DNA of 64,000 nucleotides from Cetorhinus maximus (taxonomy: Eukaryota): contig NC_135914.1 of the NCBI RefSeq assembly GCF_964194155.1, positions 3,224,001 to 3,288,000 on the forward strand, read 5' to 3'. Under the pieces are notes generated by a model that worked only from the letters and a program-made list of their open reading frames with translations, searched no databases and had not been told where the DNA came from. Numbering within the stretch: the first letter of the stretch is position 1; every line of letters begins with the position of its first letter. This document shows, in pieces, positions 1-64,000 of this stretch. The position numbers and the translations under genes were made by a program.

Positions 1-918
1 AGACAAAAGGACAAAGGGGTGTTGACAGTGGTGGTATTAGCTAAGAGATGTGCTAATGGTGACATTAAGGGTACAAAGCAGGACGAGCAAGTGACAGATA
101 GCCCTAGTGGGGGTGGGGAGGGGGGAAGGGATCGAAATAGGCTAAAAGGTGGAGATGAAACAATGGATGGGAATACATTTAAAAATAATGGAAATAGGTG
201 GGAAAAGAAAAATATATTTTAAAAATATAATAATGATTAGAAAAAGGGGGATCGGAAAGGGAGTGGGGATGGAGGAGAGAGTTCATGATCTAAAATTGTT
301 GAACTCAATATTCAGTCCGGAAGGCTGTAAAGTGCCTAGTCGGAAGATGAGGTTCTGTTCCTCCAGCTTGCGTTGAGCTTCACTGGAACATTGCAGCAGG
401 CCAAGGATGGACATGTGGGCATGAGAGCAGAGTGGTGTGTTGAAATGGCACGTGACAGGGAGGCTGGGTCATGCTTGCGGACAGACCGAAGGTGTTCCAC
501 AAAGCGGTCACCCAGTCTGTGTTTAGTCTCTCCAATGTAGAGGAGACCGCATTGGGAGCAGCGAATGCAATAGACTAAATTGAGGGAAGTGCAAGTGAAG
601 CGCTGCTTCACTTGAAAGGAGTGTTTCGGCCCTTGGACGGTGAGATGGGGGGAAGTAAAGGGGCAGGTGCTGCACCTTCTGCGGTTGCCTGGGGGAAGGT
701 GCCATGGGAGGGGGTTGAGGTGTAGGGGGTGATGGGGGAGTGGACCAGGGTGTCCCAGAGGGAATGATCCCTGCAGAATGCCGCCAGGGGAGGTGAAGGG
801 AAGATGTGTTGGGTGGTGGCATCATGCTGGAGTTGGTGGAAATGGCGGAGGATGATCCTTTGAATGCGGAGGCTGGTAGGGTGATAAGTGAGGACAAGGG
901 GGACCCTATCATGGTTCT
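1..918 (-). mobile_element. Penelope-like element (Neptune-type), 3' part: GIY-YIG endonuclease remnant plus pLTR
   Basis: ORF 336..611 NLVYCIRCSQCGLLYIGETKHRLGDRFVEH is a PLE GIY-YIG with the CCHH signature; near-identical to 13860-14930. Confidence 0.9.
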
Positions 919-919
919 G

Positions 920-1424
920 AAAACGCCTGTCAAGAGACAAAGGGGAAAATAACTGTTAGAGACATTGAAAGGCAGGTGTTCAACCAATGAACTAAATACT
1001 GAAAGTGCTGGAACACCCCCTTGTGTCATCAGCAAGAACTGAAAGGAAGTTGGAAGGCATTGATCAAAATCAACCCATTGAATCCTGTATTCCAGAACTG
1101 GTGCTATGGTGATTTATCCCACCCTTAAAATCCATGTTTTGTGTCTTATGTGTCTTGTATGTGTGTGTATAGGGATTTAAGAAGGGGGCAGAGTTAAAGT
1201 TATAGTGCTAGAAGTTAGCAGTTCATATTTCTTTCTTTTGCCACTGGTTAACAACAGTTTGTTCAATAAACAGCTATTTATTTATTAAGTTTACAAACTT
1301 GGTGCTCGTATTCTGTTAAACTAAAACAGTTAGGTAGAATTGGGGCAATCTGGTGGTTTGGTCAAAGTTTTCGAGGAACAGTGGGGCTTGATATTAGAGC
1401 ACACTATCCCCAGTGAGTCATGAC
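920..1424 (+). mobile_element. LTR-like fragment (3' part)
   Basis: Ends in TCATGACA, resembling the termini of the solo LTRs at 10511 and 50436; AATAAA near 1265. Confidence 0.45.
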
Positions 1425-1559
1425 ACTGCCGTACTGATCCTTCCAACATACAGACATTTGGAAGCAATGGTGACTTGATGCTCAGATTAGCTCGGTCTCC
1501 AGGTATAAGATAGATCTAGAAGCACTGGAGATTCACTGGAATGACACCAGAATGACACA

Positions 1560-1930
1560 GATGCTCCCTCACTAGTTCATGTTTCACTCGCGCTTACACA
1601 TACTCCCTCACCAGTCTCCATTTACTGACGCTCCCTCACTGTTCCTTTTTCTCCTCCATTTCCAAATGCTTCCTCACTAGTCCCCATTCAAGCACACTCC
1701 CTCACCAGCCTCCATTTAAAGATGCTCTCCCCACCAGTTACATTGCTCCTCCATTTATAGACGCTCCCTCAAGCAGACCCCATTTCACCTCCATTTACAG
1801 ACGCTCCCTCAAGCAGACCCCATTTCACCTCCATTTACAGACGCTCCCTCAAGCAGACCCCATTTCACCTCCATTTACAGACGCTCCCTCAAGCAGACCC
1901 CATTTCACCTCCATTTATAGACGCTCCCTG
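1560..1930. repeat. 40-bp minisatellite (about 4 near-perfect copies at 1748-1930, degenerate copies upstream)
   Basis: Unit CCTCCATTTACAGACGCTCCCTCAAGCAGACCCCATTTCA read directly. Confidence 0.9.
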
Positions 1931-1964
1931 AATTGCTGAGTTTCTGACATTCCCTGCCTGCCCT

Positions 1965-2290
1965 GGAATTTGGCGCCGGGCCCCTTGGTGGCGACTCGAG
2001 CCGGGGCAGATCCTGAGTCACCGGCGGATGGATGGCGATTTATTGCTTTTTTTTAACCTGACTTAAACGTGCGCTCAGAGTTTGTGCAGTCCAGCTTCCT
2101 CCGGGTTTATTAACCCGCTTCACTCTTACCTGCTTCGAACCCAGTGGCCTCTCCCGCGCATGCTCAGCCCACACTGCCCAATGAACCACTCCCGCGCATG
2201 CTCAGCCCATGCTGCCCCTGTCCCGCGCATGCTCCGTCCACAATGCCCTGCAGGTGTCTCCCGCGCATGCTCACCTCATTGGTCCTCAAT
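1965..2290. promoter_or_regulatory. CpG-island promoter, probably minus-strand or bidirectional
   Basis: CpG-rich; four CCCGCGCATGCTC NRF1-like sites; Staf-like CGTCCACAATGCCCTGCA at 2235-2252; minus-strand donor CAG|GTAAGA near 2124-2132. Confidence 0.65.
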
Positions 2291-2469
2291 GTCCTCATTC
2301 AGAAGGAAGTACAGAGGCTGCTAAATGCTGGAAATCTGGAAGATCAGGAAATACTCAGCAGATCAAGCAGCAGCTGTGGACCAGGAAACACAGTTAACTA
2401 TTCAACCACAACAAACAGCTGGTAGGAAAAACTAAACTATTAAGTGTGTTCAAAGTAAGAAAATCTAAA

Positions 2470-2930
2470 TGAAGGTTATTGTGTGAATGTACAGAGTGTG
2501 GTTAATAATATTGGTGAGTTACAGCTGCAGATTCACATGTGTAAATATGATGTTGTGGCTATAACAGGGAGCTGGCTCTGAGTATTAAATCTTCCTCAGT
2601 ACAAGGTGTTCAGCAAAGACAGGAAAGGAAGAGAAAAGGGAGGCTGGCAGTCCTGTTTAAGGAGAGAAGATATCCCAGAGGGGGTCAAGGAAATAATCTA
2701 TTTAGCTAGAGAAAGGAACAAAAAAGGGAAAATTACATTGCGCAATGTAGTCTATAGGCCATCAACTAGTGGGAAAGATGTAGAGGAAATTTGCAAGGAA
2801 ATTAGAGAGGTGGATGAGTTATAGACTAGTTATAATGGGGGGCTTTAATTATCTGAATATAGACTGGGATAGTAGTAGTGTAAGTAGTAGAGGTAAGAGT
2901 TCCTGGAGTGTATTCAGAAGAACTTTCTAT
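2470..2930 (+). mobile_element. Degraded CR1 LINE ORF2, APE endonuclease region
   Basis: VVYRPSTS and VIMGGFNYLNIDW motifs in broken ORFs. Confidence 0.75.
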
Positions 2931-3451
2931 CACAATTATTATGGTAATAAATCTTGCCACAATACAGCTTTACTAATATCATTAAAACTTAGCAATATTG
3001 ATAAACCCAACAAATACTTACTACAGCTTACTAGTGGTAATAAACCTTTTTTAAGAATAAAAGATAAGACTCTCCAGCTGCTCCTTTTTTACTTGTTACT
3101 TATAGTTAAAATTTTAAACATTTTTTTCAATTCCCAGGTGTTTAGACTCAGTCCTTCAACCCCAATATTCACTATCCAATCATCTTATGACTTTCTTGTG
3201 ATGTCACAATTGTTTTTCAAACCTGGTGTTCTCTAGCACCTGCTTCAAGTGCACTTGTGGCCTGAAGCTCAGCTGGGGGTGAAATATGACACCAAGGTTG
3301 TGACCAGTCTTGCCCGGTTTCACACAGTTGCCTAGGAGAGAGATGAGATCAGTGGCTAGGGAATAGAGTTTGTAATGGGGATGGGAGACACTGGCTTCAG
3401 TAATACCAACATTTAATTCAAATTTCAAATTGGATCAAATTTCTGTTCTCA

Positions 3452-4025
3452 GAATCACAGTGCAGAAGAGGCCCTTCGGCCCATTGAGTCTGCACCGACA
3501 CGTGAGAAACACCTGACCTACCTACCTAATCCCATTTACCAGCACTTGGCCCATAGCCTTGAATGTTATGAGGTGCCAAGTGCTCATCCAGGTACTTTTT
3601 AAAGGATGTGAGGCAATCCGCCTCCACCACCCTCCCAGGCAGTGCATTCCAAACCGTCACCACCCTCTGGGTACAAAAAGTTTTTCCTCACATCTCCCCT
3701 AAACCTCCTGCCCCTCACCTCGAACTTATGTCCCCTCGTGACTGACCCTTCAACTATGGGGAACAGCTGCTCCCTATCCACCCTGTCCATGCCCCTCATA
3801 ATCTTGTACACCTCGATCAGGTCGCCCCTCAGTCTTCTCTGCTCCAACGAAAACAGCCCAAGTCTATCCAACCTCTCTTCATAACTTAAATGTTTCATCC
3901 CAGTCAACATCCTGGTGAATCTCCTCTGCACCCCCTCCAGTGCAATCACACCCTTCCTATAATGTGGCGACCAGAACTGCACACCGTACTCCAGCTGTGG
4001 CCTCACCAAGGTTCTATACAACTCC
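3452..4025 (-). mobile_element. CR1 LINE 3' end (young copy)
   Basis: YRTLVRPQLEY...LEQRRLRGDLIEVYKI...TRGH C-terminal ORF2 motifs; near-identical to 21652-22225. Confidence 0.9.
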
Positions 4026-4419
4026 AGTTGTTCATCCAGTGCGAGATGCCAGACAAGTTGGTAAGTGACTTAGAGAGAAACTTGGAGGTGATGGTGTTTG
4101 CATACACATGCTGCCCTTGTCCTTCTGGGTGGTGAGGATCGAGGGTCCATTAGGTCATTTTCTGGCTGAGTTTTCCCTATATAAAACCTCTCCTTCACCC
4201 ACTGCTGCTCCCTCTCCTCTCTCTCCTTCGTAGAGGCCAGAATCTTGTGTAGGTACAGACCAGTCGGCAGGTCCCCTTCCCTGAAGAACATTAGTGAAGC
4301 AGTCGGGTTTTTAGGACAATCCACCAGCTTTCAGGATCACTCGTTCGTGGTGTCAGCCCCACAAATGATCAGATTCATTCAGCTCAATTTCATTGATAAT
4401 TTTGCTCCTTAATAGGCAG

Positions 4420-4712
4420 GGGAGGCGACGGTGTAGTGGTATTGTCGCTGGACTAGTAATCCAGAGACCCAGGGTAATTCTCTGGGGACCGGGGTTCGAA
4501 TCCCACCATGGCAGATGGTGGAATTTGAATTCAATAATAAAATTTGGAATTAAGTGTCTGATGATGACCATGAAACCATTGTCGATTGTTGTAAAAACTA
4601 ATCACTAATGCCCCTTTAGGGAAGGAAATCTGTCGCCTACATGTGACTCCAGACCAACAGCAATGTGGTTGACTCTTACATGCCTTCTGAAATGGCTACA
4701 AGCCATTCAGTT
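4420..4712 (+). mobile_element. tRNA-derived SINE (family S1)
   Basis: A-box-like GTAGTGG and B-box GGTTCGAATCCC head; body shared with copies at 28990, 30790, 51468, 57360 and 58580. Confidence 0.8.
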
Positions 4713-4734
4713 TTAACAAACTGCTATAGAGTCC

Positions 4735-7058
4735 GGAGTTGCCCTGGGAGTCCTCAACATCGACCCATGAAAGTCACATGGCATCAGGTCAAACATGGTC
4801 AAGGAAACCTCCTGCTGATTACCAACTACCGCCCTCCCTCAGCTGATGAATCAGTGCTTCCTCCATGTTGAACACCACTTGGAGGAAGCACTGGGGGTGG
4901 AGAGGGTGCAGAATGTACTCTGGGTGGGGAACTTCAATGTCCAATGAGCAGCACCTGGCATATCTAAAAATGAGGTGTCAGCCTGGTGAAGAAGCTATAA
5001 CACCGGACTCCTTGCGTGCCAAACAGCATAAGCAGCAAGCGATAGACAGAGCTAAGCGATCCTACAACCAATGGACCAGATCTAAGCTCTGCAGTCCTGC
5101 CATATCCAGTCGTGAATGGTGGTGGACAATTAAACAACTCACTGGAGGAGGAGGCTCCACAAATATTCCCATCCTCAATGATGGAGGAACCCAGCACAGC
5201 AGTGCAAAAGATAAGGCATTGGCAACAATCTTCAGCCGGAAGTGCCGAGTGGATGACCCCCTCGGCCTCCTCCCGAGGTCCCCAGCATCACAGATGCCAG
5301 TCTTCAGCCAATTCGATTCGCTCCAAGTGATATCAAGAAACGGCTGAAGGCACTGGATACTGCAAAGGCTATGGGCCCTGATAATATTCCAGCAATAGTA
5401 CTGAAGACTTGTGCTCCAGAACTTGCCGCACCCCTAGCTAAGCTGTTCCAGTACAGCTACAACACTGGCATCTACCCGGCTATATGGAAAATTGCCCAGC
5501 TATGTCCTGTACAGAAAAAGCAGGACAAATCCAACCCAGCCAATTACCGCCCCATCAGTCTACTCTTGATCATCAGTAATGGAAGGGGCCATTAACAGTG
5601 CTATCCAGTGGCACTTGCTTAGCAATAAGCTGCTCACTGATGCCCAGTTTGGGTTCCGCCAGGGCCACTCAGCTCCTGACCTCATTACAGCCTTGGTTCA
5701 AACATGAACAAAAGGACTGAACTCCCAAGGTGAGAGTGACTGCCCTTGACATCAATGCAGCATATGACCGAGTGTGGCATCAAGGAGCCCTAGCAAAACT
5801 AGAGTCAATGGGAATCAGGGGAAAAACTCTCCGCTGGTTGGAGTCATACCTAGCACAAAGGAAGATGGTTGTGATTGTTGGAGGTCAGTCATCTCAGCTC
5901 CAGGACATCACTGCACGAGTTCCTCAGGGTAGCGTCTTAGGCCCAACCATCTTCAGCTGCTTCATCAATGACCTTCCTTCCATCATAAGGTCAGAAGTGG
6001 GGATGTTCACTGATGACTGCACAATGTTCAGCACCATTCGCGACTCCTCAGATACTGAAGCAGTCCATGTCCAAATGCAGCAAGACCTAGACAATATCCA
6101 GGCTTGGGCTGACAAGTGGCAAGTAACATTCGCGTCACACAAGTGTCAGGCAATGACCATCTCCAACAAGAGAGAATCTAACCATCGCCCCTTGATGTTC
6201 AATGGCATTACCATTATTGAATCCACCACTATCAACATCCTGGGGGGTTACCACTGACCGGAAACTGAACTGGACTAGCCATATAAATTCTGTGGCCAAA
6301 AGAGCAGGTCAGAGGCTAGGAATCGTGCAACGAGTAACTCACCTCCTGACTCCTCAAAGCCTGTCCACCATCTACAAGGCACAAGTCAGGAGTGTGATGG
6401 AATACTCCCCACTTGTCTGGATGAGTGCAGCTCCCACAACACTCAAGAAGCTGGACACCTTCTAGGACAAAGCAGTCCCGCTTGATTGGTACCACATCCA
6501 CAAACATTCACCCCCTCCACCACCGACGCGCAGTAGCAGCAGTGTCTACCATCTACAAGATGCACTGCAGGAATTCACTAAGAGTCCTTGGACAGCACCT
6601 TCCAAACCCATAAGACATAGGAGCAGAATTAGGCCATTCGGCCCATCAAGTCTGCTCCGCCATTCAATCATGGCTGATAAGTTTCTCAACCCCATTCTCC
6701 CGCCTTCGCCTCGTAACCTTTGATACCCTTACCAATCAAGAACCTATCTATCTCGGCCACGGCCACTACAACCTAGAAGGACAAGGGCAGCAGATAAATG
6801 GGAACACCACCACCTGGAAGTTCCCCTCCAAGTCACTCACCATGCTGACTTGGAAATATATCGGCCGTTCCTTCACTGTCGCTGGGTCAAAATCCTGGAA
6901 CTCCCTCCCGAACAGCACTGTGGGTGTTCCTGCACCACATGGGCTGCAGCGGTTCAAGAAGGCAGCTCACCACCACCTTCTCAAGGGCAACTAGGGATGG
7001 GCAATAAATGCTGGCCCAGCCAGCGAAGCCCACATCCGGTAAACAAATTTAAAAAAAA
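4735..7058 (+). mobile_element. CR1-clade LINE (family B), internally deleted and frameshifted ORF2 with 3' tail
   Basis: GPDNIP, NYRPISLL, LDINAAYDRVWH, VPQGSVLGP and FTDD RT motifs; tail GGGATGGGCAATAAATGCTGGCC...A-rich; small CR1 3'-end insert near 6610-6755. Confidence 0.9.
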
Positions 7059-7195
7059 GATTCTCTCACACTCCGTTTTTATGTTTTGAATCAATTTCAC
7101 AGGGTATTAGGATTTGCATTCAGGAAATCAGACATTACATCACGACCTGAAGGAGTTGGTTAATTTATTGTAACCTGGTTATCATTGGTGTGAAT

Positions 7196-7897
7196 ATGGA
7201 AGGAAAAAGCACCGTTCACAGTAGGGAGAAACTGTCCACGCGTTCTGTGCGTGGACGAGGCTTCAGCCAATCGTCTGTCCTGTTGAGACAGAAGCACAGT
7301 GACTCCAGGGAGAAACCGTGGAAGTGTGGGGACTGCGGGAAGGTATTCAGTTACCCATCTGTGCTGGAAATTCATCAACGCATTCACACTGGCGAGAGGC
7401 CATACACCTGCCCCGTGTGTCGGAAGGAATTCAATCATTCATCCACCTTGAGGATACACCAGCGGAGTCACACCGGGGAGAGACCATTCAAGTGCTCTGT
7501 GTGTGGAAAGGGTTTCACTGTGTCATCCGACGTGCTGAAACACCAGCGAGTTCACACTGGGGAGAGGCCATTCATCTGCTCCGAATGTGGGAAGGGATTC
7601 ACTCAGTTAGGCAACCTGCAGACACATCAGCGCATTCACACGGGAGAGAAGCCATTTACATGCTCCACGTGTGGGAAGGCATTCACTGTACACTCCCACC
7701 TGCAGGAACACCAGCGAGTTCACACAGGGGAGAGGCCGTTCGTTTGCTGTGAGTGTGGGAAAGGATTCATTAACTCATCCCACCTGCTGAGCCACCAGCG
7801 AGGTCACACTGGGGAGAGACTGTTCACTTGCTCCGAGTGTGGGAAGGGATTCACTCAGTCATGCCACCTGGTCAGTCACCAGCGAGTTCACAACTAA
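7196..7897 (+). CDS. C2H2 zinc-finger protein A, 7 fingers, no KRAB
   Basis: Seven CxxC...HxxxH repeats with TGEKP/TGERP linkers; acceptor TTTCACAG near 7102; first in-frame ATG at 7196. Confidence 0.85.
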
Positions 7898-8074
7898 CCA
7901 CAGTGATTGGATTTTGCTGTTAATCACATCCAGGACTGAACCATGCTCATTGTGGTCAGTTTCTGCTGATGTTAATAAGCTCCAGCCCCCTGTCTAGTTA
8001 TAGATGTTAATACTCTGGATAAAAGCCAAATCTATCTTGAACACAAGTTGCGTTGTGTTTGGTTTGTCACCTCC

Positions 8075-9125
8075 CAAATCCCAGCCAATCTTTCCCAGAA
8101 ATTCATCTTCGATTCCTTCCAATCAGATTCCCACCCCTGCCACAATACCAAAGCTTGTCTTCTCAAAGTCACAATGGCAGCCTATTTCACTGACCATGGT
8201 AAACTCCTGCCTCGTCCTTCTCCACCTGTCTGCAGCCTTTGACACAGTTGACCACACCATCCTCCTCCAACACCTCTCACCTGGTTCCATTCTCACCTAT
8301 CTAATCGCAGTCAGAGAACCACATGCAATGGCTTCGCTTCCCTTTCTCAGGCCCTTCCCTCTCATTGTCGTCTCCGAAGATTGATCCTTGACACCCTCCT
8401 CTTTCTCATCTACGCACTGCCACTAAGTCCCATCTTATGAAAACACAACGTTAGTTTCCACATGGACACTAACACAACCCGGCTGTCCCTCACCACCGCC
8501 TCTCCTGACTCCTTCACTGTTGGACTGCTTACCCAACACCCAATAACAGAAGAATATCAATTTCCTCCAATTAAATATTGAAGAGACCAAAGTCATTGTC
8601 CTTGGTGACTGCTACAAATTCCGTTTCCTAACGACTGACTCCATCTCTCTACCAGGGAGCTGCTTCAGACTGAATCACTCTGCTCCCAATCTTGCTGTCA
8701 TAGTTAACCCCAGGAAAAGCTTCTGACCACATTGTGGGTTTACTTGCACCACATGGGCTGCAGTGGTTCAAGAGGGTCCTCACCACCGCCTTCTCAAGGG
8801 GCAATTAGGGATGGACAACAATGTCCAGGTCCCATGAAAGAATAAAGAATTATCTCTTGGACAAGCAATGCCTCAGTTTTAAAATTCTCATCCCTTTTTT
8901 TCAATCCCTCCAGGGCCCTCTCTATCTCTGTAATCTCCTGCAGTTCAACAACCCTCTGAGATCACTGCACTCATCCAACTCTGGCCTTTTGAGCATCCCT
9001 GATTTTAATCATTCCAGCATTGGCGGCCGTGCCTTTAACTGCCTAGGCCTGAAGCTCTGGAATTCCATCCCTAAATCTCTCCGTCTCTCTACCTCTCTTT
9101 CCTGATTCAAGATGCTCCTTAAAAC
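8075..9125 (+). mobile_element. Degraded L2-like LINE, RT to 3' end
   Basis: LLHLSAAFDTVDH and GGRAFNCLGLKLWNSIP motifs. Confidence 0.75.
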
Positions 9126-10510
9126 TCAGTTGTCCTCCAAGCCACACACCATCCTGACCTGGAACTATATCGTCGTTCCTTCACTGTTGCTGGGTCAAAA
9201 TCCTGGAACTCCCTCCCTCCCAATAGCACTGTGGGTGTACCTTCACCACGTGGACTGCAGCAGTTCAAGAAGGCAGCTCACCACCACTTTCTTCAAGGGC
9301 AATTAAGGATGGGCAATAAATGCTGGCCCAGCCAGCGACGCCCACATCCCATGAATGAATAAATATAAACACACGTTATTATTGTTTCACAGAGCCAGTT
9401 TTTGCACAGTAAGATTCCCCAAACAGCAATCAGTCAAGTGAATTAATCAGGGTTTTTTTGTTTTGGTGGTTTTAGTTAAAGGCCAGAATTGGCCCCACTG
9501 CGCCAGGAAATCTCTGCTGTGGACAGGATGTGGAGTTGTTGAGACTGCCTGAGCTGAGAGTGGAGCTAACTGAGCGCTCAGTGTACCTTCTCGAACCACT
9601 GTCTGGTTCTTCCTTCTTGATTTGCTGACTCCCAGTTGAAGTTGTTTCTGCAGCAAAATCTGGACTATTTATCTGGGAAATAAAGGGTTAATATGATCCC
9701 TATGAGTTTTACTTATGAAAGCAGTTTCTCTTGCTTTATTTTGCCACTGCAACTGTTGGCCTACACTGCTGGTCTGTTCTTCCTATATGTGTTTTGCTCG
9801 AGATGAAGCTACTGTAGTTGATAAGCTCAAGCTGTTTTCTGTTTTTTCACATTTGTACTTTTTGGCTGGCTTGCTTGTCCCTGAGAGTGTGATAGGGTGT
9901 GCCTTACCAGGGAAAGATGAAGGCCATAAGCAGACAAAATAAGATCAGGCATGCAGCCAGCTGAATCTCTACTGTGTATAAATAAGTGTTACTGTAACTG
10001 CTTGTTTGTAATAAAGAGCTCCTGACTTTAACCATCTCCGGACCGAGTGTCTTTTGTCCCACAACAAATATTAGTCTGAATTTCATTTTTTTTGGAGCAA
10101 AGTTTGACAGTTTAAATGGGCCGTGAAAGGGGAAAGAAAGTTCTCGTGTTCATTTCACACCCTTGGAACATCGCAAAGTGATTCACAATCAGTGATGCAT
10201 TTTGAATGGAACAATGACAAGAGAGAGTTTAAACTAAATGCTATTATTTTAACCAGAGTGCAGCAAAAGTAAGACCTGGGAGTGTATGGACATGAATCTT
10301 TGACAGTTGCAGGCCAAGTTGATTAAACACGTTGAAAACAATGTTTATCCGATGCTATTAATAGAGACATGAAGTACTAGAGCAAGAACATCCTACTGAA
10401 TCTGTATCAATCACTGACTGATCCTCAGCTGAAGCACTGTGTTCAATTCTGAGCTATACTTCAGGGACGATGTCAAGGATGTGGAAAGAGAGCACGGAAA
10501 ACGTAGCAGA

Positions 10511-11403
10511 TGTTATGACACAGGTGATGGTAAATGCTGAGCTGTTCAAATCCCAGAGGAAAACTTGAAACAACTGTCACAACTAATTTTCGATTTGTGT
10601 AAATTTGAAGTTGCATGCCTTGAATTCAGTAGTAATAAGACCACCAAGTCTTATAGGTTTTTATAAAACTAGATTAAACATTTATTAATAAGAGAAATGA
10701 GAAATCATTTGAAATACATATATAGATCTACAAATTACTACTATAACTTCTAAATCCCCTAATCAATCTAACTCCCAGTTACACTTTTGTTGATGCAACA
10801 GTAAGACATATAGATTTTAAAAGACCCAGGCAAAAAAAAAAATACCCTGAACAAGTCAAATTCCAAGTGAGTTTTCTTAACTTCAGTCCTTTGAGGTCAG
10901 CAGCTTGAGGCATAGATACTGAAGGCTTTTCACACACTTGTAAGATCTTAAAAATGCCATCCCTTACACACAGTCTTCTCTTCTTTATACATATTTTCCT
11001 CTTTGAATGCAAATACCCATTGTTTCACTATGTCTTTGGACTTTATCTCCCTGATAATAAACCCCTCTCATAGCACTAAGTTTTACCATAATCTTTGGGG
11101 AAAATAAACACACTGTTTCTAAACTTCACCTGGCTAGGTGACACATTTCACCCCTCCTTTGAAAATAATCTAGCCTGGTTTATTTAAGATGCAAATGTTC
11201 CCTCGACACCTATGTTTTTAAACTTCCCCATGTTTACCTAATTAACATTTCAAATCTAACCTCTGCTTAGATCAAAGCATCCAGACTAATTCAATTAAGT
11301 CTCTCTCACACACACACACATATAGAAACATAGACACATCCCATTATTACTCTATTTTACAATAAATTCCAATAACATTGAGTATTACGATATCCTCTTG
11401 ACA
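10511..11403 (-). mobile_element. Solo LTR
   Basis: TGTTATGA...TCTTGACA termini; perfect 4-bp TSD CAGA (10507-10510 and 11404-11407); homologous to 50436-51378; splits a CR1 remnant. Confidence 0.85.
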
Positions 11404-11619
11404 CAGAATAGTATCAAGGATTTCAGTTATGTGCCAACTGGAGAAGTTAGAATTGTTCTCCTCAGAACAGAGAACATACAAATGGGAGCAGAAGTAGGCC
11501 ATTCAGCCCCTCAAGTCTGGAGATTATAGCAGCGTTTTGAAGGCCAAATTAAAAACACAAGCATTGACGTGTCAGGAAACAACTGTATTAATGTGAGGAA
11601 TGTTATCATTTCTGTGAAG

Positions 11620-12130
11620 GAGCATGGGAAATTTTTACTACATTATAGGCCTTATATAAGTTCAAACTATTGTTGACTGTGGGCAGAGATTCAGTTGTCT
11701 GTCTCAGTGGGAAACTCAGACAGTTTCCCTATGGCTATAGGCACACCAGGGAGACAGAGTGTTCACCAGCTGAGTGTAGATTCACTGGGTTATCCCATTT
11801 ACTGGCACAGCAGGACAGTCACACCACAGGGGAGGTCATTCAGATGCTCGAAATGCATGAAGCGATTTATTCAATTTTTTCAACTGTTAACACCAGATTT
11901 ATAAGTTAATAGGATTCAATACACGTTTTGTGCATTCTTACTGGAGAGAGGCATGTTAAATCTTCAGCATGTGGAAAGAGGTTCATTCATTCACCCCCAC
12001 CTGCTAGCATACTACTGAGTTCATATTTAACTGTGGGGGTTGGTTCTTCTGTTATTGCTGTTGTCAATTACATCCAAGAAAGAACTGTAGCAGAGTGTCG
12101 ATTTCTGTATCAATTGATTATTAACTTTAC
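11620..12130 (+). pseudogene. Degraded C2H2 ZNF pseudogene
   Basis: Remnants such as FRCSKCMKRF and TGERHVKSSACGKRF, followed by the conserved ZNF 3' block. Confidence 0.7.
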
Positions 12131-12817
12131 ATCTTGACCCTCTGGTCCCAATCTCAATTGGAACGACAAGGGCAGCAGATAGATGGGGAACACCACCACC
12201 TGGAAGTTCCCCTCCAAGTCACTCACCATCCTGACTTGGAAATATATCGGCCGTTCCTTCACTGTCGCTGTGTCAAAATCCTGGAACTCCCTTCCTAACA
12301 GCACAGTGGATGTACCTACACCACGTGGACTGCAGCGATTCAAGAAGGCAGCTCACCACCACCTTCTCAAGGGCAACTAGGGATGGGCAATAAATGCTGG
12401 GCCCAGCCAGCGAAGCCCACATCCCGTGAATGAATAAAAAACAAATACATAATATCCTGTTCACCAATGTGACCTTCCAGTGTCAGGACTAAATGACCAA
12501 CTCCTCGAACCATAGCAAAGGAGGCCATGCAACCCATTGTGCTTGTGCTGACTCTTTGAAAGAGCAATCGTGTTTAGCCCCAAACACCCACACTCCCATC
12601 AAACTTCATTGGGACAGTACAGGAGGCTGAGGACAGAGAGATCAGAGCGGGAGTGGGACAGAGAATTAAAATGGCAAGTGACTGGAACTTACAGCCCGAA
12701 CCGAGGTTGTTCCACAAAATCATCACGTATGTGGGTTTGGTCTTCCCAAAGCAGGGTAGACCACATGGTGAGCAGTGAATACAGGAACTAAACTGAAAGA
12801 AACACAAGCAAATCATT

Positions 12818-13032
12818 AAGATAAAAACAAAATACTGAGGATGCTGGAAACCTGAAACAAAAACAGAAAATGCTGGAAAAGCTCAGTAGGCCTGACAGCA
12901 TCTGTGGAGAGAGAAGAAAAAGTTTCGATTCCGTATGAGTCTGAAAAGTCATACGGACTCAAAACTTTGTTTTTCTCTCTCCACAGATGCGATCAGACCT
13001 GCTGAGTCTTTCCAGCATTTTCTGTTCTTGTT
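12818..13032. mobile_element. Fold-back element made of inverted PLE pLTR ends
   Basis: Inverted arms around a decayed hammerhead stem II; 14-bp TSD ACAAGCAAATCATT (12804-12817 and 13033-13046). Confidence 0.8.
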
Positions 13033-13049
13033 ACAAGCAAATCATTGTT

Positions 13050-13181
13050 TGGTTTCATCACAAAATCTTGAGAATAGCCAGATAGAATTATAAAGGTTAT
13101 TAATAATCAGCAGCTTTAAATCCCAACTCTCAGTGAATGTAGTTCAGTCCTGGGTGTCATTAAAAGGAGCAGTAACAGACA
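13050..13181 (-). pseudogene. Orphan ZNF 3' block remnant
   Basis: Similar to the 3' regions of ZNF E (44850-44950) and of the 23900-24056 remnant. Confidence 0.55.
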
Positions 13182-13637
13182 CCTCCTGCATCCCAGCCTA
13201 CACCACAGCCCCTCACCAGTCAACCAGCAGGAGGACTCCTCCTGTATCCCAGCCTACACCACAGCCCCTCACCAGTCAGCCAGCAGGAGGACTCCTCCTG
13301 TATCCCAGCCTACACCACAGCCCCTCACCAGTCAGCCAGCAGGAGGACTCCTCCTGTATCCCAGCCTACATCACAGCCCCTCACCAGTCAGCCAGCAGGA
13401 GGACTCCTCCTATATCCCAGCCTGCACCATAGCCCCTCACCAGTCAGCCAGCAGGAGGACTCCTCCTGTATCCCAGCCTGCACCACAGTCCCTCACCAGT
13501 CAGCCAGCGAGAGGAGGACTCCTGTATCCCAGCCTGCACCACAGCCCCTCACCAGTCAGCCAGCAGGAGGAGGACTCCTGTATCCCAGCCTGCACCACAG
13601 CCCCTCACCAGTAAGCCAGCAGGAGGACTCCTACTGT
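13182..13637. repeat. 56-bp minisatellite, about 8 copies
   Basis: Unit CCTGTATCCCAGCCTACACCACAGCCCCTCACCAGTCAGCCAGCAGGAGGACTCCT; period 56 checked at 13185, 13241 and 13297. Confidence 0.95.
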
Positions 13638-13700
13638 AACGAAAATAAAAATGCCCGGAAAAAACTCAGCAGGTCTGACAGCATCTGCGGAGAGGAATAC

Positions 13701-13739
13701 GGTTAACGTTTCGAGTCCGTATGACTCTTCATCAGGACT
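13701..13739 (-). ncRNA. Minimal type I hammerhead ribozyme (family 1); core intact, one helix I mismatch
   Basis: AGTC CTGATGA A GAGTC ATACG GACTC GAA ACGT T AACC on the minus strand. Confidence 0.7.
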
Positions 13740-13969
13740 GAGGGAATAAGAAATGAGGTGAAATATAAGCTGGTTTAAGGTGGGGGGGGGGGGGGGGGGT
13801 GACAGGTAGAGCTGGATAGGGGGCCAGTGATAGGTGGAGGCAAAGGAGAGATTGCCAAAGGTGTCATAGACAAAAGGACAAATGGGGTGTTAACGGTGGT
13901 GATATTAGCTAAGAAATGTGCTAATGGTGACATTAAGGGTAGAAAACAGGATGAGCAAGTTACAAATAG

Positions 13970-14120
13970 ATAAAAACAAAAAGTTAAAAGCTACTGCGGA
14001 TGCTGGAAATCCAAAACAAAACCAGAAACAGAATTACCTGGAAAAACTCAGCAGGTCTGGCAGCATCGGCGGAGAAGAAATCAGTTAACGTTTCGAGCCT
14101 TCATGGCCCTTCGGCAGAAC
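13970..14120 (-). mobile_element. About 150-bp PLE-derived mini-element nested in a pLTR, with a variant hammerhead core (CTGCCGA)
   Basis: TSD ACAAATAG (13962-13969 and 14119-14126); starts GTT CTGCCGA AGGGCC ATGAA GGCTC GAAACGTTAAC. Confidence 0.7.
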
Positions 14121-15624
14121 AAATAGCCCTAGTGGGGGTGGGGTGGAGGGAAGTGATCGAAATAGGTTAAAAGGTGGAGATGAAACAATGGATGGAAATA
14201 CATTCAAAAATAATGGAAATAGGTGGGAAAAGAAAAATATATTTAAAAAATATAAATTATTGGAAAAAGGGGGATCAGTAAGGGGGTGGGGATGGAGAAG
14301 AGAGTTCATGATCTGAAGTTGTTGAACTCAATGTTAAGTCCGGAAGGCTGTAAAGTGCCTAGTGGGAAGATGAGGTGCTGTTCCTCCAGTTTGCGTTGAG
14401 CTTCACTGGAACATTGCAGCAGGCCAAGGACGGACATGTGGGCATGAGAGCAGGGTGGTGTGTTGAAATGGCAAGTGACAGGGAGGTCTGGGTCATGCTT
14501 GCGGACAAACCGAAGGTATTCCGCAAAGCGGTCACCCAGTCTGCGTTTGGTCTCTCCAAAGCAGAAGAGACCACATTGGGAGCAACGAATGCAGTAAACT
14601 AAATTGAGGGAAGTGCAAGTGAAATGCTGCTTCACTTGAAAGGAGTGTTTGGGCCTTTGGACGGCGAGGAGGGGGGAAGTAAAGGGGCAGGTGTAGCACC
14701 TTCTACGGTTGCATGGGAAGGTGCCGTAGGAGGGGTTTGGGGTGAAGAAGGAGGGGGCCAGGGTGTGGAGGGAACGATCCCTGCGGAATGCTGCCGGAGG
14801 GGTGAAGGGAAGTTGTGTTTGGTGGTGGCATCATGCTGGAGTTGGCGGAAATGGCGGAGGATGATCCTTTGAATGCGGAGGCTGGTGGGGTAATAAGTGA
14901 GGACAAGGGGGACCCTATCATGGTTCTCGGAGGGAGAGGAAGGTGTGAGGGCAGATGTGCGGGAGGTGGATCGGATATGGTTGAGGGCTCTATCAACCAC
15001 AGTGGGTGGAAAACCTCGGTTACAGAAGAAGGAAGACATGTCAGAGGAACTGTTTTTGAAAGTGGCATCATCAGAACAGTTGCGACGGAGGCGAAGGAAC
15101 TGAGAGAATGGGATGGAGTCCTTACAGGAAGCGGGGTGTGAGGAGCTGTTATCGAGGTAGCTGTGAGAGTCGGTAGGCTTGTAATGAAGATTGGTGGACA
15201 GTCTATCACTAGAAATTGAGACAGAGAGGTCAAGGAAGGGAAGGTGAAGGGAAGTGTCAGAGATGGACCATGTGAAAATGATGGAGAGGTGGAGATTGGA
15301 AGCAAAATTAATAAATTTTTCCAGGTCCCAACGGGAGCATGAAGCAGCACCGAAGTGATCATCGATGTACCGGAGAAAGAGTTGTGGGAGGGGGCCGGAG
15401 TAGGACTGGAACAAGGAATGTTCCACATACCCCATAAAGAGGCAGGCATAACTGGGGCCCATGTGGGTACCTATAGCCACACCTTTTATTTGGAGGAAGT
15501 GAGACGAGTTTAAGGAGAAATTGTTCAGTGAGAGAACAAGTTCAGCCAGACAGAGGAGAGTACTGGTGGATGGGGATAGTTCGGGCCACTGTTCGAGGAA
15601 GAAGCGGAGAGCCCTCAGACATTC

Positions 15625-15900
15625 ACTGGTTCATTCCTCAGGGTAATGCCTTTATCAAACAGAGTCAAGCTTCCTGGTTTAAATTTCAAACAATGCTTGG
15701 CAGTTAAATGTCAGTCACCATTAACTGGTGCATTCTCCATGGTAATGCCTCTACTGATCAGAGTCCACTAACCAATGAATCAGCACTCTCTTCTCATGCA
15801 GTATAAAGTTGTTGCTTCCCCTGACATTGGTATTCTTGCGATTGGCCTGATGAGAGCAAAATGAAAAGCTTTGACAAAACATCTTTCTTCAGCAATACTC
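15625..15900 (+). mobile_element. Solo pLTR of PLE family 2 with a degraded hammerhead (15842-15877)
   Basis: Homologous to 32196-32445 and to the pLTR at 48480-48620; CTGATGA...GAAAAGCTTTGACAA. Confidence 0.7.
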
Positions 15901-15909
15901 AAATTTCCA

Positions 15910-16085
15910 TCTGTTCTGGAAACTCATGGATAAAAATCACACTGCAAAATGATCATTCACCAGCTGAATGTGCAAAGAGATTCACTGTCTTCCCAATTAC
16001 TAACACAGCAGCTGAGTCACTCCAGAAGGGGACCATTCAGATACTTAATGTGTGTAAAGAGATTTACTCATTTTCTCTTGAACAG
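15910..16085 (+). pseudogene. Degraded ZNF fragment
   Basis: Aligns by eye with 11750-11880 (CACCAGCTGA(A/G)TGT...AGATTCACTG...CATTCAGAT). Confidence 0.55.
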
Positions 16086-16585
16086 CATAAAACTCATAGA
16101 AATATAGAAACTAGGAGCAGGAGTAGGCCATTCGGCCCTTCGAGCCTGCTCCACCATTCATTATGATCATGGCTGATCATCCAATTCAATAGCCTGCTCC
16201 CGCTTTCTCCCCATATCCTTTGATCCCTTTTGCCCCAAGAGCTATATCTAACTCCTTCTTGAAAACGTGCAATGTTTCAGCCTCAACTACTTTCTGTGGT
16301 AGCGAATTCCACAGGGTCACCACTCTCTGGGTGAAGAAATTTCTCCTCATCTCAGTCCTAAATGGTCTATCCCGTATCCTCAGACTGTGACTCCTGCTTC
16401 TGTACTCCCCCCACCATCGGGAACATCCTTCCTGCCTAGTCCTGTTAAAATTTTATAGGTTTCGACGAGATCCTCCCTCATTCTTCTGAACTCCAGCGAG
16501 TATAATCCTAATCGACTCAATCGCTCCTCATATGTCAGTCCCGCCATCCCAGGAATCAGTCGGGTAAACCTTCGCTGCACTCCCT

Positions 16586-18904
16586 CTATAGCAAGTACAT
16601 CCTCAGACCTGGAGACCAAAACTGCACACAATGTTCCAGGTGTGGTCTCACCAAAGCCCTGTATAATTGCAACAAGACATCCCTGCTCCTGTACTCGAAT
16701 CCTCTCACTATGAAGGCCAACAAAACATTTGCCTTCTTTACCGTCTGCTGCACCTGCATACTTACCTTCAGCGACTGGTGTACGAGGACACCCAGGTCTC
16801 TTTGCACATTCCCCTCTCTCAATATATAGCCGTTCAGATAATAATCTGCCTTCCTGTTTTTGCTACCAAAGTGGATAACCTCACATTTATCCACATTATA
16901 CTGCATCTGCCATACATTTGCCCAATCAATCAGCTTGTCCAAATCACACTGAAGCATCTCTGCATCCTCCTCACAGCTCACCCACCCACCCAGCTTTGTG
17001 TCATCTGCAAATTTGGAGATATTAAATTTAGTTCCCTCATCTAAATCATTCATATATATTGTGAATAACTGGGATCCCAGCACCAATCCCTGCGGTACCC
17101 CACTAGTCACTGCCTGCCATTCAGAAAAAGACCCGTTTATTCCTACTCTTTGTTTCCTGTCTGCCAACCAGTTTTCTATCCATCTCAATAAACTACCCCC
17201 AATCCCATGCGCTTTAATTTTACACGCCAATCTCTTATGTGGGACTTTGTGGAAAGCCTTCTGAAAGTCCAAATAAACCACATCCACTGGCTCCCCCTCA
17301 TCAACTGTACCAGTTACATTCTTGAAAAATTCCAGTAGATTTGTCAAGCATAATTTCCTTTTCGTAAATCCATGCTGACTCTGTCCGATTCTGCCACCAT
17401 TTTCTACGTGCTCAGCTATTAAATCTTTTATAATGGACTCTAGAATTTTCCCCACTACTGACGTCAGGCTGACTGGTCTATAATTCCCTGTTTTCTCTCT
17501 ACCTCCCTTTTTAAATATTGGGGTTACATTAGCTACCCTCCAATCTGTAGGAACTGTTCCATAGTCTATAAAATCTCGGAAGGTGACCACCGATGCATCC
17601 ACTATTTCTAGGGCCACTTCCTTAAGTACTCTGGGATGTAGATTATCAGGCCCTGAGGATTTATCGGCCTTCAATTTCTCCAACACCATTTCCCTACTAA
17701 CACTGATCTCTTTCAGTTCCTCTCTCTCACTAAACTCTGTGTTCCCCAACATTTCTGGTTTGTTATTTGTGTCCACCTTTGTGAAGACAGAACCAAAGTA
17801 AGTACTTAGTTGGTCAACCATTTCTTTGTTCCCCATTATAAATTCCCCTGTTTCTGACTGTAAGGAACCTACATTTGCCTTCACCAATTTTTTTCTCCTC
17901 ACATACCTATAGAAACTTTTACAGTCAGTTTTTATGTTCCCCGCAAGCTTCCTCTCGTACTCTATTTTCCCCTTCTTAATCGATCCCTTGGTCCTCCTTT
18001 GCTGAATTCTAAAGTGCTCCCAATCCTCAGGTCTGTTGTTTTTTCTGACCAATTTGTATGCCTCTTCCTTGGATCTAATACTATCTCTAATTTCCCTGGT
18101 AAGCCATGGTTTGGCCACCTTTCCTATTTTACTTTTGTGCCAGACAAGAATAAACAATTGTTGCAGTTCACCCATGCGCTCTTTGAATGTTTGCCATTGC
18201 CTATCCACCGTCATCCCTTTAAGTAACGTTTCCCAATCCATCATAGCCAACTCGTGCCTCATACCAACGTAGTTTCCTTTATTAAGATTCAGGACCCTAG
18301 TCTCAGAGTCACTCTCCATCTTGATGAAGAATTCTATCATATTATGGTCACTCATCCCCAAGGGGCCTTGCACAACTAGATTGCCAATTATTCCTTTCTC
18401 ATTACACAATACCCAGTCTAGGATGGCCTGTTCTCTAGTTGGTTCCTCAATGTATTGGTCCAGAAAACTATCCCATATACACTCCAGGAATTCCTCCTCT
18501 ACGGTATTGTTACTAATTTGATTTGCCCAATCTATATGCAGATTAAAGTCACCCATAATTACAGATGTTCCTTTATTGCATGCGTCTCTAATTTCCTGTT
18601 TAATGCCATTCCCAACATCACCACTACAGTTTGGGGGTCTATATACAACCCCCACTAACAGTTTTTGCCCCTTAGTGTTTTTCAGCTCTACCCATACAGA
18701 TCCCACATAGTTAGAGCTAATATCTTTCCTCACTATTGTGTTAATTTCCTCTTTAGCCAGCAATGCAACTCCACCACCTTTTCCTTTTTGTCTGTCCTTC
18801 CTAAATAATGAATACCCCTGGATGTTCAGTTCCCATCCCTGGTCACCCTGCAGCCATGTCTGTGTAATCCTGACTATATCATACCTGTTTACATCTATTT
18901 GCAT
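16586..18904 (-). CDS. CR1 ORF2 (APE endonuclease plus reverse transcriptase), C-terminus frameshifted
   Basis: VVYRPP, MGDFN, SDHN, NYRPVSLTS, YLDFQKAF, GVPQG and FADD motifs. Confidence 0.9.
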   Translation of the reverse strand: MQIDVNRYDIVRITQTWLQGDQGWELNIQGYSLFRKDRQKGKGGGVALLAKEEINTIVRKDISSNYVGSVWVELKNTKGQKLLVGVVYRPPNCSGDVGNGIKQEIRDACNKGTSVIMGDFNLHIDWANQISNNTVEEEFLECIWDSFLDQYIEEPTREQAILDWVLCNEKGIIGNLVVQGPLGMSDHNMIEFFIKMESDSETRVLNLNKGNYVGMRHELAMMDWETLLKGMTVDRQWQTFKERMGELQQLFILVWHKSKIGKVAKPWLTREIRDSIRSKEEAYKLVRKNNRPEDWEHFRIQQRRTKGSIKKGKIEYERKLAGNIKTDCKSFYRYVRRKKLVKANVGSLQSETGEFIMGNKEMVDQLSTYFGSVFTKVDTNNKPEMLGNTEFSEREELKEISVSREMVLEKLKADKSSGPDNLHPRVLKEVALEIVDASVVTFRDFIDYGTVPTDWRVANVTPIFKKGGREKTGNYRPVSLTSVVGKILESIIKDLIAEHVENGGRIGQSQHGFTKRKLCLTNLLEFFKNVTGTVDEGEPVDVVYLDFQKAFHKVPHKRLACKIKAHGIGGSLLRWIENWLADRKQRVGINGSFSEWQAVTSGVPQGLVLGSQLFTIYMNDLDEGTKFNISKFADDTKLGGWVSCEEDAEMLQCDLDKLIDWANVWQMQYNVDKCEVIHFGSKNRKADYYLNGYILREGNVQRDLGVLVHQSLKVSMQVQQTVKKANVLLAFIVRGFEYRSRDVLLQLYRALVRPHLEHCVQFWSPGLRMYLL

Positions 18905-19126
18905 GGTTAATAATCCACTTTATTGCGAATGCTCCTTGCATTAAGGCACAAAGCCTTAAGGCTTTTTTTATCATTATTTGTCTTGTTCCCACTATTTTTC
19001 ACTGAGGCCCTTCTTGCCCTTAATTTCTCTGCCTATCACTTTTCTTATTCCCCTTTCTGTCTTTTGTTCTTGTCCTTGATTCCCCTTCCTCTGATTCCTT
19101 GCATATGTTCCCATCCCCCTGCCATT

Positions 19127-19678
19127 TTAGTTTAAACCCTCCCCAACCACTCTAGCAAATAGTCCCCCTAGAACATCAGTCCCAGTCCCGCCCAGGTGTA
19201 ACCCGTCCAGTTTGTAGTGGTCCCACCTCCCCCAGAACCGGTCCCAATGTCCCAGGAATCTGAAACCCTCCCCCTCACACCATCTCTTCAGCCACATATT
19301 CATCCGATATATCCTGCGATTTCTACTCTGGCTAGCAAATGGCACTGGTAGTAATCCTGAGATCACTGCCTTTGAGGTCCTACTTTTCAACTTACTTCCT
19401 AAGTCCCTATATTCTGCTTTTAGGACCTCATCCCTTTTTTTACCTATGTCGTTTGTACCAATATGGACCATCACCACTGGCTGTTCACCCTCCCCCTTCA
19501 GAATGTCCTGTAGCCGCTCTGAGACATCCTTGACCTTAGCACCAGGGAGGCAACATACCACCCTGGAGTTTCGTTTGCGGCCACAGAAACGCCTATCTAT
19601 TCCCCTTACAATTGAATCCCCTATAACCATTGCATTCCCATACTCTTTACTCTTCCCCTGTGCAGCAGAGCCAACCAT
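19127..19678 (-). CDS. CR1 ORF1 SGNH/GDSL esterase domain
   Basis: VIGDSIVRG, HIGTND and DGLHL motifs. Confidence 0.88.
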   Translation of the reverse strand: MVGSAAQGKSKEYGNAMVIGDSIVRGIDRRFCGRKRNSRVVCCLPGAKVKDVSERLQDILKGEGEQPVVMVHIGTNDIGKKRDEVLKAEYRDLGSKLKSRTSKAVISGLLPVPFASQSRNRRIYRMNMWLKRWCEGEGFRFLGHWDRFWGRWDHYKLDGLHLGGTGTDVLGGLFARVVGEGLN

Positions 19679-20349
19679 GGTGCAACAAATTTGGCTGTTG
19701 CTGCTTTCCCCTGAGAGGCCATTCCCCCAACAGTATCCAAAGCGGTGGTATATCTGTTTTGCAGGGGAATAGCCACAGGAGATTCCTGCACTGCCTGCCT
19801 AGTCCTCTTGCTCTGCCTGGTGGTCACCCATTCCCTTCCTGCCTGTGGACTCTTAGCCTGCGGTGTGACCACTTCTCTATACATGCTATCCACGATGCTC
19901 TCCGAGAGCTATAAGGACTCGAAATGTTAACTCTGTTTCACAGTCCATAGATGCTCTCAGGCCTGCTGAGTTTTTATTCCAGCATTTCGTGCTTAATTTC
20001 AGATTTCCACCATCTGCAGTATTTTGCTTTTATTACTCAGTTTTCCCCAGCTGTTAACATTCCAGCTTTAAAAGTTCAAAGGATTAAATCCGCAACCAGC
20101 ACATTCTTACCGGAAGTTTAAATGGTCTGCGTATCGGGGAATAAAAATCACTTGTTCACTCCACCTGCTGAGACTCCAGTGAGTTTGCATCTAACTGCAG
20201 GAATTTGTTCTGTTAATAATTCCCAGGACAGGACTATGGTGGAAGGCCTGTGTATCAATTGGTTTAATATTTTTATATCTAGGCGATATGGCTCCAATCC
20301 TAAGGGTATCACAAAAACCAAATTTACTATTCGCCAATATAGCTCATCA

Positions 20350-20830
20350 ATGGCGGAGCACTTACCCAGCATTCGCGGCGAGCCAGAATGTGTCCTATTC
20401 TGACTACAGGGTGCATTTTGCGCAGGCGCGGTGCTGAGCGGTGAGCCGGGCACGCGCATTGCGGGCTGTTCCTGGAGCATGCCCAATGCGGGCTGGACGG
20501 AGTCGCTGAGAAAGGGCGAGTAAGTGCAGCGGGTCGGTCGGTGGGTGGGGAACGGAGGTGGTGGAGCGGGCAGGGGAAGCTTGATAAATACTCTGTGGAA
20601 GCCGCAAACCCTGAATTAAAAAGTTATTGGTCCCACCTCTGCGCGGAACGGGGCGGAAACCGCAGCTCAGCTCCTGGGGAGAAGCCCGAGTGGCCGGCCG
20701 CCATCTTGATAGTTGGCAATGCGCGTGCGCGGCCGCCATTTTGATAGTTGGCAATGCGCTTGCGCGACCGCCATTTTGCTAGCAGCGAACGTGCACCAGG
20801 GCGCATGCGTGGCTATCCTGTGCCAGGAGG
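20350..20830 (+). promoter_or_regulatory. CpG-island promoter and non-coding first exon, probably of ZNF C
   Basis: Staf-like TTACCCAGCATTCGCGGCG at 20362-20380; NRF1-like TGCGCAGGCGCG; donor GA|GTAAGT at 20520; three YY1 sites at 20696-20780. Confidence 0.7.
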
Positions 20831-21651
20831 TGGTGAACCCTGAGCTGAGGGATTTTACAAACTCCTCTTCCAGGGCGTTGAAAGGAAGCATCACATTAAC
20901 AGGCAGAGACTCTCGATTCATCAGGATCTGGATATCATCAGCTTTTGAGTGTGGGTATAAAAAAAAAAGTTTGTCCATTCTGTATGTGACTGTGATACAC
21001 AAGCCCTGGGTTAGACCACATTGGGAGAATTGTGATCACTTCAGAGCAACAAAGCTAAGGAGGGATATCATGGCCTTGGAGGGAGTGTAGCACAGGTTTA
21101 CCTGACTGATATGTGAGCTGCAAGGGTTAAATCACATGGACAAATCATTGTGTCACCAGAGGAGGTCGTTCGGCCTATTGAGCCCATGCTAGCTCTCCAG
21201 AGCAATCCAGTCAATCCCGTTTCCCTGTTCTATCCATTATCCTTGCAAGTTTATTTTCCTCAGCGACCTACACAATTTCCATTTGAAATCGTTCATCGTC
21301 TCTGCCTCCACTACCAGCACCCCCCCCCTCCCCACCCCCGCGGTTCATAGGCAGCAGGTTTCAGTTCACATCCACTCACTGTAAAAATATCTTCACTCAC
21401 ATCTCACTATATCTTTTACCCAAAAAACTTATATCTTTTTATTATTCGTTCAGGGGATGTAGGGGGCATCACTGGCCCAGCCAGCATTTATTGCCCATGC
21501 CTAATTGCCCTTGAGAAGGTGGTGGTGAGCTGCCTTTTTGAACCGCTGCAGTCCACGTGGTGTAGGTACACCCACAGTGCTGTGTCCCTTATCATTCCAC
21601 GGTTGGCTGATGGGAGCAGATTTTCTTTACCTTATCAAAAGGTGAAAAAGG

Positions 21652-22225
21652 CAGTTGTATAGAACCTTGGTGAGGCTGAAGCTAGAGTACTGTGTGCAGT
21701 CCTGGTCGCCACATTATAGGAAGGATATGATTGCACTGGATGGGGTGCAGAAGAGATTCACCAGGATGTTGACTGGGATGAAACATTTAAGTTATGAAGA
21801 GAGGTTGGATAGACTTGGGTTGTTTTCGTTGGAGCAGAGAAGACTGAGGGTGCGACCTGATCGAGGTGAACATGATTATGAGGGGCATGGACAGGGTGGA
21901 TAGGGAGCAGCTGTTCCCCTTAGTTGAAGGGTCAGTCACGAGGGGACATAAGGTGAGGGGGCAGGAGGTTTAGGGGGGATGTGAGGAAAAACTTTTTTTA
22001 TCCAGAGGGTGGTGAGGGTCTGGAATGCGCTGCCTGGGAGGGTGGTGGAGGCGGATTGCCTCACATCCTTTAAAAAGTACCTGGATGAGCACTTGGCACC
22101 TCATAACATTCAAGGCTATGGGCCAAGTGCTGGTAAATGGGATTAGGTAGGTAGGTCAGGTGTTTCTCACGTGTCGGTGCAGACTTGATAGGCCGAAGGG
22201 CCTCTTCTGCACTGTGAGATTCTGT
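21652..22225 (+). mobile_element. CR1 LINE 3' end (young copy)
   Basis: YRTLVRLKLEYC...LEQRRLR; near-identical to 3452-4025. Confidence 0.9.
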
Positions 22226-22227
22226 GT

Positions 22228-22610
22228 CATAATCTTGTACATCTCCGTCAATTCCCTCGCAACCTCCGTTACCGGAACCATTCTGATTAATCTTTTCTGC
22301 CCCTTCTTAAGGACCTTCACAACCTTGCTGAAGTAGGGTGACCAGAATGGGATGCAGTACTCTATTTGTGGCCTAACCAGCACTTTATAAAGATTCAGCA
22401 TAACTTCCCTGCTATTGTACTCAATACCATTATATAAGAAGACTAAGATCCAATTTGCTTTGCTAGCATCTCTCTTAATCTGTCCTGTCACCCTCAAAGA
22501 TCTATGCACATGTAGCCTCAGATCTCTGTGCCACTGCACACACTTGAGATCTGTGCTATTAATTGTAAATTGCCTCTCCCTATCCCTTCTGCCAAAATAG
22601 ATCACTTCAC
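22228..22610 (-). mobile_element. Older CR1 ORF2 fragment
   Basis: LYKVLVRPQIEYCIPFWSPY. Confidence 0.75.
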
Positions 22611-22975
22611 TATGAAGGTTGTGTTCGCTGGAATTTAGAAGATTAAGAGGTGAATGGATCAATGTTTTCAAGATAGGGTGGATAGAGAGGGGCTATTTTC
22701 ACTCATTGAAACCAGGACAAGCGGGCATAATCTGAACTTGGAATCAGGTTCCGCCACTCTTTCAGGTTGATGGTTCCACACCTCGACAACCTCCTGTTGG
22801 TACAGAAACTGCTAACGTCAGTGTTAAGCTTGGAAGGTTGTAAGGTGCCTAATCAAGAGATGAACTGCTGCTCCTCAAGTTCCTATCGAGCTTCATTGGT
22901 ACATTCAGGAGTCCTTGGACAGAGAAGTCAGGGAGTAGGGAGGAGAATTAGAATGGCAGACGAGCAGAAACCCCT

Positions 22976-23735
22976 AGATTAAAGCGAAATACTGCAGATG
23001 CTGAAAATCTGAAACAAAAACACAAAACGCTGGAAAAACTCAGCAGGTCTGACAGCATCTGTGGAGCGAGAAACAGAGTTGACGTTTCGAGTCCATATGA
23101 CCCTTCTTCAGAGCTAAAGACAAGTAGAAATGTGATGAAATTTACACTGTTTAAGGGGGATGGAGCAGGTGAAGCTGGATAGAAGGCCAGCGATAGGTGG
23201 GGGCAAAGGAGAGATTGACAAAGATGTCATGGACAAGAGGACAAAGGGAGTGTCAGTGGTAGCGGTAAGGACTAAAAACGGTGCTGATAGTGGCAAAGGT
23301 AAGAAAACAGAATGTGATAATAACAGAACAAGGGTAAGCGCTCTGAAAAGAACAACCAATCCCCTTCCCCTACCCCACCCCACTCCCACAAGGGCCATCT
23401 ATTACTTGTTCGTGTTGTTCTTTTCAGAGCGCTTACCCTTGTTCTGCTATTATCACATTCTGCTTTCTTACCTTTGCCACTATCAGCACCTTTTTTTAGC
23501 TCTTACCCCTACCATTGACACTCCTTTTGTCCATGACATCTTTGTCAATCTCTCCTTACCCCCACCTATCGCTGGCCTTCTATCCAGCTTAACCTACTCC
23601 ACCCACTTAAACAGTATAAATTTCATCACATTTCTACTTCTCCTTAGCTCTGAGGAAGGATCGCACAGACTCGAAACATCAACCCGGTTTCTCTCTCCAC
23701 AGATGCTGACTTTTCCCAGCATTTTCTGTTTTTGA
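22976..23735. mobile_element. Large fold-back element (inverted pLTRs) with a hammerhead in each arm
   Basis: Arms at about 23020-23357 and 23414-23735 are reverse complements; 13-bp TSD AGCAGAAACCCCT (22963-22975 and 23736-23748). Confidence 0.88.
23077..23115 (-). ncRNA. Minimal hammerhead ribozyme (family 1)
   Basis: AGCT CTGAAGA A GGGTC ATATG GACTC GAA ACGT C AACT; GUC cleavage triplet. Confidence 0.7.
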
Positions 23736-23899
23736 AGCAGAAACCCCTGGTGAAGTTGTTGACCAAACAGTGGTTTTCCACAAAGTGATCATCCAATCTG
23801 CATTTGGGCATCCTAAAATGGAGAGCAGACTGCATCATGAGCAGCAAATACAGTATAAAGTACAAGTAAATTACTGTTTGGTTTCATCTCTCAAGATCT

Positions 23900-26030
23900 T
23901 GAGGATAGCCCAAAGACAAATACTTCATTCGTAGATTAAAGGTTACAAAACAAAACAAACTGCCTGCCAGATTATTAAATTTCACCCCACTTATAGCAAT
24001 TCTTAATATAAGCAGAAATAAACCCCACCTTCAGAATTAACGTGGTTTAGTCCTGAAATAAAGCCAATAATTGCTGGAAATCCTCAGCATGTCGAATAAG
24101 ACACTTCCAAGTGTTCTGAAGAGTCATATTTGACTCGAAATAATCTGTTTCTCTCTCCACAGATACAGCCAGACCTGTGGAGAATTTCCAGCAATTATTG
24201 GTTTTATTTCAGATTTCCAGCATCCACAGTATTTTGGTTTTATTTGTGCTTCAGTGCTGGATGCCACTAACAGCCGAATACAACCCCTGTGGTCACTTGT
24301 GAACTCACTGGTGTCTAGTGAGGATTGATGACCAAATGAATCCCTTCCCATATTCAGAGCCAAAAATGGCATCTCCCCAGCGTGGCTGCTCCAATATCTT
24401 TCCAACTTAGGTGTGTCATGTTGGTATGTGACTTGGAGGGGAACTTGCAGGTGGTGGTGTTCCTATCTATCTGCTGCCCCTGTGCTTCGAGTGGTCGTGG
24501 GTTTGGAAGGTGCTGTCTAAGGAGCCTTGGTGAATTCCTGCAGTGCATCTTGTAGATGGTACACTCTGCTGCCACTATGCGTCGGTGGTGGAGGGAGTGA
24601 ATGTTTGTGGAAGGGGTGCCAATCAAGCAGGCTACTTTTCCCTCGATGGTGTCAAGCTTCTTGAGTGTTCTGGGAGCTGCACTCATCCAGACAAGTGGGG
24701 AGTATTCCATCACACTCCTGACTTGCGCCTTGTAGATGACGGACAGGCTTTGGGGAGTCAGGAGGTGAGTGACTCACCACAGGATTCCTAGCTTCTGACC
24801 TGCTCCTGTAGCCATAGTATTTATATGGCTGGTCCAGTTCAGTTTCTGGTAAATGGTAAATCCCAGGGTGTTGGTAGTGGGGGTAATGCCATTGAATGTC
24901 AAGGGACGATGGTTAGATTCTCTCTTGTTGGAGATGGTTATTGCCTGGCATTTATGTGGTGCGAATGTTACTTGCCACTTGTCAGCCTCAGTTGGATATT
25001 GTCCAGGTCTTGTTGCATTTGGACATGGACTACTTCAGTATCTGAGGAGTCGCGAATGACCCTGAACATTGTGCAATCATCAGCGAACACCCCCACTTCC
25101 GACCGTATGATGGAAGGAAGGTCATTGATGAAGCAGCTGAAGATGGTTGGGCCTAAGACACTACCCTGAGGAACTCCCGCAGTGATGTCCTGGAGCTGAG
25201 ATGACTGACCTCCAACAACCACAACCATCTTCCTTTGTGCTAGGTATGACTCCAACCAGCGGAGAGTTTTCCCCCTGATTCCCATTGACTCCAGTTTTGC
25301 TAGGGCTCCTTGATGCCACACTCGGTCAAATGCTGCCTTGATGTCAAAGGCAGTGACTCTCACCTCACCTCGGGAGTTCACCTCCTTTGTCCATGTTTAA
25401 ACCAAGGCTTTAACGAGGTCAAGAGCTGAGTAGCCCTGGCGGAACCCAAACTGAGCGTCAGTGAGCAGGTTATTGCTAAGCAAGTGCCACCTGATAGCAC
25501 TGTTGATGACCTCTTCCATCACTTTTCTGATGATGAAGAGTAGACTGATGGCGCGGTAATTGGCCGGGTTGGTTTGTCCTGCTTCTTGTGTACCGGACGT
25601 ACCTGAGCAATTTTCTACATAGCCAGGTAGATGCCAGTGTTGTAGCTGTACTGGAACAGCTTGGCTAGGGGCGCGGCAAGTTCAGGAGCTCAAGTCTTCA
25701 GTACTATTGCTGGAATGTTGTCAGAGCCCATAGCCTTTGCAGTATCCAGTGCCTTCAGCTGTTTCTTGATATCACGTGAAGTGAATCGAATTGGCTGAAG
25801 ACTGGCATCTGTGATGCTGGGGACCTCCGGAGGAGGCCGAGATGGATCATCCACTCAGCACTTCCGGCTGAAGATTGTTGCCAATGCTTCAGCCTTATCT
25901 TTTGCACTGATGTGCTGGGCTCAGAGGTTGATAACTTTCAAGCCATGATGAATCAGGTGCCGCTTGTCAAAGCTTGAGGTATGTTTGGTTTGAGTTTCCT
26001 GTCTCGAAATGCTCCCCTTCTAATACCTTG
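23900..26030 (-). pseudogene. Disrupted antisense ZNF pseudogene interrupted by a LINE and a fold-back element
   Basis: Exon-start block GGTATTAGAAGGGGAG near 26026; last finger plus CACAAGTGA...ATCCAGCACTGA at 24250-24400; 3'UTR remnant at 23900-24056. Confidence 0.65.
24415..25922 (-). mobile_element. CR1-clade LINE family B, RT region
   Basis: FDIKAAFDRVWH, GVPQGSVLGP and FADD motifs; same family as 4735-7058. Confidence 0.9.
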
Positions 26031-26805
26031 TAAAATACAGGAAATGTGAGGGAACCCATGAAACACAAGGGCAGGTTGTAAGATTCAGCTGGATGAATCT
26101 GTTCATTTGGGGACCAGAAAAGATGGCTTCAGGGTCCCAGTGACCAGGAGAGAAAATGACTGGCTCGTTGATTTTATTCTCAGTCTGCACACAGGGGCTG
26201 GAGAATCCAGCCAGAGTAGAGGGAGAGCGAAAACAGGGAGTGGAGCAAATAAATGGTGGAGATGGTGCGATGAGTTTGGATTTCAGCACAGTGAGGACGG
26301 AGGGTTTGAGGGACCTGAATTTACAGCTTTGGGGAAACAGGAGAGGGAAAAAATGTTGCATGGAAACCATTATTTTCTGTTCCGGATTTCTGCATGTACT
26401 TACAGTGATGACTTTTGTTAACTCCTTTAACAGGATATTGGATGGAGAGGATTTACAGATGGAACACTCAAGCCAAACAAAATATCAGGAACTGACAAGT
26501 CACTCGATTCATCAGGACCTGAATATCGTCGGCCTTTGAATGTGGAAGGAGAAATGTTTATCTGTTCTGTCAGTGAGAAAACATTTCGAACATCAGTGTG
26601 ACTGGAAAAGTTCTGAGACCTACACGCCCTCACCCGAGTGAGAGTGTTCCAGTGCACTGACTGGGGACAGAGCATTAACCAGTTACACAGCCTGAAGAAA
26701 CATTGCACTATTTATAGCGGGGGGGCAAAATCATACCCGTGTTCTGTGTCCGGACAAGGCTTAGCCAGACCATCCACGCTAGAGAGACACAAGGGCAGCC
26801 GAACC

Positions 26806-27618
26806 ATGGATAGACCGTGGAAATGTGGTGACTGTGGAAAGGGATACAATTACCCGTACCAACTGGAAACCCATCGGCGCAGTCACACCGGGGAGAAGCC
26901 ATTCACTTGCTCAGTGTGTGGGAAGGGATTCACTCAGTCTTGCACTCTTCATACGCACCAGCGCACTCACACTGGCGAGAGGCCGTTTCCCTGCTTTGAC
27001 TGTGGGAAGCGATTTAACGCTTTGTCAAACCTCCTGACGCACCAGCGGGTCCACTCTGATAACAGGCCATTTCAATGTTCCGACTGTGAGAAAAGCTTTA
27101 AAAGCAAAAAGGACCTGCTGACACACCAGCGCACTCACACTGGCGAGAGGCCATTCGTCTGCTCTGTGTGCGGGAAGGGATTTATTCAGCCATCCCACCT
27201 CCTGAGACACCAGAGGTTCCACACCGGGGAGAGGCCGTTCACCTGCACTGAGTGTGAGCAAAGATTCACCGACTCATCCGACCTGCTGACGCACCAGCGG
27301 GTTCACACCGGGGAGAGGCCGTTCATCTGCTCTGTCTGTGGGAAGGGATTCACTCAGTTATCCAGCCTCAATACACACCGCCTCGTTCACAGTGATCAGA
27401 GACCCTTTCAATGTGCTGACTGTGGGAAGAGCTTTAAGAGCAAATGGAATCTGCTGGCACACCAGCGTAGTCACTCCGGAGAGAGACCGTTCACTTGCTC
27501 AGTGTGCGGGAAGGGGTTCACTCAGTCAAACAACCTGCTGAAACACCAGCAAATTCACACGCGGCAGCCGGGTTCGGATTCTGCTGTTGTTGCTGATGTT
27601 AATCTCATCCAGGACTAA
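26806..27618 (+). CDS. C2H2 zinc-finger protein C, 9 fingers plus C-terminal tail, no KRAB
   Basis: Kozak accATGg at 26806 (MDRPWKCGDC); nine fingers; acceptor TTTAACAG near 26433; decayed fingers upstream. Confidence 0.88.
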   Translation: MDRPWKCGDCGKGYNYPYQLETHRRSHTGEKPFTCSVCGKGFTQSCTLHTHQRTHTGERPFPCFDCGKRFNALSNLLTHQRVHSDNRPFQCSDCEKSFKSKKDLLTHQRTHTGERPFVCSVCGKGFIQPSHLLRHQRFHTGERPFTCTECEQRFTDSSDLLTHQRVHTGERPFICSVCGKGFTQLSSLNTHRLVHSDQRPFQCADCGKSFKSKWNLLAHQRSHSGERPFTCSVCGKGFTQSNNLLKHQQIHTRQPGSDSAVVADVNLIQD

Positions 27619-28349
27619 ACCCGGTTCATTCTGCCATTGGGCGCTTGTTTCTGCTGATTTTAGTAACCGTATAGCCAGGCTGGAGTTTTAACAACCAGGG
27701 TAATGTGAAATAAATCAACTTTGTTTCAAACGCATTGTTATAGATTTTTGTCTCTCCCACCTGTGTTTACCATCACCTGGCTGAAGCTCAGAAAGGACAA
27801 TCTGGGGGTGGGGGTGGGAGAATCGTACAGCAGCCTGGACACAATCCTTCAGGAGCACACTGAGAGTAAAAAAAAAACAACACTTTGCTCTTTCTCGGTC
27901 TCTTCACTCACAGCTAAGTCCACGTGTGGATTAATCCTGAGACATGCAAGAAATGTGTCCCAGACACACACTTCCATGGCTCGGCGTCCCTAGGCACGGA
28001 ACAGGAGACTCCTTTACAACTGTGCTTAGAGTCAGGAAGAACGGTGGTGAATGCTGGAAATGTGCTATCAAATCAGAGATTGGTGTAACACTCTGATCTA
28101 CAGGCTGCCTGAAAGTTTTAAAGTTTAAGCTTGAAGTCGAAAAATGACTGTTAATTGTTGTGAAGGTTTAACATGTTTGCGTGACAGTCTTGAGTCCATC
28201 ATTTTAAGCCAGGTGTTACCTCATTTAAAACAAATCTGTTTAGGTGGTTAAAATCTGTACTAAAAAACCAGATGGCGGTGGCTGTATACTGCTGGTACAA
28301 TGATACAACACATATTTGATTAAGAAGGACATGCAGCATATCTCTGAAT

Positions 28350-28915
28350 ACTTTACAGCCTTCCGGACTTAATATTGGGTTCAACAATTTCAGATCATGA
28401 ACTCTCTCCTCCTTCCCCTTTCCAATCCCCCTTTTTCCAATAATTTTTAAAGAAATATATCTTTCTTTCCCCACCTATTTTTAAATTTATTTCGATCTAT
28501 TGTTTTATCTCCACCTTTTAGCCCATTTCGATCCCTTCCCCCCCACCCCACCCCCACTAGGGTCATCTGTCACTAGCTTGTCCTGCTTGCTACCCTTAAT
28601 GTCCCCATTAGCACATTCCTTAGATAATATCACCACCGTCAACACCCCTTTGTCCTTTTGTCTATGACATCTTTGGCAATCTCTTCTTTGTCTCCACCTA
28701 TCACTGGCCCTCTATCCAGCTCCACCTGTCTCACCCCCCTCTACCAGCTTATATTTCACCTCATTTCTTTATTTCCTTAGTTCTGATGAAGAGTCATTCG
28801 GATTCGAAACGTTAACTGTATTCCTCTCCGCAGATGCTGTCAAACCTGCTGAGTTTTTCCAGGTATTTTTGTTTTTGTTTCAGATTTCCAGCATCCGCAG
28901 TATTTTGCTTATATC
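28350..28915 (+). mobile_element. PLE family 1 3' end and pLTR
   Basis: Reverse complement of 13640-14360; carries the best-preserved hammerhead. Confidence 0.88.
28778..28818 (+). ncRNA. Minimal type I hammerhead ribozyme (family 1), best-preserved copy
   Basis: TAGTT CTGATGA A GAGTC ATTCG GATTC GAA ACGT T AACTG; helix I TAGTT/AACTG, 5-bp helix II, palindromic AACGTT. Confidence 0.8.
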
Positions 28916-28989
28916 TCTATGAATTCCCTGTTTGATTGATTTGTGCTTGTTTGACAGAGCTCCAAATACACAATCCAAAGCATGGGTGA

Positions 28990-29470
28990 AAGTGGTGGCA
29001 TAATGGTAACTTCAATCGACCGGTAATCCAAAGGCCCAAGCTAACGCTCTGGATTCAAATCCCACCATGGAAGCTGGTGGAATTTAAACTCAATTAATAT
29101 ATCTGGAATTGAAAGCTAGTCTCAGTAATGGTGACCATGGTAAATTGTCATAAAAACCCATCTGGTACACTAATGCCCCTTAGGGAAGGAAATCTGCTGT
29201 CCTTAAACACCCTTGGACCTGGAGCATCATCTACTTTGAGGTTTCCTATTTTAGCCAGGGTGACAATTCAATGTTTTAATTTTAACATTGATATTGTTGT
29301 CGACATCCTGCACCTGGAATCTGAGCATCATCCACAGGAGTACAGGCTGATGTGTGCTGGTCCACAGGACTCTTAACCGCCCTCTGAAATGGCCACTCAG
29401 TTCAAGGGGCAATTAGGGATGGGCAACAAACGCTGGCCTGGCCGGCGCCACCCATGTCCCGTGAATAAAT
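28990..29470 (+). mobile_element. SINE S1 with a roughly 145-bp foreign insert
   Basis: SINE head and tail flank an insert at 29203-29349. Confidence 0.75.
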
Positions 29471-29726
29471 AAATTAATTAATTAAAAAGAAGCATCCATG
29501 GTAACGCGATCCCGAAAGTTACTCTAGAATCACTCCCGCTGCGGAACTCCACCACTGACCCTGCTGAAGATTGTAGGCTCAGAGTGGGGGCTCCAAGAGG
29601 TTACTGTAAGAAAGCTGGGTTTGCAATATCCTGGTCAGGAACCAGAGGAAACCTCACCGAGGAACCCTCTGGAGTTTTACCTGCACGTGTGAGTCTATGG
29701 GTGAATGATGCCTGAAAACTCTTCAG

Positions 29727-30143
29727 ATAAAAGCAAAATACTGCGGATGCTGGAAATCTGAAACAAAAACAAAAATAGCTGGAAAAACTCAGCAGGTCTG
29801 ACAGCATCTGCGGAGAGGAATACAGTTAATGTTTCGAGTCTGTATGACTCTTGGAGAGGAATACAGTTAACGTTTCGAGTCTGTATGACTCTTGGAGAGG
29901 AATACAGTTAATGTTTCGAGTCTGTATGACCCTTGGAGAGGAATACAGTTAACGTTTCGAGTCTGTATGACTCTTGGAGAGGAATACAGTTAACGTTTCG
30001 AGTCTGTATGACTCTTGGAGAGGAATACAGTTAATTTTTCGAGTCTGTATGACTCTTGAAGAGTCATACGGACTCGAAACGTTAACTGTATTCCTCTCCG
30101 CAGATGCTGTCAGACCTGCTGAGTTTTTCCAGCTAATTTTTGT
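29727..30143. mobile_element. Fold-back PLE-derived element containing a tandem array
   Basis: Inverted arms with axis at 30058; TSD core TGATGCCTGAA (29706-29716 and 30144-30154). Confidence 0.85.
29812..30057 (-). repeat. 6 x 41-bp tandem array of the hammerhead 3' half
   Basis: Unit GGAGAGGAATACAGTTAACGTTTCGAGTCTGTATGACTCTT starting at 29812, 29853, 29894, 29935, 29976 and 30017. Confidence 0.95.
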
Positions 30144-30789
30144 TGATGCCTGAATTCGCTCAGCAGTTTGGAACAAACTGAATTCAGTGTCAAGGAATAG
30201 GAACAAATCGCGCCCACAATTAAGGGAGACAGAAGCGGCCATTAGAGGAGCGAAGAGATCTTTGGGAAAGAAGAGGGTGCAGAATGGCGGGAATAATAAC
30301 AAAACCTTTTCCAGCTTCGTCAGGAACAAGAAGGCGGTTCTGAAAGGCAGCTCAGAAACAGATTGCCATGCTCGGACAGAGCTGTCAAATGAGCATTTCA
30401 CAGCAGCCTGCACTCCTGTGGACGATGCTCAGATTCCAGCAGTGGGTTGTGCTGCGGACAACGACACCATCAATATCAAAATAAGAATTTAAATATTAAA
30501 TCGTCACCCTGGATAAAATAGGAAATCTCAAACTAGATGGTGCTCCAGGTCCAAGGGTGTTTAAAGAGATGGGATTGGTGCTCTATGAGCCCCTTTTGCC
30601 CCTACGTTCAACAGCTCAATAGAGTTAGAGACTGTTCCCTGAAATTGGAAAGTAGCTCCCACTTTCCAAATCAGGCACCAACCAGGTCCGTCAGTGTGAC
30701 CTGGATCTGAAAAGGAAGAATGTGCAGGGTTAAGGGGAGAAGGCGGGGGAATGGCACTAAATGAACTGCTCATTCAGAGAGCCGGTGTT

Positions 30790-31190
30790 TTTTTATTTCT
30801 TTATTCTTTCATGGATTTGTGGGCATTGCTGGCAGGGTCAGCATTTGTTGCCCACCCCTAATTGCCCTTGAACTGAGTGGCTTCCTCGGTCATTTCTGAG
30901 AGCATTGAAGAGTCAGCCACATTGCTGTGGTTCTGGAGTCACGTGTAGGCCAGACCAGGTAAGGGCGGCAGATTCCCTTCCCTAAAGGGCATTTAGTGAA
31001 CCAGATGGGTTTTTAACAACAATCAATGATAGTTTCATGATCACCATTACTGTGACTAGAGATTTATTCATTGAATTTAAATTCCACCAGCTGCCGTGTT
31101 GGGATTTGAAACCATGTCCCCCCTCTAGATCATTAGCCTGGGCCGCTGCATTACTTGTCCTGTGACATTACCACTACGTCACCGTCTTCC
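30790..31190 (-). mobile_element. SINE S1
   Basis: Reverse complement of the S1 consensus, including the LINE-B-like tail. Confidence 0.8.
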
Positions 31191-31439
31191 CCCACGATAG
31201 GCCAAATGGCCTCCTTCTGCACTGTAACAATTCTGTGATCGATTTTTGTTAACAAAGAGGTCAATAGAGGGCATAGATTTAAAGTAATTGGTGGAAGGTT
31301 TAGAAGGGAGTTGAGGAGTTTGAGGGAAGACGCGTGAAGGGATCCTAAGAGATGCTTTTTCTGATCACTCAGGAAGAGGAGTCATTGGAGATCCTCAATA
31401 CAGCTTGTGGAAAAGAAGATTGCAACTTACAAACTTGCT

Positions 31440-31740
31440 GAAAAGCTCGCAAATGGGCCAAAGACCGCCATTTTCGGACCTGGAAAGTGCCCAGTCTACC
31501 TCAAATTACCCTGAAAAGGCAAAGAATCTCAATATTCGAACAACAAGTTAAGCAAGCCGTTTCACGCTGCTACTATGCAGTGGCTCCATGAGTGGTATTT
31601 TCCTCTAACGGGTTGCTGCCAGGAGTCCCAAGAAGATGATGTTTTGCCTACTAAACAATTAAGCAACAGCGTGTATGAATTTCAGTGCGGGTACAATGTC
31701 AGGTACATGGGCCTTACTCCACAACAATTGACAATATTCA
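31440..31740 (+). mobile_element. PLE family 2 (Poseidon-like) endonuclease remnant
   Basis: FGPGKCPVYLKLP and SNSVYEFQCGYNVRYMG motifs; homologous to 48740-49040. Confidence 0.7.
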
Positions 31741-32195
31741 GGTTCTGTCCTGCTTAAAAATCATATCTCTGCTTTTTGAAAAAGCCGCTGTGTTGGTGGA
31801 TGAGAGGAAATTGCAGTTGACATTGTCGATCTTAGGGATGTAATCCAACAACAACAACTTGTATTTACACAGCAGGTTTGTGGGGCTGGAGGAGGTCACA
31901 GAAATACTGAGGATCCGGTTGATATTGTGTACCTCAGGGGTGTCAAACTAATTTTCCATGGTGGGTCTGATCTGACATCCTTGCACATATTCAGCAGAAA
32001 TTATTGAACTAGAATTGGATACAGATAAACTATCAATATTTCAACTTTATTGTTCCTGATACTTGGCACCTCTTAGCTTGAACTACCACAGCAACACTTG
32101 GAGTAAATGACTAGACTGAGGCCTGACTTAGATAAAAACACAAGGACCACTTATTTTTAGCTGAACCAGGTGCAGTGTATGTACAGAACAAAATA

Positions 32196-32445
32196 AGTGA
32201 CAGCCATTCGCTGACTAATTCCTCAGGGAGTTAGCCAATCAGGGTCAAGCTGCCTGGCAAACAATGCTTGGCAGTTATGTCAGTCACCATCAGTGGTGCA
32301 TTCTCCACAGCAACGCCACTTGCCAACCAATCAACACTCTCTTCACATGCAGTATAAATTGTTGTTTCCCCCTTATATTGATATTCTTGCAAGTGTCCTG
32401 AGGAGTGCAAGACGAAAAGCTTAGAAATGTTTCTCTTGTCAGCAA
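32196..32445 (+). mobile_element. Solo pLTR of PLE family 2 with a hammerhead at 32394-32427
   Basis: CCAAT boxes, GTATAAA, then TGTC CTGAGGA GT GCAAG AC GAA AAGCTT A GA. Confidence 0.72.
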
Positions 32446-32449
32446 TTCA

Positions 32450-33000
32450 CCCTTGCCATTCCCCACCTTCTCCCACTAGCCCTACATATTCTTCCTTTTC
32501 AGATAACAGTCTGATTCCATTTTGAATGTTTCGATTGAAGCTGCCTCCACCACGCTCAGGCAATGCATTCTAGACCTTAACCACTCACTGAGTGATGCTT
32601 TTTTTTTCTTCCCAGGATGCTTTTGCTTCTTTGCCAATTACTTTCAATCTGTTCTTGACCCTTCCACAAGTAGGAGCAGTTTCTCCCTATCTACTTTGTC
32701 CAGACTCCTCAAGATTTTGAATACCTCTTTCAAATCTCCGCTCAGCCTTTTCTCCAAGGAAAACAGTCTATTTTCATAACTGAAGTTCCACACCTCTGGA
32801 ACCATTCTCCTGAAACTTTTCTGCACTCTTTCTAATGCCTTCACATCCTTCCTAAAGTATGGTGCCCAGAACTGGATGCAATACTCCAGCTGAGGCCAAA
32901 TGAGTGTTTTATACAAGTTCAGCATAACTTCTTTGCTCTTGTATTCTATGCCCCATGAATAAAGTGTGGGGTACTATATGCTTTATTAGTCACATTCATG
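32450..33000 (-). mobile_element. CR1 3' fragment
   Basis: LYKTLIWPQLEYCIQFWAPY. Confidence 0.8.
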
Positions 33001-33129
33001 CACACAGATTCAAATTCGTGCATACGCACGCAATTACTCTCAGTTGCACTCACTCACTCGCATGCACATAGCTCTAATTCTAAAGTTATGTCTCCTTGTT
33101 CTCGATTCCCCCCACAAAGATGATGACCT

Positions 33130-33350
33130 GTTTTGATCATGTTAGTTGTGGGATAAATATTACGGCCAGGACATCGGGGAGAATTCCTTGGCTCTTAATA
33201 GCGGCTATGGGATCTTTTATTTTCACCTGAGAGGGCAAACAGGGCCTCAGTTTAACATCAAAAAGCAGCGTCAGCCTGGATTTTTGTGCTCAAGTCTCTG
33301 GTGTGGGACTTGTACCCACAACCTTCTGACTCGAGAGCGTGTTACCCATG
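33130..33350 (-). mobile_element. Deu-type SINE fragment
   Basis: Reverse complement of the SINE at 43215-44705. Confidence 0.55.
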
Positions 33351-33359
33351 GCTTAACTT

Positions 33360-33700
33360 ATCAAAATCTGTCGCGATTGTCAACGCCTCTACCAGATAGT
33401 TTCTCTGTTGCAATGAAGAGGTCTACTTTCTCTCACGTATGCAAATGCTGTCACAATAGGTGCCCCCCTCTCCCCGGCCAGCACACCGGTTGTGTTGGAC
33501 AGGGGTGGGCTCCTGAGGCATCAGCTCGGAGCAGGGTTGGACTGTTAGAAGGGAAGACGCTGACCTTGGTGAGGTAATAACAGACTGACTGTTGAAAGGT
33601 GAACATAACGACCTCCACCAGCACTGTCATGGCCTCTTCATTGGTTTCCGTGGTGGATGAAAACTGATAATTTTGGCAACCTGCGCAGATATCCATCTAG
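33360..33700 (-). mobile_element. Degraded Ty3/Gypsy-like RT-RNase H remnant
   Basis: PTLLRADAS and QRNY..EALTI resemble Gypsy RNase H motifs; heavily broken. Confidence 0.4.
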
Positions 33701-34134
33701 GTCCTTCATAACTTTATACATCTAATTAAATCTCCCCTCAGCCTCCTCTATTCCAAAGGAAAATATCCCAGCTTATCCAACCATTCCTCAAAGCTAAAAT
33801 TCCCCATTCCTGGCAACATCCAAGTAAATCCCCCTGTACCTTCTCTGGTGCAATCACATCTTTCTCTAACATGGTGACTAGAACTATACTCAGTACTCTA
33901 TCTGTGGTCCAGATAGTGTTAATTTTATATTTCCAGCCTAATCGCGCTCTCGCCTTCTACTGGCTTCGAATCAATGAAACCTGTCAGCACTTGCAAAATA
34001 TTTACAAAGGATTGGAGAGTTCCTTTCTCTATTCTGTCCATTTGAATTCCTGGACAAAAGACGTTGCCCTGTGAATATCGATCTGGAGTATTGGGCTGTG
34101 AAGTATTTCCTCGTTCAGCTTGTTGATTCTAAGT

Positions 34135-34496
34135 CAGTGCTTCCCTAACTTTATTCTGCTGTGGCCCCATTTTAATACTTCACCCTTGGTGCGACTGACC
34201 CCAGAGTGAAAACTGGGGTGCTGGGGAATTATTGAGTTGGGTGGGTGTTCAAACAGCAGGGAGTAGAGACACAAAACGCACACAAGACGCCGACCACTTT
34301 GCAGGCTCTTGTTGGGGGTCAGAGCTCATTGGATGAGACCACGCCCACAGGTCCAAAGAAAAAACCGTGGCCTCACAGCCAATCCCAGGACTGTCAAATC
34401 TGAGCCTCTGCTCCACAGCCACCATTACTGCCTCGGAGCTCACGACCCTAATTGCACATCCCAGGGGGGTCGCAAGCCACAGTTTGGGAAACCTTG
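34135..34496. mobile_element. hAT/Charlie-like MITE
   Basis: Imperfect terminal inverted repeats CAGTGCTTCCCTAAC and GTTTGGGAAACCTTG; degenerate 8-bp flanks. Confidence 0.5.
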
Positions 34497-34599
34497 CTCA
34501 AAATATTGAATCTTCTGGTTTCAGACATCAGAAAATCAAGGTCAAAACAACAGATTCTATTTTCTTGATTTTATTAACAACACTATAACAATACAGACA

Positions 34600-35275
34600 C
34601 TATCAAGATCCTGGGGGATGCCAATGACCAGAAACTGAACTGGACTAGCTACATAAATACTGTGGCTATAACAGCAGTTCAGAGGCTAGGAACCCTGCGG
34701 TGAGTAGCTCACCTCCTGACTCCCCAAAGCCTGTCCACCATCTACAAGGCACAAGTCAAGAGTGTGATGGAACACTCCCCACTTGCCTGGATGAGTGCAG
34801 CTCCATCAACACTCAAGAAGCTCGACACCATCCAGAACAAAGCAGCCCCACTTGATTGGCACCCCATCCATAAATGTTCTTTACCTCCACCACCGACGCA
34901 CAGTGGCAGCAGTGCCATCTACAAGTTGCACTGCAGGAATTTACCAAGGCTCATTGGGCAGCACCTTCCAAACCCATGACCACTGCATCTAGAAGGACAA
35001 GGGCAGCAGACACATGGGAACACCATCATCTGGAAGTTCCTCTCCAAGTCACTCACCATCCTGACCTGGAAATATATCGGCCGTTCCTTCACTGTCACTG
35101 TGTCAAAATCCTGGAACTCGCTCCCTAACAGCACTGTGGGTGTACCTACACCACAGGGACTGCAGCGGCTCAAGAAGACAGCTCACCCACCACCTTCTCA
35201 AGGGCAACCAGGGATGGGCAATAAATGCTGGCCCAGCCATTGAAGCCCACATCCCACCAATGAATAAAAAGAAAG
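34600..35275 (+). mobile_element. LINE family B 3' end
   Basis: MEHSPLAWMSAAPSTLKKLD; shared 3' tail. Confidence 0.85.
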
Positions 35276-35279
35276 CTGT

Positions 35280-35785
35280 GGCCTTCCTCTAGGTACATCA
35301 GATATTGTGAGTTTGGCAGAGATGGTCCTTGAAACACACTGGGCCAAATTTCGGAGCTTGCTTCGAGCTACGGTGCCTTTCCCAAGCGAGGTGGTCGGCC
35401 ATGCAGGAATTTGTCAGGGTCTTTTTTAGGCTGTCCTTGTATCAGTTGTGCTGACCGCCTTGATGTTGTTTGCCTTGAGGCAGTTCCCCATGGAAGACCT
35501 GCTTGGAGATTCCATAGTCGTCCATGCAGCAGACATGGCCTGGCCCCCTAAGCTGAATTCCCTGGAGGATGGTCTCCATGCTGTTGAGTGCGGCATGATG
35601 GGGAAACTTGTTCATTGTGATTTTAACCTGCCGTTGCATTCTCGTGATGGGCCTCACGTGGTGGAAGTGCCTCCGGTGCTTTGATGTGGTGCCTATCACT
35701 GACCTAGGGTTCTGTGCCATACAGCAGGGTGGTACGGACAGCAGCCTGGTAAGAGTTTGATTTTAGTCTTCAGCTTGATGTCATG
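35280..35785 (-). mobile_element. RTE/BovB-like LINE C-terminal remnant
   Basis: ISKQVFHGELPQGKQHQGGQ...YKDSLK motif typical of the RTE clade. Confidence 0.65.
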
Positions 35786-35839
35786 CTGCTTCCAGACACA
35801 ACCAGAAATAATACAGTGGTTTCAGAACTCGATTACACA

Positions 35840-36615
35840 AGATATACAACAGAAGCAAGACATTCATCCCAGCCACTCCACACCAGTGTTTATGCTCCAT
35901 TTAAGCCTCCTCCCATCTTTTCTCATCTAAATCTACCATCAGAACCTTTCTCCCTCAAACACTTGTCTAGCTTCCCCTTAAATACATCTATACTATTCAC
36001 TTTAACTGTGGGAGCGAGTTTCACATTCTCACCACTCTCTGGGGCAAAGAGGTCTCCTGAATTTTCGATTTCTCCTATTATGACGGCCTCTAGTTCTGCT
36101 CCTCCCCACAAGACGAAACATTCCCTCTGCATCCACCCTATTGAAACCGTTCATCGTTTTAAAGATGTCAGTCGGGTCACCCCTTCCCCCCTCGGCCTTC
36201 TTTATCGAAGAACAGAGCCCCAGCCTGTCAATCCTTTCCAGATATGTCTACTCACTCATTTCTGGTATCATCCTTGCAAATCTCTGCACCGTCCCGTGTC
36301 TGTGTACCCCATTATAAAATGGCGACCAGAACCGCATGCGCTGCTCTAAGTCTGGACTAACCAAGATTCGATACAGGTTTAGCATCATCTCCATACTTTT
36401 CAATTCTATCCCTCTAGAAAATAAAGCCTAGTGCTTGATTTGCATTTTTTTTTATGGCCTTACTAACCTGTGGTGCAACTGTTAGTGACGGGTGCATTTA
36501 GAGATTCCCTCCATTCCTCTACCCCACCTCGACTCATACCTTCTCTATTCTTCCTGTCAAAATGTACGACCTCACATTTATCTGTGTTGAACTTCATTTG
36601 CCAATTCTCCCCAGG
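35840..36615 (-). mobile_element. Degraded CR1 3' fragment
   Basis: Similar to the other CR1 3' ends in the window. Confidence 0.65.
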
Positions 36616-36821
36616 TCTGATCTAACAAGCTGTGGCCGTACTGGAATGCGTATATTTAACTTGTTCACTACATTTGTGCACTGGCCCCGTTCATACCGCA
36701 GCTACTGGGATATCTGTGCCTTCATCTGACTGTGAGCACAGGGGTGTGTCACTATCACATGCACATACTGTTCCCTTGTTCGACATCATGAAAGAATCTA
36801 GCATTAGAAAAGAGAAGAGGT

Positions 36822-38414
36822 TCAATCCTGGATGTGATTCTCAGCAGCAACGCCAGAGTCCAACTTTGCCGATAACATGTGAAGTTGCTGGTGTCTCTGC
36901 AGGCTGGACGACTGAGAGAATCTCTTCTCACACACGGAGCAGCTGAACGGCCTCTCCCCGCTGTGGACACGATGGTGTCTCAGGAGGTGGGATGAATCAT
37001 TGAATCGCTTCCCACACACGGAGCAGGTGAACGACCTCTCCCCAGTGTGAGTGCGCTGGTGTCTCACCATGTCGGACGAATGAGTGAATCTCTTCCCGCA
37101 CACGGGGCAGGGGAACGGTCTCTCCCCCGTGTGAATGCGCTGGTGCTTCAGCAGGTCATTGCTTCTCTTGAAGGTCTTCTCACATTCCGAGCATTTGAAA
37201 GGCCTCTTATCGGAATGAACGCGTTGGTGTTCTGTGTATTGGGAGGACTGAGCGAATCTCTTCCCACACACAGAGCAGGTGAACGGCTTCTCCCCGGTGT
37301 GAGTGCGCCGGTGTCTCTGGAGGCTGGATGACTGAGTGAAACGTTTCCCACACACGGAGCAGCTGAACGCCCTCTCCCCGGTGTGGACAGGCCGGTGTTT
37401 CAGCAGGTGTTGTAGACAAGAAAATCCCTTCCCACAGTCGGGGCAAATGTACGGCCTCTCCCCGGTGTGAACACGCTCGTGTATCAAAAGATGGGACAAA
37501 CGAGGGAAACTCTTCCCGCACACGGTGCAGGTGAACGGCCTCTCCCCGGTGTGAACCCGCTGGTGTGTCAGCAGGTGGGACGACTGAGTGAATCTCTTCC
37601 CGCACACAGAGCAGGTGAACGGCCTCTCCCCTGTGTGAACGCGTTTGTGTGTCAGAAGGTCAGATGGGCGAGTGAAACCCTTCCCGCACACCGAGCAGAT
37701 GAACGGTCTCTCCCCTGTGTGAGCGCGTTTGTGCATCAGGAGATGGACTGAACGCGTGAATCCTTTCCCACACACGGAGCAGGTGAACAGCTGCTCCCCG
37801 GTGTGAACTTGCTTGTGCGTCAGAAGGTGGATCGAACGGGTGAATCCTTTCCCACAGACAGAGCAGATGAACGGCCTCTCCCCAGTGTGTGTGTACTGGT
37901 GTCTCAGGAGATCACTACTTCTCTTAAAGGTCTTCTCACATTCTAAGCACTTAAAAGGCCTCTTACCCGAGTGAACCAGTTGGTGGTCAGCGTAGTGGGA
38001 GAATTGCGAGAATCTCTTCTCGCACTGGGTGCAGCTGAAAGGCCTGTCCTTGGTGTGAACGCGCTGGTGCTCCGTGAGGTGCACTGACTGGCTGAACCTC
38101 TCCCCACAGTGAGAGCAGCCGAATGGTCTCTGGTGAGTGTGGAGGAGCTGGCGCTCTGCGAGATGGAAGGGCTGACCCAACTCCCTTCCGCAGCGGGAGC
38201 AACTGAGCGGTTTCTCGTCGGTGTGAACTCGCTGGTGCTGGGCCAGCTCCTCGGAGAGTTCAAAGCTGTCCCCACAGTCAACGCATCGGAAAGGCTCCTC
38301 GTCAATGTGATCAAGCTGGTGTGCCATGAGGTTGGATAAACAGATGAATCTCTTCCCGCACGCGGAGCAGGTGAACGGCGTCTCACTATTGTGGGTTTGC
38401 TGGCGAGTCAGCAT
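36822..38414 (-). CDS. C2H2 zinc-finger protein D, 18 fingers (17 intact) plus C-terminal tail, no KRAB
   Basis: Uninterrupted finger array; first in-frame ATG at 38414 (the ORF-track start at 38441 is TTG); acceptor TTTTACAG near 38663. Confidence 0.9.
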   Translation of the reverse strand: MLTRQQTHNSETPFTCSACGKRFICLSNLMAHQLDHIDEEPFRCVDCGDSFELSEELAQHQRVHTDEKPLSCSRCGRELGQPFHLAERQLLHTHQRPFGCSHCGERFSQSVHLTEHQRVHTKDRPFSCTQCEKRFSQFSHYADHQLVHSGKRPFKCLECEKTFKRSSDLLRHQYTHTGERPFICSVCGKGFTRSIHLLTHKQVHTGEQLFTCSVCGKGFTRSVHLLMHKRAHTGERPFICSVCGKGFTRPSDLLTHKRVHTGERPFTCSVCGKRFTQSSHLLTHQRVHTGERPFTCTVCGKSFPRLSHLLIHERVHTGERPYICPDCGKGFSCLQHLLKHRPVHTGERAFSCSVCGKRFTQSSSLQRHRRTHTGEKPFTCSVCGKRFAQSSQYTEHQRVHSDKRPFKCSECEKTFKRSNDLLKHQRIHTGERPFPCPVCGKRFTHSSDMVRHQRTHTGERSFTCSVCGKRFNDSSHLLRHHRVHSGERPFSCSVCEKRFSQSSSLQRHQQLHMLSAKLDSGVAAENHIQD

Positions 38415-38799
38415 TTCTGCTTTGTGTGGAATGCCTTCCAATAGGAGGAGCAGGTGAATGGCCTCTCACCAGTTTCCAGCTCTGTGCGCGCGCCTCGGTG
38501 TTCTTGTAATCACACTGATCGTTGAAAACTTTTCCCATGGACAAACATTTCCCCTTCCACATTCAATAATATCCTGGTCCTGATGAATTCAATGCCTCTG
38601 TCAGATCTTGGTGTGATGTTTGATTTGATTTTCCTCTCTGTAAATCCTGCCCATCTAATTCACTGTAAAAAGAGTCAAAAAAATCTTCACTGTAAGTACA
38701 GGATAGAAATTCAAAACAGTCAATTCTAGTTTCTATGGTACATGTTTCAGCCCACCCCAAAGCTGTAATAAAAACCCTCCATCTGTCTCCATTGGAAAG

Positions 38800-39245
38800 A
38801 GAACTGTCCAAGATGGCGGCTGCCGGGGAGGAAGACCCGCCTCCCTCACCAAGATGGCAACGTCCGGGCGGTTGCCCGGGTAACCCAGGCCTGTCACGGA
38901 GAAGGAAGCCCCCGCTTCCTTCACCAAGATGGCGACCAATGAGGGCCGCTGGCCCGGCTCTGTCCCTATGCGGTCAACCCGGAGTCCATGGACTCTTATT
39001 CCACTCAAGAGATATATAAACTCCCCAGGCCACCCGCGGTTTGTCGCCCCTCTCACCCCTCTTTCGTTGTTCACGCGCGGTTTCTAGGCCCCCCTGCTCC
39101 TCTTTGTTCACAAGCTCTTCCTCGCTCTCTCGCCATCACTCACATTGAGCATGCTCAGAGCACACACCGATCCTGCACCTGCGCACTGGGCTCCTACATT
39201 CATAGGGGACGTTCTGCAGGCCGCTTGGTATTCTGGGTAAATAAT
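38800..39245 (-). promoter_or_regulatory. CpG-island promoter and first exon of ZNF D
   Basis: Staf-like TTACCCAGAATACCAAGCG at 39222-39240; NRF1-like sites; three CAAGATGGC YY1 sites; X-box GTTGCCCGGGTAAC at 38871-38884. Confidence 0.72.
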
Positions 39246-39399
39246 CTGCCATTGACAGCTTGATTTAGTGACAAAAAAAATTAATGTTTCGGTATCCGAA
39301 TAGAGATTGGGGCCAGGGGCGCCATACGGAAAATAAGTACATAAATTATGTATAAACCCAAATGCCTGGATCGGCTGCTCTGATGAAGTCTACGCAATC

Positions 39400-40300
39400 C
39401 ACCCCCACCCCTCACCAATTTCAAATTGGAAAAAGGCTGCAAATGGTGATTCACAAGGATCAGTGCTAGCATCACTGTTATTCACAATTTACATTAATGA
39501 TTTGGACGTGGGAACAAGTAACTTAATGTCAAAATTTGTAGCTGATAACAAACTGCTGTGCATATGTAACACTGAGGAAGAATGCCGCATAATGCAAGTC
39601 GGGATTAGAAAGCTTGCAGACTGGCAAATGAGCTTTAACATAGATGACATGTGATGATGTAATTTGGTGAGAAAAGTACAAGCAACACATACATTTTAGA
39701 GAATAAGACAGTTAATGGGGTAGAACAGCAAAAAAACCTCGGAATACAGGTGAAGAAACAATGAAAAACATCATCACAGGTCAACAAATCAATTAAAATG
39801 CTCACAAATGGACTGATATTTTTTATAGGGATACAGAATTCGGAAACAGTGAAATTATGTTCAATTTGTATAAGATCCTATGCACAGTTCTGGTCTTTGT
39901 ACTATAGAAAGGACAAAGAAGCACTGGAAATTGACTTGAAAGGATGATGCCAGAACTGAGAGATTACAGTTATTGGGGGTAAAAGGTTGAGTTTTTTTCT
40001 CTTTAGAAAAGGGAAGACATAGGGGTGATAGAGGCCCTTAAATTTAAAAATGGGATGGAGAGGGTAGATATGGAGCCAATGTGGGAGAATCAAAAACTAT
40101 AGCCACAAGTACATGATAGTCACTAATAAATCCAACAGGGAAATAAGGATTTTTTTTCTCAATGAGGGTGGCTAGAATATGAAATTTGCTAGCATAAGAA
40201 ATGGTTGAGCTGAATAGCTTAAGATCCTTTCAAAAGGAAACTAGTTGAGCACACGAGAGAAAATGGATTTGAAAGATAAGCTGAGATGAGGTAGATGGCA
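39400..40300 (+). mobile_element. Old CR1 RT to 3' fragment
   Basis: LFTIYINDLD...SKFVADNKL. Confidence 0.7.
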
Positions 40301-40379
40301 AGGAAAGTGACTCATGTTGTATATAAATACCAGCAGAGGCTAGTTGAACTGAATGTTCGGTTACTGGACTCCATAGTCT

Positions 40380-41960
40380 CTGTAGTTCAAAGTAATCTCC
40401 TACCAGCTCCTGATCAGTATGTTCCACAACCATATGTACTGTGCATGGTCAGAGCAGTACCTCCCCTGTTGCCTGTTGGTGCCAGGGTTAAGGGTATCTC
40501 CTTGGGACTGGGGAGGAACTTGGGGTGGGAAGGGAAGGATCCAGTTGCCGTGGGCCACATGGATACCAATTATGTGGGTAGGAGTAAGAAAAAGGTTCTG
40601 CTGAGGGAATATGAGCATCTAGGTGTTAATTTTAAAAAAGCAGAACCTCAAAGGTAATAATCTCTGAATTACTAAATGAATAAAATTGGAATAGGGAAAA
40701 TAAGACCAGAGTGCTGAATGTGTGGCTCAAAGTCTCATGTGGGAGAAATGGATTTTAATGCATAAGGCACTGGCAACAGCACTGGGGAAAGAGGGAGCTG
40801 TACTGGTGGGAAGGCCTTTGCCCAAACTATATGGGACCAGTATCCTTGCAAATCATAATACCAGGACTGTAGTGAGGACTTTAAACTAAATAGTGGAGTG
40901 TTGGGGGGAGAGGGGGGGGGCTTGTTACGAGTCACTTAGGGGAGATTAAAGAGAAAGGACAAGGCAATAGTTCAGGGTAATGATACAGGTAATGATAATC
41001 AGTGTGCAACAGGAAGGGACAGATCATACAAACATAAATGCGCCCCAGCAAATAAACAAAAACAAAAGAGGCAGAATTAAAGGCCCTTTATCTGAATTCA
41101 TAACAAGATGAATAAATTGATAGCGTGAATAGAAGTAAATGAGTATGATATAATAACCATTATCGAGATGTGGCCAAAGCTGGGACCTGAATATGACTAT
41201 TCTGAAGGACAGGAGGAAAGAAAAAGGGAGGTGGGGTAGTTCTGTTAATAAAGGAAAAAAATACAGTAGTGAGAAATGATCTTAGTTCAGAAGATCAAGA
41301 TGTAGAATCAATCTGGATGGAGGTAAGAAATAGTAAAGTAAATAAGTCACTTCTGGCAGTAGTTTATAGGCCCCCTTACAATAGCTACACGGTAAGACAG
41401 AGAATACATCAATATATAATTGGTGCTTGCAAGAAAGGTACTGCAATAATCATGGGTGACTTCAATTTCCACATCAGTTGGACATATCAAATTGGCAACG
41501 GTAGTCTGGAGGATGAGTTCATACAGTGTATTTTGGAAAGTTTCTCAGAACAATACATTCTGGAACCTACCAGGCCATTTTAAATCTGGTAATGTGTAAT
41601 GAAACTGAAATTAATTAAGGATCTCATAGTAAAGGATCCTCTAGGCAAAAGTGATCATAACACGATAGAATGTCACATTCAGTTTGAGAGTGAGAAATGT
41701 GGATCCATAACTAGTTTCATAACCTTAAATAAAGGCAATTACAAGGGTTATGGAGACAGAGTTGGCTGCAGGGATAGACGTTTAAGGAGATATTTCATAA
41801 CTCTGAACAAAGATATATTCCATTGAGGAAGAAAGACTCCAGCAGAAAGATGTATAATCCGTGGCTGACTGAGGAAGTTAAGGGTGGTATCAAATCGAAA
41901 GAGAAGTCATACAATGCTGCAAATATTATTGGTAGGTCAGAAGACTAGGAAAGATTTTAA
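40380..41960 (+). mobile_element. CR1 fragment (ORF1 esterase remnant plus APE)
   Basis: HMDTNYVG, VVYRPP, IIMGDFN and LGKSDHN motifs. Confidence 0.78.
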
Positions 41961-41964
41961 ATTC

Positions 41965-42880
41965 ATACAAACATGGAGCAAGCATAGGCTACTCAGCCCC
42001 TTGATCCTGCTCCGCCATTCAATAAGATCATGGCTGATCTGATTGTAACCTCCTGCCTACCCCAATAACCTTTCACTACCTTCTGCCTTAAATATATTCA
42101 AAGACTGCTCCCAATGCCTTTTGAGGATGGGAGTTCCAAAGACTCAGTACCCTCTGAAAGAAAAATATTCTCCTCATCTCTATCTTACATGGGCAAGCCC
42201 TTATTTTTAAACAGTGACCCCTAGTTCTAGATTCTCCCACGAGAGGAAACATCCTCTCCATGTCCACCCTGTCAAGACCCCTCAGGACCTTAAAGGTTTC
42301 AATCAAGTCACCTCCTACTTTTCTATACTCCAGCAGATACAAGCCTAGCCTGTCCAACCTTTCCTTATAAACCAACCCTCCCAATCCAGATATTAGTTTG
42401 GTAAACCTTCTCTAAACTGCTTCTAATCCATTTACATCCTTCCTTAAATAAGAATACTATACACAGTACTCCAGAAGTGGTCTCACCAGTGCCTTGTCCA
42501 ACTGAAGCATAACCTCCATGTTTTTATATTCAATTCCGCAATAAGCAGTAACATTCCATTAGATTTCCTAATTACTTGCTGTACCTGCATATGTGATTCA
42601 TGCACTAGGACACCCAGATCCCTCTGCATCTCAGAGCTCTGCAATCTCTCACCATTTAGATAATATGTTCCTTGTTTTATTCTTCCTGCCAAAATGGATA
42701 ATTTCACACTTGCCCACATTTGTAGCCTCCTTATGTCCTCTTCACAATTTACTCTCCTATCTACCCTTGTGTCATCAGCAAATTAGCAACTCGACCATTG
42801 GTTCCTTCTTCCAAGTCATTTATATAAACTGTAAAAATCTGAGGCCCCAGCACTGATCCCTGTGGCACACCACTCATTAG
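41965..42880 (-). mobile_element. CR1 RT to 3' end
   Basis: GDLIETFKVLRGLDRVD...SRTRGH. Confidence 0.82.
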
Positions 42881-43214
42881 AGTGCCTAGAATAACAGTAT
42901 CAAAGGTAAATAATTGGCCAGTTTTGTGGGAGAGTTAGACATTTAAACTATTGTTATGACCTGTGGAGAACAGGGCTAGAATTGACTGTGCACTCTCCCA
43001 TCATGGTCCATAACATTATGTATGTCTTTCTGTATTATGCTTATGTATCATATATCAACTGTTGCTTCATAATAAAACACTTTAAAATCACTATGACTTC
43101 AACCCCCTTTTGCGTAATCTGTGACCCCCAGACTAAGAAGTGTAAGCGCGTGTCCATGAGAGTAACTGAAGGTACGAGAACTGAAATATAACGCAGAGTA
43201 ATGATAAGGTGTTA

Positions 43215-44705
43215 ATTGTGGCTCACTGGTTGCTTTATCTCTGAATCAGGAGGCTGTGGGTTCAAATTCATGTCCAGAAACATGAGCACATAAAATCTAG
43301 TCCCTCACCCTATATTTTTATGACATATATATATATATATATATATTATATATACACAATTACTATATATATATGTACATCAAGATGGCTACTTCCGAAA
43401 ATTTTAAAAACTGGACAAAGACTTTAAAAAGGCTGAAGCCAAGTCTGCCTATAACCCTGAACAATAAGAGCTCATCTAGCAGCATCTGAAGCGACACTAA
43501 CAACTCTGTGGACTGCAGAGGTCAAATACAAAGGGAATTATACAAAGGCCATCTACATTTCCTGAGCCAGGCCTGGCCAACAGAGATTGCCAGTCTGCTA
43601 GGACAAAGGACCCTGCACCTTTCCTTTCAAATTCTTAACGGTTGAAACATTAATAATCCCAAGAATCCAGGCAGAGGGATATAAGTCCTTTGTCAAAGCC
43701 AAAGTAGACAGGTGGGAGTCATGTGATCTTACCCCCTAGCTGCAGGAACCTGTAACACTGTCTTGCTGTGCTGCCAGTCAGTCCGCTATTCTCCATGTAG
43801 CAAGCAGCAGCTCAGAAAAAGGGCTCAGTCCAGGTTTGAATACCTAGCTCCCCATCTACACCGTTTCTACTGGTACTTCCGTACCAGTGCCTACAAGACT
43901 AATTCATTTCTACGTACTTAACACATCGTGGAAGTCATCACTACTGGAAAAGTAAATTATCCAACATCAGTCTTCATCCTGCTGACCTCTGTGAAAGAAT
44001 ACACCATTGGACTTTGTTCTAGACTCTGCACATATGTGAAACACTAATTCTTTATTCTGTGGTCTTTGCCCTGAAAACCATTCTTTCTTTATTCCCCCTC
44101 TTTAATTGTACGAGTGAAAAAGGCCACGTTGCTCCCCTACTCACGTGTTTGAGTGCGCACAAATAAACTAACCCTCTGAGTTTATCCTATCTTGAGTTTG
44201 CTGTGGGGTTATGAATAGAAATTGGATCACACCAAAACTGAGGGGTTGGAAAATACGGCACACCTTTAAAAAGGGGGAAATCAAAATCAAAATACCTTTC
44301 TGTTTACCGTCAGATGGTGCGAGAAGAAATCAGGGCTGTTTAAATTAGACCCCCTCCTGTCCGTAACACCAGGTTGATAATCTGATGCGGTACTGAGAGA
44401 GCACGGCACTGTCAGAGATCCTGTCTTTTAGATGAGGCCTTCAACTATGGTCCCATTTGCCCTCTCAGTTGGGTATAAGAGATCCCATGCAGCTATTCCA
44501 AAGAGCAGGAGATGTCTGCCTGGTGTACTGCACAATATTTGCCCCTCAACATATACCAACGAACAGATTATCTGGTCACATTTCTATTTGTGACAACTTG
44601 TCCCACATTACAATAGTGACTACACTTCAAAAGAACTTGATTGGCTGTGAAGCACTTGGAACATCCTGAAGTTGTGAAAGGCGCTATATAAATACAAGTC
44701 CTCCA
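43215..44705 (+). mobile_element. Deu-type SINE split by an LTR-like insertion
   Basis: Head GTGGGTTCAAAT at 43256; body resumes at 44369; L2-like tail GAAAGGCGCTATATAAAT. Confidence 0.6.
43301..44368 (+). mobile_element. Solo LTR-like element containing (TA)n
   Basis: TATA box GATATAAG near 43678; AATAAA near 44162; ends CGTAACA; flanks CTAG and CCAG. Confidence 0.55.
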
Positions 44706-44956
44706 TTAACAAAGGCCCAAAAATGGAACAGTCTTACAGGACATTAATCAGTCTCTTATCTGAAAGAAATCAGGGACTCGAACAGTGTTTGATGCAAAGC
44801 TGATTTATTTAACCTGTATCCAGAATATTAAATCCCAGCTCAGTTACAGGATTTATTAGCATCAACAGAATAAACTCCCAACTGTCAGAATGAAAATGTT
44901 TCGGTCCTCCATTTGATTAACAGCAGCAATAACAGCAGAATCCAACCCCTGCAGTG

Positions 44957-45715
44957 TCATTTGTGAACTTGCTGGTGTCTCAGCAGGTTGGATGAACGAG
45001 TGAAGCTCTTCCTACATGTGGAACAAGCGAATGGCCTTTCCCCAGTGTGAACTCGCTGGTGTGTCAGCAGGTGGGATGACTGAGTGAATCCCTTCCCACA
45101 CTCGGAGCAGATGAAAGGCCTCTCTCCAGTGTGAACTCGCTGGTGTTTCAGTCGAAGGAACGGGTGAGTGAATCCCTTCCCACACTCGGAGCAAGTGAAT
45201 GGTCTCTCTCCAGTGTGAGTGCGCTGGTGAGTCAGCAGATCCATTTTGCCTTTAAAGCTCTTCGCACAGTCGGAACATTTAAAAGGTTTCTTGTCAGAGT
45301 GAACACGTTGGTGTGAGGTGAGGCTGGTTAGCTGGGTGAATCTCGCCCCACACTCGGGGCAGGTGAATGGTTTCTCCCCGGTGTGAATGCGCTGGTGTGT
45401 CAGCAGAATCTTTTTGCTTTTAAAGCTCTTCCCACAGTCGGAACAATGAAAAGGTTTCTTGTCAGAGTGAACAAGTTGGTGTGAAGTGAGGTGGGTTAGC
45501 TGAGTGAATCCCTTCCCACACTTGGAGCAGGTGAACGGTTTCTCCCCGGAGTGAATTCTCCGGTGTTTATGTAAGCCGGATGATTGAGTGAATCCCTTCC
45601 CACACTCGGAGCAGATGAACGGCCTCTCCCCAGTGTGACTGCGCCAGTGGATTTCCAAATCAGATGGGGATCTGAATCCCTTCCCACAGTCTCCACATTT
45701 CCACGGTTTCTCCAT
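44957..45715 (-). CDS. C2H2 zinc-finger protein E, 9 fingers, no KRAB
   Basis: accATGg start ([10 protein letters not shown]); nine fingers; acceptor TTTTGCAG near 46072; AATAAA-like signal near 44805. Confidence 0.9.
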
Positions 45716-46439
45716 GGTTCAGGTGTCTCTCCAGGTGGATGATCTGTTGAAGCCTCGCCCTCACACAGAACAGCTGTGTGGTTTCTCCCCGCTGTGAATG
45801 GTGCAATGTTTTTTTCAGGCTGTGTAACTGCTTAAAGCTCCTTCCACAGTCAGTGCACTGGAACACTCTCACTCGGGTGTGTGCGTCTGTCGGTGCTTTT
45901 CCAGGCACACTGATGTCCGAAATCTATTTCCACTGACTGAACAGGCAAACATTTCTCCTTCTACATTCAAAGGCCGATGATATTCAGGTCCTGATGAATC
46001 GAGAGATTCTGTCAGATCTTGACATGATGTTTGGTTTGAGTTTCCCGTCTGTAAACCCTCTCCTAAGATCCTGCAAAAGAACTTTAGAAAAGTTATCACT
46101 GTAAGTACGGGATAGATATTCAGAAATGACAATCCTATTTTTAAAGGAACTTTCTTTTCTCTCTTACTCTCCCAAGTATGTGGTCCAATCAGATGGTAAG
46201 AAGCCAAAATAAGCAACAAAGTCCCAACAAAGCAAAGGGAAAGCTAAAAGCAAAATATTGCAGATGCTGGAAATCTGAAACAAAAACAAAAATTGCTGGA
46301 AAAACTCAGCATGGACTGCAAGCTCTCACACTGAATATCTCCATGGCCCATGGACTCCTCCAGGCTGCAATCATCAAGTGCAGCCTGGGAGTAGGTGAAG
46401 TTTTTGCCAAAATAATGCTTTATGGGGCACTAGGACCCG

Positions 46440-46850
46440 GTTGGGAAACAGAGACCCTGAAGCCCCACCCGCTCCCCATTGCGTCACCAAAATGGCCGCA
46501 CATGCGCTCTGCTTCCCTGCTGAAACAAGATGGCGCCCGTTAAGCTGGGACTCTTCCGGGGCGGGGGGTTGTGGGGTGCGAAGCCCCGAAGCTGCAAAGC
46601 GGGACAGGCAGGTCCTTGCGGCCCACGCCGGGTGGTTACAAACTCTCCCTCTCCAGCGACGGCTCCGCTGCTCCCTCTTTTCCGACGAGCTTACCGCCCA
46701 AGTATCCGACAAACAAGGGGCTCGCCATCGCCATTCCTGCTACTGCGCATGCTCCCTACTTGTGGGTGGCCCCCTGCGCCTGCGCACTGATCCCGTCTCT
46801 GGAGAGGGGACATGCTCCACCGCGAGGCATGCTGGGTAACATGGCACATG
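46440..46850 (-). promoter_or_regulatory. CpG-island promoter and first exon of ZNF E
   Basis: Staf consensus match TTACCCAGCATGCCTCGCG at 46821-46839; NRF1 TGCGCAGGCGCA; donor G|GTAAGC near 46694; YY1 sites near 46488 and 46526. Confidence 0.75.
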
Positions 46851-47002
46851 CTTGCCAAGTCTCCAGTTTAGTCCCCAATTCACTGCAAGATTTTCAGTAA
46901 AAATGGAAAGTCATATATTTAATCATCTAAATATGACCCAGAGCAGATGCACCCCCTGTATCGAAGAGGTAATTCCACAACTATTGTTAATACTTCAGTC
47001 CC

Positions 47003-47106
47003 ATGCTCCCCAGTGTGACTGCGCCAATGAATTTCCAGATCAGGTGGGGATCTGAATCCCTTCCCACAGTCTCCACATTTCCACGGTTTCTCCATGCTCC
47101 AGGTGT
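47003..47106 (-). pseudogene. One-finger duplicate of the ZNF E start
   Basis: [30 protein letters not shown], near-identical to 45625-45727. Confidence 0.8.
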
Positions 47107-47900
47107 CATATAACACCTGTACACCCCTATGGTTGTAAAAGAGCAGATCCTGTGGCTCAACATGAGCTCTACCTTGGTGCTGTAGGGCCATGTGATCCCC
47201 TGCAGACCCTTACTTAGGCTTGGAGCCATACTCTGGACAAACAGGGATGAGTGACTCAATACCAAATAATGTGTGAAAACAGCAGTTTTATCAAGCAATT
47301 ACTGGTGATTATAAAAGGAAAGAAAGATAGCTTTATTAAAAAGAAAGAAAAAAACACTTTAGTTTAATATATATACAAAGGAAGAGAGACAACTTTATTG
47401 TAGCACAAATGTTAGCCCCAAATTGGTCTGTTCAAGGCAATTCCCCAAAATGGTAAAACAACCCCAAATCAGTCTGTTCGAGACAGCTCCCTAAATTGGT
47501 AGTTTCCCTTGGTTCATACATCACCAAGTCTCCGAATATCCTTGCACTGGGTGGGTGGACTTTCCAGTCAGTCACTCTGTCAACTTCCTTTCCTCCATAA
47601 TCTTCAGTGGATGACTAGACCACTCCGTGCTGCAGCCCCGAATGCTCGATGCTGTGCCCCCTTAAGTCCAATTTCTGGCTCCATTCCAGCCTTCAGAGGT
47701 CTCCACCCAGACTTTCTCAAAACAAGAGTCTGACAGCCATGAATCCTTATCAAATTCTTTGTACCGGCATGGCAGGGCTTGCAAGGCTCCACAGTATTTG
47801 GGCTATTTACACATCTCTTCAATGGTGCGTCCTATCTACCATCAATTGGGTTACACTGTCCATCAACTAAACTCCATCCCCTGATTCCACACCATAGTTG
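47104..47900 (-). mobile_element. Possible LTR or ERV-like remnant
   Basis: Begins TGTCATA like the other LTR termini; minus-strand AATAAA signals; other end not found. Confidence 0.3.
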
Positions 47901-48459
47901 ACCACTCAATGTGCAATGTTAGACGAACATATGTACACACGAACATACGAATTAGGAGCAGGAGTAGGCCCTTGGCACCTCGAGCCTGCTCTGCCATCAA
48001 TAAGATCATGGCTGATCTGACTGTAACTTCTGCTCCACATTCCTGCTTACCCCAAAAACATTTCACCCTCTTGCTTATCAAGATTCTATCTACCTCTGCC
48101 TTAAAAATATTCAAAGACTCTGTTTCTACCGCCTTTTGAGGAAGAGAGTCCCAAAGACTCACTGCCCTCTGAGAGAAAAAATTCCTCCTCATCTCTGTCT
48201 TAAATGGGCGACCCATTATTTTTAAACAGTGGCACCTATTTCTGGATACTCCCAGAAGAGGAAACATCCTATCCACATCCACCCTGTCAAGACCCCTCAG
48301 GATCTTATATGTTTCAATCAAGTCGCCTCTTACTCTTCTAAACTCCAGTGGATACAAGCCCAGCCTGTCCAACCTTTCCTCATAAGACAACCCGCCCATT
48401 CCAGGTATTAGTCCAGTAAACTTCTCAGAACTGCTTCCACCGCATTTACATCCTTATAG

Positions 48460-49040
48460 TCATTTGGTAGTACAGGAGTCGAGTATTGCTGAAGAAAAGA
48501 AACATTTTTTGTCAAAGCTTTTCATCTTGCACTCATCAGGACAATTCGCAAGAATACCAATGTGAGGGGAAGCAACATATTTATACTTTATGAGAAGAGT
48601 GTGTTGATTGGTTGGCAAGCTGACAACAGGACCTTGTGTATTAATATATGTAGCTTCCAGTACACGCAAATGTGCCACATTGTGAGCCCAACTCACAATC
48701 TTAAATTGGTTGTCAGCGTAATTCTTAGCACACTGAAGATTATTTAACAAGGTTGTCCAATCGCGGAATCTCATCTAATGTTGGACACTGTGCTTTGAGT
48801 TTTGCAGCACGGGCTGACTGGGTACAGTCCATACCTTGCCCATTGCGAACAGTGGGTGGGACGTGCTGTTTGATACGATCCGCCAGTCTTTGGGACGTAC
48901 GGCCTACACACCTAGCATCACACTGGCACTGAAATCCATACACCACATTACTCATCTGTGTGATAGGCAGAACGTCTTTTTTGGCTTGATGACAGCATCC
49001 TGCTAGTGGAAAATACCACTCGTGTTGCTACTGCATAGTA
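48460..49040 (-). mobile_element. PLE family 2 (Poseidon-like): GIY-YIG plus pLTR
   Basis: SNVVYGFQCQCDARCVGRTSQRLADRIKQH and LRVLEATYI motifs. Confidence 0.82.
48509..48544 (-). ncRNA. Minimal type I hammerhead ribozyme (family 2)
   Basis: TTGTC CTGATGA GT GCAAG AT GAA AAGCTT T GACAA; perfect 5-bp helix I, palindromic AAGCTT. Confidence 0.72.
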
Positions 49041-50435
49041 ATTTATATTCTTCCTTAAGTAAGGAGACCAGTACTGTACACAGGACTCCAGATGTGGTCT
49101 CACCAATCCCCTGTATAACTGAAGCATAACCTCCCTACTTTTATATTCAATTCCCCTCTCAAGAAACAATAACATTCTATTAGTTTTCCTAATTACCTGT
49201 TGTACCTGCATACTAACATTTCGCAATTCATGCACTCGGACACCCACAGTGCTGTTGGGGAGGGAGTTCCAGGATTTTGACTCAGCAACAGTATACAAAT
49301 ATAGAACAATCATACACCCATACAATTAAACCTTCTCATAGGTATTATTCTCTGCATTCTTTCTGCACTAAACTAATTTCAAGTACATAACCCACATGGA
49401 GTACACTTACCTCATCCATAAGACCGCTACGACTTTTAATGGGTGCTCAATTCCACAAAAACTTGTATCTTCTTTTTCTGGATAAGTATCCCCAGATTAT
49501 GGCTAGCTAACATCATATCTGGAGATGGGATTTTTAACCCCTAGAGAAGGTTCAAGACCCTCCCTCTCCACATGTTGGTGGGTTCTTATCACCCAATGAT
49601 TGTCTGATGTATTCTTTAAAAAAGCTGAACTGGTTTTGGACTTTGTGCACAATTAAATTTGACAATAGAACAATGAAGACATTCAATGTGCCCTTTTAAT
49701 CTTAATTCAGATTTACGACTTCATATTTTTTACATCTTTGGCTTCTAAGATTTCTCCTAATCTGATTTAGATAAATTCTTTTGTAGCCATTTTGTGTCGA
49801 CATTTTGACTTCAGATTTGTAACAAGGCTTTATATCAAACATCGAATCTCTTTAGGAATGTACCTAGTATTAACATGTATAAGTTTAAAGCCCAATCTTG
49901 TGATAAAATTACTAATTAATTAATAGCTATTTAATTATAACTGAGGCTCAATCGTAATTTCTGGGCTGGGGTTCCAACTATTCGTATGAGTTGATGGATC
50001 AAGGCCTCAGCTGTCATAATCCTTATCTTTTGATTCATAGTTACGTACTTGCTAATGGTAGAGCTTTGTCTTGTTTGTTTTAATCAACAAGAGTAATTCT
50101 AGTGAGTTAATCATAATTTAAATGTAAAGAGTTAAAAAGGTAGCATAATACAGTTAAGGTTATATGCTTATTAAAAAGTGAACTAACAATGCCAGTTCTC
50201 TGAATGATCAAGGATTAGATCTTTGACTGTCATTAAAAGGCATACTGCTTGCAATTTTGATGTTACTGGCATAGATTTCCATACATACTTATACATTGTA
50301 TCATTGTAAGGTACATGCAACTTGACCTTGTAAGTGACAGCCATTCGCTGACTCATTCCTCAGGGCAATGCCTTGTTTAAATCAAGCTGCCTGGCTTAAA
50401 TGTCAAACATTGCTTGGCAGTTAACTGTCAGTCAT

Positions 50436-51378
50436 TGTTATGATGTGGCAGATGATGTGTTGCCAGGCGGATGGGATCCATGAGGGAAAACTCAATCCCG
50501 CTATCACAACAATTTTGCAATTTGTATTTATTTCAAGATGCGTGCCCTGAATTCAGTAGTAATAAGTCCTCCAACACTTTAAAGATCTTTTAGAAAACTA
50601 AATTAAACATTAATTAACAAAAGAAAAGATTTCAAGCACATACACAGGTCTACAAATTACTACTACAATATCTCCTAACTCCCCTAATTATTCTGGCTTC
50701 TAGTTATACCCTCATTAAGGCAGCAGTAAAAAAAATAGATTTAAACAGATCCAGGCAAGCCAACACAATATCCTGGATAGTAGAGTTCAAAGTGGCTTTT
50801 TTCAGCTTCAGTTTCTGTAGACAGCAGCTTAATGCACAAATACTGGAGGCTTTTCAATACTGGAGACTTCTGATAGATCTTACAGTGCCTTCTCTGACAC
50901 ATAGCCTCATTCTCCTTTATACATGTTTCCCCCTTTTAATGTAATTCTCATTGTTCCAATATGTCCTTACCTTTCTCATAATATATATCATTTCATGGTG
51001 CTAATATTATCAGTAACCTTTGGGAAAAATAAACACACTGCTTGACCTAGCTTCTCTTGCTAGGTGTAACATCCTACCATCTCTCTGAAATTCAAACTAC
51101 CCTCATTTATCTAAAAATGCAAATTCTCCTCACCTCACATTCTAAGACTTCAGCCATGTTTACATATTTAGCATTTCAAACCTAGCTCCTTTTGATGGGT
51201 CAAAGCCTCCAGACTAGCTGTCTCCAATTCAATTAAATCCCCCCTCGCCCCCACCTCCCCCCACCCCCCACACACAAAAAACTATCCAAATCCCACTATT
51301 CACCTACTTTTATGATAAATCACAATAATCTTGTGAGAGTTACTATACTTTTGTGACAATTATTATACTTTTGTGACA
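50436..51378 (-). mobile_element. Solo LTR (same family as 10511-11403) inserted in a family 2 pLTR
   Basis: TGTTATGA...TTGTGACA termini with a duplicated terminal 20 bp; colinear with 10511-11403. Confidence 0.8.
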
Positions 51379-51467
51379 ATCACTATCACTGGTACACTCT
51401 TCATGGCAATGGCACTTGCCAAACACTCTCTTCACATACAGTGAAGTGGGAGGTGATGGCATAGTGG

Positions 51468-51796
51468 TATTGTCACCGGTAATCCAGAAACCGAGGGGTA
51501 ATCCTCTGGGGACCTTGCTTTGAATCCCGCCATGTCAGATGGTGGAATTTGAATCTAATAAAAATCTGGAATTAAAAAGTCTAATGATAACCGTGAAACC
51601 ATTGCCGATTGTCATAAAAACCCATCTGGTTCACTAATGTCCATTAGGAAAGGAAATCTGCTGTCCTTACCTGGTCTGGCCTACATGTGACTCCAGACCA
51701 ACAGTAGTGCAGTTGACCCTCTGAACAAGGGCAATTATGGATGGGCAATAAATGCTGACTGAGCCAGTGATGCCCACATCCCATGAATAAAAAAAA
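51468..51796 (+). mobile_element. SINE S1, full length
   Basis: Head, body and LINE-B-like tail with A-rich end. Confidence 0.85.
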
Positions 51797-51838
51797 GTAT
51801 AAGTTGTTGTTTCCCCCTTATATTGGTATTCTTGTGAG

Positions 51839-51872
51839 TGTCCTGATGAGTGCAAGACGAAAAGCTTCAACT
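51839..51872 (+). ncRNA. Minimal hammerhead (family 2); core intact, helix I mismatch
   Basis: TGTC CTGATGA GT GCAAG AC GAA AAGCTT C AAC. Confidence 0.65.
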
Positions 51873-52194
51873 TGTCTCTTTTTTCAGCAATACTTAATAG
51901 AAGCTTTTCAAAATTGCAGTGTCATGTATTTTGTTAATAGACTTCTTTTCAAAGGGGTACTAATCTCGCCAAGCCTTTTAAATAAACTATTGGTTCATCT
52001 CAAGACTTCAATGAAAATTAATTGAGGCTCTGTATCTTAAAATCATCTGTTGCTGGCTCATCTAATTCATTGTCAGTATAACAAAATAAAAGTGATAACT
52101 GTCAAGGCATCATGTGTTACTTCTAAGATGGCTTCTTTTGGCCCTGCTAGTTCATTTCTAGTGATTTAATCTGAGAATGGTTGATTTTGATTAA

Positions 52195-53930
52195 AAATCA
52201 CCATCTAAGTTTACTTAGAACTGACACCAACCTCCTTCTTTCTGATATAAACCAACTCCACAGCCACTTCCTCCAATCTCCACTTGTCTGATGTAAACAA
52301 GCCCCACAGTCACTGACGCCATTATCCTCCTTTCTTAAAAAGACAACCCAACATTCATTCACACCAATCTCTTCCTGTCTGAAAGAAACCAACCCTACAA
52401 TCACAGACACAAATCGCATTCCATCTGAATAAACCAAAACTACAGTTACTGACACAAAAATCCTCCTATCTTTTTTTTAAATTCATTCACAGGATGTGGG
52501 CATCACTGGCTAGGCCAGCATTTTATTGCCCATCCCTAATTGCCCTTGAGAATATGGAGGTGAGCTGCCTTCTTGAACCGCCACAGTCCCTGTGGTGTAG
52601 GTACACCCACAGTGCTGTTAGGGAGGGAGTTCCAGGATTTTGGCCCAGCAACAGTGAAGGAACGGCCGATATATTTCCAAGTCAGGATGGTGAGTGGCTT
52701 AGAAGGGAATTTGCAGGTGATGGTGTTCCCATGAATGCTGCCCTTGTCCTTCCAGGTGGTAGTGGTCATGGGTTTGGAAGGTGCTTTCAAAAGAGCCTTG
52801 GTGAGTTGCTGCAGTGCACCTTGTATATGGTACACACTGCTGCTACTGTGTGTCGGTGGTGGAGAGGGTGCATGTTGGAGGTGGTGGATGGGGCGCCAAT
52901 CAAGCAGGCTGCTTTGTCCTGGGTGGTATCGAGCCTTTGAGTGTTGTCAGAGCTGCACTCAACCAGGCATGTAGTGAGTATCCCATCACACGCGTTTTAG
53001 ATGGTGGACAGGCTTTGGGGAGTCAGGTTAGTTATTTGGCACAGAATTCCCATCCTCTGACCTGCTCTAGTAGCTACAGTGTTTATATGGCTAGTCCAGT
53101 TCCGTTTCTGGTCAATGGTAACCCCCTGGATGTTGATAATAGGGAATTCAATGATGGTAATGCCATTTGAATGTCAAGAGGAGATGGTTAGATTCTCTCT
53201 TGTTGGAGATGGTCATTGCCTGGCACAAGTGTTGCCTGCCACTTATCAGCCGAAGCCTGAATGTTGTCCAGGTCTTGCTACACATGGACATGGAGTTCTT
53301 CTGTATCTGCGGAGTCATGGATGGTGCTGAACATTGTGCAATCATCAGCAAACATCACTGCCTCTGACCTTATGATGAAGTGAAGGTCATTGGTGAAGCA
53401 GCTGAAGTTGGTTGGGCCTAGGACACTACCTTGAGGAACTCCTGCAGTCCTGTGATGTCCTGTGACTGAGATGATTGACCTCCAACAACCACAACCATCT
53501 TCCTTTGTGCTAGGTATGACTCCAAATAATGGAGATTTTTGCCCTTGATTCCCATTGATGCCAGCTTTGCTCGGGCTCCTTGTTGCCACATTCTGGTCAA
53601 ATCTAATGCTTGATATAAACCAAACCAAAATTCACTGACACCATTTCTCCCTGTGTGACATAAACCAATCCCATAACACTGACACCAATCTCCTCCTGTC
53701 TGATGTAAACCAGCCTCACACTCATTCTCCTCCTGTGTGATATAAGCCATGCCCACAGTCACTGACACCAATCTCCTCCTGTCTGATATAAACCAATCCT
53801 GCAGTCACTGATATCAATCTGCACCTATCTGATATAAAGCTATCCCACAGTCACTAACACCAATCTCCTCCTGTCTGATAGAAACCAAACCTACAGTCAC
53901 TGACACCAATCTTCTCCTGTCTGATATAAG
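52195..53930. repeat. Degenerate satellite of about 45 bp split by a LINE-B insertion (about 52470-53605)
   Basis: Unit similar to CACAGTCACTGACACCAATCTCCTCCTGTCTGATATAAACCAA on both sides of the LINE. Confidence 0.75.
52470..53605 (-). mobile_element. LINE family B, RT to 3' end
   Basis: GVPQGSVLGP and MFADD motifs; shared 3' tail. Confidence 0.85.
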
Positions 53931-54319
53931 GCGATTCTACTGATTCAGAAAGATTAAACTTGGTCCATTAATTGAATTGGACTTGTCTCCATTCCTGGCC
54001 TGAGGGGGCTTCCATAACAGATTGAAGACGTAACGTTTGGAACTCTTGATCCTCCTCCAATTGCTATTCCCCTTCTTTCTGTTGGATAATGCAGATGCCA
54101 TTCTGTATATTGTGCAAGTCTGTAAGAATTGTCAGCACTTTCTGATTGAAGAGGGTAATCACTGGAACCCTTCAAGTACTGAATTCTGGATTTGCAACCA
54201 ACAACAATTTACAATTGTAGTAGAAGTTTTGAATTTTATTGTGAAGTAATTTCTGATGAGAGTCCCTGAAGTATAGGGAGATATTAGATAGTAATGCTGC
54301 AGCTCTGGCAAGTCAGTTA

Positions 54320-55046
54320 GCTATACACCTAGAATATTAAGCTGCAGTTCAGTTATAGAGTTATTAACATCAGCAGAAACAAACCCCAACTGATAGAATG
54401 CATGTCTCAGTCCTGGTTGTAATGAACAGCAGCAATAACAGCAGAATCTAACCCTTGCAGTAGCTTGTAAATTTGCTGTTGTTTCAGCAGGTGGGATGAC
54501 TGACTGAATCTCTTCCCTCACATAAAGCAGTGAATGGCGTCTCCCCAGCTTTAATGCATCAGCAGATCCTTTGCCTTTTCAAACTCATCATAGCCAAAGC
54601 ATTTAAATGGTCTCTCATCAGTGCATACAAGTCGGTGTGAAGTGAGGTAGGTGAAGCAACTGAATCCCTTCCCACGCACAGGGCAGGTGAATGGTCTTTC
54701 CCCAATGTGCGTTGGTGTCTCAGAAGTCTGGCTGAAATACTGAATCCTTTCCCACACACAGAGCAGGTAAACGGCCTTTCTCACATGTGAACCCGCTGGT
54801 GTGTCAGAAGGCCAAATGAATCAGTGAATCCTTCCCAATGCCTGGAGCAGTTGAACAGCCTCTCCCCAGTGTGAATGCACTGGTGTGCTAGCATATTGGA
54901 GGAACAGGTGATTCCTTTCCCACGCCTGCAGCAAGTGAATGGTCTCTCCCCAGTTTGAGTGCAGTGACGAATTTCCAGATGGGATGGGTCATTGTATCCT
55001 TTCCCACACAGTTTTGAAATTTTCAAATGTCTCCCAGCCTCAACAG
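54320..55046 (-). pseudogene. ZNF pseudogene G
   Basis: Broken fingers across several frames, followed by the conserved 3' block. Confidence 0.85.
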
Positions 55047-55279
55047 TGTTAATAGAATAGAGTCTTTATTTCCCCGACCATTTAAGAACGAATGTGATAA
55101 CTCTTCCAAAGCGCTGGAACAGGCCTTCCTCTGTAGATTTCTAAGGTTTCTGTTGAGGCTGGGGGACATTTGAACATTTCAGAACATTCCACCCCGCCTA
55201 GAAATTCATCACTGCACTCACAGTGGGGAAAGACCATTCACTTGCTGCAGGTGTGGGAAAGGATTTCTAAGAGAATGGC

Positions 55280-55745
55280 TGTCCATCCGTCCCCTAATGC
55301 ACCGCACGGGTGAATGCAGCCTATCTCCACCATTAGGGCCGCACTGCGCAGGCGCAGAAAGGTACCGCCCCTGGAGACCACTTGGTTGCACGGAGCATGC
55401 GCAGGGACGGGGGCGCTCTCAGCTTCGGTAACGCGGAGTCTGAGCGGCGCTCAGAGGTCGAGTCAGAGCCACCGGCCCTGGTGGCGGAGAGACACGTGCG
55501 GCGAGCGGCACCATGAAGCCGATGGTGCAGCGGCTCCCTGATCCCCGTCGCCCCTTCACGATTGCGTCTCCCGTTTGCACAGTCTCACAAGAAAGGAACC
55601 ACCCAGAATGCCCCGCGGCTGTCCTTGGGGAGCATGCGCACTCCCAGCGCCTGGGAAATGAGCGCAGTGGATAGAGCGGTTTCCGAGGCGCAGAGAACTG
55701 TGGGAACCGTCGCCGCCATTAGTCACTGGCTCTCGGTATGTGTTT
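55280..55745 (+). promoter_or_regulatory. CpG island with two tandem promoter units, probably driving ZNF H
   Basis: Staf sites at 55289-55306 and 55599-55617 (CCACCCAGAATGCCCCGCG); NRF1 TGCGCAGGCGCA and GAGCATGCGCA; donors GTAACG near 55428 and GTATGT near 55737. Confidence 0.68.
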
Positions 55746-56329
55746 TATTGCAAGCTAACGGAAGATCAGCGAGCTGAAACGTTTACCTCTGTCTCCTTCT
55801 CCACAGATGCTGCCCATTTCCAGTATTTTGTCTTTTTTATGGCAGGTTTCAAGCATGTATTCAAGTATTTTGCTTTTGTTTCACTGCAGGCTTGGCAACA
55901 TAGAAGCTTCAGAGAGAAAGTGCAAAAACGAATAAGAGACACATAGACGGACCAGTTAAGAACTGGTTTGCACTAGAGTGGAGGTCAGTTGAGGAAGTTG
56001 ATCCCTGGCATGTGAGTCTTTTTTGTTGTTGCATCAGTTTGAGCTGGAGCTCAGAAAGAGAAGTTGCAGGATTTAACCTCAAGTCGGGCCTAACAATTTC
56101 CAACGTGGGATTGTCAAAAGAAGGAGATTCTAAAGGGAGAGTATGATGTTGAACAGACATTGTCATATAGGAGAGCCTGTGGCATAGTGGTAATGTTAAT
56201 GTAGAGGCCCTGGGGACACAGATTGAAATCCAACCATGCCGGTGACAGATTCTAAATTCATTAATTATTCCATTTTTAGAGATGAAGATGAAGAAGAAAA
56301 GTGTGCTTATGATAGATGTCAGGAGGATA

Positions 56330-58580
56330 ATACAACAGAAGTTTCAGAGGGGATGTGAAAAAGCAAATAAGAGAAGCAACAACAGAGCAGGGAAAGAGAT
56401 TGGCAGATAACATAAAAGGGAATCCAAAAATCTTCTATAGGCATATAAATAGGAAAAGGGTGGTAAAAGGAAGAGTAGGGTCGATTAGGGACCAAAAATA
56501 TAAGGTCCTGAACGCCCCTGACCAGGTGGACGTGGAACTGATATTTCCTCTTGTGGGTGAGTCCAGAACTATGGGCCACTGTTTTAAAATTAGGGTCGCG
56601 CTTTAGGACAGAGATGAGAAGAATATTTTTTCCCTCAGAGGGTTGTGCGACTTTGGAACTCTGCCTCAGAAGGCAGTGGAGACGGGGTCATTGAATATCT
56701 TTAAGGCAGAGGTAGATAGATTCTTAACAAAAACAAAATAAAAATACCTGGAAAAACTCAGCAGGTCTGACAGCATCGTGGGTAGATTATATGGATAGAT
56801 TCTTGTTAGGCAAGGGAATCAAAGGTTATTGGGGGTAGATGGAAATGTGGAATTATAAATACAAACAGGTCAGCCATGATCTTATTGAATGGCAAAGCAG
56901 GTTCGAGGGACCGAATGGCCTACTTCTGCTCCTATTTCATATGTTCTGTATTAAAATGGGGATATATGCATGGAGGCAGAGAGCATAGCTGAGGTGTGAA
57001 ATGATTATTTTGCATCTGTCTTTACCAGTGAAGAGAATACTTCCTAGGTCGTGGTGAAAGAGGATGTAATTAACACACTAGAATGATTTAAAATTGATAA
57101 GGAGGAGGTATTGCAGATGGCATCTATTATTGATAAGGCACCGATGTACCGCAGGAAGTAAGAGTGAAAATTCCGAAGCCACCGGCCATAATTTTAGTCT
57201 TCCTTAGACTCAGGGTTGGTGTCAGAGGATTGGAGAATTGCAAATTTTACACCCTTGTTCAAAAAAGGGTTTAAAGATAAGCCCAGCAACTACAAGCTAG
57301 TCAGTTTAACTTCGGTGCTGGGAAAGATTCTAGAAACAATAATTCGGGACAGAATTATGGGGAGGTGGTGGTGTAGTGGTATTGTCACTGGACTGGTAAT
57401 CCAGAGACCCAGGGTAATGCTCAAATCCCACCACAGCAGATGGTGGAATTTGAATTCAATAAATATCTAGGATTTAAAAAAAAATGTCTAATGATTATGA
57501 AACCATTGTTGATTGTCATAAAAACCCATCTGGTTCACTAATGTCCTTTAGGGAAGGAAATCTGCTGTCGGCACCTGGTGTGGCCTAGATGTGACTCCAG
57601 ACCTACAGAAATGTGGTTGACTCTTAAAAATGCCCTCTGGACAAGGGCAGTTAGGGATGGGTAATAAATGCTGGCCTAGGCAGCGATGCCCATGATAATA
57701 AAACAATAATAGCCATTTGGGCAAATGCAGGTTAATTAAGGAATGCCAGCACAGATTAGTTAAGGACATATTGTGTTTAAATAATTTGCGTGAGTTTTTT
57801 GACGAGGTAACAGAGAGGGTTGATGAGAGCAATGCTGTTGATGTGGTGTACATGGACTTCCAAAAGGCATTTGAGATAGTGCTGCATAACGGACTTGTGA
57901 GGAAGGTTGTAGCTCATGGGGCAGTAGCGGCATGGGCACAAAATTGGCTGAGTGACAGGAAACAGAGAGTAGTAGTAAATAGATGTGCTTTGGGCTGGAG
58001 GAAGGTTTGTAGTGGAGTTCCCCAGGAGTCAGTGTTGGGACCCTTGCTCTTCCTCATTTATATTAATGATCTACACCTTGGTGTGCAGGGCACAAGTTCA
58101 AAATTTGCGGATGACACGGAACTTGGAAGCATTGTGAACTGTGAGGAGGATAGTGTAGAACTTCAAAGAGACATAGACAAGTTGGTGGAATGGGTGGACA
58201 GATGGCAGGGGAAGTTCAATGCAGAGAAATGTGAAGTGATTCATTTTGGTAGGAAGAACATGGAGAGCCAATTTAAAAGAAAGGATACAATTCTAAAGAG
58301 GGTGCAGGACCTGGGTGTATATGTAAGTAAGTCACTGAAGGTGGCAGGACAGACTGACAGTGCGGTTAATAAAGCAAAGAGTATCATAGGATACAAGAGT
58401 ATGGAAGCTATGTTAAACCTGTATAAAATACTGTTTTGTCCTCAACTAGAGTTTTGTGTCCAGTTCTGGCCACCACACTTTAGGAGAGAGTGCAGAAAAG
58501 ATTCACCCAGGATGAGGAACTTCGGTTGCTTAGATTGGAGAAATATGGGACTGTTCTCCTTGGAGGAGGGAAGGCTGAGA
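56330..58580 (+). mobile_element. Fragmented CR1 ORF2 with nested CR1, PLE-end and SINE insertions
   Basis: YMDFQKAF, GVPQESVLGP and FADD motifs in ORF 57717..58667; SINE S1 at 57360-57700. Confidence 0.85.
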
Positions 58581-58905
58581 GATTTTTTTTTTTATTCATG
58601 TGAGCATCACTTGCTACACCAGCATTTATTGCCCATCCCTAATTGCTCTTGTTTAGAGGACATTTAAGAGTCAACCATATTGCTTTTGGTCTGGAGTCAC
58701 ATGTAGGCCAGACCAGGTAATTTCCTTCACTAAAGGACAATGGTTTCATAGTCATAATCAGGCTTTTTTTAAATTCCAGATTTTTATTGAATTCCAATTC
58801 CACCATCTGCTGTGGTGGGATTCGAACCCAGGTCCCCAGAGCATTACCCTGGGTCTCTGGATTACTAGTCCAATAACAATACCACTATGCCGCCACCACC
58901 TCCCC
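58580..58905 (-). mobile_element. SINE S1
   Basis: Reverse complement of S1 with B-box GGTTCGAATCCC. Confidence 0.8.
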
Positions 58906-59481
58906 TGATGGAGGTGTTCAAAATCATGCGGGGTCTGGACAGAGTACTGTTCCCACTGGCGGGAGGATCGAGAACGAGAGGCACGGATTTAATGTAATTG
59001 GCGTAAGAAGCAATGGGGAGGAACTTTTTCACACAGCGAGTGGTTAACACCCAGGATGTGCTGCCTGAGCATGTGGCGGAGACAGGTTCAATCGAGGCTT
59101 TCAAGAAGGAATTGGTTTGCTATCTGAAAATGAAGAATGCGCAGGGCTACCAGGAGAAGTCAGAGGACGATGTACACACATGATGGGCCGAATGGCCACC
59201 TTCTGTGCTGTAATAAAGCTGTGATCCTGGTACAGTCTAAAAGGGTATTGTTTCAGGAGCAAGTATTTCTGTCAAAGCTTTTAATCCATTTCACATTTGC
59301 AAATACTTTTAATTTATTAGTTTGGGATTGTGGACAGTACTAGCAAAACTAGCATATTGTGCTAATCCCCAGTTGCTGGTTGTGAAAGTGACAGTAGGCT
59401 TTCTTGAACCACTGCAGTCTGTATGATGAAATTACTCACACAATGGTGATAAGTAAAGAATTACAGGATTTAAACCCAGTC

Positions 59482-59542
59482 ATATATATATATATATATA
59501 TATATAAATATATATATATAGATATATATAATACAAATATAT
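59482..59542. repeat. (TA)n microsatellite
   Basis: Read directly. Confidence 0.9.
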
Positions 59543-59549
59543 AGAGCTC

Positions 59550-60200
59550 TTTCTAAAGCATACAGTATTATAGGCTTCATTAATAGGGGCATAGAGTACA
59601 AGAGCAGGGAGGTTATGATGAACTTATATAAGACACTGGTTAGACCTCAACTGGAGTATTGTGTACAGTTCCGGGCGCCTCACTATAGGAAGGATGTGAA
59701 CGCATTGGAGAGAGTGCAGAAGAGGTTTGTGAGAATGGTTCCGGGGATGAGCCACTTCAGTTATGAGGAAAGATTGGAGACGTTGGGACTGTTTTCCTTG
59801 GAGAGGAGAAGGCTGAGAGGAGACTTGATAGAAGTTTTCAAAATCATGAGGGGCCTGGGCAGAGAAGATAGGGAGAAACTGTTCCCTCTTGGAAACAGAT
59901 CGAGAACCCAGAGGGCAGAGTTTTAAAGCGTTTTGCAAAAGAAGCAAACGCGAGGTGAGAAAAAACTTTTTCACACAGCGAGTAGTTAGGGTTTGGAATT
60001 CGCTGCCTGGGAGAGTGGTGGAGGCAGGTTCAATTGAGGCATTCAAGAGAGCATTGGATGGTTATTTAAATGGAAACAACGTGCAGGAATACGGGGAAAA
60101 GGCAGGAGATTGGCACTAAGTTAAAATGCTCAAAGAGCCGGTGCAGACACGATGGGCCGAATGGCCTCCTTCTGCACTGTAACAATTCTGTGATTCTATG
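59550..60200 (+). mobile_element. CR1 3' end
   Basis: LYKTLVRPQLEYC...LERRRLRGDLIEVFKI. Confidence 0.88.
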
Positions 60201-61114
60201 ATGAAGCAACAGTGGTATAGGTTCAAGTCAGGAATATCAACTTGAATTTATATAGTGTTCTTTATGTGATAAAACGTTCCAAGGGATTTGTCGGGAGTGT
60301 TATACCGTATACGAATTAGGAGCAGGAAAAGGCCACTCGGCCCCTCAAGCCTGCTCCAGCATTCAATAAGACCATGGCTGATTTGATCGTGGCCTCAACA
60401 CCACATTTCGCCTACCCCCGATAACCTGTAGCTATAAAGCAACAATGACACCAAGCGTGGTCAAAAGGGGTAGGTTTTAAGGAGTGTCTTTAAGGAGGAA
60501 AGAGAGCTCGAGAGGTGGACAGGTTTAGGGAGGGAGTTCCAGAGCTTAGGGCCTTGGCAGCTGAAGGCACGGCCGCCAATGGCGGAGCAGTTCAAAACAC
60601 AAACGCTCAGGAGGCCAGAATTCCATGAGCAACAGGCCCTGTTCAACAGCAGGTCGTTGACCTGAAATGTTGACTCCGTTTCATGTTCCACAGATGCTGC
60701 CTGACCTGTCGAGTCTTGCCAGAATTTTCTCTGTTTATTTCAGATTGGCGGCGTCCGCAGTTATGTTGCTTTTGCAGACGTTGCTCACAGACCCGAGTCT
60801 GGCAGACCAATCACGAGCTGGTTTGGATCAGCATGGACATTGGCAGCGACAGTCAGGCACAGCCTGCCCGTTCAATGGGAAAAGAGCTCTGTCTCAGACA
60901 CATGCATTTTTGTAGAGGCTTTCAATGCATTTTACCTGTAGATTCATTTTCTGTTCATATTTTGGGGTATGGTTGTCATGAGCAATCCCCAGCTCTCCCA
61001 TGGATAAGGTAATGTTCGGCCTTCTTTATTGGCCAGTACAGTGAAGGTACTCCCACAACGCAAGGATGTCCAGTGTTTTCATCCAACAACTTTGAAGAAA
61101 CAGTGATATATAAA

Positions 61115-62390
61115 ACATACGAAACAGGAGCCTGCTCCACCGGACAATAAGATCGTGGCTGATCTGAAGCAGCATTAGTTCCACTTTCCTGCCTGCCCCC
61201 CATAACCTTCACTCCCTTCTCAATCAAAAATCTGTCCAACTCAGCCTTGAATATATTCAGTGACCCGGCCCCCACTGCTCTCTGGGGAAGAGAATTGCAC
61301 AGACAAGCGACCCTCTGAGGGCAGAAGTTCCTCCTCATCTCCGACTTAAACAGTAGGCCCCTTATTCTGAAACTGTTTTCCCCCCTCGTTCTAGATTCCC
61401 CCACGAGGGGAAACATCCTCTCAGCACCCATCCTGTCAAGCCCCCTCAGAATCTTAGCAGGTCTGGCAGTATCAATGGAAAAAGAAAAACAGGGTTTGCG
61501 TTCCGAGCATATGACTCCCCTTCAAAGCCGACTAGAAACGTTAACTCTGTTTCTCTCTCCACAGATGCTGCCAGACCTGCTGAGTTTCTCCAGCGTTTTT
61601 CCGTTTTTATTTCAGGTTTCCAGCAGCCGCAGTATTTTGCTTTTATCCCCTCAGCATCTTATATGTTTCAATGAGATCGCCTCTCATTCTTCTAAACCCC
61701 AATGAGTACTGGCCCAACCTGCTCAACCTTTCTTCATAAGACAAACCCCCTTCATCCCAGGAATCAGCCGAGCAAACCTTCTCTGAACTGCTTCCAATGC
61801 AGGTATGTCCCCCCACTTAAATAACAGAATCAAAACTGCACACAGTGCTCTAGGTGTGGTCTCACCAGAGTCCTGTACAGTTGTAGCAAGACTTCCCGAC
61901 TTTCATACTCCACCCCCCCTTGCAATAAAGGCCAACATTCCACTTGCTTTCCTAATTGTCTTGTGAGGAAAGGTTGGGTAGACTGGGCTTGTTTCCACTG
62001 GAGTTTAGAAGAGTGAGGGGGTGATTTGATTGAAGTTTACAAGATCCTGAACGGCCTTGACAAGGTGGACATGGAAAGGATGTTTCCTCTTGTGGGTGAG
62101 TCCAGAGCTCGGGGGCCACTGTTTTAAAATTAGGGGTCGCCCTTTTAGGACAGAGATGAGGAGAATTTTTTTCTCCCAGAGGGTTGTGCGACTTTGGAAC
62201 TCTCTGCCTCAGAAGGTGGTGGAGGCGGGGTCACTGAATATTTTTAAGGCGGAAGTAGATAGATTCTCGTTAGGTAAGGGAATCAAAGGTTATCGGGGTT
62301 AGATGGGAATGTGGAAATCAAAATCTTATTAAATAGCGGAGCAGGCTCGAGGGGCCAGATGGTCTACTCCGGTTCCTATTTCTTATGTTC
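61115..62390. mobile_element. Two opposed CR1 3' fragments; the minus-strand one contains a PLE fold-back (61457-61646)
   Basis: CR1 C-terminal motifs; TSD CCCCTCAG(A/C)ATCTTA at 61442-61456 and 61647-61661. Confidence 0.75.
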
Positions 62391-62553
62391 TTAATTGCTT
62401 CTTGTAGCTGCATGCTGACATTTTGTGTACAGAGACAGCCAGGTCGCCCTATACCGCAGCATTCTGCAGCCTCTCTGCATTTAAATAACACCTCGATTTT
62501 TCTATTCTTCCTGCCTAAGTCATGCTCACAGAGGGACATGGAGGTGATCATTT

Positions 62554-62681
62554 GATACCGGCAAAATACTGCAGATGCTGGGGACCTGAAATAAAAACAG
62601 AAAGCGCTGGAGGAATTCGGCAGCATCTGTGGAGAGAGAAACAGAGTCAACGTTTCGAGTCCAATATGACTTCTTCAGAAC
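62554..62681 (-). mobile_element. About 130-bp PLE mini-element beginning at a hammerhead
   Basis: GTT CTGAAGA AGTC ATATTG GACTC GAA ACGT T GAC followed by the pLTR tail. Confidence 0.65.
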
Positions 62682-63027
62682 CCGATGGTAACGCTCTTGC
62701 CCACCTTCCGCTCTAGGTGGTGGAGGCCAGAGTACGGAAGGCTGTATCTAAGAAGCCTGGTTGAGTTGCAATCGTCTAAACTTTCCCTTTCCATAGATAC
62801 CAGAGTCTTGTGCGTGCTCAGACTAGTTTACAGGTTCCTTCTCCTGAAGGACATTAATGAATCAGTTAGGTTTTTAACCATACATTTCATGGTCACATTT
62901 TCCAAGTGCTGGCCCCACAATCGCCTATGACCTTTTGTGGCTTCTCTCTCTCTCTCACTGCCTTTGTCTGGTTTACAGGGTATTAGAAGGGGAGGATTTT
63001 TGAACGCAGCACCACCGCCCTTTGAGC

Positions 63028-63804
63028 ATGGAAGCAAAAAGCACCATTGGCATTGCAGAGAAACCGTACGCGTGCTCCCTGTGCGGGCGAGGCTACAGCC
63101 GGTTATCTGGCCTGACGAATCATGAGCGCAGCCACACGAGGGAGAAACCCGGCAAACGTGGGAAGGAATCCAGCGACTCGCTTGAGCCGGAAATTCGCCG
63201 GGGCGTTCACGCTAAGGAGAGCCTGTTCACGTGCCCCGTGTGTGAGAAGGAATTCATTCATTTCTCTACCCTGCTGAGGCACCGGCGCATTCACACCGAC
63301 GATAGAGGCTTCGAATGCCCAGACTGTGAGAAGAGCTACAAAAGCCCTTCAGCACTGAGGGAGCACCAGCGTATTCACGCCGGGTATTCACCGTTTGGCT
63401 GCCCTCAATGCGGGAAGAGGTTTCGGGGGTCGTCCAGCCTGTTGCAACACCAGCGCGTTCACAATGGGGAGAGGCCGTTCACCTGCCCCACGTGCGGGAA
63501 GGGCTTCGCGAACTCATCCAACCTGCTGAAGCATCAGCGGGTTCACAGCCAGGAAAGGCCCTTTCCGTGCCCGGGCTGTGGGAAGCGCTACAAAAGCTCC
63601 GGGGATCTGATGTCCCATCAACGCGTTCACACCGACGAGAGGCCGTTCAGGTGCTCCCAGTGTGGGGCTGGGTTCAGGCGATCCTCTCAGCTCACCGTGC
63701 ACCAGCACACGCACACCGGGGTGAGGCCGTTCACCTGCCCCGCGTGTGGGAAGGGATTCACACGTTCGTCCAATCTGTGGCGACACCAGCGAGTTCATAA
63801 CTAA
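63028..63804 (+). CDS. C2H2 zinc-finger protein H, 8 fingers plus 1 degenerate, no KRAB
   Basis: agcATGg at 63028; acceptor TTTACAG near 62978; conserved 3' block after the stop. Confidence 0.88.
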   Translation: MEAKSTIGIAEKPYACSLCGRGYSRLSGLTNHERSHTREKPGKRGKESSDSLEPEIRRGVHAKESLFTCPVCEKEFIHFSTLLRHRRIHTDDRGFECPDCEKSYKSPSALREHQRIHAGYSPFGCPQCGKRFRGSSSLLQHQRVHNGERPFTCPTCGKGFANSSNLLKHQRVHSQERPFPCPGCGKRYKSSGDLMSHQRVHTDERPFRCSQCGAGFRRSSQLTVHQHTHTGVRPFTCPACGKGFTRSSNLWRHQRVHN

Positions 63805-64000
63805 CTGCGGAGACTGGACTCTGTTGTTAATCACACGGAGGACCGAACCATGTTCGATCTGGCAGTTGAGGTCTGTTTCTGCCTGCGGTTGATCCCCAGC
63901 CGAGTTACAGGGGTTAACATTCTGCACGATTGTCAAATGAATCAGCTTTGTGTTAACTCACAGTCTGTCGTGTCCTTATAATGGGCCGAATAATCAGTGG

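Follow-up and report, generated by a model that had tools for sequence, protein, structure and literature searches.

An intriguing question is what a hammerhead ribozyme without helix III does for the mobile element that carries it, and whether self-cleavage is what keeps its fold in place. The question is raised by a motif at positions 28778-28818 (forward strand) of a 64,000-nucleotide stretch of the genome of the shark Cetorhinus maximus (NC_135914.1, positions 3,224,001 to 3,288,000), which we refer to as the window. A sequence-only reading had described this motif as a minimal hammerhead with helix I, a complete core, a 5-bp helix II and an extra A, and the sequence matches that description exactly. 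Helix I (28778-82/28814-18, TAGTT and AACTG) has an outer U.G pair and is followed by the canonical A6 core C3-A9 (28783-89, CUGAUGA), an extra A after A9 (28790), a 5-bp helix II with one G.U pair (28791-95/28801-05, GAGTC and GATTC around ATTCG), GAAA (28806-09), and CGT and T, giving a GUU triplet. The G.U pair stems from a C>T change private to the window copy, as most other copies have C at 28803. The predicted cleavage site of this minimal type I hammerhead, after 28813, agrees with standard hammerhead numbering, as the earlier reading had it.

The motif is an ordinary member of a published kind, since minimal pLTR hammerheads, including those of fish Neptune elements, have already been described (PMC4209133). 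Like the metazoan hammerheads of Penelope-like elements covered there, it has a U-rich lead, a short helix I, CUGANGA with an extra nucleotide, G10.1-C11.1 and GAAA-CGU-H without loop 3, and its relatives are mostly solo truncated copies and opposite-strand pairs. The window copy has both CUGANGA and GAAA...UH, A6 being absent in the U6 and C6 subfamilies discussed below. The palindromic 15.2-16.2 segment without loop 3 is present, with ACGU in six of seven subfamily consensuses and CpG decay at this position in the oldest, and the motif lies in a pLTR flanking an RT-EN ORF. Helices I and II, the extra nucleotide and G10.1-C11.1 are likewise present, with 96.6% of cells paired in an alignment of 68 copies, chosen from 103 distinct copies for an intact core, compared with 11-47% in slid controls. 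Within the window, a loose core pattern gave 18 matches where 7.0 were expected, a modest excess that none of 100 shuffles reached. Four 35-nt family patterns gave 36,086 exact matches in the 4.0-Gb genome and none in reversed controls, and it is therefore the repeat family, rather than the loose pattern, that establishes the motif as real. A covariance-model scan against Rfam returned no hammerhead family among seven matches at E<=1, which is expected for a motif without helix III, and folding z-scores ranged from -0.93 to +0.50, with none of the six folds significant.

The motif belongs to a 5'-truncated Neptune-type Penelope-like insertion of about 565 nt (28350-28916, forward strand; edges placed from loose ends at 28350 and 28910-28916) that retains the last endonuclease codons, the 3' UTR/pLTR, the hammerhead and a tail. 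The end of the GIY-YIG endonuclease reading frame (28350-28400, stop codon 28398-28400) matches the ORF end of longer copies, and the 3' part of the pLTR with an optional tail occupies 28819-28916, as mapped from the 3' ends of copies. Longer family copies match RVT_1 (E 4e-7 to 6e-6), and their endonuclease is 48% identical to P0014, which carries PF01541; relatives have a reverse transcriptase (RT) with a C-terminal GIY-YIG domain, and the direct GIY-YIG match of the endonuclease is weak (E 0.024). The linker reads CNRRRCNTC (CX4CX2C), and CSQC and two histidines (CCHH) are also present. A CX2-5CxxC linker with CCHH is a Neptune feature shared with Nematis (PMC8557442), and the Penelope clades reported in vertebrates are Neptune and Poseidon (bioRxiv 10.64898/2026.07.22.740005). 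By its linker features the host would be of Neptune or Nematis type, and the Neptune assignment combines the linker with the clades reported in vertebrates. The earlier placement of the motif in a Neptune-type pLTR is thus supported by the RT, the C-terminal GIY-YIG domain, the linker and published descriptions (PMC4209133, PMC8557442). A programmed frameshift between RT and endonuclease was set aside, as the shift in many matches follows from frameshifted queries and there are reading frames of 720-782 aa that close with the endonuclease. Many long copies, such as the one at L043:4150-4230, shift frame at a C-rich stretch that separates RT from endonuclease, which is partly a query effect.

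The window copy is an old solo fragment. A DNA contig from another organism spans its 5' junction (27775-28403, 25 differences in 631 letters), which indicates that the insertion is old. A cis dimer was rejected for this copy: its same-strand neighbors at 23646, 24116 and about 30047-30088 are all broken, and the nearest same-strand motif with a 5' core (23646-23684) lies 5.1 kb upstream. With no intact same-strand partner nearby, the copy is likely idle. A location within the 3' UTR of a zinc-finger gene also appears unsupported, as the motif sits 1.07 kb past the AATAAA (27709) behind the zinc-finger ORF. C2H2 zinc-finger arrays with 84-nt repeats form a cluster in the window (7151-7897, 26617-27618, 36822-38465, 44957-45718, 54466-54934 and 63004-63804, with a Pfam check of 26617-27618). 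The window also holds a LINE (16586-19798, reverse strand), whose ORF1 is of the GDSL-esterase type and whose APE-RT frame spans 777 aa, and minisatellites without a hammerhead core at 13178-13638 (56 nt), 1741-1929 (40 nt) and 53718-53929 (46 nt).

Five related copies in the window had been listed from the sequence alone. All of them exist, and they are less uniform than that list implied: AACGTT is missing from two, the core of one carries A6C, and helices are damaged in three. A longer copy with an RT fragment, endonuclease and pLTR (13619-15630, reverse strand) carries an A6 hammerhead with two helix I mismatches (13700-13740). Nested in the pLTR of an older copy is a short copy of the youngest subfamily (13968-14122, reverse strand), which starts at its hammerhead (14082-14122; core CTGCCGA, i.e., A6C and U7C, helix II GGGCC/GGCTC), with the result that one strand has two hammerheads separated by 381 nt. 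At 23076-23116 (reverse strand), an older-subfamily hammerhead with a CTGAAGA core and a GUC triplet reads GAAACGTC instead of AACGTT; in this subfamily, which includes L101 and L107, helix I contains a fixed C.A mismatch (AGCT vs AACT) and the A6 core is intact. The other two are decayed: in an older-subfamily hammerhead at 23646-23684 (forward strand) helix II is broken and CAT replaces CGT, and the hammerhead at 62645-62681 (reverse strand), with which a short copy begins, lacks 2 nt of helix II. AACGTT does not serve as a mark of the family or lineage, given that two of the seven subfamilies have GUC as their consensus triplet and that two window copies differ. By manual count, GAAA-CGU-U occurs in 15 of 56 published examples (PMC4209133 supplement).

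Head-to-head pLTR ends at 29725-30144 contain six 41-nt half-hammerhead repeats (29812-30063) without CUGANGA. Each repeat restarts just past helix II, and together they resemble repeated RT jumps or later slippage. A retrozyme-like array was rejected here because the 41-nt repeat is without the CUGANGA core; non-LTR retrozymes are tandem units with a complete hammerhead in each, and the window copy is solo. Further head-to-head pairs joined within the hammerhead were found at 12819-13035, 24053-24243 and 61450-61647. Another repeat family that resembles a hammerhead, CTGATGA GTGCAAGAC GAAA AGCTT, combines a short helix II with the palindrome AAGCTT and is represented in the window at 15847 and 32398 (both forward), 48520-48539 (reverse) and 51843 (forward).

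The family is abundant and its core varies. Sampling of 10-kb stretches at even intervals, restricted to large chromosomes (140 stretches, 1.4 Mb), yielded 120 pLTR ends, 72 of them covering the hammerhead, which extrapolates to about 340,000 pLTR ends genome-wide, about 205,000 with a hammerhead. The exact matches divide into 4,943 with A6U7, 3,413 with A6V7, 20,521 with U6U7 and 7,209 with C6N7. A6 is replaced by U6 or C6 in 27,730 of the 36,086 (77%), a proportion that applies to well-preserved copies because exact patterns favor young ones; in the random 1.4-Mb sample A6 is in the majority (43 of 71 copies, compared with 12 each for U and C and two each for G and a gap). When the core was left free, 39,876 matches were found genome-wide. 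By manual count, position 6 in the first 100 of these listed is U in 68, A and C in 15 each and G in 2, whereas C3, U4, G5, G8 and A9 together show six single changes in 500.

These variants follow one another in time. Seven subfamilies were obtained by clustering 234 copies with positions 6-7 excluded, and age was taken as tail divergence in random copies. Tail divergence is 14.9% (n=16) and 10.1% (n=26) in the A6 subfamilies, 5.8% (n=11) in a mixed A6/U6 subfamily, 4.1% (n=3) and 2.7% (n=4) in the U6 subfamilies and 0-1.8% (n=4 and 7) in the U6/C6 subfamilies, with 3-7 random copies apiece in the young age classes. Trees built with and without the motif agree with this order, and the subfamilies thus succeed one another from A6 to U6 to C6. 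The A>T change at position 6 was also seen in contigs of two other organisms. Our literature search found no report of A6U or A6C in Penelope hammerheads; Lunse et al. 2017, the subject of which is said to be dimeric Penelope hammerhead variants, may already list such changes. The search likewise found no report of this Penelope family in a shark, and the available portions of PMC6155905 and PMC7229834 added nothing on sharks. The 56 examples in the PMC4209133 supplement, none of them from a cartilaginous fish, all have A6, which the descriptor there demanded, unlike the U6 or C6 of the young subfamilies here. In other hammerheads, A6C strongly lowers cleavage in Mg2+ (PMC7151607, PMC3088659).

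The remainder of the motif has changed little. In the six post-A6 subfamily consensuses, none of the 13 other core positions and none of the eight helix I positions varies, compared with 94 of 340 UTR positions (Fisher p=0.002), a comparison that draws on 29 copies picked by hand via motifs containing the core and is biased towards invariance. The invariance agrees with the clustering, which was done without hand-picking, and with the free-core match list. Changes in helix II preserve pairing (A-U to G.U, and U-A to C-G in C6 copies); covariation is thin, with one pair changed on both sides and 322 of 500 shuffles scoring as high. A promoter or protein-binding constraint could also account for the conservation of the core and stems.

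The ends of genomic copies bear on the form of the RNA template. Most 3' ends of copies cluster either at about +95 or at +130 to +135 from C3. Among 82 of 110 aligned random copies, kept at a tail identity of at least 88%, 63 have their 5' end within -100..+60; 34 of these ends lie in a 19-nt interval (-10..+8), with the mode at -4 (A28779), and two are near the cut site. Some of the ends are pairs from a single event. For young copies (n=35, after five oldest-family copies were removed by hand), 13 of 26 5' ends fall at -10..+8 and none near the cut site. Genome-wide there are 1,364 head-to-head junctions at the 5' edge of the motif, counted for A6/U6 copies alone, and 310 at the cut site, where a degenerate pattern was used and the reversed control gave 52; -33 and +63, which served as control positions, have 99 and 85. 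The patterns are unequal in specificity, palindromic microhomology can yield local peaks, and a single palindrome accounts for most of the -33 set. By manual count, the two copies that meet at a junction stop at -3 and -4, respectively, in 19 of the first 50 listed. We found no earlier report of a 5'-end peak at a Penelope hammerhead motif.

The peak coincides with a putative promoter. TTAGTTC (28777-28783) fits the initiator consensus YYANWYY and would make A28779, the modal 5' end of genomic copies, the first RNA base; a TATA-like box (28750-28756) lies 29 nt before it, at a spacing in keeping with that between TATA boxes and start sites. TATA[AT] occurs 29-31 nt before the equivalent of A28779 in most copies that are long enough, in all five core types. 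A TATA box with an initiator has been proposed for rotifer pLTRs (PMC3846280), and Drosophila Penelope is described as TATA-less (PMC2377424). Since the 5'-end peak falls at the first bases of the motif, 29-31 nt behind the TATA-like box, the hammerhead likely opens the element's transcript, with the predicted start at A28779, and copies are likely made from uncut RNA.

The explanation that we favor, at a probability of roughly two in three, is that the element's RNA starts at the hammerhead, that RT, primed some 100-135 nt downstream, copies as far as the uncut end, and that cleavage is slow and made slower by U6 and C6 in a fold that is under selection. Pol II would start at A28779 from the TATA/initiator pair, making the motif the first 40 bases of the RNA, and RT, starting about 100 or 135 nt downstream, would run off the uncut 5' end and so give rise to many short and head-to-head copies. 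Cleavage, if it occurs, would be a slow side reaction that removes the first 35 nt, either through a dimer held by ACGU or with the help of a protein, and A6U and A6C would probably retard it further. In the anole, a Penelope hammerhead was reported to depend on added element protein for cleavage and to be dispensable for insertion in vitro; catalytic mutations had no effect on that insertion, for which uncut RNA was the main template (PMC11167929). Dimer cleavage of Penelope hammerheads is cited in a review (PMC6765202). The proposed need for two paired copies in cleavage of the window motif is not established, because dimers are weakly active (PMC4209133) and the anole hammerhead is protein-dependent (PMC11167929). 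A further possibility, which we consider unlikely, is that the lineage turned down its own ribozyme stepwise, from A6 to U6 to C6, with the rest of the catalytic fold kept; the ribozyme would have been a brake that removes its own capped 5' end, and its weakening would have accompanied the latest expansions.

Where copies begin also weighs against the classical model (Cervera and De la Pena), in which tandem pLTR hammerheads pair via ACGU and cut a precursor into unit RNAs, perhaps circular templates, with U6 and C6 tolerated. If the template were cut or circular, copies would be expected to end at +31 or to lack a fixed 5' end, whereas the observed peak is at -4, and copies extend 65-105 nt past the cut site on the 3' side. 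Tandem elements with one hammerhead per pLTR do exist (L043, L048 and L060; units 3,252 bp apart), and they, the unchanged G8, G12 and C3-G8 pair, the weak stability of the ACGU duplex (-1.7 kcal/mol), the weak cleavage of dimers in vitro (PMC4209133) and the excess of 310 cut-site junctions over a control of 52 are in line with it. The strong slowing of Mg2+ cleavage by A6C in other hammerheads (PMC7151607) is not, and we regard the model as improbable for this family. Alternatively, the motif of the young subfamilies may no longer be a ribozyme and may be kept as a promoter-proximal or protein-binding hairpin, the loss of A6 being relaxation. This idea is partly compatible with our favored explanation and fits the spread of positions 6 and 7 in three different states, the success of Naiad elements without hammerheads (PMC8557442), and an alternative UGUU/AACG helix that U6 permits in the modeled fold of L043. 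Against it stands that the unpaired catalytic positions G5, G8, A9, G12, A13 and A14 are unchanged over about 20% UTR divergence, and we view it as somewhat unlikely, if the least so of the alternatives.

The remaining alternative bears on the transcription start alone, and holds that the 5' ends pile up through a splice acceptor or through RT stalling and fold-back. YAG at 28778-80 follows a pyrimidine tract and resembles a splice acceptor, as in Drosophila Penelope, and in D. virilis the intron extends to helix I (PMC4209133, PMC2377424). Such an intron was rejected for the present family, as truncated copies share no upstream exon, including those that start at -2..0. Fold-back would be in keeping with the interpretation of head-to-head palindromes as self-priming (PMC3846280) and with the repeated restarts inside the motif at 29812-30063; the junctions that end at -3/-4 in both copies, however, have a 1-nt center, which is too tight for a fold-back primer. 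The TATA spacing, maintained at 29-31 nt, also argues for a transcription start, and a splicing or fold-back origin of the peak is in our estimation unlikely.

A close parallel is the Poseidon element PAc of Anolis carolinensis (Frangieh et al. 2024, PMC11167929), which likewise has its hammerhead near the pLTR-ORF junction and two 3' end classes or RT start sites. Uncut RNA was the main template for PAc and is likely the template here. The PAc ORF starts inside the hammerhead, whereas the ATG in the window family likely lies about 120-190 nt downstream, and a 5'-end peak at the motif, as found here, is not among the features of PAc described in the available text of PMC11167929. An A6C core like that of the CTGCTGA and CTGCCGA copies is known from the phage Bcep176 hammerhead (PMC3088659, PMC7151607), which is a single example with full helices, whereas the window family has thousands of copies with a minimal fold, in which A6U is commoner. 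Non-LTR retrozymes share the type I hammerhead and a link to Penelope pLTRs (PMC7229834) and have been reported in one cartilaginous fish (bioRxiv 10.64898/2026.07.22.740005); they differ in their tandem arrays of complete hammerheads, as the array in the window consists of 41-nt repeats without the core.

The window copy is by itself ordinary, and its family is a variant that merits interest with respect to cleavage. For the role of Penelope hammerheads, this family provides a natural, dated series of A6, U6 and C6 and of GUU and GUC variants on one scaffold. The family also records its template ends in the genome, and the rate of cleavage can be compared directly with retrotransposition success. 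Searches that demand CUGANGA miss most of the young copies of the family in this genome.
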